Source: a virus. Taken from it: 64,000 nucleotides of DNA. How positions within the stretch are numbered: position 1 is the stretch's first letter; every line of letters begins with the position of its first letter. Below, piece by piece: positions 1 to 64,000 of the stretch. Under the pieces are notes generated by a model that was given only the letters and a program-made list of their open reading frames with translations, was not told where the DNA came from and searched no databases. The stretch is from the IMG/VR virus record IMGVR_UViG_3300046028_008994. One strand, written 5' to 3'. The position numbers and the translations under genes are program-made.

Positions 1-216
1 ATGACTGAGAATTTGATGTTAATGGGTTACAGAGGTAGTCAGTTCCTAGAAACAGGTGCTGTATTTGCTCCGTACATTCCGTTAATCATGACTCCGTTAG
101 TGTACGATCCAGAAACTTTCACTCCAAGAAAAGGTCTATTAACTCGTTACGCTAAGAAAATGTTAAGACCTGAATTCTACGCGAAAATCTATGTTAGTGG
201 TTTAAACACTATCTAA
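1..216 (+). CDS. Major capsid protein, C-terminal part (T4 gp23-like); gene begins upstream of the window
   Basis: GAVFAPYIPL...DPETFTPRKGLLTRYA matches the gp23-family C-terminus; followed by a strong terminator. Confidence 0.9.
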   Translation: MTENLMLMGYRGSQFLETGAVFAPYIPLIMTPLVYDPETFTPRKGLLTRYAKKMLRPEFYAKIYVSGLNTI

Positions 217-244
217 TATTAGATAACACTTTATAACTAAAATT

Positions 245-279
245 AAAGAACCCCACCAAAAGTGGGGTTTTTTCTTTTT
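245..279 (+). terminator. Intrinsic terminator after the capsid gene
   Basis: Stem AACCCCAC/GTGGGGTT, loop CAAAA, then a T-tract. Confidence 0.85.
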
Positions 280-280
280 A

Positions 281-310
281 TTTGGCTAACTTAGATATCT
301 TTATTACATT
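281..310 (+). promoter_or_regulatory. Class E promoter, YTTGG-N19-TAYRTT (Bacteroidota -33/-7-like)
   Basis: TTTGG + 19 nt + TACATT; same spacing as 11 other copies. Confidence 0.7.
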
Positions 311-357
311 TATATAGGCCTATATAATATGTATAGATAAATAAAAATAGTTTTAAA

Positions 358-1272
358 ATGATAGAAACCCCTTCACAATTAAAGGTTCCAAGTTATGTAT
401 TAAACTTCCCCTTTTCTCTAAGCACTGAAAATCCAAACAATATTTGGATGGAAGAATTATCACCCGAAGATTTAAAAATTAATAAACCTAAAGCTTATAA
501 ACAGTTTATGGATTTATATAATTTTATAGCTGGTGGTTCTTTAGTTTATTTATTACCATCGTATGGTGATTATCAAGACCAAGTTTACGTGGCTAATGTG
601 GGAATGCAATTACCCCACATTAAAGACGATAATATTGTGTTATTATCCAATTTTACTTCCGAACCTAGACAAGGTGAAGAATTAGTAGCAAAACCGTTCT
701 TTAATTTAATGGGTTATAATACTCATCTATGTCCATTTAAATGGGAAGGTGAAGCAGATTTAAAATACATTGGTGGTAACACTTACATAGGTGGATACGG
801 TCAACGTTCAACTAAAGAAGCTTATGAGTGGATGGAACAAAACTTTGATATGAATATTATTAAAATAGAAATGGTTGAACCTTATTTATATCATTTAGAT
901 TGTTCAGTATTTCCATTAACTGATAAAAAAACATTAGTTTGTACTGAATTATTTACACCTGAAGAATTAGAAGAAATAGGAAAATATACAGAAATTATTG
1001 ATATTAGTGTTGATGATGCTTTTGGTGGATTAACAAATTCAGTAAGAATGGGAAATATGATTTTATGTGCATCTAACATTTCAGAATTAAAACGTACTGA
1101 TCCTTTATATGAGTTAGAAAAACATAAAATAGATACATTAGAAAGAATATGCGCTAATGAAGGTTTAGAACCAGTTATATTCAATTTATCAGAATATATG
1201 AAATCAGGTGCTATGTTATCATGCTGTGTAATGCACTTAAATTATGTTGATTATACTAAATCATTAATATAA
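358..1272 (+). CDS. Pentein-family guanidino-modifying enzyme, ArgZ/AgrE arginine-dihydrolase-like
   Basis: Motifs NxWM, DxVxxAN, RQGEE, EGxxD, GYGxRS, YHLD and LSExxKxGxxxSC in the order seen in the ArgZ N-terminal domain. Confidence 0.8.
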   Translation: MIETPSQLKVPSYVLNFPFSLSTENPNNIWMEELSPEDLKINKPKAYKQFMDLYNFIAGGSLVYLLPSYGDYQDQVYVANVGMQLPHIKDDNIVLLSNFTSEPRQGEELVAKPFFNLMGYNTHLCPFKWEGEADLKYIGGNTYIGGYGQRSTKEAYEWMEQNFDMNIIKIEMVEPYLYHLDCSVFPLTDKKTLVCTELFTPEELEEIGKYTEIIDISVDDAFGGLTNSVRMGNMILCASNISELKRTDPLYELEKHKIDTLERICANEGLEPVIFNLSEYMKSGAMLSCCVMHLNYVDYTKSLI

Positions 1273-1988
1273 TGGCTAAAACATTAAAAGACTGGATTAA
1301 TACAGATGTAAAAAAGGCTGAAAAAATGTCTATTGAACAATTATCAAATCAATTTTTCTTTAGAGATCCTTTAAGAACAATGTATATTGATAATGAACAT
1401 TTTTATTCACCAGCTGATGGAACTATCTTATATCAAAAAGTAATTAATGATCCTACTGAACCTATTGTGGAAATTAAAGGTATAAATTATACTTTACAAG
1501 ATGCAATGGGTGATAAAGATTATAACAAACCATCTTTAGTTGTTGGTATATTTATGTCATTTTATGATCCTCACATTATAAGAATTCCATATGGTGGTGT
1601 TATTGATTATGAATATTTAGAGGCAATAGAATCAACAAATAAGCCTATGTTAGCAACCGAAAAAGATATCTTTAACGGTAAAATTAACCCAGCAAATCTA
1701 GAATATCTTAAAAATAATGAAAGAATGAAAATAAAAATAAATTCACTTTCTTTAGAATATCAATATAATATGTGTTTAATAGCTGATGAAGATGTAAATG
1801 TTATATCTTCATTTAAAAAACAACAAGATATATGTTCACAAAACGATAGATTTGGGTTAGTGCGTTGGGGTAGTCAAACAGAATTAATATTACCTTTAGA
1901 TAAGCGCTTTGATTTTGAACTATGTCAAGAGGATCACACCCATGTTGAGGCTGGTTTGGATAAGTTAATAAAAATAAAATGGAAATAA
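1272..1988 (+). CDS. Pyruvoyl-dependent decarboxylase, phosphatidylserine decarboxylase family; no membrane anchor seen
   Basis: FFFRDP, SPADG, IFMSxxDxH and autocleavage motif RWGS; start overlaps the upstream stop (TAATG). Confidence 0.85.
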   Translation: MAKTLKDWINTDVKKAEKMSIEQLSNQFFFRDPLRTMYIDNEHFYSPADGTILYQKVINDPTEPIVEIKGINYTLQDAMGDKDYNKPSLVVGIFMSFYDPHIIRIPYGGVIDYEYLEAIESTNKPMLATEKDIFNGKINPANLEYLKNNERMKIKINSLSLEYQYNMCLIADEDVNVISSFKKQQDICSQNDRFGLVRWGSQTELILPLDKRFDFELCQEDHTHVEAGLDKLIKIKWK

Positions 1989-2557
1989 AAACGGTAAATA
2001 TTTATTTTTTACATAATGATGACAATATACCTTTTTATATTGGAAAAACAAACAATATTAAGGATAGAATAAATAATCATAAAAGAACATTTGGTAAAAA
2101 AACTATTTTAGAAATAATAGATGTTGTAGATATAAAAGAATGGAAATTTTGGGAAAAATATTGGATATCTCAATTTAAAATGTGGGGGTTTATTCTTTTA
2201 AATAAAAATAAAGGAGGAGGAGGACCGGATTTTCATGATGATGAAATTAAAAAATTAATAAGTAAAAATAAAAAAGTTACCGGATATAAAGATAATGAAT
2301 TAAGAAAACAAAATATTAGCAAATCAAATAAAGGAAAACCAAATTCTATGAAAGGAAAAAAACAACCACAAGAATATGTTATAAAACGAGCTGAATCTAA
2401 TAGAAAACCATGTTTGCAATTAAAAGATGGAATATTAATTAAAGAATGGTTAAGTAGTAGTGAAGCAAATGATGTTTATAACGGTGTTAATAACGTATTA
2501 AACGGTAGAGCTAAAACAGCTCATGGTTATGTATGGTTATGGAAAAATGATAAATAA
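1979..2557 (+). CDS. Free-standing GIY-YIG homing endonuclease with C-terminal NUMOD1-like domain
   Basis: IYFL...FYIGKT...R, Lys-rich linker, KTAHGYVW C-terminus. Confidence 0.8.
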   Translation: MEIKTVNIYFLHNDDNIPFYIGKTNNIKDRINNHKRTFGKKTILEIIDVVDIKEWKFWEKYWISQFKMWGFILLNKNKGGGGPDFHDDEIKKLISKNKKVTGYKDNELRKQNISKSNKGKPNSMKGKKQPQEYVIKRAESNRKPCLQLKDGILIKEWLSSSEANDVYNGVNNVLNGRAKTAHGYVWLWKNDK

Positions 2558-2581
2558 CAAACTTATTAAAATTATAACAAA

Positions 2582-3268
2582 ATGAACCCACCAAAACATG
2601 ACGACGAGGTTTTTAAAAATAAAACCAAACCAAAAGGTCCAATCAAATTCAAAATCGAATTAAATTCAGAACAGAAAGAAGCCAAGCAGATAATTTTAGA
2701 TAATCCTGTAACACTTATAAAAGGTATGGCTGGTTCAGGTAAAACACTATTAGCTTGTCAAATAGCTTTAGATATGGTTTTTAAAAAAGAAATGGAAAAA
2801 ATCATTATTACAAGACCAACTGTATCTAAAGAAGAAATTGGTTTCTTACCAGGTGATTTAAAAGAAAAAATGGATCCTTGGTTAGCACCTATTTATTCTA
2901 ACTTATATCTTCTATATGATAAAATAAAAATAGATAAATTAGTAGCAGATGGTCAAATAGAAATTGTACCTTTTGCATTTATGAGAGGTAGAACGTTTCC
3001 TAAATCATTTGTTATTGTAGACGAATGTCAAAACATAACACACTCACAAACCGAAATGATGTTAGGTCGTTTAGGTAAAGGGGGTAAAATTGTATTTTGT
3101 GGTGATATTTCGCAAGTAGATCTAAAAAGTAAAAGAGATTCTGGTATTGGATTTTTTGATATTTTAGATGCAAGAGTAAAAGGTGTTAGAACAATCTCAT
3201 TAAAGAAAAATCATCGTCATGAAATAGTAGAAGAAATTCTTAGAATTTACGAAGAAGTTAGAGATTAA
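2582..3268 (+). CDS. phoH: PhoH-family ATPase
   Basis: GMAGSGKT, IGFLPGDLKEKMDPW, FMRGRTF, DECQN, GDISQVD. Confidence 0.95.
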   Translation: MNPPKHDDEVFKNKTKPKGPIKFKIELNSEQKEAKQIILDNPVTLIKGMAGSGKTLLACQIALDMVFKKEMEKIIITRPTVSKEEIGFLPGDLKEKMDPWLAPIYSNLYLLYDKIKIDKLVADGQIEIVPFAFMRGRTFPKSFVIVDECQNITHSQTEMMLGRLGKGGKIVFCGDISQVDLKSKRDSGIGFFDILDARVKGVRTISLKKNHRHEIVEEILRIYEEVRD

Positions 3269-3290
3269 ATATTTAGAATAATATGTGTGG

Positions 3291-3320
3291 AAGCCAATCG
3301 TTAGATTGGCTTTTTCCTTT
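3291..3320 (+). terminator. Intrinsic terminator
   Basis: AAGCCAATC/GATTGGCTT stem followed by a T-tract. Confidence 0.8.
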
Positions 3321-3328
3321 CTATTTTA

Positions 3329-3337
3329 ATATTTATA
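3329..3337 (+). promoter_or_regulatory. Class L (late-type) motif ATATTTATA; representative of over 20 intergenic copies
   Basis: Copies (ATATTTATW or ATATGTATA) at about 327, 3329, 6755, 13649, 15286, 17750, 18563, 18847, 20629, 21208, 22286, 25062, 32157, 36287, 39874, 47309, 49442, 50496, 51248, 53267, 56302 and 63240, each just upstream of an ATG. Confidence 0.75.
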
Positions 3338-3348
3338 ACTAAAAACAA

Positions 3349-3771
3349 ATGGCAATTTTTACCTTAAAAATAATAGAACAATTAACACTTAATGGAGATG
3401 ATGTCGGATCTTCTGTTACTCAAACAATTAATAATATTAATTTTATGGATAATAGAATACTAAATATCCCTTCAGGATCTGTAACAACTATATTTTCATT
3501 AGATAATTTACCTGGAGCTGGTACTTTTGTAAGCAGTAGTTTTCAATATGGTAGAGTTACAAATAATTCAACTACAGTACCTGTTAAATTAATTGTATCT
3601 TCTTCAACAGAAGCTATGAGTTTTTTAATAGCAACAGGAAGTTCATTTATACTTTCTACAAGTAAAATAACAGGTAGTACTTCAGGTTTAAACTTTAGTG
3701 ATATAAAATCAATAAAAGTTGAACCATCAGGTAGTGTTGCTTCAATAGAATATTACGTAATAACAAACTAA
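3349..3771 (+). CDS. Probable virion structural protein, beta-rich and Ser/Thr-rich
   Basis: Class L motif upstream; first gene of the neck module. Confidence 0.6.
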   Translation: MAIFTLKIIEQLTLNGDDVGSSVTQTINNINFMDNRILNIPSGSVTTIFSLDNLPGAGTFVSSSFQYGRVTNNSTTVPVKLIVSSSTEAMSFLIATGSSFILSTSKITGSTSGLNFSDIKSIKVEPSGSVASIEYYVITN

Positions 3772-3781
3772 TTAAACAATT

Positions 3782-5005
3782 ATGGCAAACATCCCTATTT
3801 GGCCCGGTTCAAGCTCATTTGCTTCAGTATATAATTCATTTTATATCAGTGGAACATTACCATCACCCACACCATTTGGTTTTTATGATACTGATCCTCA
3901 ATTTCAGACAGATGCTGATAAAGTATCTAATTTTTGTGCATTACGTTTAGGATATCCTATTGAAAATATTGAATTACAAGATATTAATTTTTGGGCTGGA
4001 TTTGAAGAAGCTACAACAATTTATGGTAATGAATTATATGCATTTCAAACAAGAGATAATTATTTAAGTTTTGAAGGTGCTTCAACTAATACAAATGTAA
4101 ACAATTCATTAATAACACCTTCATTTGAAACTATTGTTAGATTATCTCAACAATATGGTGAAGAAGCTGGTGTTGGAGGTAATGTAACTTATTATAAAGG
4201 ATTATTACCATTAGTAGCAGGTCAACAAAGATATGATTTAAAACAATGGGCTACAAATGAAGGTATTACTGGAGGTATTGAGATTAAAAGAGTATTTTTC
4301 CAACCACCACCAGCAATTAATCAATTATATTCACCAATGTTAGGTACTGGTCCTGGTGGTTTAGGAGGTGTTCCTGCTGCTGGTATTTACGGTATAGGAT
4401 ATGGTTATACAAACTATATGATGATGCCTACTAGTTTTACTATGGCTAATATTAACGCAATTGAAATGCAAAATACAGTAACATTATCTAATTATACTTT
4501 TGAATTAGTAAATAATATAATAAGTGTATTTCCTATTCCTGGAACAGGTTTACAAGATGGTTTTGGTGGAGAGCTTGAAGGGTTTAATAACTATTATTTA
4601 TCATTTGAATATATTAAATTAGAAGATAGAATTAATTCTGCTTATTCTAATGGTAATAATTTAATTACAAATACTTCAAATGTACCTTATATTAATCCTG
4701 TTTATACTCAAATAAATTCAATAGGTAGAAGTTGGATTTTTGAATATACTTTAGCATTAGCTAAAGAAATGTTAGGATATGTTAGAGGAAAATATTCAAC
4801 AATCCCAATTCCAGGTGATTCTGTAACATTAAACCAACAAGATTTATTATCATCAGCTACTGCAACTAAAGAAGCATTAATAACAAGATTAAGAGATTAT
4901 TTTGATCAAACTTCACGTCAAGCATTATTAGAGAGAAGAGCAGCAGAATCATTAGCTCGTGTAAATGAAATTAATCAAGTACCAATGACAATTTTTATAG
5001 GATAA
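3782..5005 (+). CDS. Neck protein (T4 gp13-like)
   Basis: LRLGYPxxxIEL, WIxEYxLAxxKEMLGxxRGKY...IPG...LN; position. Confidence 0.8.
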   Translation: MANIPIWPGSSSFASVYNSFYISGTLPSPTPFGFYDTDPQFQTDADKVSNFCALRLGYPIENIELQDINFWAGFEEATTIYGNELYAFQTRDNYLSFEGASTNTNVNNSLITPSFETIVRLSQQYGEEAGVGGNVTYYKGLLPLVAGQQRYDLKQWATNEGITGGIEIKRVFFQPPPAINQLYSPMLGTGPGGLGGVPAAGIYGIGYGYTNYMMMPTSFTMANINAIEMQNTVTLSNYTFELVNNIISVFPIPGTGLQDGFGGELEGFNNYYLSFEYIKLEDRINSAYSNGNNLITNTSNVPYINPVYTQINSIGRSWIFEYTLALAKEMLGYVRGKYSTIPIPGDSVTLNQQDLLSSATATKEALITRLRDYFDQTSRQALLERRAAESLARVNEINQVPMTIFIG

Positions 5006-5006
5006 T

Positions 5007-5564
5007 ATGGCATTATACGGTGAAGCAAGAGACATAAGTCTATTCAGACGAATCAATCGTGAATTGATGGGTAATATTATTTCTCAACAAGTAATATTTT
5101 ACAAATATAATGTAACTACTACAAAATCAAACATGTATGGAGAATCAGTAGAAGGAAGAAATTTTGCTGAACCTGTTATATTATTTGCTTTAATAGAATT
5201 AGGAACTCCTGAATCACCAGTAAATGAATTAGGTGTAGACTTTACATGGCCTATTACTTTTAGATTTTTACGTGATGATTTAATAGGTAAGAATCCTGAT
5301 TTTAATTCTGGTAGTTTATATGGTGCTGATTTACAACCAGTAGTAGGAGATGTAATAGCTTATCAAAACGGATATTGGGAAATAGATAATACATACAATA
5401 CACAATATGTTATGGGTAAAAATCCAGAATATCCTTATTATGATGCTAATGGAGATAATCCATTAAATGCAGGCCTAGAAAATTTCGGATACAGTGTTGA
5501 AGTAAGATGTGATTGTCATTACGTTCCTTCAGACAGATTAAATATTATTAAATCAAGAATGTAA
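5007..5564 (+). CDS. Neck/head-closure protein (T4 gp14-like)
   Basis: NMYGES, PxVGDVI, YWEI motifs; lies between gp13-like and gp15-like genes. Confidence 0.65.
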   Translation: MALYGEARDISLFRRINRELMGNIISQQVIFYKYNVTTTKSNMYGESVEGRNFAEPVILFALIELGTPESPVNELGVDFTWPITFRFLRDDLIGKNPDFNSGSLYGADLQPVVGDVIAYQNGYWEIDNTYNTQYVMGKNPEYPYYDANGDNPLNAGLENFGYSVEVRCDCHYVPSDRLNIIKSRM

Positions 5565-6748
5565 TGGCTAAAGTAAGAAAACCAATACCACCTACCCAAA
5601 GAGAACTTAGTTTAAAGCAACATACTGCTTTTGATCAAGAACAAGGTAATCCTAATTCATTTGTTGAGGATGGAAAAACAAATAGATCTTTAAATTTATC
5701 ATTTAAAGACGATAATACAAAACCATTTTCTGTTGGTATTAAAGATATTGACGAGGCCATATTTTATTACTTTCAAAATATAATTAAACCTACCGTAATA
5801 CAAAACGGTCAAATATTGCCTGTTCCTGTAGTATATGCTTCTCCTGAAAAAATGAAATCATATCAAAAGGATGGTTATTATAGAGATCAAAACGGTAAAA
5901 TACAAGCACCATTAATTGCATTTAAGCGTGAATCTATTGATAAAAATAGAACAATAGCAAATAAATTAGATGCTAATAATCCTAATAATTTTGGTGTATT
6001 TACTAAAAAATATAATCCAAAAAATGCATACGATAATTTTCATGTATTAAATAACAGAGTACCAGTTAAAACACATTACGCTGTAGTAATGCCTGATTAT
6101 TTAACAATTACTTATTCATTTACAGTTTTTACTTATTATGTAGAACAATTAAATAAAATAATAGAAGCAATTGAATATGCATCTGATGCTTATTGGGGTG
6201 ATCCTCAATTATTCCAATTCAGAGCAATGATTGATTCTTTTAATTTTCAAACAGAATTAAATACAAGTGATGAAAGATTGGTTCGTAGTACATTTACTGT
6301 AAAATTAAATGGATATATAGTTCCTGAAGTAATACAAAGAGATTTAAATGCTGTTAAAAAATTTAATGATAAAGCAAAAATATTATTAGCAATAGAAACC
6401 GATGTTTCATTTAAAGACCCAGCAAGTTTATCAAATGTAACAAAATCACCTAAAAAAGTAACTTTTGCTCCTAGTGCTGCTCCATCAATACCTTCAATAT
6501 TAATATCAACATCTGATTTTTCGTCAGATAAATTAACAGCTAATACTGGAGAATTAATTACATTTACTGATTTAACAACCAATGCACCAACTGCTTGGAT
6601 GTGGATGTTTGGAGACGGAACATCATCATCGTTACAAAACCCAACTAAAATTTATTCTACCTCAGGTACTTATTCAGTTACATTAATATCTGGAAGAAAT
6701 AATTCAAGTGGTATTGTAACAAAAACAAATTATATAACGATATTATAA
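5564..6748 (+). CDS. Tail terminator/sheath stabiliser (T4 gp15-like) with C-terminal PKD domain
   Basis: VPVVYASPEK, PxYxTITYSF...EQLNKIIE; C-terminal WxWxFGDG...NPxxxYxxxGxYxVTL. Confidence 0.7.
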   Translation: MAKVRKPIPPTQRELSLKQHTAFDQEQGNPNSFVEDGKTNRSLNLSFKDDNTKPFSVGIKDIDEAIFYYFQNIIKPTVIQNGQILPVPVVYASPEKMKSYQKDGYYRDQNGKIQAPLIAFKRESIDKNRTIANKLDANNPNNFGVFTKKYNPKNAYDNFHVLNNRVPVKTHYAVVMPDYLTITYSFTVFTYYVEQLNKIIEAIEYASDAYWGDPQLFQFRAMIDSFNFQTELNTSDERLVRSTFTVKLNGYIVPEVIQRDLNAVKKFNDKAKILLAIETDVSFKDPASLSNVTKSPKKVTFAPSAAPSIPSILISTSDFSSDKLTANTGELITFTDLTTNAPTAWMWMFGDGTSSSLQNPTKIYSTSGTYSVTLISGRNNSSGIVTKTNYITIL

Positions 6749-6776
6749 ATTTTAATATTTATAACAAACAACATTA

Positions 6777-8387
6777 ATGGCAAAGATTAGATTTTTAGAT
6801 AATGTACCTATTGGAGTATTTGCAACAAATCCAAATGGCGGTGGTATATCAAATAGTGGTTCCTTTACCGGTTCATTTAGTGGATCATTTACCGGTTCAT
6901 TACAAGGGACAGCTAGTTGGGCCGAAAACTCAGTATCAGCATCATATTTTTCAGGAAGTATATCAAATGCAGTAAGCTCATCTTATGCTTTAAGTTCATC
7001 ATTTGCATTAACTGCATCATTTGCCTTAAATGCAGGAACAACTATAAACACAGGTTCATTTGTAACTACAAGTAGTTTTAATAATTTTACTTCATCTTAT
7101 AATACTGGATCATTCACAGGTTCATTTACAGGTAGTTTATCAGGAACAGCAAGTTTTTCTGTAAGTTCATCTCAATCAATAAGCTCATCTTACACTTTAA
7201 GTTCAAGTTTTGCTCTTAGTTCTTCATTTGCTATAAGTTCATCAAGAGCTGTAAGTTCATCTTTTAGTATTAGTAGTTCATATGCTGTAAGTTCATCATA
7301 CGCTTTAAGCGCTTCATTTGCTCCTACAAACACTACAGGTTCATTCACAGGTAGTTTTACAGGCTCATTACTTGGGACAGCATCATACGCTTCTAACGCT
7401 TTAAGTTCTTCATTTGCATTAACAGCTTCTTTTGCTCTTAATGCAGGAACAACTATAAATACTAGCTCATTTGTAACAACTTCTAGTTTTAATGCTTTTA
7501 CAAGCTCTTATAACACAGGATCATTTACAGGTTCATTTAATGGAATAGCAACAACAGCATCAAATACAATATTACAAAATCTAATTTTAACTAATCAAAC
7601 AGTTGGTGCTTTAACATCAGGAACAACATTACCTACAGGAACAGGATTAGAGAGTATATTAAGAACAATGCTTGTTACATATATTCCTCCTACTTTATCA
7701 TCTTTAGTAATGAGAAATGGAGGATCTAATATATCAACTGCTGCTAGAGATGTAGGAGATTCATTTACAGTAAATACAGCTTCATTTTCAGCAGCAGCTG
7801 ATAACCCAACAAGTATATTTCCTATAAGCTCATCATGGACAGGATCAGGAGCTGATATAGGAACACAAACATTTTATTTTGGAGATAATGTATTATCATC
7901 ATCTAATGTAAGAAGTATTGGAGGTAGTTATACAATTAATAGAGCTACTACAAACGGTACAGTTACTTTTACTGTAAATGGTAGACGGTCAGATACAGGA
8001 GCAGCTATTACAGGTACTACTACTTCAATATCATTTCAATGGAGAAATTATCTATCAGCATCACCAACCACCCCAACAGATAATGCTACAGCACAAACAG
8101 TAGTAAATGCTTCAGTTACTTCTACTTTAGATACAGATAGAGCATGGACTGCAACTTGTACAGCAGCTAATAATATATTAGGAAATTTTACTTATGTAAT
8201 ATATCCTGCTTCTTATGGAAACTTATCAAATATAATTCAAAATGGAGCATTATCTGTTTTAACAGCATTTACCAATTTAGGAGATTTTACTGTAACAAAT
8301 GCATTCGGTGCTTCCATTTTAGTAAGAATATATAAATCAAATTCAGACAAAGCTTTCGCAAGCGGAACAACACTAGCAATATCATAA
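6777..8387 (+). CDS. Ser/Thr-rich repetitive fibre-like protein
   Basis: GSFT and SSSFA/TASYA repeats in the N-terminal half, globular C-terminal half; class L motif. Confidence 0.7.
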   Translation: MAKIRFLDNVPIGVFATNPNGGGISNSGSFTGSFSGSFTGSLQGTASWAENSVSASYFSGSISNAVSSSYALSSSFALTASFALNAGTTINTGSFVTTSSFNNFTSSYNTGSFTGSFTGSLSGTASFSVSSSQSISSSYTLSSSFALSSSFAISSSRAVSSSFSISSSYAVSSSYALSASFAPTNTTGSFTGSFTGSLLGTASYASNALSSSFALTASFALNAGTTINTSSFVTTSSFNAFTSSYNTGSFTGSFNGIATTASNTILQNLILTNQTVGALTSGTTLPTGTGLESILRTMLVTYIPPTLSSLVMRNGGSNISTAARDVGDSFTVNTASFSAAADNPTSIFPISSSWTGSGADIGTQTFYFGDNVLSSSNVRSIGGSYTINRATTNGTVTFTVNGRRSDTGAAITGTTTSISFQWRNYLSASPTTPTDNATAQTVVNASVTSTLDTDRAWTATCTAANNILGNFTYVIYPASYGNLSNIIQNGALSVLTAFTNLGDFTVTNAFGASILVRIYKSNSDKAFASGTTLAIS

Positions 8388-8391
8388 CAAA

Positions 8392-11300
8392 ATGCCAATT
8401 TTTTACCCTGACATATTAGAACATAATAATCCCGATAGGGCTTTAGTTGATATAACTCAATTAAGAGGAAATAGTTACCCTTTAGGATCACTATCAGAAA
8501 CAGGTTCAATTCCTGATAATAAAAGAAAACTAGGAGCTATTATATTTGTATCTTCTTCACAAGAATTTTATGGTTTTTATGGTCAAACAACAGGATCATT
8601 AGATTGGGATAGTACATCAAATTGGAGAACCCTATCAACATTTTCCGGTTCTTACACAGGATCATTTTCCGGTTCTTTTATAGGAAATTTAACAGGTACA
8701 TCTTCTTATTCTACAAACGCTTTAAGTTCATCATTTGCATTAACAGCATCATTTGCCTTAAATGCAGGAACAACTATAAGCACAGGTTCATTCGTAACAA
8801 CTTCAAGCTTTAATTCATTTACTTCAAGTTATAACACAGGATCATTCACTGGTAGTTTTACCGGCTCATTACTTGGTACTTCAAGTTTTTCTATAAGTTC
8901 ATCTCAATCAATAAGTTCATCATTTGCATCAACCTCTTCATTACCATTACGTGGAATAATAACAGCTTCAGCAAATAATACAACCCTAACATTTACACGA
9001 GGAGATAACACTACATTTGATGTAACCGTTTCACAGTCTGGATCTGTATCAACAGCATCTTATGCTTTATTTGCAGAACAAGCTTTAAGTTCTTCATTTG
9101 CTTCAACTGCTTCATTTGCTCCAAGTTATACTCTATTAACAACATTTAATAATTTTACTAGTTCTTTTAGAACTGGATCTTATACAGGATCATTTACAGG
9201 TAGTTTATTAGGTACAGCAAGTTACGCAAATCAAGCCTTAAGTTCTTCATTTGCATCAACCTCTTTAATAGCAACTAGTTCATCATTTGCTTCAACAGCA
9301 TCTTATTTAAATACATTAAATCAAGATTTAACATTTAACGGTAATTTAACACTAAACGGAACAGCAAGTATAACTTATTTAAATATAAGTTATGAATCTG
9401 CTTCAGTAATATATTCATCAGGATCAAACCAATTTGGTGATGCAACTGATGATACACAAACCTTAATAGGAAGAACTATTGTAAGTGGTAGTTTTGAAGT
9501 AACAGGTAGTACTAATATTCCTTCAATAACAGGCTCATTATTAGGAACAGCATCATATGCTAATAATGCTTTAAGTTCATCTTATGCAACAACATCATCT
9601 TATGTGCTAAATGCTATAAGTGCAAGTTATGCATCTAGTTCAACAAGTGCGTCTTATGCGGCGACTGCTTCTTTCGTAACAACAGCTCAAACTGCATCTT
9701 ATGTATTACAAGCAGTAAGTAGTTCATTTGCTTCTACAGCCTCAAGAGCAACTAGTGCTTCATATGCTGCTACTGCTTCAATAGCAACAAGTTCATCTTA
9801 TACTTTAAGTTCATCATATGCCTTAAGTGCATCATTTGCTCCAATAAATACTACAGGTTCATTTACTGGATCGTTTACAGGAAGTTTATTAGGAACAGCT
9901 TCCTATTCTACAAATGCTTTAAGTTCTTCATTTGCATTAACTGCATCTTTTGCTCTTAATGCAGGAACAACTATTAACACAAGTTCATTTGTAACAACTT
10001 CAAGTTTTAATGCTTTTACAAGCTCATACAATACAGGTTCATTCACAGGATCCTTTACAGGTTCATTTTTAGGAACGTCATCATTTGCATTAAGTTCCTC
10101 AAGAGCTATAAGTTCATCATTTGCTACTACTTCATCATTTGCTGTTAGTAGTTCATATGCTCTTAGTGCATCATTTGCTCCAACTAACACTACAGGTTCA
10201 TTCACAGGCAGTTTTACAGGTTCATTGTTAGGAACAGCCTCTTATGCTAATAATGCTTTAAGTTCTTCTTTTGCAACAACTGCATCATTACCACTACGTG
10301 GTGTGATAACAGCTTCAGCTGCTAATACAACCATAACATTTACACGAGGAGATAACACTACATTTGATGTTACTGTATCTCAATCCGGATCTGTAGCAAC
10401 AGCATCTTATGCTTTATTTGCAGAACAAGCAAGATCATCTTCATATGCAGCAACAGCATCAGTATTATTAGGAAGTGTTGTTAGTTCAAGTTACGCTGCA
10501 ACAGCATCTATTGCTACAAGTGCTTCTTATGCTTTAAGTGCATCATTTGCTCCAACAAATACAACAGGCTCATTTACAGGCTCATTTACAGGTTCGTTTT
10601 TAGGAACTGCCTCTTATGCTACAAATGCTTTAAGTGCATCTTATGCTTTAAATGGTGGTGTAACTCAATTATTAGCAGGTCCTAATATTGTTTTATCACC
10701 AATAAGTGGTTTAGGACAGGTTACAATAACAGCTAATTTAAGTGGAAGTACTTCATTTAATACATCTACCGGTTCTTATGGTAGTTTTTACTCTACACAA
10801 ACACAGACAAATGTAGCAGGAACAGCTAGATCAATGTCTTTGAATGTGACTGACATTACTAATGGAGTGTCTATTTCAGGATCAACAAACCCCTTCAATA
10901 CCTATATTAAAGTACAAAACCCAGGAGTTTATGACATACAATTCTCAGCACAAGTAGATAAAACAGACAGTGGAACAGATGAGATATGGATATGGATTAG
11001 AAAAAATGGAACTGACATAAGTGATTCTGCTACATCTGTAGAATTACAAGGTAATGGTGCTCACTATGTCGCAGCATGGAATTTCTTTGTTAATGCTGCT
11101 GCAAATGACTACTTTCAATTAATGTGGTATTCACCTGATGCTAACGTACGATTACATGCAGAATCAGCATTTGGAGTAGTACCAGGCATACCTTCACTTA
11201 TTGTAACAGCAAATAGAGTAGATCAATTTTTATCAAACACAGGTTCATTTAGTGGTTCATTTAACGGTAATTTTACAGGTTCATTATTAGGTACAGCTTC

Positions 11301-12459
11301 TAATGCAATAAGTTCTTCTTATACATTAACTGCATCTATTGCTACTAGTGCGTCTTATGCTGCGACTGCTTCGTATGTAGTTAATGCTTTAACAGCATCA
11401 TATGTAGTAACTGCTCAAACAGCATCTTACGTACTAAACGCTGTTAGTTCATCATTTGCTTCAACAGCCTCTATAGCGACAAGTTCATCATTTGCTTTAA
11501 CAGCATCATTTGCTCCAACAAATACAACTGGATCATTTACAGGTTCATTTACTGGAAGTTTATTAGGTACTGCTTCTTATGCTACAAATGCTTTAAGTTC
11601 TTCATTTGCAACCACCTCATCTTTTAGTATAAGTTCTTCATTTGCAACATCTGCTTCATTTGCTCCAACAAACACTACAGGATCATTTACAGGTAGTTTT
11701 ACAGGTAGTTTATTAGGAACAGCTAGTTGGGCATCAAATGCTTTACAAGCAATTAGTTCATCATTTGCATCAACTGCTTCAATATCAACTAGTTCATCAT
11801 ATGCCTTAAGTAGTTCATATGCATTAAGTTCATCATTTGCTATTAGTAGTTCATATGCCTTAAGTGCATCATTTTCTCCAACAAACACAACAGGGTCTTT
11901 TACAGGCTCATTTACAGGCAGTTTATTAGGAACAGCCTCTTATGCTAATAATGCTTTAAGTTCTTCATTTGCTTTAACTGCTTCCTTTGCACCTGCTTAT
12001 ACAACTTTAACAGCGTTTAACAGTTTCACTGGATCATTTAGAACAGGATCATTTACAGGATCGTTTACAGGAAGTGTTTTAGGAACTTCATCGTTTGCTA
12101 CTCAAGCATTAAGTTCTTCATTTGCTTTAACATCCTCTATAGCAACAAGTTCTTCATTTGCTTTAAGTTCTTCATTTGCTTTAACAGCATCTTATGCTTT
12201 AAATGCAGGATCAGGAGGATTAACAACAAAATCAGGTAACGTAGCAAATACATCATTTACAGGAAATCCTAAAAGAGCAACTGTTACTTTTTCAACACCA
12301 TTTACAAACAATAATTATGCTATAACAATAACAGGAGAGGATTCAAGAACTTGGACTATAGATAGTAAAGTATCAGGAAGTTTTATAATAGATACAAACA
12401 GTAGTACTAATTTAGCTGGGACTACTTATTGGATTTCTGTAGCTTATGGTGAAAGTTAA
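8392..12459 (+). CDS. Large Ser/Thr-rich fibre protein with internal C1q/TNF-like domain and small C-terminal beta domain
   Basis: Dozens of TGSF/SSSFA/TASYA repeats; non-repetitive domain at about 10770-11220 (GVYDIQFSAQ, IWIRKNG, DYFQLMW). Confidence 0.75.
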   Translation: MPIFYPDILEHNNPDRALVDITQLRGNSYPLGSLSETGSIPDNKRKLGAIIFVSSSQEFYGFYGQTTGSLDWDSTSNWRTLSTFSGSYTGSFSGSFIGNLTGTSSYSTNALSSSFALTASFALNAGTTISTGSFVTTSSFNSFTSSYNTGSFTGSFTGSLLGTSSFSISSSQSISSSFASTSSLPLRGIITASANNTTLTFTRGDNTTFDVTVSQSGSVSTASYALFAEQALSSSFASTASFAPSYTLLTTFNNFTSSFRTGSYTGSFTGSLLGTASYANQALSSSFASTSLIATSSSFASTASYLNTLNQDLTFNGNLTLNGTASITYLNISYESASVIYSSGSNQFGDATDDTQTLIGRTIVSGSFEVTGSTNIPSITGSLLGTASYANNALSSSYATTSSYVLNAISASYASSSTSASYAATASFVTTAQTASYVLQAVSSSFASTASRATSASYAATASIATSSSYTLSSSYALSASFAPINTTGSFTGSFTGSLLGTASYSTNALSSSFALTASFALNAGTTINTSSFVTTSSFNAFTSSYNTGSFTGSFTGSFLGTSSFALSSSRAISSSFATTSSFAVSSSYALSASFAPTNTTGSFTGSFTGSLLGTASYANNALSSSFATTASLPLRGVITASAANTTITFTRGDNTTFDVTVSQSGSVATASYALFAEQARSSSYAATASVLLGSVVSSSYAATASIATSASYALSASFAPTNTTGSFTGSFTGSFLGTASYATNALSASYALNGGVTQLLAGPNIVLSPISGLGQVTITANLSGSTSFNTSTGSYGSFYSTQTQTNVAGTARSMSLNVTDITNGVSISGSTNPFNTYIKVQNPGVYDIQFSAQVDKTDSGTDEIWIWIRKNGTDISDSATSVELQGNGAHYVAAWNFFVNAAANDYFQLMWYSPDANVRLHAESAFGVVPGIPSLIVTANRVDQFLSNTGSFSGSFNGNFTGSLLGTASNAISSSYTLTASIATSASYAATASYVVNALTASYVVTAQTASYVLNAVSSSFASTASIATSSSFALTASFAPTNTTGSFTGSFTGSLLGTASYATNALSSSFATTSSFSISSSFATSASFAPTNTTGSFTGSFTGSLLGTASWASNALQAISSSFASTASISTSSSYALSSSYALSSSFAISSSYALSASFSPTNTTGSFTGSFTGSLLGTASYANNALSSSFALTASFAPAYTTLTAFNSFTGSFRTGSFTGSFTGSVLGTSSFATQALSSSFALTSSIATSSSFALSSSFALTASYALNAGSGGLTTKSGNVANTSFTGNPKRATVTFSTPFTNNNYAITITGEDSRTWTIDSKVSGSFIIDTNSSTNLAGTTYWISVAYGES

Positions 12460-12481
12460 TAAATAAAGTTATAAATAAAGT

Positions 12482-13645
12482 ATGATAAAAATAAACTCAA
12501 ATTCTCTTAATTTAAAAGGAGGAAAAACATTAGTTGGTGATTTTGAATATGAATTTGGTAATACATCATTTACATTTAATGGTCAGGTTCGAACAATAAT
12601 CCAACAATCAGACGGAAAATTAGTAGTTGGAGGAGATTTCACAACATACTCTGGTTCTGCTAATGATTACATTGTTAGAATAAATCCTGATGGAACTAAG
12701 GATACAACTTTTAATATAGGAAATGGTTTTAATAACTTTGTTTTATCAATAATTCAACAATCTGATGGCAAGTTATTAGTTGGAGGAGATTTCACAACAT
12801 ATTCTGGTTCTGCTAATAACAGAATAGTTCGAATAAATACTGATGGAACTAAGGATGCAACTTTTAATATGGGAACAGGTTTTAATGGTATTGTTCGAAC
12901 AATAATCCAACAATCTGTTGACAAGTTAGTAGTTGTAGGAAATTTCACAACATACTCTGGTTTTACTAATAACAGAATAGTTAGACTAAATACTGATGGA
13001 ACTAAGGATGCAACTTTTAATATGGGAACAGGTTTTGATGTTTTAGTTTTATCAATAATCCAACAATCAGACGGAAAATTAGTAGTTGGAGGAGATTTCA
13101 TAACATACTCTGGTTTTGCTAATAACTACATTGTTAGAATAAATTCTGATGGAACTAAGGATACAACTTTTAATATAGGAACAGGTTTTAATGGTTTTGT
13201 TCGAACAGTAATTCAACAATCTGATGGCAAGTTATTAGTTGGAGGAGATTTCACAACATATTCTGGTTCTGCTAATAACAGAATAGTTCGAATAAATACT
13301 GATGGAACTAAGGATACAACTTTTAATATGGGAACAGGTTTTGATGCTTCTATTATTCCAATAATCCAACAACCAGACGGAAAATTATTAGTTGGAGGAA
13401 ATTTCACAACATACTCTGGTTCAGCTAATAACAGAATAGTTAGACTAAATTCTGATGGAACTAAGGATGCAACTTTTAATATAGGAACAGGTTTTAATGA
13501 CATTGTTATTCCAATAATCCAACAATCTAATGGCAAGTTTTTAATTGGAGGAAATTTCACAACATACTCTGGTTCTGTTGCTGAGCGTATGGTTCTTATT
13601 AATCCTGATGGAACTACGGGTGGTCAAACTAGAAGAATTAATTAA
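12482..13645 (+). CDS. Delta-60 (DUF5122-like) repeat beta-propeller, 7 blades
   Basis: Seven 51-aa repeats QxDGKLxVGGxF...IVRxNxDGTKDxTF. Confidence 0.9.
   Translation: MIKINSNSLNLKGGKTLVGDFEYEFGNTSFTFNGQVRTIIQQSDGKLVVGGDFTTYSGSANDYIVRINPDGTKDTTFNIGNGFNNFVLSIIQQSDGKLLVGGDFTTYSGSANNRIVRINTDGTKDATFNMGTGFNGIVRTIIQQSVDKLVVVGNFTTYSGFTNNRIVRLNTDGTKDATFNMGTGFDVLVLSIIQQSDGKLVVGGDFITYSGFANNYIVRINSDGTKDTTFNIGTGFNGFVRTVIQQSDGKLLVGGDFTTYSGSANNRIVRINTDGTKDTTFNMGTGFDASIIPIIQQPDGKLLVGGNFTTYSGSANNRIVRLNSDGTKDATFNIGTGFNDIVIPIIQQSNGKFLIGGNFTTYSGSVAERMVLINPDGTTGGQTRRIN
12575..13615 (+). repeat. Seven tandem repeats of about 153 bp
   Basis: Near-identical DNA units, period 153 bp. Confidence 0.9.
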
Positions 13646-13664
13646 CTAATATTTATAATAAACA

Positions 13665-15284
13665 ATGCCAATATTTTTTACAGACTCAGCGAGTATAGAT
13701 AATTTAAGTGTAACAGGAAGTATAAGAATTTCAGGTTCACTTGTAGTTAACGGAACTATCTCTGGTTCGTTAAGTGGTACTTCATCATACGCTACAAATG
13801 CTTTAAGTTCATCATTTGCTTTAACATCGTCTATAGCGACAAGTTCATCATTTGCATCTACTGCTTCATTTGCTCCAGCATATACAACCCTAACTTCTTT
13901 TAATAGTTTCACTGGATCATTTAGAACAGGTTCGTTTACAGGATCGTTTACAGGAAGTGTTTTAGGAACATCAAGTTATGCTACTCAAGCCTTAAGTTCA
14001 TCATTTGCAGCAACCGCTTCATTATTATTAGGAAGTGTAGTAAGTGCTTCATATGCATCTACTGCTTCTATTGCAACAAGCTCTTCATATGCGGCGACAG
14101 CATCATTATTATTAGGAAGTATTCAAAGTGCATCGTATGCCTTAAGTTCTTCTTACTCATTAACAGCATCATTTGCTTTAAATGGTGGTGGAGGTGGGCC
14201 TGCGTTTCCGTTTGTAGGAGCTGCTGTAATAACAGGAAGTTTAATAGTATCAGGTTCAAGTAATACTGTAGGAATAATAGGAAGTGGATCGAATATATTT
14301 AACATTTCAGGTTCACAAGGAAGTATATTTCAAGTATCAGAAAACGCAACATCAGAATTATTAACAGTTACTTCAGCTTCAGTTGATGTATTATCTGTTA
14401 CAACTACCGGTGCTAGTATAACTGGTAGTTTAAGAGTAACTAGTGGAATAACAGGATCTTTATTAGGTACTGCATCTTATGCAACTCAAGCCTTATCATC
14501 TTCGTTTGCAATAAGCTCATCAAGAGCTGTTAGTTCATCATTTGCTTCTACAGCCTCTATAGCGACAAGTTCATCATTTGCATCTACAGCATCATTTGCT
14601 CCTGCTTATACAACTTTAACCACATTTAATAGTTTTACTAGTTCTTATAGAAGTGGATCATTCACAGGTTCATTTACTGGAAGTTTGTTAGGAACATCAT
14701 CTTTTGCTACAAATGCTCTAAGTTCTTCATTTGCATCTACAGCATCTTTTTTATTAGGAAGTGTAGTTAGTGCCTCATATGCATTAACAGCATCATTCTT
14801 ATCAGGAAATGCAATAAGTTCATCATTCGCTTCAACTTCTTCTTTACCTTTACAAGGCATAATAACTGCATCAGCATTAAATACAACAATAACATTTACA
14901 AAAGGAGACGGAACAACATTCCCTGTAACAGTATCTCAATCAGGATCTATAGCAACAGCATCTTATGCTTTATTTGCAGAACAAGCTTTAAGTTCTTCAT
15001 TTGCATCAACAGCATCTTATGTTTTAGGTGGTGGTTCTGGAACAGTAACTTCTGTTGCTGCTTTGACAATTAGTACAACAGGTACTGATGTAAGTAGTTC
15101 AGTAGTGAATCCAACTACAACACCTGTTATTACTCTTAACATACCTACTGCAGATGCTACAAATAGGGGAGCATTAAGTCCATCAGATTGGACTACATTT
15201 AATGACAAACAAAAAGCAATCACAAGCGGAACAGCAGCACCTTCAGGCGGTTCTGATGGAGATATTTATTTACAATATGTTTAA
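13665..15284 (+). CDS. Ser/Thr-rich fibre protein
   Basis: Same repeat units; fibre-type C-terminus (GTVTSVA...TTTPVITL...GALSxxDW; PSGGSDGDIYLQY). Confidence 0.7.
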   Translation: MPIFFTDSASIDNLSVTGSIRISGSLVVNGTISGSLSGTSSYATNALSSSFALTSSIATSSSFASTASFAPAYTTLTSFNSFTGSFRTGSFTGSFTGSVLGTSSYATQALSSSFAATASLLLGSVVSASYASTASIATSSSYAATASLLLGSIQSASYALSSSYSLTASFALNGGGGGPAFPFVGAAVITGSLIVSGSSNTVGIIGSGSNIFNISGSQGSIFQVSENATSELLTVTSASVDVLSVTTTGASITGSLRVTSGITGSLLGTASYATQALSSSFAISSSRAVSSSFASTASIATSSSFASTASFAPAYTTLTTFNSFTSSYRSGSFTGSFTGSLLGTSSFATNALSSSFASTASFLLGSVVSASYALTASFLSGNAISSSFASTSSLPLQGIITASALNTTITFTKGDGTTFPVTVSQSGSIATASYALFAEQALSSSFASTASYVLGGGSGTVTSVAALTISTTGTDVSSSVVNPTTTPVITLNIPTADATNRGALSPSDWTTFNDKQKAITSGTAAPSGGSDGDIYLQYV

Positions 15285-15338
15285 CATATTTATATATGCA
15301 TAATCTATAATCTAAAAAACAATACAATTAAATAAAAT

Positions 15339-15545
15339 ATGAAAGTAATTAGTAAGACGGAGTCATTTCTATATCTATCAGATGGTGGAGATTGGGCATT
15401 ACAAGTTGGTAACGAAAGTTTTGAGATACTACCACAAGCAGGTGGTTTGGTATATCAATCGGGAGTTAATCTTGACAATTTAGCTAACCTAATCATAGAG
15501 GCAAAAGAACACGCAATACAAAATGAAATAATATGGCAGCAATAA
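15339..15545 (+). CDS. Hypothetical protein, start of a GC-shifted module
   Basis: ORF after a class L motif; overlaps the next gene. Confidence 0.55.
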   Translation: MKVISKTESFLYLSDGGDWALQVGNESFEILPQAGGLVYQSGVNLDNLANLIIEAKEHAIQNEIIWQQ

Positions 15546-16381
15546 CAGACTTATCTGATTTAATTAACAGACAATCAGGCGGCAATAGTGGTACTCCTGA
15601 AAATATCTTTTTTCACAAAGTACCTCGTGTTGCAGGTGTTACTGCAACTTCACCAATATCAGGTAGGGGATGTTCTCTTTGGGAGTATGATGGTATGCCT
15701 GCAAAAGGTGCAGTCCCAACAATAGGTTCAATACCTGACCGTACAACTCAGGGTGCAATACCTTTTACTGCCGCAGGTGGTGGTAGAGATAAACACTTAA
15801 TTGGGGCATCTATTACACCATTAACCGCAGGCGTGTATTTATTGTACGATAGGTTATTTCACGAGGGTGGGTTAAATGCAACTTTAACATCTGCACAAAC
15901 AATTCAAGGGTCAACTCCAACTCCTGCATTAACAAGGAATACGGGAGGTGCAGGGAACATAGCGTTTTATGAAATTTACACTATTATAGGAACAACATCT
16001 ACAACTCTCACAATGACCTACACAAACCAAGCAGGTACGGGAAGTAGAACATCAACTATTAACATAGGTGCAACGGGTTTCCGTGAGGTTACAAGAATGC
16101 AAAGAATACCTTTAGCAGCGGGTGATAGTGGAATACAAGCAATAGAGCAAATACAATTAACTGCTACTACGGGAACTGCAGGTAACTTCGGTATAACCAT
16201 TGCTCAACCTTTGGCTTGGATACCTGTTGGGGCAGGTGGTACAATGGGGTGGAGAGATTACACAACAGGATTGCCCGGCATACCCGTTATTGACCCTAAT
16301 GCTTGTTTAGCACTAATGTTTATTCCAAGTGCTGCAACTGCACCTGAATTATTTGGTTCATTAGCAACAATTGAAAAATAA
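15533..16381 (+). CDS. Putative fibre/receptor-binding accessory protein; paralogue of the next gene
   Basis: Shares GGLNATLTxAQT, YTNxAG, IPLxAGDxG, TATTGTAGNFG and IDPxACLA with 16381..17190. Confidence 0.65.
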   Translation: MAAITDLSDLINRQSGGNSGTPENIFFHKVPRVAGVTATSPISGRGCSLWEYDGMPAKGAVPTIGSIPDRTTQGAIPFTAAGGGRDKHLIGASITPLTAGVYLLYDRLFHEGGLNATLTSAQTIQGSTPTPALTRNTGGAGNIAFYEIYTIIGTTSTTLTMTYTNQAGTGSRTSTINIGATGFREVTRMQRIPLAAGDSGIQAIEQIQLTATTGTAGNFGITIAQPLAWIPVGAGGTMGWRDYTTGLPGIPVIDPNACLALMFIPSAATAPELFGSLATIEK

Positions 16382-17190
16382 TGGCACTAACAGACTTTGA
16401 TGAATATGTAGAAAAGCTAAAAGAAAATCGTGTTGCAGATTTTCAGCTATCCACATCAATCGCTAGAACTTTGCGATTGAACGCAAGTTGGCAATCTTTT
16501 AATCCTGCACCTGCCGTACCTACTACAAGCGTTGCTCTTAATAAGGATTCTGCACAATCAATGGGACCTATCCCTGACATATCAACAGGGCGACTTACAT
16601 TTTTGGGCGGTAGATTTAATACTTCAACATTTGGCGCAGGCGGTATGCTTTTAGTTGATTTGTTAAATGTTAGCGGAGGACTGAATGCTACTTTAACAAC
16701 AGCTCAAACAACCAACTTACCAACCGCACCATTAACAAGATATACATCGGGTGAGGGAGTTATGGCAGGGATAGTAGTTTATACACAAGTAGGAAACACA
16801 GTTACAACGGTAACAATAAGCTACACAAATTCAGCGGGTGTGAGTGGTAGAACATCTACTGCCACAACAATTGGTGCAGGTTTTTATAGAGAAGTAGGAT
16901 TGTTAATTCCAATACCATTACAAGCAGGTGATACAGGTGTGGAAAGTATTGAATCAGTAACCGTTACTGCCACCACAGGAACGGCAGGCAATTTTGGGGT
17001 GTGTATGTTCAAGCCTTTAGCAATGATTTCATTGGAAAGTGCAACAGGTGCAATGCCATTAGATTCAGTTAGTACAGGTTGCATTATCGGTTCTTTGGCA
17101 GAAATAGACCCTGATGCTTGCCTTGCAATTAGTGTATTTTCTGCAGTATCAACATCACTAACAGGTGCTATAATTTTAACAGAAGCATAA
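16381..17190 (+). CDS. Putative fibre/receptor-binding accessory protein; paralogue of the previous gene
   Basis: Same shared motifs; translationally coupled. Confidence 0.65.
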   Translation: MALTDFDEYVEKLKENRVADFQLSTSIARTLRLNASWQSFNPAPAVPTTSVALNKDSAQSMGPIPDISTGRLTFLGGRFNTSTFGAGGMLLVDLLNVSGGLNATLTTAQTTNLPTAPLTRYTSGEGVMAGIVVYTQVGNTVTTVTISYTNSAGVSGRTSTATTIGAGFYREVGLLIPIPLQAGDTGVESIESVTVTATTGTAGNFGVCMFKPLAMISLESATGAMPLDSVSTGCIIGSLAEIDPDACLAISVFSAVSTSLTGAIILTEA

Positions 17191-17191
17191 A

Positions 17192-17383
17192 ATGGCAACA
17201 AGAAGATTATTTGATGGGGCGCAGATTGAAATAGGACAAGTACCTATTGAGCTACCAGTATCTGGAAACATAATGTGGATTAAAATAGCAGGTGTGTGGA
17301 AAGATGCTATAACATGGATAAAAGTAGCTGGGGTATGGAAAACTGCAAATCCAAAAATTAAAATATCAGGAGTTTGGAGGTAA
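17192..17383 (+). CDS. Small protein with three IKxxGVW repeats (fibre-tip type)
   Basis: WIKIAGVWK, WIKVAGVWK, KIKISGVWR. Confidence 0.6.
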   Translation: MATRRLFDGAQIEIGQVPIELPVSGNIMWIKIAGVWKDAITWIKVAGVWKTANPKIKISGVWR

Positions 17384-17463
17384 AAACTGAAAATGATATA
17401 TCAGAAATAGAATAAACACTTATAATACGTTACTTAACAGTTAAATTATTAATTAAATAAAAA

Positions 17464-17706
17464 ATGAAAGCTAAAGAATTTTTAAATGGAAAAACATTAA
17501 CAGCAGTAGAAACTGTAAATAATTTAATCATAAACCTAGTAATAGAGGAAACACTTTATGGATTAAAAATAGATACATCATCTATCCTATCAGGAACAAA
17601 ATTAATTAGAACTAACCAGTTTGAAATTCAAGATGATATTTTAACTGTAGGTATTATATCAATGGATTTAACAACAACTGATATGTTGGCTAAAGACATT
17701 GAATAA
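17464..17706 (+). CDS. Hypothetical protein
   Basis: ORF with A-rich leader. Confidence 0.55.
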   Translation: MKAKEFLNGKTLTAVETVNNLIINLVIEETLYGLKIDTSSILSGTKLIRTNQFEIQDDILTVGIISMDLTTTDMLAKDIE

Positions 17707-17762
17707 TAAAAAATAATACATTAAGTTTTAAAAAATCAATATTTTTTATATATTTATAATAA

Positions 17763-18560
17763 ATGGCTTTAAATCTTTCAACAACAGGTATAGTAGACGG
17801 GCAGATAATAAATGCAGCTCAAATAACTCAAAGTATAGACGCTTTAACAGGAACGGAAGCATATGATATCACCATCTCAGGTTCTTTTACTTTAGTAGGA
17901 ACAACAGGTAGTGGAACTTTTAACCGTTCAATTCAAACATTACAAGTAGAACCAAACACAACGATTCCATTAACTGATAGAGAATATAATATAGCTTTTT
18001 TTAACTCAACATCTTCAACTCCTACACCGTTAAAATGGAGTGGAACAGGTCCTTCTTTTAATCCGGTTACAGAAACATTAACAGTAACAAATTTTCAAGG
18101 TACTGCTTCATTTTGTGCTACTTCATCTTTAGCACAAACAGCATCTTTTTTAAGTGGTTTTCCATTCCAATTTGCTCCTTCATATGTTGATATTAGTAGT
18201 GGTACAAATCCACCAATTAATCCTTATAATGTGGTTGGAGGAAATAAATCATTTATATTTTTAAATCAAATAGGAACTGGATCTGTAGGATTGTTATTTT
18301 TACCATCATCACAAGATGGACAAATAATTAATTTTGCTGTAAGTAATGTACAATCAACTTCATTAGATTATTCACAAATTAGTATTACTGCTTCAGGTGT
18401 AGCTATTTTTGGATATAACAATTTAAATATTCCTTTAGGAGGAAGTGATACATTAGATGATTTAACGTTAAATCCAGCAACAGATAATCGCAATGGGTTT
18501 CAATTTATGTACAAAACAACACCAGTCCCAGGATGGTATTATATATCTTACGGACAATAA
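17763..18560 (+). CDS. Probable virion fibre/decoration protein
   Basis: Class L motif; ISGSF and TASF units like the neighbouring fibre genes. Confidence 0.6.
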   Translation: MALNLSTTGIVDGQIINAAQITQSIDALTGTEAYDITISGSFTLVGTTGSGTFNRSIQTLQVEPNTTIPLTDREYNIAFFNSTSSTPTPLKWSGTGPSFNPVTETLTVTNFQGTASFCATSSLAQTASFLSGFPFQFAPSYVDISSGTNPPINPYNVVGGNKSFIFLNQIGTGSVGLLFLPSSQDGQIINFAVSNVQSTSLDYSQISITASGVAIFGYNNLNIPLGGSDTLDDLTLNPATDNRNGFQFMYKTTPVPGWYYISYGQ

Positions 18561-18576
18561 TAATATTTATAAACAT

Positions 18577-18828
18577 ATGGAAAAAACAGTTTTAACAACA
18601 GAAGAGTTACAATCATTAAAAGGTTTTCAAACAACAAGAAGTCAAATCATTAATGATTTTGGTGTAATTGAATTTCAAATTCAAGAATTAAAATCACAAA
18701 AAGAAATGATAATAAAAGTACTTTCAGATTTAAAAATCGAAGAAAATAAAGTTAGCCAACAATTGCAAGAAAAATATGGAGAAGGAAATATTGATTTAAA
18801 CAGTGGAGAATTCATTAGTTTAAATTAA
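18577..18828 (+). CDS. Small coiled-coil protein; start revised to MEKTVL
   Basis: ATG follows the class L motif at 18563; ends KYGEGNIDLNSGEF. Confidence 0.7.
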   Translation: MEKTVLTTEELQSLKGFQTTRSQIINDFGVIEFQIQELKSQKEMIIKVLSDLKIEENKVSQQLQEKYGEGNIDLNSGEFISLN

Positions 18829-18888
18829 TTTTTAAAAACATCTACCATATTTATTACAGAACAATAAATAAAATAATAAATAAATAAC

Positions 18889-28448: not shown

Positions 28449-31400
28449 ATGAATATAGTAGGTGAAGGTATTAATGAAAAAATAGCAAATCAAATTGCAC
28501 AGCGTCAAAAAGTATATGGTTCTATAAATAGAAACAATACAGAATTAACATATTTAAATACTAGAAGTGGATGGTGTAAATTAATGTCTAGTGTAAGTAT
28601 TGACCAAACAACACCTATTAGAAATTTAAATATTCCTGCTGGAACCCAACTTGCAAAAAATAATGTATTATTTAATGGTATTGTATCTTATAATCCTGAT
28701 AATAACTCATTTAAAAATAATCAAGGAATAGCATTTGATGGCAGTATTTTTAATACAGGAGCTTATGGTTTAGGAGGTACAGAATTCGGTTTAAGACCAA
28801 TGCCTGGTATACTTTCAGCTGAAATTAGAACGGAAACAAGAGGCTCAATAAAAACAGCAACAGTAAAAATCCAAGCAAATAATAGACAACAATTTGATAT
28901 AATTGATTTATTATATATGCGTTTAGGATATAGTGTTTTATTAGAGTGGGGGCAAAGCTCTTATTTTGACGATAAAGGTAATTATATAAAAGATAATCCA
29001 TATTCTTTAATGGGTTATTGGTTTAAAGGAAATTGTCCTGATCCTAATGATAGTAGTAAACAAATTCCATTAACATATAATTCAATATTACCATTAATAG
29101 ATAGATATAGATTAGCATCGTTTGGAAATTATGATGCTATATTTGCTAAAGTAGTTAATTTTACTTGGACTGTTACTAATGATGGAAAATATGATATCAC
29201 AATAAAATTAATAAGTTTAGGAGATGTTATTGAATCTTTAAAAGCAAATACTTTACTAGGTGGAACTCAAACTCAAACTACAGAAATTCAAGAAAAGAGA
29301 AACTCTAATTTACTAGAACGAGGAATATCAGCTATTGGTGAATTTTTTAACCCAACAAGTCCAATAGAATCATTTGAACAAGCCCATGAAATTGGAAAAG
29401 AATTTAAATTAATATATGATCTTTTAAATGAAAACTCCCCAGATGTATATGGTTTAACACCATACAAAGTAAGTTATACTGATCCAGATAAAAATGAATT
29501 ATATTCACATATAGAATATTTTTCACAAACATTTGAAGGTGGATCGCAAGGATATTACATAAGATTTGGTGCTTTTTTATCCTTTTTAAAAGCAAAAGTA
29601 ATTCCTAATATAAATAATGATCCAAATATTAAGTTAATAGACGTAGATTTTAATAGAATAGGTAATATTATTTACACCCAACCATATACAATTAGTGCAG
29701 ATCCTAAAGTATGTTATGTAAAAAAATCAATTTATGTTACATCTAAAGGTCAAAAATATGATTTTATACCGGGTGCTGATGATTTTATAATAGATTTTAA
29801 TGGTGATACTAATATTAAAGGTAAATATGGAAATATAATGAATATTTATTTTAATATGGAATGGATTCTTAATAAAATAGATGAAATTAAAGATAATAAA
29901 GGTAAAATATCTTTGTATGGTTTATTGGATGCTTTATGTAAAGGATACAATGAATCAACAGGAAATTTCAACAAATTAGAACCAATAATTGACACAGAAA
30001 CAAATACTATTAGAATTGTAGATGATGTAGCACTTCCAGATAAAGATGCTATATTAAAATCAAAATACATTACAGATGTTTATAAGGATATATCAACAGA
30101 AGAAGTAATATTTGATACATATGGGTATTATGCTGGAACATTAGAAAGTATTTATGGTAATAAAGTACCACATGCTGGTTTTATTAAAGATTTAAGTTTT
30201 ACTACAACTGTATCACCAGAATTAGCTACAATGATTACTATTGGATCAACAAAACAGGGATATATAAAAGGAGCAGATGCTACTTCTTTATCTAGAATGA
30301 ATAATGGTTTAACAGATAGATTTAAAGAAAAAATAACAAATGCTGATGAAACAGAAGAAACAATAGAAACGCCAAAACCATTAGAGGTTCAATATAAAGC
30401 AGCTCTTACTTCTTTTGATAATTTTATTATAGATTTAGGAACTAATGTTAATAAAAAACTCCCAAACTATGTTTTAGATTCAATACAAGATTATAAAAAT
30501 CTTCAAACGCAACTATTAGAATATTATCAATACGCTGAAATAGAAAAAAATGTAAAATTCGATCCAACTATATCATCAGCAAATAGTGGATTTTTACCAT
30601 TTGATTTATCTTTAAAAATGGATGGACTATCAGGAATGAAAGTATACCAAAAATTTACTATTGATACTAATTTCTTACCAACAAATTATCCTGGTACTTT
30701 AGAATTTTTAATTAAAGGTATAAATCATGTTATTGATAACAATGAATGGACTACTAGTATTGAATCAATGGCTATTCCTAAAAATCCATTTGCTATTACT
30801 GGATCTAGTGAAGCAGAAAGAAGTGCAAATAGAGGAGAACCACAAGAATATAGTACAACATCTCCAACATTTTATTACCAATCTAATTTACCACCGGAAC
30901 AAGCTAAAAATAGAGCTACATTAACACGTATTTTAGATGATGGCACACAAACTTTAGGAATTTTAGAAATATATGATGTGAATCATGTTAATATTATATA
31001 TAGATTGGCTACAGTAGAATTACCTTGGAAAAATAATCAAAACGGAAGTAGTTGTATTCCAACAGGTAATTATTTAGTAAACAGTAGACAAACATCTAAA
31101 TATGGTAAACATTTTTGGTTAGTAGGAAGTGAATCAGGACAATGGAAACGAATTCCAGGATCAAATCCAACAGATAGAACTTGGGTATTAATACATACTG
31201 CTCCTAAAGCACCAGGGTGGTTAGCAGGATGTATAGGTCCTGGCCCTCAATTTAATTTTAAAAATAAAAATGCTCAAGGTAATCCTGATGGAATAGGTAC
31301 AAATTATTTAAACCCTGCAAAAAATGAATCTACTGAGGCTTTAAATAAATTAGTAAGCACACTATATGAGGATAAAGGATTCAAAATAGAAATCAGAAAT

Positions 31401-31505
31401 GGATTTAATGTAAGTTCAACAGCTTTACCTAAAAGTATTAATGATGCTAAAATAAAAGCCTTAGCTACTGATGTAAGATACCAAGATTTATTTAAAGGAA
31501 TGTAA
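28449..31505 (+). CDS. Baseplate hub-like protein with C-terminal DUF5675-like (His/Cys) putative cell-wall enzyme
   Basis: PMPGI, GYSVLLEWG, FLIKGINH...WTT; C-terminal TLG.L...TVELPW...SCIPTG.Y...LIH...GCI. Confidence 0.7.
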   Translation: MNIVGEGINEKIANQIAQRQKVYGSINRNNTELTYLNTRSGWCKLMSSVSIDQTTPIRNLNIPAGTQLAKNNVLFNGIVSYNPDNNSFKNNQGIAFDGSIFNTGAYGLGGTEFGLRPMPGILSAEIRTETRGSIKTATVKIQANNRQQFDIIDLLYMRLGYSVLLEWGQSSYFDDKGNYIKDNPYSLMGYWFKGNCPDPNDSSKQIPLTYNSILPLIDRYRLASFGNYDAIFAKVVNFTWTVTNDGKYDITIKLISLGDVIESLKANTLLGGTQTQTTEIQEKRNSNLLERGISAIGEFFNPTSPIESFEQAHEIGKEFKLIYDLLNENSPDVYGLTPYKVSYTDPDKNELYSHIEYFSQTFEGGSQGYYIRFGAFLSFLKAKVIPNINNDPNIKLIDVDFNRIGNIIYTQPYTISADPKVCYVKKSIYVTSKGQKYDFIPGADDFIIDFNGDTNIKGKYGNIMNIYFNMEWILNKIDEIKDNKGKISLYGLLDALCKGYNESTGNFNKLEPIIDTETNTIRIVDDVALPDKDAILKSKYITDVYKDISTEEVIFDTYGYYAGTLESIYGNKVPHAGFIKDLSFTTTVSPELATMITIGSTKQGYIKGADATSLSRMNNGLTDRFKEKITNADETEETIETPKPLEVQYKAALTSFDNFIIDLGTNVNKKLPNYVLDSIQDYKNLQTQLLEYYQYAEIEKNVKFDPTISSANSGFLPFDLSLKMDGLSGMKVYQKFTIDTNFLPTNYPGTLEFLIKGINHVIDNNEWTTSIESMAIPKNPFAITGSSEAERSANRGEPQEYSTTSPTFYYQSNLPPEQAKNRATLTRILDDGTQTLGILEIYDVNHVNIIYRLATVELPWKNNQNGSSCIPTGNYLVNSRQTSKYGKHFWLVGSESGQWKRIPGSNPTDRTWVLIHTAPKAPGWLAGCIGPGPQFNFKNKNAQGNPDGIGTNYLNPAKNESTEALNKLVSTLYEDKGFKIEIRNGFNVSSTALPKSINDAKIKALATDVRYQDLFKGM

Positions 31506-31507
31506 TT

Positions 31508-32149
31508 ATGTATTATCCATTATCACAAATCACCCCTAATTTATATACAAATGGAAATGAATTTTTCATTAATGGAGAAAGTTATACTGGATATTATTTT
31601 AAAACAAGTAAAGGAAAATACTTTACAGGTAAAACCCCTAATGATCTTCCTAATTTAGAACTTTTTCCAATTACCCAAGATTTTTGGGAAGCTACAGCTG
31701 AAACAGAATTAACAGGAAAATCATTTATTCAATTAGCTGACAACTATGATGGATTAGTTTACAATAATGAAAACCAAGACCCTAAAAGTAATTCTATTTA
31801 TAATAATCTAAAACCACAACAACAAATAACTTACACTCCTTATTATAATCCACAACAACCAACACAACAAGATTATCAAAACGGAGAGTTTAGAAGATTT
31901 TTTTGTAAAAAAACAAACGAAATATTATATATTGAAATAAATAAAGATCAATACGATAAATTAATAGCAAAAGATCCTCAAATATTGTGGCAATTATATT
32001 TACCATTTAATATAACATGGCAATTAACTGGAGATGAACAACAAGTAGCTAGAGTAAATAAAAATATGGTAGAATTAGCTATAAAAAACCTAAAACTACC
32101 TAAATTCAATCTTTACATAAAAGAAGATTACACTAAGTATTATCAATAA
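31508..32149 (+). CDS. Baseplate-module protein of unknown function
   Basis: Tyr/Pro-rich (YxGYY, PTxxDYxxGxFxRxF); contiguous with the baseplate genes. Confidence 0.6.
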   Translation: MYYPLSQITPNLYTNGNEFFINGESYTGYYFKTSKGKYFTGKTPNDLPNLELFPITQDFWEATAETELTGKSFIQLADNYDGLVYNNENQDPKSNSIYNNLKPQQQITYTPYYNPQQPTQQDYQNGEFRRFFCKKTNEILYIEINKDQYDKLIAKDPQILWQLYLPFNITWQLTGDEQQVARVNKNMVELAIKNLKLPKFNLYIKEDYTKYYQ

Positions 32150-32173
32150 TCTTATAATATTTATAACCATATT

Positions 32174-34492
32174 ATGATTAGATTTACAACAATATTAAAA
32201 GAATATAGTGATGCAATAATAAAAAAAGTTACGGACCGTTGGATAGGTGAAGATTCTAATGTTACTCCTGATTTAGCATTAAAGTTAATTAATACTTTTG
32301 ACCAAAAAAAGGACTCACTATCTAGTAGATTACCAATACTTGTATTACCTGATGAATTAAAGCAAAGTAAGAAATACTTAGATATTACTCAATATTCATA
32401 TGCTGATATAGTTAGATTACTTAAATCTATACCAGAAAACCCAGAGCAAATTAAAAAAGCAGCAGTAGCAAAGTTTGTATCAAAAGAAAACATTGATAAA
32501 GAAACAGCTCAAAGTTATACTGCTCGTTTTATGAATAAAAGAGGAAAATTAAAACAAGGTATAACTAATGGTATTGAAGATAATGAGGGAAATAAATTAT
32601 TTTCAAAAGAAGAAGTTATTAATTTTATCCCTAAACGTTTATTAGATAATAATTTATATTTTGATCCTAACAATTGGAGGTGGGATGATTTTGAACAGAT
32701 TATGGATGCCTTATTCCCATCAGAAAGACAATCAACAGGAGAAGAAAACACAGCAACAACAGATGCTGATAAAATATATGATAAAGATGGAATTGAAATA
32801 TACAAGGGTGATGATAAACATAAATGTATATCTTACAATCCTTCAGATCCTAAAACTAAATTAAAAAAATATTCTCATTGTGTAGCGCAACCAATAGGGA
32901 GCAACATGTACGATAATTATAGATTCAAAGATATAACACCTACTTTTTATTTTTTATTTGATCGTAATAAACCATCAACAGGAATTAAACCTAGGTTTGA
33001 TGATAAATGGCATGTTTTGGTAATTCAAGTACTAATTAATGAACAAGGATATATTGTAACAAATGCTAATAATGATGGAGATAAATTTGCTAAAACATGG
33101 GAAGATATATCTAATATAGTCCCAGCAGATACATGGGATAAAATTAAAGGATTAAAAGACTATTTTAAACCAATAAAATTATCCCCAGAAGAAAGAGGAA
33201 GAAAACTAAATACTGGTAAGAATTTAAATGTAGATGAATTTAAAGAATTATCCCAAGATGAAAAAGAATTATATGTACAAGGTAAAGGATCTGAAGACAA
33301 ACTTACAGATGATATCTTAAATATATTACCAAATTATAAAATCAATTATGGTGGTATAACAAAAACATTAGCAAATCTAGCTATTGATAGTGGACAAAAA
33401 TACAAATATTCACAACTAAAAGATAATGAAGCCTTAGCAAAACGATATGCTATCTTCAGATTTAGACATACTAATTATGGTAATACTCCAATTCCACTTC
33501 CTTTTATTAAATATTTAGATGAACCAGCAAAAGAAAAATATTTAGAAACATTTGATGCATATTTAACATATGAATATATTGAAAAATATTTTGGACCAAA
33601 AGTAACAGAAAAATATGTAAATAATCAATTAGAAAAATTAGAGTATTTACCACCATCAGCAATCAAATACGTAAACGATCCTAAAAAACGCCAATTATTA
33701 GAAGCATATTCTAAATTATTTTCAAAGTGGGAATTAGATAGTGACACAAATATAAGTGATGAACAACTAGAAAATTTAAAAACTGCACCTGAACAAAAAA
33801 TAACTCCAAAACCCATAACTGAAAAAGAATGGAAAGGAATGCCGGATAATGATAGATCAAATATTATAAAAGTAGCAAAACAAATTAATGGTAAAGAACA
33901 ATACTTAACCTTATTATACGCTTTACCTTATGTTATACAAGATAAAACAAATTCATATGTCTTGTTACCTAAAACATCAGATACAAATGGAAATTGGGTA
34001 TTAGCAGATATTAAAGGTAATGTAGTTAAAGATAATATTAGTGGTAATGATAGCGTATTAGATGGTGAACCACTTGATTTTAATAATGGTTATATGAATA
34101 TGGACTCATTTAAACGTATATATAATATAAGTGATTTAAAAATAAAATCATCAAATAATGTAAGCGAAGAATTTCGCCGTTTACAACAATTAGCAGGTAT
34201 TATTACAGAGATGCCTGTAATAAGTAATCCTGTTAGTAAAAAAATCTATGGTATTGAAAAAAATTATTCACCATATGATTTTGGTCCTTTCACTGAGGAC
34301 GAAGCTAAAGCTAAGGCTATAGAATATGCTAATGAAGATCCTGGAAACACATATCAACCTAGATTATATAATGCTATGCGTGATGAATTACCTGCTATAG
34401 AAAGAATGGATATGCCTCGTATAGATAAAAATGGCAATTTAGAAGATGTTAATAATACACCTTTTTCACAAGGTGATTTAGATGATTACTAA
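32174..34492 (+). CDS. Large late protein, probable internal head/ejected protein; central domain possibly PcfJ-like
   Basis: Class L motif; N-terminal MIRFTTILKE; CVA...SNMYDNY...FYFLFD; internal EFRRLQQLAGIITE. Confidence 0.55.
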   Translation: MIRFTTILKEYSDAIIKKVTDRWIGEDSNVTPDLALKLINTFDQKKDSLSSRLPILVLPDELKQSKKYLDITQYSYADIVRLLKSIPENPEQIKKAAVAKFVSKENIDKETAQSYTARFMNKRGKLKQGITNGIEDNEGNKLFSKEEVINFIPKRLLDNNLYFDPNNWRWDDFEQIMDALFPSERQSTGEENTATTDADKIYDKDGIEIYKGDDKHKCISYNPSDPKTKLKKYSHCVAQPIGSNMYDNYRFKDITPTFYFLFDRNKPSTGIKPRFDDKWHVLVIQVLINEQGYIVTNANNDGDKFAKTWEDISNIVPADTWDKIKGLKDYFKPIKLSPEERGRKLNTGKNLNVDEFKELSQDEKELYVQGKGSEDKLTDDILNILPNYKINYGGITKTLANLAIDSGQKYKYSQLKDNEALAKRYAIFRFRHTNYGNTPIPLPFIKYLDEPAKEKYLETFDAYLTYEYIEKYFGPKVTEKYVNNQLEKLEYLPPSAIKYVNDPKKRQLLEAYSKLFSKWELDSDTNISDEQLENLKTAPEQKITPKPITEKEWKGMPDNDRSNIIKVAKQINGKEQYLTLLYALPYVIQDKTNSYVLLPKTSDTNGNWVLADIKGNVVKDNISGNDSVLDGEPLDFNNGYMNMDSFKRIYNISDLKIKSSNNVSEEFRRLQQLAGIITEMPVISNPVSKKIYGIEKNYSPYDFGPFTEDEAKAKAIEYANEDPGNTYQPRLYNAMRDELPAIERMDMPRIDKNGNLEDVNNTPFSQGDLDDY

Positions 34493-34514
34493 AATTTATA
34501 AAATTTAATATATT

Positions 34515-34548
34515 AAGGCTTGGGAAACCAAGCCTTTTTTTGTATGTT
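34515..34548 (+). promoter_or_regulatory. Composite terminator hairpin and class E promoter
   Basis: AAGGCTTGG-GAAA-CCAAGCCTT plus T-tract; CTTGG-N19-TATGTT. Confidence 0.8.
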
Positions 34549-34562
34549 TATATCAAAAGGTT

Positions 34563-35843
34563 ATGTTTTGGTTATTAGAAAATGAAGAGCAATTAGGATA
34601 TTTTATTCAAAATCCTATAAAAGAAGCATTTGTTGAAATAATTCCTTTTAACGATAATATCCACCCTGCCATTAACGACATATCTTTAGTATATATAAAA
34701 CCGTTTAATAACACTAAAGCTTATATGTTATGCGTTGACCATAGTGAAACATTTAGCATTAATAAGACAACTATATACGCGTTTATACACAAAATAGATA
34801 AAGTATGGGTACGTGATAAAAAGTCGGCACTATACTATTTTCCATTTAAAAACATATGCTGCCTGTCCCCACTTAATCCTACGTATATACAAAGCGACAC
34901 ACAAGCACACATACATTTTCAAAATACGGATTACCCAAAACTTAATAGAATAATACCTGTTTCTAAGCATTATGAAAAATGTGAACATATTTATGAGCAA
35001 GTAAAAAAAGTTTTATCTCAACCGTTACCCGAATATTATTCATTTTATAACGAAAAAGTAATACTAGCGTTTTTTGGAATTGAGAGAAACGGAATACAAA
35101 TAAACAAAGACAAATTCAATGAAAGTTATCACCCGACTAAAGATTTTTATTCTATATACGACAATAGAATTTACACGCAATACAACTTATCTACCACTAC
35201 TCGTAGACCAAGTAATTCCTTTAATGGTATTAATTTTGCCGCATTAAATAAAGATAGCGGAGTAAGATCCTCATTCATTCCAAACAATAAGTTTGTGGAA
35301 ATTGATATTTCTGCTTACCACCCACATCTAGCGGCTAGGTTAATTGGTTATGATTTTCAAGGTTTAGACGTACATAGTGCATTTGCTGAAATGTACGGGG
35401 TAAGTTATGAGGAATCCAAGCAAATTACGTTTAGACAACTATATGGCGGTATTTACAAACAATACGAGCATTTAGAGTATTTTCAAATGGTGAAAGCGTT
35501 TATTAACAAAGCGTGGAACGAATTTGAAACAAATGGTAAATATAAAGTACCGATTTCAGGTTATATATTTGAAACGGAGAGGTTAGAAAACATGAATCCG
35601 CAGAAATTGTTTAACTATATTTTACAGAATGTAGAATCAGCGGTTAACACTTATATTCTAATGGATATTCATAAATTGTTAAGAGGTAAACAAACTAAAA
35701 TAGTACTATATACTTATGATTCGTTTTTATTTGATATAGGAGATGAGGGGATTGAAGATGAATTGAGAGAAATATTTAAAAAATATAAATTACAAATAAA
35801 AACCAAATATGGGACAGATTATGACTTTGAGCAGACCAGATGA
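34563..35843 (+). CDS. Short family-A DNA polymerase-like protein
   Basis: TTTRRPS, motif A EIDISAYHP, motif B SKQITFRQLYG, motif C YTYDS. Confidence 0.8.
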   Translation: MFWLLENEEQLGYFIQNPIKEAFVEIIPFNDNIHPAINDISLVYIKPFNNTKAYMLCVDHSETFSINKTTIYAFIHKIDKVWVRDKKSALYYFPFKNICCLSPLNPTYIQSDTQAHIHFQNTDYPKLNRIIPVSKHYEKCEHIYEQVKKVLSQPLPEYYSFYNEKVILAFFGIERNGIQINKDKFNESYHPTKDFYSIYDNRIYTQYNLSTTTRRPSNSFNGINFAALNKDSGVRSSFIPNNKFVEIDISAYHPHLAARLIGYDFQGLDVHSAFAEMYGVSYEESKQITFRQLYGGIYKQYEHLEYFQMVKAFINKAWNEFETNGKYKVPISGYIFETERLENMNPQKLFNYILQNVESAVNTYILMDIHKLLRGKQTKIVLYTYDSFLFDIGDEGIEDELREIFKKYKLQIKTKYGTDYDFEQTR

Positions 35844-36285
35844 TATGTATAACGTAGATAGTCGATATGACTTTGATACTTATATAGATTCCAACATGTT
35901 AAATAATAAATTGTTTGCGACCTTTACTGGACCTAATGAATTAGATAAACTAATTGTTAGTTTGTCTTCGACGTATACAATTATGTATAATAAAATGTTT
36001 GTACTTTATGTTAAAAGTACTGACGAATATGTTGTAACATATAATATTGAGCAAACTAATACTGATGGTATTCCTCAAAATACTATTTTAGTTCATCGTA
36101 AAAAAGAATCCAATACTTTATATACAATAAATGCTTTAAATGATTTAATTAAAAAATTAAATGGTGGGGTTGTTGATCCTAGTTTTAGAGTAAATTGGCA
36201 GCATTATAAAAATTGTATTTTATTAACAAATCATAACGAGTTAAAACAACTTAATACAAAAGTTTATAAGATTATTGATCTTTAA
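35809..36285 (+). CDS. Hypothetical protein; true start may be as late as 35896
   Basis: NKLFATF, TILVHRKKESNTLYTINALN. Confidence 0.65.
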   Translation: MGQIMTLSRPDDMYNVDSRYDFDTYIDSNMLNNKLFATFTGPNELDKLIVSLSSTYTIMYNKMFVLYVKSTDEYVVTYNIEQTNTDGIPQNTILVHRKKESNTLYTINALNDLIKKLNGGVVDPSFRVNWQHYKNCILLTNHNELKQLNTKVYKIIDL

Positions 36286-36300
36286 CATATGTATAATCAC

Positions 36301-36750
36301 ATGAAGCCAGCAGATAACTTTGACCTAAGACAATTTATTACCGAAGGTCGTTTATTAAAAGAAAACATAAACGAAGGTGATTTAAAAATGTATTATGATA
36401 TTCTTATGGATATTGGAGGTGAAGATTTAGCAGGTGAATATGAAGATTTAGCTAAAAAAGCTAAACAATACAAATCATTTGCTGAATTTGTAAAAAATGA
36501 TCTTGAAGTATTAAACCAAGATGATTCAGAACAAGTGGATGATATAAAAACAGATTTTGTATCAGCTAAAATTAGAAAAATGTCACCAGAAGAATTTACT
36601 ATGTTTGTTAAAAATATAGGAGATTATGATTTATGGAATAATGCTCCTAATGAAATTGATCCTTTTAATAATGTTGGTCAAAGAATGGATGTATTGTCTA
36701 ATGAAGATATTGAAAGTATCAATAAATATTTTGATGCTTTAGTAAAATAA
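36301..36750 (+). CDS. Acidic protein with DNF leader, probable internal head protein; start revised
   Basis: ATATGTATA at 36287; MKPADNFDLRQFITE...LKE. Confidence 0.65.
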   Translation: MKPADNFDLRQFITEGRLLKENINEGDLKMYYDILMDIGGEDLAGEYEDLAKKAKQYKSFAEFVKNDLEVLNQDDSEQVDDIKTDFVSAKIRKMSPEEFTMFVKNIGDYDLWNNAPNEIDPFNNVGQRMDVLSNEDIESINKYFDALVK

Positions 36751-36785
36751 AAGGTTATTAATTCCTTATAAAAATTACACTATAG

Positions 36786-36815
36786 TTTGGTGTCTCAAAC
36801 TTAAGTTCTTATATT
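36786..36815 (+). promoter_or_regulatory. Class E promoter
   Basis: TTTGG-N19-TATATT. Confidence 0.75.
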
Positions 36816-36840
36816 TCCCACATTAAACAAATATAGATTT

Positions 36841-37692
36841 ATGAATATAGATGCAATTAAACAACGACTGAATGCTTTACAGTCTAATCAGAACACAAGC
36901 AAGAAAGAAAAAATCGATTACACAAAAGTTTACTGGAAACCAAAACAAGAAGGAAAGTACCAAATTCGTATTGTTCCTTCAAAGAACAGCCCAACAAACC
37001 CTTTTCAAGAGGTTTTTGTTCACTATGGAATCTCTAAATTTCCGATTTACGCTCTAACCAACTGGGGTGAAAAAGACCCAATCGTAGAATTCGCAACAAA
37101 ATTGCGCACTACAAATGACAAAGAAAATTGGGTATTAGCTAAAAAACTAGACCCTAAAATGAGAATTTTCGCACCAGTAGTTGTGCGTGGTGAAGAAGAA
37201 CAAGGCGTTAGACTTTGGGAATTCGGAAAAGAAATCTACATGCAGTTATTAGGAATTGCTGAAGATGAAGATTATGGTGATTACACAGACATCAACGAAG
37301 GCAGAGACTTTACAGTCGATGTAGTTAAAGGTGATGTAGGTGGACGTCAAGGTCTAAAATCATCAATTAGAATTAAACCTAAAACATCTCCTGTAAGTAA
37401 AGATGCAGCTCAAATTCAAACATTTTTAACTGAACAACCTTCTATTTTAGAGATTCAACGTAAAATGGATTATGAGACTTTGAAAAACACCTTACAAACA
37501 TGGTTAACACCAGAAGAAAATGAAGAAGAAATTATCGCTGAAGAAGAAGTAGAAGAAGTAGAAACTGCACCAGTAGCACCAGCTAAAAATTATGCTACAA
37601 AACAACCAGTAGCTTCTAAAGCAACATCAAAAGCAGAAAAATTTGATTCATTATTCGATGATGAAGATAGTTCAGACGATCTTCCATTCTAA
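36841..37692 (+). CDS. Single-stranded DNA-binding protein (T4 gp32-like)
   Basis: YWKP...IRIVP, RLWEFGK, D...GRDF, acidic tail ending DDLPF. Confidence 0.85.
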   Translation: MNIDAIKQRLNALQSNQNTSKKEKIDYTKVYWKPKQEGKYQIRIVPSKNSPTNPFQEVFVHYGISKFPIYALTNWGEKDPIVEFATKLRTTNDKENWVLAKKLDPKMRIFAPVVVRGEEEQGVRLWEFGKEIYMQLLGIAEDEDYGDYTDINEGRDFTVDVVKGDVGGRQGLKSSIRIKPKTSPVSKDAAQIQTFLTEQPSILEIQRKMDYETLKNTLQTWLTPEENEEEIIAEEEVEEVETAPVAPAKNYATKQPVASKATSKAEKFDSLFDDEDSSDDLPF

Positions 37693-37709
37693 TTAAAATT
37701 AAAAAAGTT

Positions 37710-38807
37710 ATGGCAAAAGTAAAAAGAAGCGAATCGCTAACGGCCGCCGTCTCCCAAGAGATTAAAGCCAATTTCAATCTTGATTCATTCAAGGAGAAAA
37801 AAATGCTTAACGGCAACGTTAAGTTTAAAGAACAACGATGGGTTCCTTTTTCCACTGCCTTACAAGAAGCTTTATCAATTCCCGGTATTCCCTTAGGCCA
37901 TATTTCAATGGTTAGAGGTAAAAGTAATACTGGTAAATCAACAACAGCAATCGAAGTAGCGGTAAACGCCCAGAAAATGGGCGTTTTACCGGTGCTTATT
38001 ATTACTGAGATGAAGCATGATTGGAAGCATTGGAAAACAATGGGATTCGAGATGGAAGACGTTGTTGACGAATCAACCGGAGAGATTGTAGATCACAACG
38101 GTTTCTTTATTTATCGTGATAGAAGTACATTGAATTCAATTGAAGATATTGCTGCTTTTATTATTGATCTAATCAACGAACAAAAGAAAGGTAATTTACC
38201 TTACGATTTATTATTTATTTGGGATTCAGTAGGATCAATTCCTTGCCAAATGAGTTTAGATCAAGGTAAAAACAATCCAATGTGGAACGCAGGTGCAATA
38301 GCAACACAATTTGGTAATTTTATTAACCAACAAATTGTAATGTCTAGAAAAGAAACCTACCAATACACAAATTCATTGTTCATTGTAAACAAAACAGGTG
38401 TTGCACCAGCAGAAGGTCCTATGGCTCGTCCAAAAATGACTAACAAAGGTGGTGACACGTTCTATTATGATGCTTCATTAGTATTAACATTTGGTAATAT
38501 CACAAACGCTGGTACATCTAAATTAAATGCTACTAAAGATAAGAAAAAAGTTGAATTTGCTTTACGTACTAAAATTGCTTGTGATAAAAACCACATTAAT
38601 GGTATTACAACAACAGGTACTATTGTAAGTACAGTTCATGGTTTTATCAAAGATGATACTAATATTATTAATAAGTATAAAAAAGAACACGCTAATGAGT
38701 GGATTAGTATACTTGGTGAAGGCGAATATGGGATTACTGAAGATAATAGTGAATGGGAAGAAAAAGCCGATATCACTGAATTATTAGAAAACCTAGAAGC
38801 CGAATAA
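37710..38807 (+). CDS. uvsX: RecA/UvsX recombinase
   Basis: GIPLG, Walker A GKSNTGKS, IWDSVG, KGG...Y. Confidence 0.85.
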   Translation: MAKVKRSESLTAAVSQEIKANFNLDSFKEKKMLNGNVKFKEQRWVPFSTALQEALSIPGIPLGHISMVRGKSNTGKSTTAIEVAVNAQKMGVLPVLIITEMKHDWKHWKTMGFEMEDVVDESTGEIVDHNGFFIYRDRSTLNSIEDIAAFIIDLINEQKKGNLPYDLLFIWDSVGSIPCQMSLDQGKNNPMWNAGAIATQFGNFINQQIVMSRKETYQYTNSLFIVNKTGVAPAEGPMARPKMTNKGGDTFYYDASLVLTFGNITNAGTSKLNATKDKKKVEFALRTKIACDKNHINGITTTGTIVSTVHGFIKDDTNIINKYKKEHANEWISILGEGEYGITEDNSEWEEKADITELLENLEAE

Positions 38808-38808
38808 T

Positions 38809-39855
38809 ATGAATAAGAACGAGTTATTAAAATTACTAAACGACACTCCTGAACCTGAACAATCAGTAGAAACTAATCCTTATGAAAGAGTATTATTAAT
38901 AGATGGTTTAAATCTATTTTTTAGAAATTTTGCAATGATGAATTTTACTAACCAAGCAGGTGTTCATGTTGGTGGTTTGGGTGGTTTTATTCGTTCATTG
39001 AATTCCTTAATTGGTACAATTAAACCAACGTCTGTGTACGTTGTATTTGATGGGGTAGGTTCTTCCGTAAATCGGAAGAACTTATTACCTGAATACAAAT
39101 CAGGACGTAATTTAGTTAGAATTACAAATTGGGATTCATTTGAATCGCTAGAAGAAGAACACGATGCTAAAATAGACCAAATAGTAAGATTAATACATTA
39201 TTTAAAATGTTTACCTGTTAAAACTATAAGTCTAGATAAGGTAGAAGCCGATGATGTTATCGCCTATTTAAGCAATATAATGTCTAATAAGTATAATTCT
39301 CAGGTTTTCATAGTATCTAATGATAAAGATTTTATTCAACTTATAACGGATAAAATTACAGTATATAGACCTACAGAAAAAGATTTTTATACTAAAAATT
39401 TAGTTAAACAGAGCTTTGGAGTCTTAACAGAAAATTTTATATTATATAAAACATTGTTAGGAGATAAATCAGATAAAGTAGAAGGTATAAAAGGATTAGG
39501 TGAAAAAGGACTATTAAAAAAGTTTCCTGAATTAGCAGAACGTCCTTGTACATTACAAGACATCTATGATATTTCATGTGCTAAGTTTAAAGAACATATT
39601 GTTTATGCGAGGGTTGTTGATGAAATTGACAAATTAGAAAATAATTATGTAATTATGGACTTACACAATCCACTAATGGATGATATAGAAAAAGATTATA
39701 TTAACGAGGTTGTGATTGAACCGTTGTCACCACTAAAAGTTAACGATTTTATGCGTCTTTATAATGAAGATGGATTAAGTCATATGATTAAAAACACAGA
39801 ATATGTACTTAACACTACATATCAAACACTAAACGGTTTCGCTAAAAAGATATGA
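38809..39855 (+). CDS. 5'-3' exonuclease / T4 RNase H (FEN family)
   Basis: LLIDGLN, VVFDG, YKSGR, EADD, SNDKD, GDKSD...GIKGLGEK. Confidence 0.92.
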   Translation: MNKNELLKLLNDTPEPEQSVETNPYERVLLIDGLNLFFRNFAMMNFTNQAGVHVGGLGGFIRSLNSLIGTIKPTSVYVVFDGVGSSVNRKNLLPEYKSGRNLVRITNWDSFESLEEEHDAKIDQIVRLIHYLKCLPVKTISLDKVEADDVIAYLSNIMSNKYNSQVFIVSNDKDFIQLITDKITVYRPTEKDFYTKNLVKQSFGVLTENFILYKTLLGDKSDKVEGIKGLGEKGLLKKFPELAERPCTLQDIYDISCAKFKEHIVYARVVDEIDKLENNYVIMDLHNPLMDDIEKDYINEVVIEPLSPLKVNDFMRLYNEDGLSHMIKNTEYVLNTTYQTLNGFAKKI

Positions 39856-39892
39856 CCCTTAATTCATTCCATAATATTTATTATAAAATAAT

Positions 39893-40543
39893 ATGGTAAT
39901 ATATTTAACTAAAAATTTAATTAATGGAAAACAATATATAGGTAAAGATATTAATAATAATCCTAACTATTTAGGGAGTGGTACTTATATAAAAAAAGCT
40001 ATTATAAAATATGGTAAAAATAACTTCGAAAAAATCATATTGGAAAAGTGTAATTCAAAAGAAGAGTTATGGAAAAGAGAAGAATGGTGGTTAAATTTTT
40101 ATCAAGCAGAAACTAACCCATTATTTTACAATAAAACAAATAAAGCATTTGGAAACTCAGGACAAACAGAACATGGAAAATTAAAAATAGCTGAATATCA
40201 AAAAGGTAAAGTTCGTTCTGAAGAAACAAAAAAACGTATGTCTGAAAATAGAAAAGGACATAAAATGTATAATGATGAATGGAAAGAAAAAATTAGTCAA
40301 TCTTTAATTGGTAAAACACGAACTAAAGAATGGAAAGACAAACAAAGTGAAATTTTAAAAGGAAATAAAAACAGAAGAAAAAAAGTTATGCAATACGACA
40401 AACAGAAAAATTTTATTAAAGAGTGGGATTCTGTTTTAGAAGCAGCTATCTTTTTAAATAAAAAAACAGGAGCAGCTATTACAGAAGTATGTAGCGGAAA
40501 AAGAAAATCTATATATGGTTATATTTGGGAATATAAAAAATAG
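39893..40543 (+). CDS. GIY-YIG homing endonuclease (Seg-like) with NUMOD3 and NUMOD1 motifs
   Basis: IYLTKNLINGKQYIG...YLGSG, SEETKKRMS, GYIW. Confidence 0.9.
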   Translation: MVIYLTKNLINGKQYIGKDINNNPNYLGSGTYIKKAIIKYGKNNFEKIILEKCNSKEELWKREEWWLNFYQAETNPLFYNKTNKAFGNSGQTEHGKLKIAEYQKGKVRSEETKKRMSENRKGHKMYNDEWKEKISQSLIGKTRTKEWKDKQSEILKGNKNRRKKVMQYDKQKNFIKEWDSVLEAAIFLNKKTGAAITEVCSGKRKSIYGYIWEYKK

Positions 40544-40553
40544 ATTGTATATT
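40524..40553 (+). promoter_or_regulatory. Class E promoter embedded in the last codons of the endonuclease
   Basis: TTTGG (Ile-Trp codons)-N19-TATATT. Confidence 0.7.
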
Positions 40554-40582
40554 AAAGTATTAACAATTAAATTATAAAAGTT

Positions 40583-41965
40583 TTGACATTAGGATCACTA
40601 GACAAATATGGGATGGGTTTTCAAACCAAAGTACTATCATCCTTACTTACACATAAAGCATTTTTACTAAATATACAAGATGTATTAAGTGATGAATATT
40701 TTACAAATCAAGCACATAAATGGATTATTAAAGAAATATTAAAATATTTCAATAAATATCACACATGTCCTACTATGGATGTTTTAAAAGTAGAGCTTAA
40801 GAAAATCGATAATGAAGTTTTACAACTATCAATTAAAGAACAATTAAGAGAAGCTTACAAAGCATCAGATGATGATTTAAAATATGTTGAAGAAGAATTT
40901 TCAAATTTCTGTAAAAATCAACAATTAAAAAAAGCATTATTAACAAGTGTAGATTTTCTAAATGCAGGTGACTATGATTCAATTAGATCATTAATTGACA
41001 ACGCTTTAAAATCAGGTCAAGACAAAAATGTAGGCCATGAATACAATAAAGATGTTGAATCACGTTATAGAGAAGATCATAGAACAATAGTACCTACACC
41101 ATGGCCCGAAATTAATGATTTATTACAGGGTGGATTAGGTAATGGTGATTTTGGATTATTATTTGGTAATCCAGGTGGTGGTAAATCATGGTCATTAATA
41201 GCTCTTGGTGGTTATGCTGCTAGTTTAGGATATAACGTGTTACATTATACACTAGAATTAGGTTCTGATTATGTAGGTCGTAGATATGATGCATTCTTTA
41301 CAAAAATTTCAGTACAAGATATTACTAAACATAAAATTAAAGTAGAAGAAGCAATATCAAATTTAACAGGTCAAATAATAATAGCAGAATATTCACCAGG
41401 TAAAGCATCAGTCTCTACAATAGAAGCGCATATTAAAAAATGCATGGATCAAGATTTCAAACCAGATCTTATTATTATAGATTATGTTGATCTATTGAGA
41501 TCTAAAAAGAATAATCGTGAACGAAAAGATGAAATTGATGATATTTATGTAAGCACTAAAGGACTTGCTAGAGAATTAAACTTACCAATTTGGAGTGTAT
41601 CTCAAGTAAATAGAGCGGGAGCAAAAGATAATATTATTGAAGGAGATAAAGCAGCAGGATCATATGATAAAATGATGATTGTTGACGTAGCTATATCTTT
41701 ATCAAGAAAAAAAGAAGACAAAGTAAATGGAACAGGAAGATTTCACATTATGAAAAATAGATATGGAATAGACGGATTATCGTACTATTTAAAAGCTAAT
41801 ACATCTACTGGCCACTTTGAAATTTTATCTCAAATGGATGAAGATGATGAAAATAATCAAAATACTCCACCCCCTCAACAAAATAAACAATTCGGGAATA
41901 GTATTAGCCCTGTAGACAAGTCAATTATTCAACAAAGGTTTTTCGAATTATCAAACACAAATTAA
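40583..41965 (+). CDS. DnaB-like replicative helicase (T4 gp41-like); TTG start
   Basis: GNPGGGKS, YTLEL, IIIDYVDLL, SQVNR, KNRYG. Confidence 0.92.
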   Translation: MTLGSLDKYGMGFQTKVLSSLLTHKAFLLNIQDVLSDEYFTNQAHKWIIKEILKYFNKYHTCPTMDVLKVELKKIDNEVLQLSIKEQLREAYKASDDDLKYVEEEFSNFCKNQQLKKALLTSVDFLNAGDYDSIRSLIDNALKSGQDKNVGHEYNKDVESRYREDHRTIVPTPWPEINDLLQGGLGNGDFGLLFGNPGGGKSWSLIALGGYAASLGYNVLHYTLELGSDYVGRRYDAFFTKISVQDITKHKIKVEEAISNLTGQIIIAEYSPGKASVSTIEAHIKKCMDQDFKPDLIIIDYVDLLRSKKNNRERKDEIDDIYVSTKGLARELNLPIWSVSQVNRAGAKDNIIEGDKAAGSYDKMMIVDVAISLSRKKEDKVNGTGRFHIMKNRYGIDGLSYYLKANTSTGHFEILSQMDEDDENNQNTPPPQQNKQFGNSISPVDKSIIQQRFFELSNTN

Positions 41966-41990
41966 AAAAAAAAATTATTAAAAAAAGAAA

Positions 41991-43847
41991 ATGTTAACAA
42001 CAGAATCCCAAATTCTATCTGAGATCACAACTCACCTCAAGTATGCTAAATTCAATCCTGAATTACAGCGAAGAGAAACATGGCACGAGTTAGTTACTCG
42101 TAACAAAAACATGCATATTAAAAAATATCCTCAATTAACTGAGGAAATTGAAAATGCGTATCAATATGTTTATGACAGAAAAGTATTACCATCAATGCGT
42201 TCAATGCAGTTTGCTGGTAAACCAATTGAAATAAACAATGCAAGAATATTTAATTGTTCTTATTTACCAATAGATGATTACAGAGCATTCTCTGAAATTA
42301 TGTTTCTATTATTATCAGGTTGTGGAGTAGGCTATTCAGTACAAACACACCACGTAGAAAATTTACCTGAAATTAGAAAACCATTAAAATCAAAACGTTA
42401 TTTAGTTGGTGATTCAATAGAGGGGTGGGCTGATGCGGTTCGTATGTTAACTAAAGCATATTTTGGACAAACATCAACCGCTCCTTTATTTGATTTTAGA
42501 GACATCAGAGCAAAAGGTGCATCATTAATCACTGTAGGTGGTAAAGCCCCAGGTCCTGAACCATTAAAAATTGCTTTAATTCATATGCAAGCGATTTTAG
42601 ATCGTAAAAAAGATGGTGAAAAATTAACATCTGTAGAATGTCATGATATCATTTGTCACTTAGCTGATGCTGTATTAAGTGGTGGAATTAGAAGAGCAGC
42701 TTTAATTGCTTTATTTGATTTAGATGATGAAGAAATGTTAACTTGTAAATTCGGACCATGGTGGGAAACAAATCCACAAAGAGGTAGAGCTAATAATTCT
42801 GCTGTATTATTAAGAAATAAAATCGATAAAGAAACATTCTTAAGCTTATGGGGTAAAATTGAAGCGTCTAACAGTGGTGAACCTGGTTTCTTATTTACAA
42901 ACGATAAAGATTCTGGAACTAACCCATGTGCTGAAATTAGTTTAAAACCAAATCAATTCTGTAATTTATGTGAAATTAATGCTTCAGACATTGAAACACA
43001 AGAAGAATATAATGAAAGAGCTAAAGCAGCAGCATTTATCGGTACATTACAAGCAAGCTATACTGATTTTCATTACTTAAGAGATGTTTGGAGAAAAACA
43101 ACTGAAAAAGAAGCATTATTAGGTATTGGAATGACAGGTATTGCTTCAGGAGCTGTATTAAAATTAGATATGAAACAAGCAGCTAAAATTGCTGTTGAAG
43201 AAAATGCAAGAGTAGCAGAAATATTAGATATTAATAAAGCAGCTCGTGTAACTACAGTTAAACCATCAGGTACTACATCATTAGTATTAGGTACTTCAAG
43301 TGGTATCCATGCTTGGCATGATGATTTCTATATGAGAAGAATTCGTTTAGGTAAAAATGAAGCATTGTATTCTTATTTAAGTATGTATCATCCTGAAATG
43401 TTAGAAGATGATTTCTTTAAACCAACCTTACAATCAATTGTTTCTGTACCACAACGTGCTCCACAAGGCGCTATAACACGTAAAGAATCAGCTATGGATT
43501 TATTAGAGCGTATTAAAACAATCAATAAAAATTGGATTAAACCAGGTCATAGAAAAGGCTCTAACATGCATAACGTATCTGCTACAGTTACTATTAAACA
43601 AGATGAATGGGATTCAGTAGGTGAATGGTTATATGAAAATAAAGAATACTTTACAGCATTATCGTTCTTACCTGAAGACCTTGGTACTTATGTACAAGCT
43701 CCTTTTGAAACAATTACAGAAGAACAATTTAATGAAGCTGTAAAATCATTACATCAAGTTGATTTATCAAAAGTAATTGAGATAGATGATAATACAGCAT
43801 TGATGGACCAAGCGGCATGTGCTGGTGGTGCCTGTGAAATAATTTAA
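41991..43847 (+). CDS. nrdJ: Class II (adenosylcobalamin-dependent) ribonucleotide reductase
   Basis: FNCS, TNPCAEI, CNL, TVKPSGT, C-terminal CAGGAC; no beta-subunit gene nearby. Confidence 0.88.
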   Translation: MLTTESQILSEITTHLKYAKFNPELQRRETWHELVTRNKNMHIKKYPQLTEEIENAYQYVYDRKVLPSMRSMQFAGKPIEINNARIFNCSYLPIDDYRAFSEIMFLLLSGCGVGYSVQTHHVENLPEIRKPLKSKRYLVGDSIEGWADAVRMLTKAYFGQTSTAPLFDFRDIRAKGASLITVGGKAPGPEPLKIALIHMQAILDRKKDGEKLTSVECHDIICHLADAVLSGGIRRAALIALFDLDDEEMLTCKFGPWWETNPQRGRANNSAVLLRNKIDKETFLSLWGKIEASNSGEPGFLFTNDKDSGTNPCAEISLKPNQFCNLCEINASDIETQEEYNERAKAAAFIGTLQASYTDFHYLRDVWRKTTEKEALLGIGMTGIASGAVLKLDMKQAAKIAVEENARVAEILDINKAARVTTVKPSGTTSLVLGTSSGIHAWHDDFYMRRIRLGKNEALYSYLSMYHPEMLEDDFFKPTLQSIVSVPQRAPQGAITRKESAMDLLERIKTINKNWIKPGHRKGSNMHNVSATVTIKQDEWDSVGEWLYENKEYFTALSFLPEDLGTYVQAPFETITEEQFNEAVKSLHQVDLSKVIEIDDNTALMDQAACAGGACEII

Positions 43848-43858
43848 TATTTTAAAAT

Positions 43859-44836
43859 ATGTTGCGAAAAATAAAAGAAAGAATATTCCCGTTTATAATA
43901 GCATTATCTGCTTTATCAGTTAGTGCTTCAGCAGCTTATTACAGTGTCACTGGTCTCAGCATGTTATTTGCTGGGGCTAGTGTAGCTGTTTTAATAATGG
44001 CTTCATCTTTAGAAATTTCTAAATTAGTAATTGTTTCTTTGTTATATCAATATTGGGATAAACTTAATAGTTTATTAAGAAGTTATTTAACCTTAGCTGC
44101 TACTATATTAATATTAATTACCTCTGCAGGTATATATGGGTTTTTATCTGGAGCTTATCAAACAACAGCAAATCAATCATCAATAGTTGATCAAAAGATT
44201 CAAACTCTAGAAACTAAAAAGGGTTTGTATGAGGATACTAGAAATAATATTCTAAAAGAAAAACAATCAATTGCAGAATTAAAAGGTACTTTATCTTCTT
44301 CAACTACAACTCAATCAACTGATAGAAAAGGTAATTTAGTAATAAAATCAAATAAAGCAAATATTGAGCAATTACAAACAGCTAATCAATCAGATGAAAG
44401 ATTAACTACTAAATTAGATATCACTAATGATTCTATATTTGCCTTAGAAAATAAAATATTAGAGGTAAAAACTACATCTAAAGCAGCTAATGAATTAGGT
44501 CCTTTAAAATATTTAAGTAATCTTACAGGACAATCTATGGATAAGATTATTAATTGGTTTTTATTAGTTATTATATTTGTATTTGATCCTTTAGCCATCA
44601 GTTTAGTAATTGCTGCTAATTTTGCATTTGCGAGATTAAAACCAAAACCTCCACCAGAAGTTATTCCTGAGCCTTCTCAACCAATCTATCAACCTCCAAC
44701 ACAACCTGATAATACAAATGTTTTTTTAGATAAAATAAGTAATATAACAGAAAGTAATATGGATTTTATAAATAAGCAGGAACATTTAAAAAATGAAATA
44801 GAACGATTTAAAGAAGAAACAAAAACATATTTTTAA
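43859..44836 (+). CDS. Membrane protein: three N-terminal and one C-terminal TM segments around a coiled coil
   Basis: Hydrophobic stretches; ELGPLKYL, IIFVFDPLA. Confidence 0.7.
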   Translation: MLRKIKERIFPFIIALSALSVSASAAYYSVTGLSMLFAGASVAVLIMASSLEISKLVIVSLLYQYWDKLNSLLRSYLTLAATILILITSAGIYGFLSGAYQTTANQSSIVDQKIQTLETKKGLYEDTRNNILKEKQSIAELKGTLSSSTTTQSTDRKGNLVIKSNKANIEQLQTANQSDERLTTKLDITNDSIFALENKILEVKTTSKAANELGPLKYLSNLTGQSMDKIINWFLLVIIFVFDPLAISLVIAANFAFARLKPKPPPEVIPEPSQPIYQPPTQPDNTNVFLDKISNITESNMDFINKQEHLKNEIERFKEETKTYF

Positions 44837-44880
44837 AATCTATATTAATTTCTTATATAAAATTATTAAATTTTTAAATT

Positions 44881-44913
44881 AAGCTTGGAAAACCAAGCTT
44901 TCTTTTGTATATT
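44881..44913 (+). promoter_or_regulatory. Composite terminator hairpin and class E promoter
   Basis: AAGCTTGG-AAAA-CCAAGCTT; CTTGG-N19-TATATT. Confidence 0.8.
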
Positions 44914-44919
44914 TAAATC

Positions 44920-45711
44920 ATGAAAATTAGTCACGAAGTTCCTTTATGTTTATTAGAGGATAGTTTATGGTTCAATGATTATCAATATTGTTTACCACAT
45001 TTATTAGATCAAAGCGAAGAATATAAAAATTTCTTTATTAGAGCTAAGCAAAATAATGTGTATATAATAATGGATAATTCACTTCACGAATTAGGTCATG
45101 CTTATGATAGTGAACGCTTATTATACTGGATTAACGAGTTAAAACCCAATGAATTTATTATTCCTGATGTATGGCAAGATATGAAAGGTTCAATCAACAA
45201 TGCTAGAGAATGGTCTAAAATTGACTTACCTGAGGAAGTTACTAAAGTAGCTGTAGTTCAAGCAATGAATTTAAGTGAAGCAATGACTTGCTATCAATAT
45301 TATAGAGATTTAGGTTATACAAAAATAGCATTTTCTTATGGTGCTTCTTATTATAGTGAATTAAATAATCATCCTAATCCAGATTTAGCTAAAGCTTTAG
45401 GTCGTATTTATATGATTAATCATTTATATAAAATTAAATTAATTAAAGACGATCACAGAGTACATTTATTAGGATGTCAGGTACCACAAGAATTTAGCTG
45501 GTATAATAATATGTCTTTTATTGAAACAATAGATACTTCTAATCCTATTATGGCAACATTAGATAATATAGAATATCATTCAACAGGTTTACAAACTAAA
45601 CCAAAAGCAAACATGAATAATAATTTTTATATTAACCCAGATGAAATTGACTATGAATTATTAAACCACAACATTTCCACATTTAAAGATTTAACAAATA
45701 CAATATATTAA
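44920..45711 (+). CDS. TGT-fold deazaguanine-handling enzyme (divergent DpdA-like)
   Basis: IMDNS, IIPD, AVVQ, HLLG and IDTS in TGT-barrel order; heads the que cluster. Confidence 0.7.
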   Translation: MKISHEVPLCLLEDSLWFNDYQYCLPHLLDQSEEYKNFFIRAKQNNVYIIMDNSLHELGHAYDSERLLYWINELKPNEFIIPDVWQDMKGSINNAREWSKIDLPEEVTKVAVVQAMNLSEAMTCYQYYRDLGYTKIAFSYGASYYSELNNHPNPDLAKALGRIYMINHLYKIKLIKDDHRVHLLGCQVPQEFSWYNNMSFIETIDTSNPIMATLDNIEYHSTGLQTKPKANMNNNFYINPDEIDYELLNHNISTFKDLTNTIY

Positions 45712-45712
45712 T

Positions 45713-45943
45713 ATGCAAGAACAATATCAATCACTTTTCGATTATCTAGGAAAACCAGCAGGTACAGATTTAGGTAAACAAGTTTTTACTGAATCTAAAA
45801 AACAAGGTATAAAAACAATAATAAGAGAAGTTAAAACAAAAAATTATGAAGGAAAAGTAATGGTTTATCCTACATCTTTTTTAGAAAATTACTTTAATCC
45901 TCAACCAACTCAACCAAATATTTTTGATGATCTTCTATTTTAA
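45713..45943 (+). CDS. Hypothetical protein
   Basis: ORF coupled to the upstream gene. Confidence 0.6.
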   Translation: MQEQYQSLFDYLGKPAGTDLGKQVFTESKKQGIKTIIREVKTKNYEGKVMVYPTSFLENYFNPQPTQPNIFDDLLF

Positions 45944-45973
45944 TTTGGAAAACAATAAAAATTTTAATATATT
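45944..45973 (+). promoter_or_regulatory. Class E promoter
   Basis: TTTGG-N19-TATATT. Confidence 0.75.
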
Positions 45974-45979
45974 ATAAAT

Positions 45980-46882
45980 ATGAATAAAAAATATGCTGTA
46001 CTCTCCTTAAGTGGAGGAATGGATTCAAGCACATTATTAATTAAACTCCTATCAGAAAACTATCAAGTAGTTGCACTCTCTTTTGATTATGGACAAAAAC
46101 ATAAAGTAGAATTAGAAAGAGCTACTGAATTGGTAAAATATATTAATAGTAGGAGCATTGGTACTAAAGGAGGATATGGAGGGTATGAATTAGTCAAACA
46201 TCAAATAATTACATTAGATGGTTTAGCACAATTACTTAATTCTTCATTAGTTGAAGGTGGTGCTGAAGTACCTGAAGGACATTACGCTGAAGAAAATATG
46301 AAGGATACTGTAGTACCTAATCGTAATAAAATATTTTCAAGTATTATTCAAGCAGTAGCTTTATCTATTTCTAATAAAAAAGAGGCGGAATGTGTTATTG
46401 CTTTAGGAGTACATAGTGGTGATCATTCTATTTATCCTGATTGCACAGAAGCATTTAGAAATGCGGATGAATATGCTTTTAAAATAGGAAATTGGGACTC
46501 AGAATTAGTAAATTATTACACACCATATATGGAAGGTAATAAATTTACAATCTTAGAAGATGGAGTTAAATGTTGTGATGAATTAGGTTTAGATTTTGAT
46601 GAAGTATATAAACGTACTAATACAAGTTATAAACCAATTAAATTAATAAAATCAGAAAAAAGATTTAAAGGAACAGAAGACGAAATAAATGTATTCTTTG
46701 AAGTATGGTACAGTGACTACAAATCAGCATCTTCAGTTGAACGTGTAGAAGCATTTATGAAATTAGGTCGTCCTGATCCTTGTGAATATGCTGACGAAAA
46801 TGGTCCTGTAGCTTGGGAACACGTAGTCTCTTACGTATGTTCAGTGCTAGAAAATCATGAGAAAGAAACGTCAAATAACTGA
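45980..46882 (+). CDS. queC: 7-cyano-7-deazaguanine synthase
   Basis: SGGMDS, FDYGQKH..E, VPNRN, YPDC. Confidence 0.92.
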   Translation: MNKKYAVLSLSGGMDSSTLLIKLLSENYQVVALSFDYGQKHKVELERATELVKYINSRSIGTKGGYGGYELVKHQIITLDGLAQLLNSSLVEGGAEVPEGHYAEENMKDTVVPNRNKIFSSIIQAVALSISNKKEAECVIALGVHSGDHSIYPDCTEAFRNADEYAFKIGNWDSELVNYYTPYMEGNKFTILEDGVKCCDELGLDFDEVYKRTNTSYKPIKLIKSEKRFKGTEDEINVFFEVWYSDYKSASSVERVEAFMKLGRPDPCEYADENGPVAWEHVVSYVCSVLENHEKETSNN

Positions 46883-47060
46883 TAGACCAATGTATGCTAT
46901 TATAAATAAAAACGGTGAAGTATTTGCTGGATTATTAAGTGGTTATCCACAATGGTCTTCTGATTGGGATAATGTTAAACTATTATTTCGAGAAAATACT
47001 GCTTTTATTTATAATACCAACCCAACAGAATACGAATTAATAAATGAAAGTGAATTATAA
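46857..47060 (+). CDS. Hypothetical protein
   Basis: Short ORF overlapping both neighbours. Confidence 0.45.
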   Translation: MRKKRQITDRPMYAIINKNGEVFAGLLSGYPQWSSDWDNVKLLFRENTAFIYNTNPTEYELINESEL

Positions 47061-47283
47061 ACAGCCCAAATTCGATCCACAAACTGGAGAAATTAACCCT
47101 TATATGATAGATTTAGAATTAAAAACAAACAAACAACCAGATCCAAGAAAACACCAGCTAGTAAGCTTTATCAAATCAGGCATCAGAATCTCAGGCTACA
47201 TTTGTTTGCCTTTTGATTTAACAATTGCTTGCCTTATCTTGGTTTTCTCAGAATTAGTTGGTATATTAGAAGAATTAGTATAA
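47044..47283 (+). CDS. Small membrane protein
   Basis: C-terminal hydrophobic hairpin ending ELVGILEELV. Confidence 0.6.
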   Translation: MKVNYKQPKFDPQTGEINPYMIDLELKTNKQPDPRKHQLVSFIKSGIRISGYICLPFDLTIACLILVFSELVGILEELV

Positions 47284-47320
47284 CATAGTGTGCTCCTTGA
47301 TTTTTAACATATTTATAATC

Positions 47321-47902
47321 ATGGAGCACACCAAAATATATTATTTACATTATGGAGATAATATTCCTTTTTATGTAGGGAAAACTAGAAATGAATATCA
47401 TAGATTATTTAACCATAAAAAAACGTTTGGTAAAAACACTGTGATGGAAATAATAGATGAAGTTTTAAATTGGAGAAAATGGGAAGTGTATTATATTGAA
47501 GAATTTAAAAAACAAGGATATATTCTTCAAAATAAAAATAAAGGTGGAGGTGGCTCTGAAAAATGGGAAGATAAATCAATCCAAAAACTAAAATCTCACC
47601 CTACAAGAGGTAAAAATATAAGTGAATCTCATAAAGGAAAACAAAAATCACATAAAGGAAAAAAATTTAAAGAAGAACATAAACAAAAAATAAAAGCAAC
47701 AAGAGATTTTCTCAAAAATAGGCCTAATACTTGGATTAATACTCCTGTATTACAATATGATTTAGAAGGAAATTTTATTAAAGAGTGGTCATCTCAATTA
47801 GAGGCTACTAAATATTTAAATAAAACAGGAGATGGAATAGGAGCTTGTTGTAGAGGAAGACAAAAAAAAGCTTACAATTACATTTGGAAATTTAAAAAAT
47901 AA
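47321..47902 (+). CDS. GIY-YIG homing endonuclease, paralogue of 1979..2557; start revised
   Basis: IYYL...FYVGKT, NHKKTFG, NKNKGGGG, NUMOD1-like C-terminus; class L motif at 47309. Confidence 0.8.
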   Translation: MEHTKIYYLHYGDNIPFYVGKTRNEYHRLFNHKKTFGKNTVMEIIDEVLNWRKWEVYYIEEFKKQGYILQNKNKGGGGSEKWEDKSIQKLKSHPTRGKNISESHKGKQKSHKGKKFKEEHKQKIKATRDFLKNRPNTWINTPVLQYDLEGNFIKEWSSQLEATKYLNKTGDGIGACCRGRQKKAYNYIWKFKK

Positions 47903-47912
47903 ATTATATATT
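47883..47912 (+). promoter_or_regulatory. Class E promoter embedded in the last codons of the endonuclease
   Basis: TTTGG (Ile-Trp codons)-N19-TATATT. Confidence 0.7.
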
Positions 47913-47918
47913 ACAAAC

Positions 47919-48164
47919 ATGAAAAAAATATTTTTATTTACAGCAGAGTGGTGTCCTGGCTGTAAAACATTAGAACCAACAATGGATAGAGTTAGAGATG
48001 CAGGAGTAACTGTTGAAAAAATTAACATTGATTATGAATCAGATAGAGCTAGAGCAGCTAATGTTATGAGTATTCCAACAGTAGTATTAGCTGAAAACGG
48101 TCAAGAAATCAAACGCTTCGTAGGAGCTAAAACATACGAACAAGTATTAGAATTTATTAAATAA
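47919..48164 (+). CDS. Thioredoxin
   Basis: FTAEWCPGC, SIPT. Confidence 0.92.
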   Translation: MKKIFLFTAEWCPGCKTLEPTMDRVRDAGVTVEKINIDYESDRARAANVMSIPTVVLAENGQEIKRFVGAKTYEQVLEFIK

Positions 48165-48631
48165 TGGGAAAATTTCAATCAACAAAATTATTTGACGGAT
48201 TCAGTTGTGTATTTCGTCAATGGAAAGCAGAAGGTACTCATTGCCAATTTTTACATGGTTATGGAGTATCATTTAGAGTATGGTTCGAAGGTGAATTAGA
48301 CGAACGTAATTGGGTATGGGATTTTGGAGGTATGAAACGTGCTAAAGGTACTATTGATGGTAAAAATCCTAAAGCATGGATGGATCATATGTTTGACCAT
48401 ACTGTTATAGCATCAATAGATGATCCTTACTTGGATAAATTTAAACAAATGGAAGTAGATGGTATAATCCAATTAAGAATAATTCCAGCAACAGGAGCAG
48501 AACAATTTGCAAAGTACATTTATGAAAAACTAAACACTTTTATTCAAGAAGAAACAAAAGGTAGAGTGAAAATAACAAAAGTAGAATTTATGGAGCATAG
48601 TAAAAATACAGCAATTTATACAGAAATATGA
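48164..48631 (+). CDS. queD: 6-carboxytetrahydropterin synthase (QueD-like)
   Basis: HCxxLHGY, WVWDFG, FDH, C-terminal EH..N.A.Y. Confidence 0.85.
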   Translation: MGKFQSTKLFDGFSCVFRQWKAEGTHCQFLHGYGVSFRVWFEGELDERNWVWDFGGMKRAKGTIDGKNPKAWMDHMFDHTVIASIDDPYLDKFKQMEVDGIIQLRIIPATGAEQFAKYIYEKLNTFIQEETKGRVKITKVEFMEHSKNTAIYTEI

Positions 48632-49410
48632 GTTTAGGAAGAATAACAGATTACGATAAAAAATTACCAATAGTAGAATTATACTATTGTGTACAAAGTG
48701 AAGGTTCAAGAGCAGGCTTTCCAACAGTAGCCGTTAGAACAACAGGCTGTACTCACAGATGTTGGTTTGGTGAAGGTGGTTGGTGTGATTCATGGTATAC
48801 AAGCATTCATCCTGAAAAAGGTGGATTTACATTTAATGATATTGTTAAAATGTATGATAATAGACCTGATATTACTGAAATGATGTTAACAGGTGGTTCT
48901 CCAACAATGCATCCTGATTTAGTTAATGAATTAACACATTTTGCTAATGAAAGAGGTATTGTAATTACAATTGAAACTGAAGGTTCACATTTTCTAGAAA
49001 CAGATTTTCCAATTGGCTTAATTTCATTATCACCTAAATTTACTAATAGTGTTCCTAAATTAGGAGTATTAACACCAAAAGGAGCTGTAGTAGATCAAAA
49101 GATGATTGATCAACATAATAAATTACGTTTAAATAAAGACGCAATGTGTAAAACAATTGATTATCATACTAATTACCATTTTAAACCAGTGTGTAATCCT
49201 GTAGAAATGCCTGAAATTTGGGAAGAAATTGAAGCATTTAGAGTAGAGATGAATATTCCTAAAAACAAAACATGGATTATGCCTCCAGGTGATAATAGAC
49301 AAGAGTTAATAAGAGTATATCCAATGGTATTTGATTTTTGTGCTGAACATGGATATAATTTTACAGGTAGAGAACATATTATTGCCTTTGATACTCGTCG
49401 TGGAGTTTGA
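48628..49410 (+). CDS. queE: 7-carboxy-7-deazaguanine synthase (radical SAM)
   Basis: QSEG...G, GCTHRC...WCDS, LTGG.P, IETEG, SPK. Confidence 0.9.
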   Translation: MSLGRITDYDKKLPIVELYYCVQSEGSRAGFPTVAVRTTGCTHRCWFGEGGWCDSWYTSIHPEKGGFTFNDIVKMYDNRPDITEMMLTGGSPTMHPDLVNELTHFANERGIVITIETEGSHFLETDFPIGLISLSPKFTNSVPKLGVLTPKGAVVDQKMIDQHNKLRLNKDAMCKTIDYHTNYHFKPVCNPVEMPEIWEEIEAFRVEMNIPKNKTWIMPPGDNRQELIRVYPMVFDFCAEHGYNFTGREHIIAFDTRRGV

Positions 49411-49455
49411 TTATAATACATAAAGAAGAGTCTATTTTCATATATTTATTAATAT

Positions 49456-50094
49456 ATGAGTAGATATAAACAAATATGTAATGAATGTAAAATACATTAT
49501 AAATCAAATGGATCAGGGAGTAAATATTGTTCTCCTGATTGTAGGCAAATAGCAAGAGCTAAAGATAGACAATTTACTTCCTGTTCCTGTTGTTTTAAAG
49601 ATGTTAGATATTTTCCTAACAGTGAACATAAAAATAAGAAAAATATTTTTTGTTCTAATAAATGTCAAGGAGAATGGATGAAAATTAATTCACAAAATCT
49701 TCAATTGGTTGAAAGAGCTAATAAGATGAGAGAAAGTTGGAATGAAAATGCTTGGAAAAAAGGAATTGAAACTAGAATAAAAAAAGGAAATATCATTGAT
49801 TGGGATAAAGCAGGATGGAAACAATATTGGAAAAGATGTGATTGGTTAACTAGAAAAATTAGAAAACAAATGTTAGAAAATTGGGATGGTTATGATTATA
49901 TTAGTAAAGAATATATTAAAGATAATTTAATTTTACATTATAGTCATGGTGATTATCCTACATTAGACCATATTAAACCCCGATCACAGTGTTTTAAAGA
50001 AGGTTTATCTCCATATGAAGCTACTAAACCAGAAAATTTAGCATGGACTACAAGAAAAAACAATAGTAAAAAATCACAGAAAAAATTAAAATAG
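49456..50094 (+). CDS. HNH-type endonuclease with N-terminal Cys/Zn motifs
   Basis: CxxC...YCSxxC twice; LDHIKP...ENL...NN.KK; class L motif. Confidence 0.7.
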   Translation: MSRYKQICNECKIHYKSNGSGSKYCSPDCRQIARAKDRQFTSCSCCFKDVRYFPNSEHKNKKNIFCSNKCQGEWMKINSQNLQLVERANKMRESWNENAWKKGIETRIKKGNIIDWDKAGWKQYWKRCDWLTRKIRKQMLENWDGYDYISKEYIKDNLILHYSHGDYPTLDHIKPRSQCFKEGLSPYEATKPENLAWTTRKNNSKKSQKKLK

Positions 50095-50097
50095 AAA

Positions 50098-50496
50098 ATG
50101 GTATTATTAACAACACATCCTGTTAAAAAATTAGATTTAGGTACTCATGGTAATCTATTTGGTGGTAAGTTACTCTCACTATTAGATTCAGCTGTAGCAG
50201 CTTATGCAATGGAGACATGCCATAGTAAAAATATGGTTACTGTTTCTATTGATAAATGTGAGTTTAAAAAACCTGCAAAAGAAGGTAATTTAGTAAAAAT
50301 ATATGCTGAATTAACTAAAATAGGAACTACATCAGCTCAATTTAATGTTGAGGCTAGAAATTATAATGTATTTACTGAAGAAGAAACTTGTATATTATCT
50401 ACTCATATGACTTTTGTTAGAATTGATGACGAAGGCGGACCAATTCCAATTTCAGAAACAGTTAGAAGAAAATTTAATTCTCCAGTTACAAAATAA
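50098..50496 (+). CDS. Hot-dog-fold acyl-CoA thioesterase (YciA-like)
   Basis: GNLFGGKLL..LD, VTVSID...FKKP, TFVRID. Confidence 0.88.
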   Translation: MVLLTTHPVKKLDLGTHGNLFGGKLLSLLDSAVAAYAMETCHSKNMVTVSIDKCEFKKPAKEGNLVKIYAELTKIGTTSAQFNVEARNYNVFTEEETCILSTHMTFVRIDDEGGPIPISETVRRKFNSPVTK

Positions 50497-50508
50497 TATT
50501 TATAATAT

Positions 50509-50748
50509 ATGAAAATAACGTATTTTTACCATAAAGGATGTCGTCAATGTAAAGACTTAGCTCCTATCATAAATGAATTTCAAGCTCCTCTTAACATTAA
50601 TTTGGTAGACACATATACTGATAGTATGTTAATGGAAGAAAATACAATTAACTGGGTTCCTACTCTTGTGATTGAAGATAAAAACGGAAAACACAAATTT
50701 GAAGGACCAGCTGAAGTTAAAGAAGTTTTGAGAAAATTAGTTTTATGA
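50509..50748 (+). CDS. Thioredoxin-like protein
   Basis: CRQC, WVPT. Confidence 0.8.
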   Translation: MKITYFYHKGCRQCKDLAPIINEFQAPLNINLVDTYTDSMLMEENTINWVPTLVIEDKNGKHKFEGPAEVKEVLRKLVL

Positions 50749-51248
50749 TAGTAGAATTCACAGAAAAAGAAATACAAGACAAAATTAAACAAATTGCTGA
50801 TTTTATTAATCAGAAACAACATAATAAACCTCCTGTGTTTATATGTGTATTAAACGGTGCTTTTATGTTTTTTACGGATTTAGTGAAACAAATAGGTAAA
50901 TGCGAAATAGACTTTATACGTGCGAAATCTTACGAAGGTACTACACAAAGTGAGATAAAAATTACTAAATCTTGTGAATTAGAACTAATAGATAGAGATG
51001 TTTATTTAGTAGATGATATCTATGATTCGGGAAATACAGTAAAAGCATTAATAAAACATTTATCAAACGAAAAAGCAAATTCAATAACACCAATTACATT
51101 ATTTAAAAAGTGGCATTCAAATCATCCTGAATTAATATATGGTTTTGAATTAACAGATGAACATTGGTTAATAGGTTATGGTTTAGATGCAAGTGATGGT
51201 ACTCAAAGAAACCTTACTTATATTAAAGGTATCCAACCAGGAGATTAA
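50745..51248 (+). CDS. hpt: Hypoxanthine/guanine phosphoribosyltransferase-like protein
   Basis: CVLNGAFMF, AKSY, LVDDIYDSGNT, GYGLD. Confidence 0.9.
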   Translation: MIVEFTEKEIQDKIKQIADFINQKQHNKPPVFICVLNGAFMFFTDLVKQIGKCEIDFIRAKSYEGTTQSEIKITKSCELELIDRDVYLVDDIYDSGNTVKALIKHLSNEKANSITPITLFKKWHSNHPELIYGFELTDEHWLIGYGLDASDGTQRNLTYIKGIQPGD

Positions 51249-51260
51249 TATTTATATTAA

Positions 51261-52091
51261 ATGAATTCAACACACGTATTTAAAAGAAAAATAGCAGAAA
51301 TAAAAGATGAATATCCTTTATTAGAAAATCATGGAGATTTATGGGCTTTAGGAATGTATGATAGTATTTGTGAAGAACAGATTTTAAAAGAATTTATTTC
51401 ACAAACAATTGAAGCTGATAAAACTTCTAAAGAACTTGATAAACGTTTTCCAGCTTTAGATATTTCAATAAATATAGAATCACCAAAAGTATTTAGTATA
51501 AATCTACCTAAATCAGCTTTTAAATATTGGGGGGAAATATCTAAATTTCTTGATACTTTTGGTTGGTATCCATCTTATATAGCATTAGTTACAGAGGATT
51601 TTTTTGGTGGTTTTTTAAAAGATAAAGGAAAATATAGCAATGAATCTATGAATACCATGATGAAATCAGCTGATGATGAGGATGCTATTCAAATATCAAT
51701 AGAAGCCAAATATGATACAGAACAACAACCAGAAAAATATTATTATCATTTAGTTCCCGATATTTATCTAGATAAAGTAGAATTAAAAGGTTTGACACCA
51801 AAAACCAAAAGTAAAATAGCAACTCATCCAGAACGAGTATATTTACTAAATCCAGATAATGAAGATGAATTTGAAAAAATAGCTAATATGCTGTATGATA
51901 AAACTCCATCAAAAGAAACAAAATCAAAAATTAAAAATTATCATCTGTTAAGAATTAATGCTGATGCTATAAAAGATAAAGTTAAATTTTATAACGATCC
52001 TAATTTTCGAATTGGAAATGGAGCTGTTTGGACATATCAAAATATAGCTCCTAAATACATAGAAAAAATAGAAACTATTCCTATTGGATAG
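51261..52091 (+). CDS. Late protein with C-terminal ADP-ribosyltransferase (Tpt1/KptA-like) fold
   Basis: YYH.....L.KV...GL.P, RVYL, LLRI, NIAP..I; class L motif. Confidence 0.55.
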   Translation: MNSTHVFKRKIAEIKDEYPLLENHGDLWALGMYDSICEEQILKEFISQTIEADKTSKELDKRFPALDISINIESPKVFSINLPKSAFKYWGEISKFLDTFGWYPSYIALVTEDFFGGFLKDKGKYSNESMNTMMKSADDEDAIQISIEAKYDTEQQPEKYYYHLVPDIYLDKVELKGLTPKTKSKIATHPERVYLLNPDNEDEFEKIANMLYDKTPSKETKSKIKNYHLLRINADAIKDKVKFYNDPNFRIGNGAVWTYQNIAPKYIEKIETIPIG

Positions 52092-52121
52092 TTTGGTAAA
52101 ATAAAAAACAATTTATATATT
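52092..52121 (+). promoter_or_regulatory. Class E promoter
   Basis: TTTGG-N19-TATATT. Confidence 0.75.
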
Positions 52122-52132
52122 ATAATAAAGTT

Positions 52133-52810
52133 ATGTCAGATAAGAAAAAATTCGATTTAGAATGTGTTACGCCCGGTTTTGCCAATGGCTTAGCACCAGG
52201 TGCACCATTCACCGAATCTCAAAAATGGGAAATGGTAGTAGAGGCTGAAGAAGCATATGGTAAATTTCTAGATGCATTAAAATGTGATTGGAGAAATGAC
52301 CCAAATTCATCAAACACACCACACAGAGTAGCAAAAGCATATGTTTTTGATTTATGGAAAGGTAGATACGAGGATATGAGTGGAATAACTTCATTTCCAT
52401 CAGATGGTTATGATGGTATTGTAATCGAACGTAACATTCCATTAACAAGTATGTGTTCACATCACCACCAAACAATTGGAGGTGTAGTTCATGTTGGTTA
52501 TATTGTTGGTGAAAATGGTAGTGTAATCGGTTTATCAAAATTAAATCGTATTGTAGAACATTTTGGGCGCAGAGGTGCTATTCAAGAACAATTAACATCA
52601 GCAATTCATCAAGCAGTAGATAAAGTTTGTGAAAACAACAGAGGTGTTATTGTAACAGTAGTAGCAACACACAATTGTGTAAAATGTAGAGGTGTTAAAC
52701 ATCAAGGTGCATCAATGGTTACAACTAAAGCATCAGGAGTGTTTATGGATAATGCTAATCAAGCACGTACAGAGTATTTTGATAGTTTAAAAATTAATGG
52801 AAGTTTATAA
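52133..52810 (+). CDS. folE: GTP cyclohydrolase I
   Basis: TPHRVAK, SMCSHH, GLSKLNR, QEQLT, HNCVKCRG. Confidence 0.95.
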   Translation: MSDKKKFDLECVTPGFANGLAPGAPFTESQKWEMVVEAEEAYGKFLDALKCDWRNDPNSSNTPHRVAKAYVFDLWKGRYEDMSGITSFPSDGYDGIVIERNIPLTSMCSHHHQTIGGVVHVGYIVGENGSVIGLSKLNRIVEHFGRRGAIQEQLTSAIHQAVDKVCENNRGVIVTVVATHNCVKCRGVKHQGASMVTTKASGVFMDNANQARTEYFDSLKINGSL

Positions 52811-52811
52811 T

Positions 52812-53264
52812 ATGGTAACAATTTACGCACACAAAAATCATCCAGATGCTGTTATACCTGAAGTAGCTTATGGTAAAACATCAGCTTGTTTCGATATTAC
52901 TTGTACTGAAACAACAATAATTCCACCAAACGGTAAAGCAGTAGTACCTAATGGTTTAAATTTAGTAATAGAAGATAATTATAAATATTGGATGCAAATT
53001 CAATTAAGATCATCTAAAGGATTTAAACATGATTTAATTCCTCATTACGGAACTGTTGATCCTGGTTATACAGGTGATTTAGGTATTAAAATATACAATG
53101 TTGGTTCAACACCAGTAACTATTGAAAAAGGGGAAAGATATGCTCAAATAGCTGTTATCCCAATCCCAGAATATGAGATTATAGAATTAGATGATACTGA
53201 ATTTGAATCTGTAAAATCTCGTCAAGGTAGAGGAGATAAAGGATTTGGTTCTTCTGGTAAATAA
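52812..53264 (+). CDS. dut: dUTPase; start revised
   Basis: ACFD, RSS, GTVDPGYTG, ERYAQ, RGDKGFGSSG. Confidence 0.92.
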   Translation: MVTIYAHKNHPDAVIPEVAYGKTSACFDITCTETTIIPPNGKAVVPNGLNLVIEDNYKYWMQIQLRSSKGFKHDLIPHYGTVDPGYTGDLGIKIYNVGSTPVTIEKGERYAQIAVIPIPEYEIIELDDTEFESVKSRQGRGDKGFGSSGK

Positions 53265-53278
53265 TAATATTTATAATC

Positions 53279-53569
53279 ATGAAAAAAGCAGATAACTTCA
53301 ACCCTGGGAAGTGGTTAGTAGAAAACAAATTAACTAATCAATCACAGTTGAATGAAATGCCTATAATAATGGATCCTAATAGAAAAGTAGATTTAAATTC
53401 AATAGAACTTGATGGTGTTGATCCATCTGATTATCCTGATTTTTCTGATGCTTATGTAATATATGCTCAATACACAGATGGGACCCCACTAACAGAAGAT
53501 GAATTAGATGAATTTAATGATAAACATTATGATATAGCTCAGGAATTAGCTTTAGAAAGATTTTACTAG
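53279..53569 (+). CDS. Small acidic protein with DNF leader, probable internal head protein
   Basis: Class L motif; MKKADNF...LVE...LNE; DYPDFSDAY domain. Confidence 0.65.
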   Translation: MKKADNFNPGKWLVENKLTNQSQLNEMPIIMDPNRKVDLNSIELDGVDPSDYPDFSDAYVIYAQYTDGTPLTEDELDEFNDKHYDIAQELALERFY

Positions 53570-53596
53570 AAAATAAAATTAAAATTTTATAACATT

Positions 53597-53630
53597 AAGG
53601 CTTGGGAAACCAAGCCTTTTTTTGTATATT
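53597..53630 (+). promoter_or_regulatory. Composite terminator hairpin and class E promoter; core identical to the 34515 copy
   Basis: AAGGCTTGGGAAACCAAGCCTTTTTTTGTAT. Confidence 0.8.
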
Positions 53631-53638
53631 AACAGAGA

Positions 53639-56299
53639 ATGTATCAATCAATTTATTATGATAAAGACGAAAAACAATATTATCTAAGAGATGATAGTTG
53701 GGAAGGCTTTAAGGAATTCCAATATTGGCCTACTTATTATCAAAAAGATTATGAAGGTGAATTTGAAACATTAGAAGGTGAACGAGTATCTGCTGTTAAT
53801 CGTATTAAAGATTGGAAAGATACAAGTTATTTTGAAAAAGATGTTGATAGAACCACACGTTTATTAGTAGACCAATATTATGAATCAGACGAAACACCAA
53901 AATTCCACAATATTGTTTATTTAGATATAGAGTGTGAAATATTAGGTGCATTAACCGAAGAAAGTATTAAACAAGCATTAGCTAAAATAACAGCACTTGC
54001 TTTATATGATAATAATTCTAAAAAATACTATTGTTTAATATTAGATGAAACAGGTACTATGGAAGAAGTACATGATGATACTAAAGAGGTAATACCTTAC
54101 ACTTCCGAATCTGATTTATTACATGGTTTTTTAAATAAATGGTATCAATTAGATCCTACAATTGTTACAGGATGGAATAGTATGTTTTTTGATATACCTT
54201 ATTTGTATTATAGAATAAGTAAAGTATTAGGTACAGATATAGCTAAAACATTATCTCCAATCAATAAAATAAAAATAACACCATATTCAGAACAACCAGT
54301 AAGTATTGGAGGGGTTGCGCATTTAGATTATATGCTTTTATTTAAAAAGTTTATTACTAAACAAGAACCAACTTATCGATTAGGTGATATTGGTACTAAG
54401 TATGTTAAATTAGGTAAAATTGAATATGATGGTTCATTAGATAATTTATTTAGAGAAGATGTAAATAAGTTTATTGAATATAATGTTCGAGACGTTGAAA
54501 TTATTGTTGAATTAGAGAAAAAATTAAAATTTATTGAATTAACAATTACAATTTGTCATTTGTGTCATACTGATTACGAACAGATTTACTTATCAACAAT
54601 GTTAAATGAGGGAGCAATTTTAACATATTTAAAACGTAAAGGAATTGTTTCACCTAATAAACCTACAACAATGAATCCTGCTTTAAGGGATTTAAGTGTT
54701 AAAAAAGCAAAATGGGAATATGAGCAAGGTAATATTACTAAAGAGGAATTAGAAGAAATTATATTCTTAGCAGAATATGCAGGTGGTTATTTAAAAGATC
54801 CTATTCCTGGTTTATATGAGTGGGTTATTGACTTAGACTTTACCTCGTTATATCCTTCAATCATTCGTTCACTTAATATGGGTATTGAAACTCTAGTAGG
54901 TCGTGTTGTAAATGGAGGTAAATTTGATAATCAATGGTCTTTAAAGGAATTAAAACAAATGGATCCTAATAAAGTAGTTGTTATTGAAAAAATTAAAAAG
55001 AATAGAACAATTGCTACTTCACAAATTACAGTAGGCGGATTAATTAGTATTATTGAAAGTAATGATTTAATAATTTCTGCTCCTGGTGTTATATTCCGTA
55101 AAGATAAATCTAGTATTGTTTGTGAAATTTTATCTGATTGGTTTGCTAAACGTCAAGAATATAAAGATTTGATGAAACAAGCATACAAATCAGGTAATAA
55201 AGAGTTAGGTGATTTTTATAATAGTAGACAACATGCTTACAAGATTAAATTAAATGACGTTTATGGTGTATTTGCTATTAACGGATGGAGATACACAGAT
55301 GGTAATAAGTTTATATCTAAAGCTATTACACTAACAGGTCAACGATTAACACAAGAATCAATTAAATTTGTAAATATTTGGTTAAATGAACAATTAGGTA
55401 CAGAAGATAAAGATTACATTGTAACATCAGATACTGACTCGTTGTTTATTCAAGTTAAAGATTTAATATTATTCCGTAAACCAGAATTAGCCACTGCAGA
55501 TCAAGAAACAATTGTACAAGAGGTATTAAAAGTTGCTACTGAAATACAATCATTAGCAAATAATTATTTAAATACTTTAGTACAAGAGTTATTTAACATT
55601 AAATTTCCTGACGAACCACATTATTTTGAATTAAAACAAGAGGTTGTATTAGATAGAGGTTATTTTGCAGGTAAAAGAAGATACGCAATGCATATTGTTA
55701 ATAAAGAAGGTGTAACAGTAGATGAACTAGATGTTAAAGGATTAGATTTGATGAAATCAAATTTCCCTCCTATATTTAGAAAATTTGGTGAACATATTAT
55801 TAATGAAATTATGTTTGGTAGAGAAAAAACTGATATTGATAAACAAATTCTAGATTTTAGAACATCAATAAGAACAGTTGATTGGAGAACAATATTAAAA
55901 CCAACAGGTTTAAAGAAGATGAAAGAATATATTGCATCACCTCCTATGACTGGTGATATATTTTCAAGATTAGGTAACAAATGTCCAATTAATACAAAAG
56001 CTGCTATTTATTATAATGATATTTTACGATTTAAAAAGTTAGATAAAAAATATCCAACATTTCAAATTGGTGATAAAATGTTTATAGCTTACTTAAAAGA
56101 CAACCCATACCGAGTTGATGTTGTAGGATTTAATGGGTATAATGATCCACCTGAAATAATGGAATTTGTTGAAAAATATATAGATAGAGACGGTTTATTT
56201 GATTCAGTTATGAAAAATAAATTAGAATCATTATATTCAGATTTAGGATGGGGTGCTGTAGTATTAAATCAAAATATTAACAAATTCTTTAAGTTTTAG
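53639..56299 (+). CDS. Family B DNA polymerase (T4 gp43-like)
   Basis: DIE, GWN...FD, DFTSLYPS, K..LN..YG, SDTDS, KRRY. Confidence 0.97.
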   Translation: MYQSIYYDKDEKQYYLRDDSWEGFKEFQYWPTYYQKDYEGEFETLEGERVSAVNRIKDWKDTSYFEKDVDRTTRLLVDQYYESDETPKFHNIVYLDIECEILGALTEESIKQALAKITALALYDNNSKKYYCLILDETGTMEEVHDDTKEVIPYTSESDLLHGFLNKWYQLDPTIVTGWNSMFFDIPYLYYRISKVLGTDIAKTLSPINKIKITPYSEQPVSIGGVAHLDYMLLFKKFITKQEPTYRLGDIGTKYVKLGKIEYDGSLDNLFREDVNKFIEYNVRDVEIIVELEKKLKFIELTITICHLCHTDYEQIYLSTMLNEGAILTYLKRKGIVSPNKPTTMNPALRDLSVKKAKWEYEQGNITKEELEEIIFLAEYAGGYLKDPIPGLYEWVIDLDFTSLYPSIIRSLNMGIETLVGRVVNGGKFDNQWSLKELKQMDPNKVVVIEKIKKNRTIATSQITVGGLISIIESNDLIISAPGVIFRKDKSSIVCEILSDWFAKRQEYKDLMKQAYKSGNKELGDFYNSRQHAYKIKLNDVYGVFAINGWRYTDGNKFISKAITLTGQRLTQESIKFVNIWLNEQLGTEDKDYIVTSDTDSLFIQVKDLILFRKPELATADQETIVQEVLKVATEIQSLANNYLNTLVQELFNIKFPDEPHYFELKQEVVLDRGYFAGKRRYAMHIVNKEGVTVDELDVKGLDLMKSNFPPIFRKFGEHIINEIMFGREKTDIDKQILDFRTSIRTVDWRTILKPTGLKKMKEYIASPPMTGDIFSRLGNKCPINTKAAIYYNDILRFKKLDKKYPTFQIGDKMFIAYLKDNPYRVDVVGFNGYNDPPEIMEFVEKYIDRDGLFDSVMKNKLESLYSDLGWGAVVLNQNINKFFKF

Positions 56300-56313
56300 T
56301 AATATTTATAATT

Positions 56314-56835
56314 ATGAAAGATAATTTTGATGTTCATAAATGGAATAATCAACGAAAACTAACAGAAGCTAATATTTTTGAAATAAAAATAAATAATCCT
56401 TTATCATTAGTAAGATCAAATTTTGACTATGATGGAACTTTTCTATATTTTACCACACAAGAGGGAGGTAAACTATTAAAAAAATTATTACCAATGCCAT
56501 CACCATCTATTTTATCAATTTACTATAAAAAAATACTACCAGAAAATCCTGAGTATCCTAATGTTGTTCAAGAAGCAAAAAAAGCACTTAATGTTATATT
56601 ATTATCTTCCTTAAAAGATAATCCTAATATGACTTTTCGTTTATCAACAATTAAAGAAGACTCTTTATCAAATGGTATGGTTGTTGTTTTAGATATGGAT
56701 AAAGAAAATAATAATGAAGAAAAAAATATTATAATGAGAACTATTAATGACGCTTTAAGTTCATCTGTTGATGATGTTTTAGAAGATATAGTAAATGGAA
56801 ATGAGGCAGGAGATTATGAAGAATATGATGAATAA
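56314..56835 (+). CDS. Protein with DNF leader, probable internal head protein
   Basis: Class L motif; MKDNFD...LTE...IFEIKINNP; acidic tail. Confidence 0.65.
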   Translation: MKDNFDVHKWNNQRKLTEANIFEIKINNPLSLVRSNFDYDGTFLYFTTQEGGKLLKKLLPMPSPSILSIYYKKILPENPEYPNVVQEAKKALNVILLSSLKDNPNMTFRLSTIKEDSLSNGMVVVLDMDKENNNEEKNIIMRTINDALSSSVDDVLEDIVNGNEAGDYEEYDE

Positions 56836-56857
56836 TATAATTAATAGATTTTAAATT

Positions 56858-56891
56858 AAGGCTTGGATAACTAAGCCTTTTTTTGTATATT
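56858..56891 (+). promoter_or_regulatory. Composite terminator hairpin and class E promoter
   Basis: AAGGCTTGG-ATAA-CTAAGCCTT plus T-tract; CTTGG-N19-TATATT. Confidence 0.8.
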
Positions 56892-56906
56892 TATAATAAA
56901 TAAGTT

Positions 56907-57647
56907 ATGATTAATAAGTTAGATCTTACGGCTATTATTTCCAAGTATTATTTAAACGGCCTAGTTGAAGCCGTTAAATGGGAAATTCAAGATAACAACC
57001 TTTCAATTAAATTCACTGCACCTGACCGTTCAATGTTAGGTATAGTTAAGCACAGTAATTTTGAAATCGAAGATTCTGTGTTCGGTGTTAATAATACAAC
57101 ACAATTAAACAAACTACTAGGTATTACTAATGGTTATTTAGATCTTAAATATATTAAATACAATAATAAGATTACCAAATTAGTAGTATCAGATAATCAA
57201 TTTACTTTAAATTATGCTGTTGCTGATATACAAATTATCCCAAAAGCAGGAGAATATATCGGAGATGATAGTTACAACATCATGGCTGATTTAGATAATG
57301 AAAGTATTAATGCTATTGTTAAAGCTAAATCAGCTTTAGCAGATAGTGATACAGTTGTATTTAAACCTCACACAGGTGCTGATGGAGATTTACAAATGGA
57401 AATGGAATTTGGTGGAAATATAGAACATTCTAATAAAGTATCGTTTTATATACCAAATATCAAAACAAAAGACTTACCTACAAACTTTAAAGCACATTAC
57501 AATTCAGATTTAATAAAAGAAATAATGTATTGTAATAAAGATGTAGCTACAGGTAAAATGGTTATAAATTTAGATGGGATTATGAGTTTAGTATTTGAAA
57601 GTAATAATCTTAAAAGTGAATATTTTCTAGTTGCAAAAGAAGTATAA
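56907..57647 (+). CDS. Sliding clamp (T4 gp45/PCNA-like)
   Basis: Size, alpha/beta pattern, C-terminal GIMSL.F...SEYFLV; lies between PolB and the clamp loader. Confidence 0.7.
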   Translation: MINKLDLTAIISKYYLNGLVEAVKWEIQDNNLSIKFTAPDRSMLGIVKHSNFEIEDSVFGVNNTTQLNKLLGITNGYLDLKYIKYNNKITKLVVSDNQFTLNYAVADIQIIPKAGEYIGDDSYNIMADLDNESINAIVKAKSALADSDTVVFKPHTGADGDLQMEMEFGGNIEHSNKVSFYIPNIKTKDLPTNFKAHYNSDLIKEIMYCNKDVATGKMVINLDGIMSLVFESNNLKSEYFLVAKEV

Positions 57648-57652
57648 GAAAA

Positions 57653-57682
57653 TTTGGATATTATAAAAAATCATCGTATATT
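57653..57682 (+). promoter_or_regulatory. Class E promoter
   Basis: TTTGG-N19-TATATT. Confidence 0.75.
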
Positions 57683-57702
57683 TAGTGTAATTAAATTTAG
57701 TT

Positions 57703-58026
57703 ATGACAGAAATAAAAGAACCATCAACCTCCAACACAACAATTATTAGAGATCCTAAAATTGAACCATTTTACATAAGTAAAGATGCTTATTGTTATAC
57801 TATCTTTAAAACGGTTACTCCTGATATAAGATACACAGAAAATAACCAACCAGGTAAAGAATATTCAAAATCATTAGGACATTATAGTAGCTTTGCAAGT
57901 TGTTTAAAAGCTTTAGCAAAAGAAAAAGTAAATGACAATCAAAATTATAGTTCTATACAAGAATATATTGATAAATTTAAAAAATTAGAAACATCAATTA
58001 AAGAATTATTAAACGTAGTAGATTAA
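57703..58026 (+). CDS. Hypothetical protein
   Basis: ORF downstream of a class E promoter. Confidence 0.65.
   Translation: MTEIKEPSTSNTTIIRDPKIEPFYISKDAYCYTIFKTVTPDIRYTENNQPGKEYSKSLGHYSSFASCLKALAKEKVNDNQNYSSIQEYIDKFKKLETSIKELLNVVD

Positions 58027-64000: not shown

What the first reader, a model, noticed from the sequence alone, without database searches (positions are those of the whole stretch)
358..1988. ArgZ-like arginine dihydrolase coupled to a soluble PSD-family decarboxylase after the capsid gene: candidate two-step arginine-to-putrescine pathway
Seen: two genes with a TAATG overlap, preceded by both promoter classes, directly after the capsid terminator. The first carries ArgZ-type pentein motifs, including the catalytic His/Asp/Cys. 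The second has PSD motifs (SPADG, RWGS) but no hydrophobic anchor. Known: ArgZ/AgrE convert Arg to ornithine; the PSD family includes an enzyme acting on a free amino acid (fungal PsiD); polyamines neutralise packaged T4-type DNA. Inference: the decarboxylase acts on ornithine or arginine rather than lipid, so the pair makes putrescine (via ornithine or agmatine) for DNA packaging or base modification. I know of no PSD-fold ornithine or arginine decarboxylase.
Basis: partly seen in the sequence, partly recalled or inferred. Interest (0 to 1): 0.82.

Follow-up and report, generated by a model that had tools for sequence, protein, structure and literature searches.

The report
Phage arginine-to-polyamine enzyme pair
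Right behind its capsid gene, this phage carries two enzyme genes that travel together in phages and in many bacteria and most likely turn arginine into a positively charged amine such as putrescine, by a route that no paper I could search describes.

Summary
Observation confirmed. 358-1272 is a pentein closest to the arginine dihydrolases ArgZ/AgrE (Z 34.7, rmsd 1.8), keeping all 13 aligned active-site positions (one Phe-to-Tyr). 1272-1988 is a PSD-fold pyruvoyl decarboxylase of its own clade, with an acidic loop where its pssA-linked lipid relatives have a basic one.

The two co-occur almost without exception: 78/80 and 33/33 viral loci, Fletcherviruses (unlinked), Bacteroides DAC phages, 71/80 bacterial loci, and the same 13 of 161 sampled actinobacterial genomes. 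A complex is predicted (0.61 vs control 0.00). In bacteria the pair usually precedes a MATE or ABC exporter, sometimes lies near polyamine genes, and sits inside four bleomycin-type clusters.

Best reading: Arg to ornithine to putrescine, late in infection (0.45). Rivals are an agmatine-making decarboxylase (0.2) and oligo-guanidino polyamine synthesis (0.15). Lipid PSD and base modification are unlikely. No activity was measured.

Correction: a PSD-fold arginine decarboxylase is known (Aspergillus Ao-ADC1). This scan had already noted the cassette in other phage DNA (e1-3600690). The exporter, bleomycin and complex evidence was gathered here.

The parts
1..216 (+). 3' end of the major capsid protein gene (context; the full gene is 577 aa, genome 20335-22068)
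   Evidence: PF07068 Gp23, phrog_138. Upstream of the pair in nearly all related aquatic phage loci.
245..273 (+). Intrinsic terminator of the capsid transcript
   Evidence: 12-bp stem plus T tail
281..312 (+). Host-type (Bacteroidota-like) promoter motif TTTG-N20-TACATTTA; tentative
   Evidence: genome position 22133; present in 18/80 homologous upstream regions; consensus recalled from memory
327..335 (+). Phage late-type promoter motif ATATGTATA (variant of ATATTTATA found before structural genes)
   Evidence: 76/80 homologous upstream regions
358..1272 (+). Pentein (guanidino-modifying) enzyme, ArgZ/AgrE-like arginine dihydrolase subfamily. Predicted triad Cys289-His179-Glu130; Asp181; dihydrolase-type Asn80; Asn227; Arg104/Arg150 for the carboxylate and Asp74/Asn28 for the amine.
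   Evidence: phrog_12759
1270..1274 (+). TAATG stop/start overlap (translational coupling)
   Evidence: TAATG in 87 of 107 locus rows where both ends could be mapped (rows include duplicate contigs)
1272..1988 (+). PSD-fold pyruvoyl-dependent decarboxylase proenzyme of a separate clade. Asp49-His101-Ser201; predicted self-cleavage Gly200/Ser201; acidic loop Ala171-Asp-Glu-Asp174; no N-terminal hydrophobic helix.
   Evidence: phrog_12670
1979..2557 (+). GIY-YIG/NUMOD homing endonuclease; mobile insertion, not part of the module
   Evidence: Similar insertions lie between or after the pair in L007, L030 and L035 only.
2582..3268 (+). PhoH-like gene; a conserved neighbour in this phage group only
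   Evidence: Not next to the pair in DAC19 or NCTC12673 and not among the recurring neighbour clusters of the bacterial loci.
3289..3314 (+). Terminator closing the pentein-decarboxylase-endonuclease-PhoH unit

Best explanation
The two genes encode one enzyme module, probably a heterocomplex, that makes a cationic amine from arginine.

Step 1 (inferred from structure and residues): the pentein attacks the guanidino carbon of L-arginine with Cys289 and, like ArgZ, releases 2 NH3 + CO2 + L-ornithine.

Step 2 (inferred): the PSD-fold proenzyme cleaves itself at Gly200-Ser201, forms a pyruvoyl group and decarboxylates ornithine to putrescine. The acidic loop (Asp172, Asp174) holds the side-chain amine.

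In the phage the unit is transcribed from a late-type motif behind the capsid gene and raises polyamine supply for DNA packaging and late gene expression (inferred). In bacteria the same pair makes an amine for export or for loading onto a natural product.

Shown here: folds, residues, clade, co-occurrence, contexts and a predicted interface. Not shown: any catalytic activity, the product, or its use.
For: Pentein: the best structural matches are ArgZ/AgrE (Z 34.4-34.7, rmsd 1.8, about 264 aligned). AstB follows at 27.8, DDAH 27.2, ADI 26.0, amidinotransferases 24.4 and agmatine deiminases about 20.6. All 13 aligned positions are kept and near-invariant in 87-89 phage and 69-71 bacterial sequences. 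Asn80 equals ArgZ Asn71, whose N71S mutant traps the intermediate (6JUZ title). His+2 is Asp, not the DDAH Lys, and Arg residues bind the substrate carboxylate in ADI/DDAH (PMC11659421); that Arg104/Arg150 are those residues is my mapping through AgrE Arg90/Arg139, recalled from the ArgZ papers. So the pentein should act on an amino acid, before decarboxylation.

Decarboxylase: the family lies on one side of a branch (93/89), sister to pssA-linked short PSDs (100/99). QIAGLVARRI is replaced by QIAD[YE]DV[DN], with Asp172 in 75/76 phage and 81/81 bacterial sequences. 26/34 bacterial carriers also have a separate, higher-scoring PSD. PSD-fold amino-acid decarboxylases exist (PsiD; Ao-ADC1).

Coupling. 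Predicted complex ipSAE 0.61 vs best control 0.00; that mark was reached by 58/80 solved and 2/110 mismatched pairs; runs agree in at least 90% of contacts; partner pLDDT 86; own alignments were used, so the counts hold only roughly.

Polyamine neighbours: SpeE-like with ArgB (2 loci) and PotD-like (7 loci, all Verrucomicrobiales).

Precedent: Arg to Orn to putrescine by arginase + ODC in Klosneuvirus; no arginase found in phages (PMC9992855).
Against: No assay. NCBIfam scores are far below the ArgZ cut-off (70/450), with about 25% identity to ArgZ.

59 of the 72 bacterial loci with the pentein nearby also have a MATE (38) or ABC exporter (21) within 5 kb, and 8 have an agmatine-deiminase-like gene. 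Neither is needed for housekeeping putrescine.

About 10/34 carriers already have SpeA.

The pair sits in bleomycin-type clusters. The main products of the type cluster are A2 and B2 (PMC7017467), whose amines are, from memory, a sulfonium amine and agmatine rather than putrescine.

The only characterised PSD-fold basic-amino-acid decarboxylase acts on arginine.

Six actinobacterial loci keep a catalytically dead pentein beside an intact decarboxylase, so the pentein may partly serve as a structural partner.
Confidence: 0.45

Rival explanations
1. The decarboxylase is an arginine decarboxylase like Ao-ADC1 and agmatine is the main product, exported or loaded on bleomycin as in B2. The pentein is a partner: it activates or stabilises the proenzyme, removes arginine in parallel, or hydrolyses agmatine to putrescine.
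For: Ao-ADC1 precedent. Agmatine-deiminase-like neighbours in 8 loci. Both genes lie inside four bleomycin-type clusters. Dead penteins keep 8-9/9 conserved interface residues but only 3-7/11 catalytic ones. Phage pyruvoyl ADCs of another fold are known.
Against: Ao-ADC1 is no closer than E. coli PSD or PsiD (Z 10.6 vs 13.4 and 11.2), so it is a parallel origin rather than an orthologue. The pentein is catalytically intact in all phage copies and keeps the carboxylate-binding arginines, which fits agmatine poorly.
Confidence: 0.2
2. The pair builds longer guanidino-polyamines. The pentein releases one NH3 from arginine and passes the ornithyl-amidino group to an amine (agmatine or putrescine) instead of water. 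The decarboxylase removes CO2 from arginine and from the condensed product, giving oligo-(4-guanidinobutyl) amines like the bleomycin B4/B6 termini (structures from memory). Bacteria export these toxic polycations; phages use them to condense DNA.
For: It explains why neither gene occurs alone, the near-constant exporter, the deiminase-like neighbours, the predicted complex and the bleomycin-cluster location. The tallysomycin-type cluster markers of S. hindustanus lie on other contigs than its two pairs.
Against: No such pentein reaction is known to me. The active site matches a hydrolase residue for residue, with no visible extra acceptor motif. The B4/B6 structures and their link to these genes could not be checked in the papers searched.
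Confidence: 0.15
3. The pair supplies an amine or amidino group for a DNA base modification.
For: This genome has a 7-deazaguanine pathway (QueC). In DAC19 the pair lies among replication and nucleotide-metabolism genes.
Against: QueC is missing from the complete genomes of DAC19 and NCTC12673 and from a 90%-complete relative. The reported Fletchervirus modification is dI. Bacterial operons couple the pair to exporters, not to DNA enzymes.
Confidence: 0.05
4. The decarboxylase is an ordinary phosphatidylserine decarboxylase (membrane-lipid AMG), as annotated, and the pentein is an unrelated neighbour.
For: PF02666 above cut-off. The nearest solved structure and the sister clade are lipid PSDs. 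Phe94 is shared with canonical short PSDs.
Against: No pssA-like gene in any of the viral or bacterial family loci, against 17 canonical loci that have one. Charge-reversed loop and no N-terminal hydrophobic helix. A separate canonical PSD in 26/34 carriers. Strict pairing with the pentein.
Confidence: 0.04

Closest known systems
ArgZ (Sll1336) / AgrE (Alr4995) cyanobacterial arginine dihydrolase
   Same: Same fold (Z 34.7, rmsd 1.8) and 13 aligned active-site positions, including Asn71, Arg90, Arg139, His168, Asp170, Asn219 and Cys264.
   Different: About 25% identity; stand-alone 304 aa, with no ornithine cyclodeaminase fusion; an extra insertion before the last strand; partnered with a decarboxylase, so biosynthetic rather than nitrogen-remobilising (inferred); below the NCBIfam cut-off.
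Ao-ADC1 (Aspergillus oryzae pyruvoyl arginine decarboxylase; PDB 9JER/9JF5) and fungal PsiD
   Same: PF02666 fold, Gly-Ser self-cleavage, His-assisted; they act on free amino acids, and Ao-ADC1 shows no PSD activity (PMC12904898).
   Different: 483 aa with an N-terminal helical region vs 238 aa here; 13-15% identity; no closer than E. coli PSD; no pentein partner is mentioned in the review I read. Probably an independent origin.
Short pssA-linked bacterial PSDs (PRK05305 type) and E. coli Psd
   Same: Sister clade; Asp-His-Ser positions (E. coli D90/H144/S254 = D49/H101/S201), SPADG, NER and RFGS motifs.
   Different: Basic QIAGLVARRI loop replaced by an acidic one; N-terminal hydrophobic helix absent; helical insertion after NxPMLxxE; no pssA neighbour.
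Virus-encoded putrescine routes (Klosneuvirus arginase + ODC; chlorovirus ADC-AIH-NCPAH; phage AdoMetDC-derived pyruvoyl ODC/ADC; Li et al. 2023, PMC9992855)
   Same: Viral arginine-to-polyamine conversion; works like arginase + ODC.
   Different: Both enzyme folds differ. That survey does not mention dihydrolases, amidinotransferases or phosphatidylserine decarboxylase.

Membership tests
Arginine dihydrolase (ArgZ/AgrE; NF052232) | Pentein alpha/beta propeller with Cys-His-Glu triad | tested here: met
   Model pLDDT 94; Z 34.7 to 6JV0; C289/H179/E130 = C264/H168/E118
Arginine dihydrolase (ArgZ/AgrE; NF052232) | Asn at the ArgZ Asn71 position (Asp in ADI, DDAH and amidinotransferases, from memory) | tested here: met
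   A79-N80 invariant in alignment A2; N80 = N71; 87/88 phage and 69/71 bacterial
Arginine dihydrolase (ArgZ/AgrE; NF052232) | Residues for the substrate alpha-carboxylate and alpha-amine (R90, R139, D65, N22) | tested here: met
   R104, R150, D74, N28 conserved; their roles come from PMC11659421 for ADI/DDAH and from memory for ArgZ
Arginine dihydrolase (ArgZ/AgrE; NF052232) | Curated model cut-off (450 bits) | tested here: not met
   70 bits for the window protein, 99.5 for a bacterial member. So it is ArgZ-like, not filed as ArgZ.
Arginine dihydrolase (ArgZ/AgrE; NF052232) | Converts Arg to ornithine + CO2 + 2 NH3 | not testable with these tools
   Needs an assay
DDAH (dimethylargininase) | Lys two residues after the catalytic His | tested here: not met
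   His179-Leu-Asp181 (feature from PMC11659421); 88/300 bits
PSD fold / pyruvoyl proenzymes (PF02666) | Pfam match and Asp-His-Ser with Gly-Ser cleavage site | tested here: met
   75.7 bits vs cut-off 22; D49, H101, G200 and S201 invariant; Z 13.4 to E. coli PSD
Lipid phosphatidylserine decarboxylase (functional family) | NCBIfam equivalog cut-offs | tested here: not met
   Best 80/183 bits
Lipid phosphatidylserine decarboxylase (functional family) | N-terminal membrane-association region | tested here: inconclusive
   No hydrophobic helix (0.13 vs 1.1-2.4 in most of the sister clade), but E. coli PSD binds through amphipathic helices and scores 0.68; no coordinates were available to inspect the surface
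Lipid phosphatidylserine decarboxylase (functional family) | Basic loop QIAGLVARR and pssA linkage of the short-type clade | tested here: not met
   Acidic QIAD[YE]DV[DN]; no pssA hit in family loci vs 17 canonical loci
Ao-ADC1 clade (PSD-fold arginine decarboxylase) | Long fungal form with N-terminal helical region; at least 40% identity | tested here: not met
   238 aa; 13-15% structural identity
Ao-ADC1 clade (PSD-fold arginine decarboxylase) | Decarboxylates arginine, not PS | not testable with these tools
   Needs an assay
7-deazaguanine / hypermodified-base pathways | Co-occurrence with QueC | tested here: not met
   Not found in complete DAC19 and NCTC12673
7-deazaguanine / hypermodified-base pathways | 5-hmU kinase / transferase genes | tested here: inconclusive
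   PF18723 gave no match anywhere, controls included

The most novel reading that the evidence does not exclude
The pentein and the PSD-fold decarboxylase form a heterocomplex that condenses and decarboxylates arginine into oligo-guanidino polyamines. Bacteria of many phyla export these, bleomycin-type clusters use them as terminal amines, and large phages make them late to condense their DNA. That would be a new pentein reaction and a new class of biological polycation pathway.
Probability: 0.15. Interest if true: 0.9.

Novelty: new variant of a known kind. Interest (0 to 1): 0.68.

Why it matters
If the best reading holds, this is a route from arginine to putrescine built from two folds not yet tied to polyamine synthesis together. 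It would add the PSD fold to the ornithine decarboxylases and fill the missing Arg-to-Orn step in phages, where no arginase was found (PMC9992855).

The module is common but mis-annotated as 'phosphatidylserine decarboxylase' plus 'DDAH/amidinotransferase': at least 1971 and 699 protein clusters. It includes Campylobacter biocontrol phages, gut Bacteroides phages and bacteria of at least eight phyla. Surveys that read phage psd genes as lipid AMGs (PMC11360552) may be misreading members of this clade.

It also gives a directly testable candidate for where the terminal amines of bleomycin-family drugs come from, and cultured phages in which to test whether phage-made polyamines matter for packaging.

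Tried and rejected
- Sigma70 promoter scan: nothing upstream, counts at shuffle level.
- Phe94 replacing E. coli Tyr137 as a sign of a non-lipid substrate: rejected, because canonical short PSDs also have Phe.
- Idea that Fletcherviruses carry agmatidine DNA: no paper found.
- PhoH as part of the module: not next to the pair outside this phage group.
- Downstream polyamine genes in phages: SpeE not found in 19 phage records; the HSS family id was not available; PF18723 was uninformative.
- 'The pair replaces canonical routes in bacteria': not supported. SpeA is in about 10/34 and AAT-fold decarboxylases in 6/34.
- AdoMetDC role next to SpeE: one of the two genomes has a normal speD; unresolved, unlikely.
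- Scan of bacterial genomes with the window protein or the wide alignment failed; it worked with P0244.
- Plasmids: only distant hits (26-29%), annotated as ordinary PSDs.
- The ArgZ, AgrE and bleomycin-cluster papers were not held, so ArgZ residue roles and bleomycin amine structures rest partly on memory.
- Paper searches found no study of the pair. Subscription papers are not covered.
- ESM Atlas returned only PF02666 clusters.

Full report
Setting. The window lies in a complete 171.7-kb, 29% GC phage genome with terminal repeats. The finding covers two ORFs right after the major capsid gene and its terminator: 358-1272 (304 aa) and 1272-1988 (238 aa), joined by TAATG. A GIY-YIG endonuclease and PhoH follow, then a second terminator. 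Upstream lies ATATGTATA, a variant of a motif with 82 plus vs 27 minus copies, mostly non-coding and found before structural genes. It is kept in 76 of 80 homologous upstream regions. A weaker host-type TTTG...TAnnTTTA motif is also there (18/80). Late expression is therefore likely but was not measured.

Gene 1. Pfam is silent; NCBIfam gives sub-threshold DDAH and arginine-dihydrolase hits. The only significant solved relatives by sequence are AgrE and ArgZ. The model (pLDDT 94) matches them at Z 34.4-34.7 and rmsd 1.8, well above AstB 27.8, DDAH 27.2, ADI 26.0, amidinotransferases 24.4 and agmatine deiminases about 20.6. Mapping to AgrE: N28=N22, W30=W24, D74=D65, Y77=F68, N80=N71, R104=R90, E130=E118, R150=R139, Y178=Y167, H179=H168, D181=D170, N227=N219, C289=C264. 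These are near-invariant in the family. PDB titles mark C264 and N71 as mechanistic. Asp rather than Lys at His+2 argues against DDAH, and Arg residues hold the substrate carboxylate in ADI and DDAH (PMC11659421). Inference: the substrate is arginine or a close alpha-amino acid, so the pentein acts before CO2 is lost.

Gene 2. PF02666; model pLDDT 94. It matches E. coli PSD (Z 13.4), PsiD (11.2) and Aspergillus arginine decarboxylase Ao-ADC1 (10.6). D49, H101 and S201 align with E. coli D90, H144 and S254. In a 55-row tree the family falls on one side of a branch (93/89) and is sister to the short pssA-linked PSDs (100/99; midpoint root; several long branches flagged). Those PSDs carry QIAGLVARRI and mostly an N-terminal hydrophobic helix. 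The family has QIAD[YE]DV[DN] (Asp172 in 75/76 phage and 81/81 bacterial sequences), N-terminal hydropathy of at most 0.9, and no pssA neighbour. The loop aligns with E. coli Thr204, which lines an acyl-chain site (PMC7952604). 26 of 34 bacterial carriers have a separate, higher-scoring PSD. Inference: a cationic, soluble substrate.

Co-occurrence in phages. In IMG/VR, 78 of 80 pentein loci have the decarboxylase downstream (the other two end within about 1.1 kb), and 33 of 33 decarboxylase loci have the pentein upstream. The order is nearly always capsid-pentein-decarboxylase-PhoH; these are close relatives and not independent. Among cultured phages, 46 records have gene 1 and 45 have gene 2, all Campylobacter phages of about 130 kb (Fletchervirus for NCTC12673; genes about 40 kb apart) or Bacteroides DAC/SJC phages (adjacent). 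Two unrelated metagenomic loci also carry both.

Co-occurrence in bacteria. 80 loci from at least eight phyla carry the decarboxylase at 40-51% identity. 71 have the pentein directly behind it, in reverse order. Five genomes with an apparently lone decarboxylase all have the pentein family elsewhere: three truly unlinked, two with a second pair. In an even sample of 161 genomes from one actinobacterial family, 13 have gene 1, 13 have gene 2, and they are the same 13; five of them were already known.

Complex. The two proteins were predicted together at ipSAE 0.61 (runs 0.58, 0.61, 0.61) against a best control of 0.00. That mark was reached by 58 of 80 solved complexes and 2 of 110 mismatched pairs, and only roughly applies because I supplied the alignments. 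Runs agree in at least 90% of contacts and partner pLDDT is 86. The interface pairs pentein strand 271-276 and helix 48-59 with decarboxylase 36-43. I know of no solved pentein-PSD complex. Six Allokutzneria and Streptoalloteichus loci keep a pentein that has lost Cys and/or His (3-7 of 11 catalytic residues) but retains 8-9 of 9 conserved interface residues. This supports a structural role but does not show binding.

Bacterial context. Within 5 kb: MATE transporter 38 loci, ABC exporter 21, agmatine-deiminase-like 8, PotD-like 7, NRPS 4, ArgB 3, SpeE-like 2. In one Streptomyces genome the decarboxylase precedes BlmXI/BlmX-like NRPS genes and the pentein follows bleomycin acetyltransferase (E 9e-128) and BlmA (E 3e-69), 57 kb away on the same contig. 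A second Streptomyces has the same arrangement over two contigs, and two Streptosporangium genomes have the adjacent pair at the head of such a cluster. The NCTC12673 record itself notes similarity to AF210249_12, which from memory is the bleomycin cluster. In S. hindustanus the BlmA- and BlmXI-like markers and the two pairs lie on different contigs. Bleomycins differ in their C-terminal amines (PMC7017467). All this points to amine synthesis from arginine with export or transfer, but does not name the amine.

Mechanism and odds. Arg to ornithine to putrescine in one complex is the simplest reading of both active sites (0.45). An agmatine-making decarboxylase with the pentein as partner (0.2) and oligo-guanidino polyamine synthesis (0.15) are the serious rivals. 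Base modification (0.05) is weakened by carriers without QueC. Lipid PSD gets 0.04. The remainder covers other cationic amino acids. Taken together, 'arginine-derived amine module' is about 0.8. A role in DNA packaging is inferred from late placement and from fusions of the decarboxylase to ADP-ribosyltransferase or Acb1 domains, one of them beside a portal gene.

Novelty. Viral polyamine routes and a PSD-fold ADC are known (PMC9992855, PMC12904898). I found no paper on this pair in the searchable library. This scan had reached the same cassette reading on another phage (e1-3600690), which is not independent evidence. Verdict: new variant of a known kind, interest 0.68.

Unpublished data. Loci L161, L191 and L205 come from G008, an unpublished genome. 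It contributes two of the 80 bacterial loci, one of the five genomes, one of the 13 and one row of alignment A2. No conclusion depends on it.

Noticed in passing
window 44920-52810 (genome 66772-74662): 7-deazaguanine DNA-modification cluster: QueC (PF06508 confirmed), QueD-, QueE- and FolE-like ORFs recognised by eye, a phosphoribosyltransferase, and a 263-aa ORF with no Pfam hit that may be the DpdA-type transglycosylase. QueC is present in 11 of 19 pair-carrying phage records.
   Followed up: partly
P0243, P0250, P0256, P0289 (metagenomic phage proteins; L118, L200, L201): The decarboxylase is fused to other domains: ADP-ribosyltransferase plus ParB-like (near a portal gene), Acb1 anti-CBASS phosphoesterase, and a Cys-rich N-terminal domain. 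This resembles virion-associated polyvalent proteins.
   Followed up: partly
P0249, P0360: An intein with LAGLIDADG is inserted in the decarboxylase just before the catalytic His motif, a sign of a conserved, needed site.
   Followed up: no
L142, L155, L156, L158, L165, L172: Catalytically dead pentein copies are kept beside intact decarboxylases. In Streptoalloteichus the decarboxylase acidic loop is also changed (Asp174 to Ala).
   Followed up: partly
L242-L249 (G009 C10 88-146 kb; G050 C13), L199/L204, L194: Four bleomycin-family NRPS/PKS clusters in Streptomyces and Streptosporangium genomes, each carrying both genes.
   Followed up: partly
L148, L182, L187, L189, L196-L198: In Verrucomicrobiales the pair faces a MATE gene and is followed by a PotD-like binding protein and a large sensor-like protein, possibly an amine signalling circuit.
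   Followed up: no
window 6777-12459: Tail or fibre-like proteins with long SFTGSFTGS / SSSFA repeats (536 and 1355 aa).
   Followed up: no
genome about 85000-97400 (starts at window 63513): Block of ORFs that look by eye like glycosyltransferases, a DegT aminotransferase, split transketolase, an epimerase and methyltransferases.
   Followed up: no
genome-wide, e.g. before genome 56415, 104872, 113225, 123022, 129063: Early or replication genes carry TTGG...TATATTTA / TATGTTTA motifs resembling Bacteroidota host promoters, suggesting a Bacteroidota host.
   Followed up: partly
L001:11907-12881: Bacteroides phage DAC19 has a GMP reductase/IMPDH-like ORF and dUTPase-like genes (recognised by eye) around the pair.
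   Followed up: no
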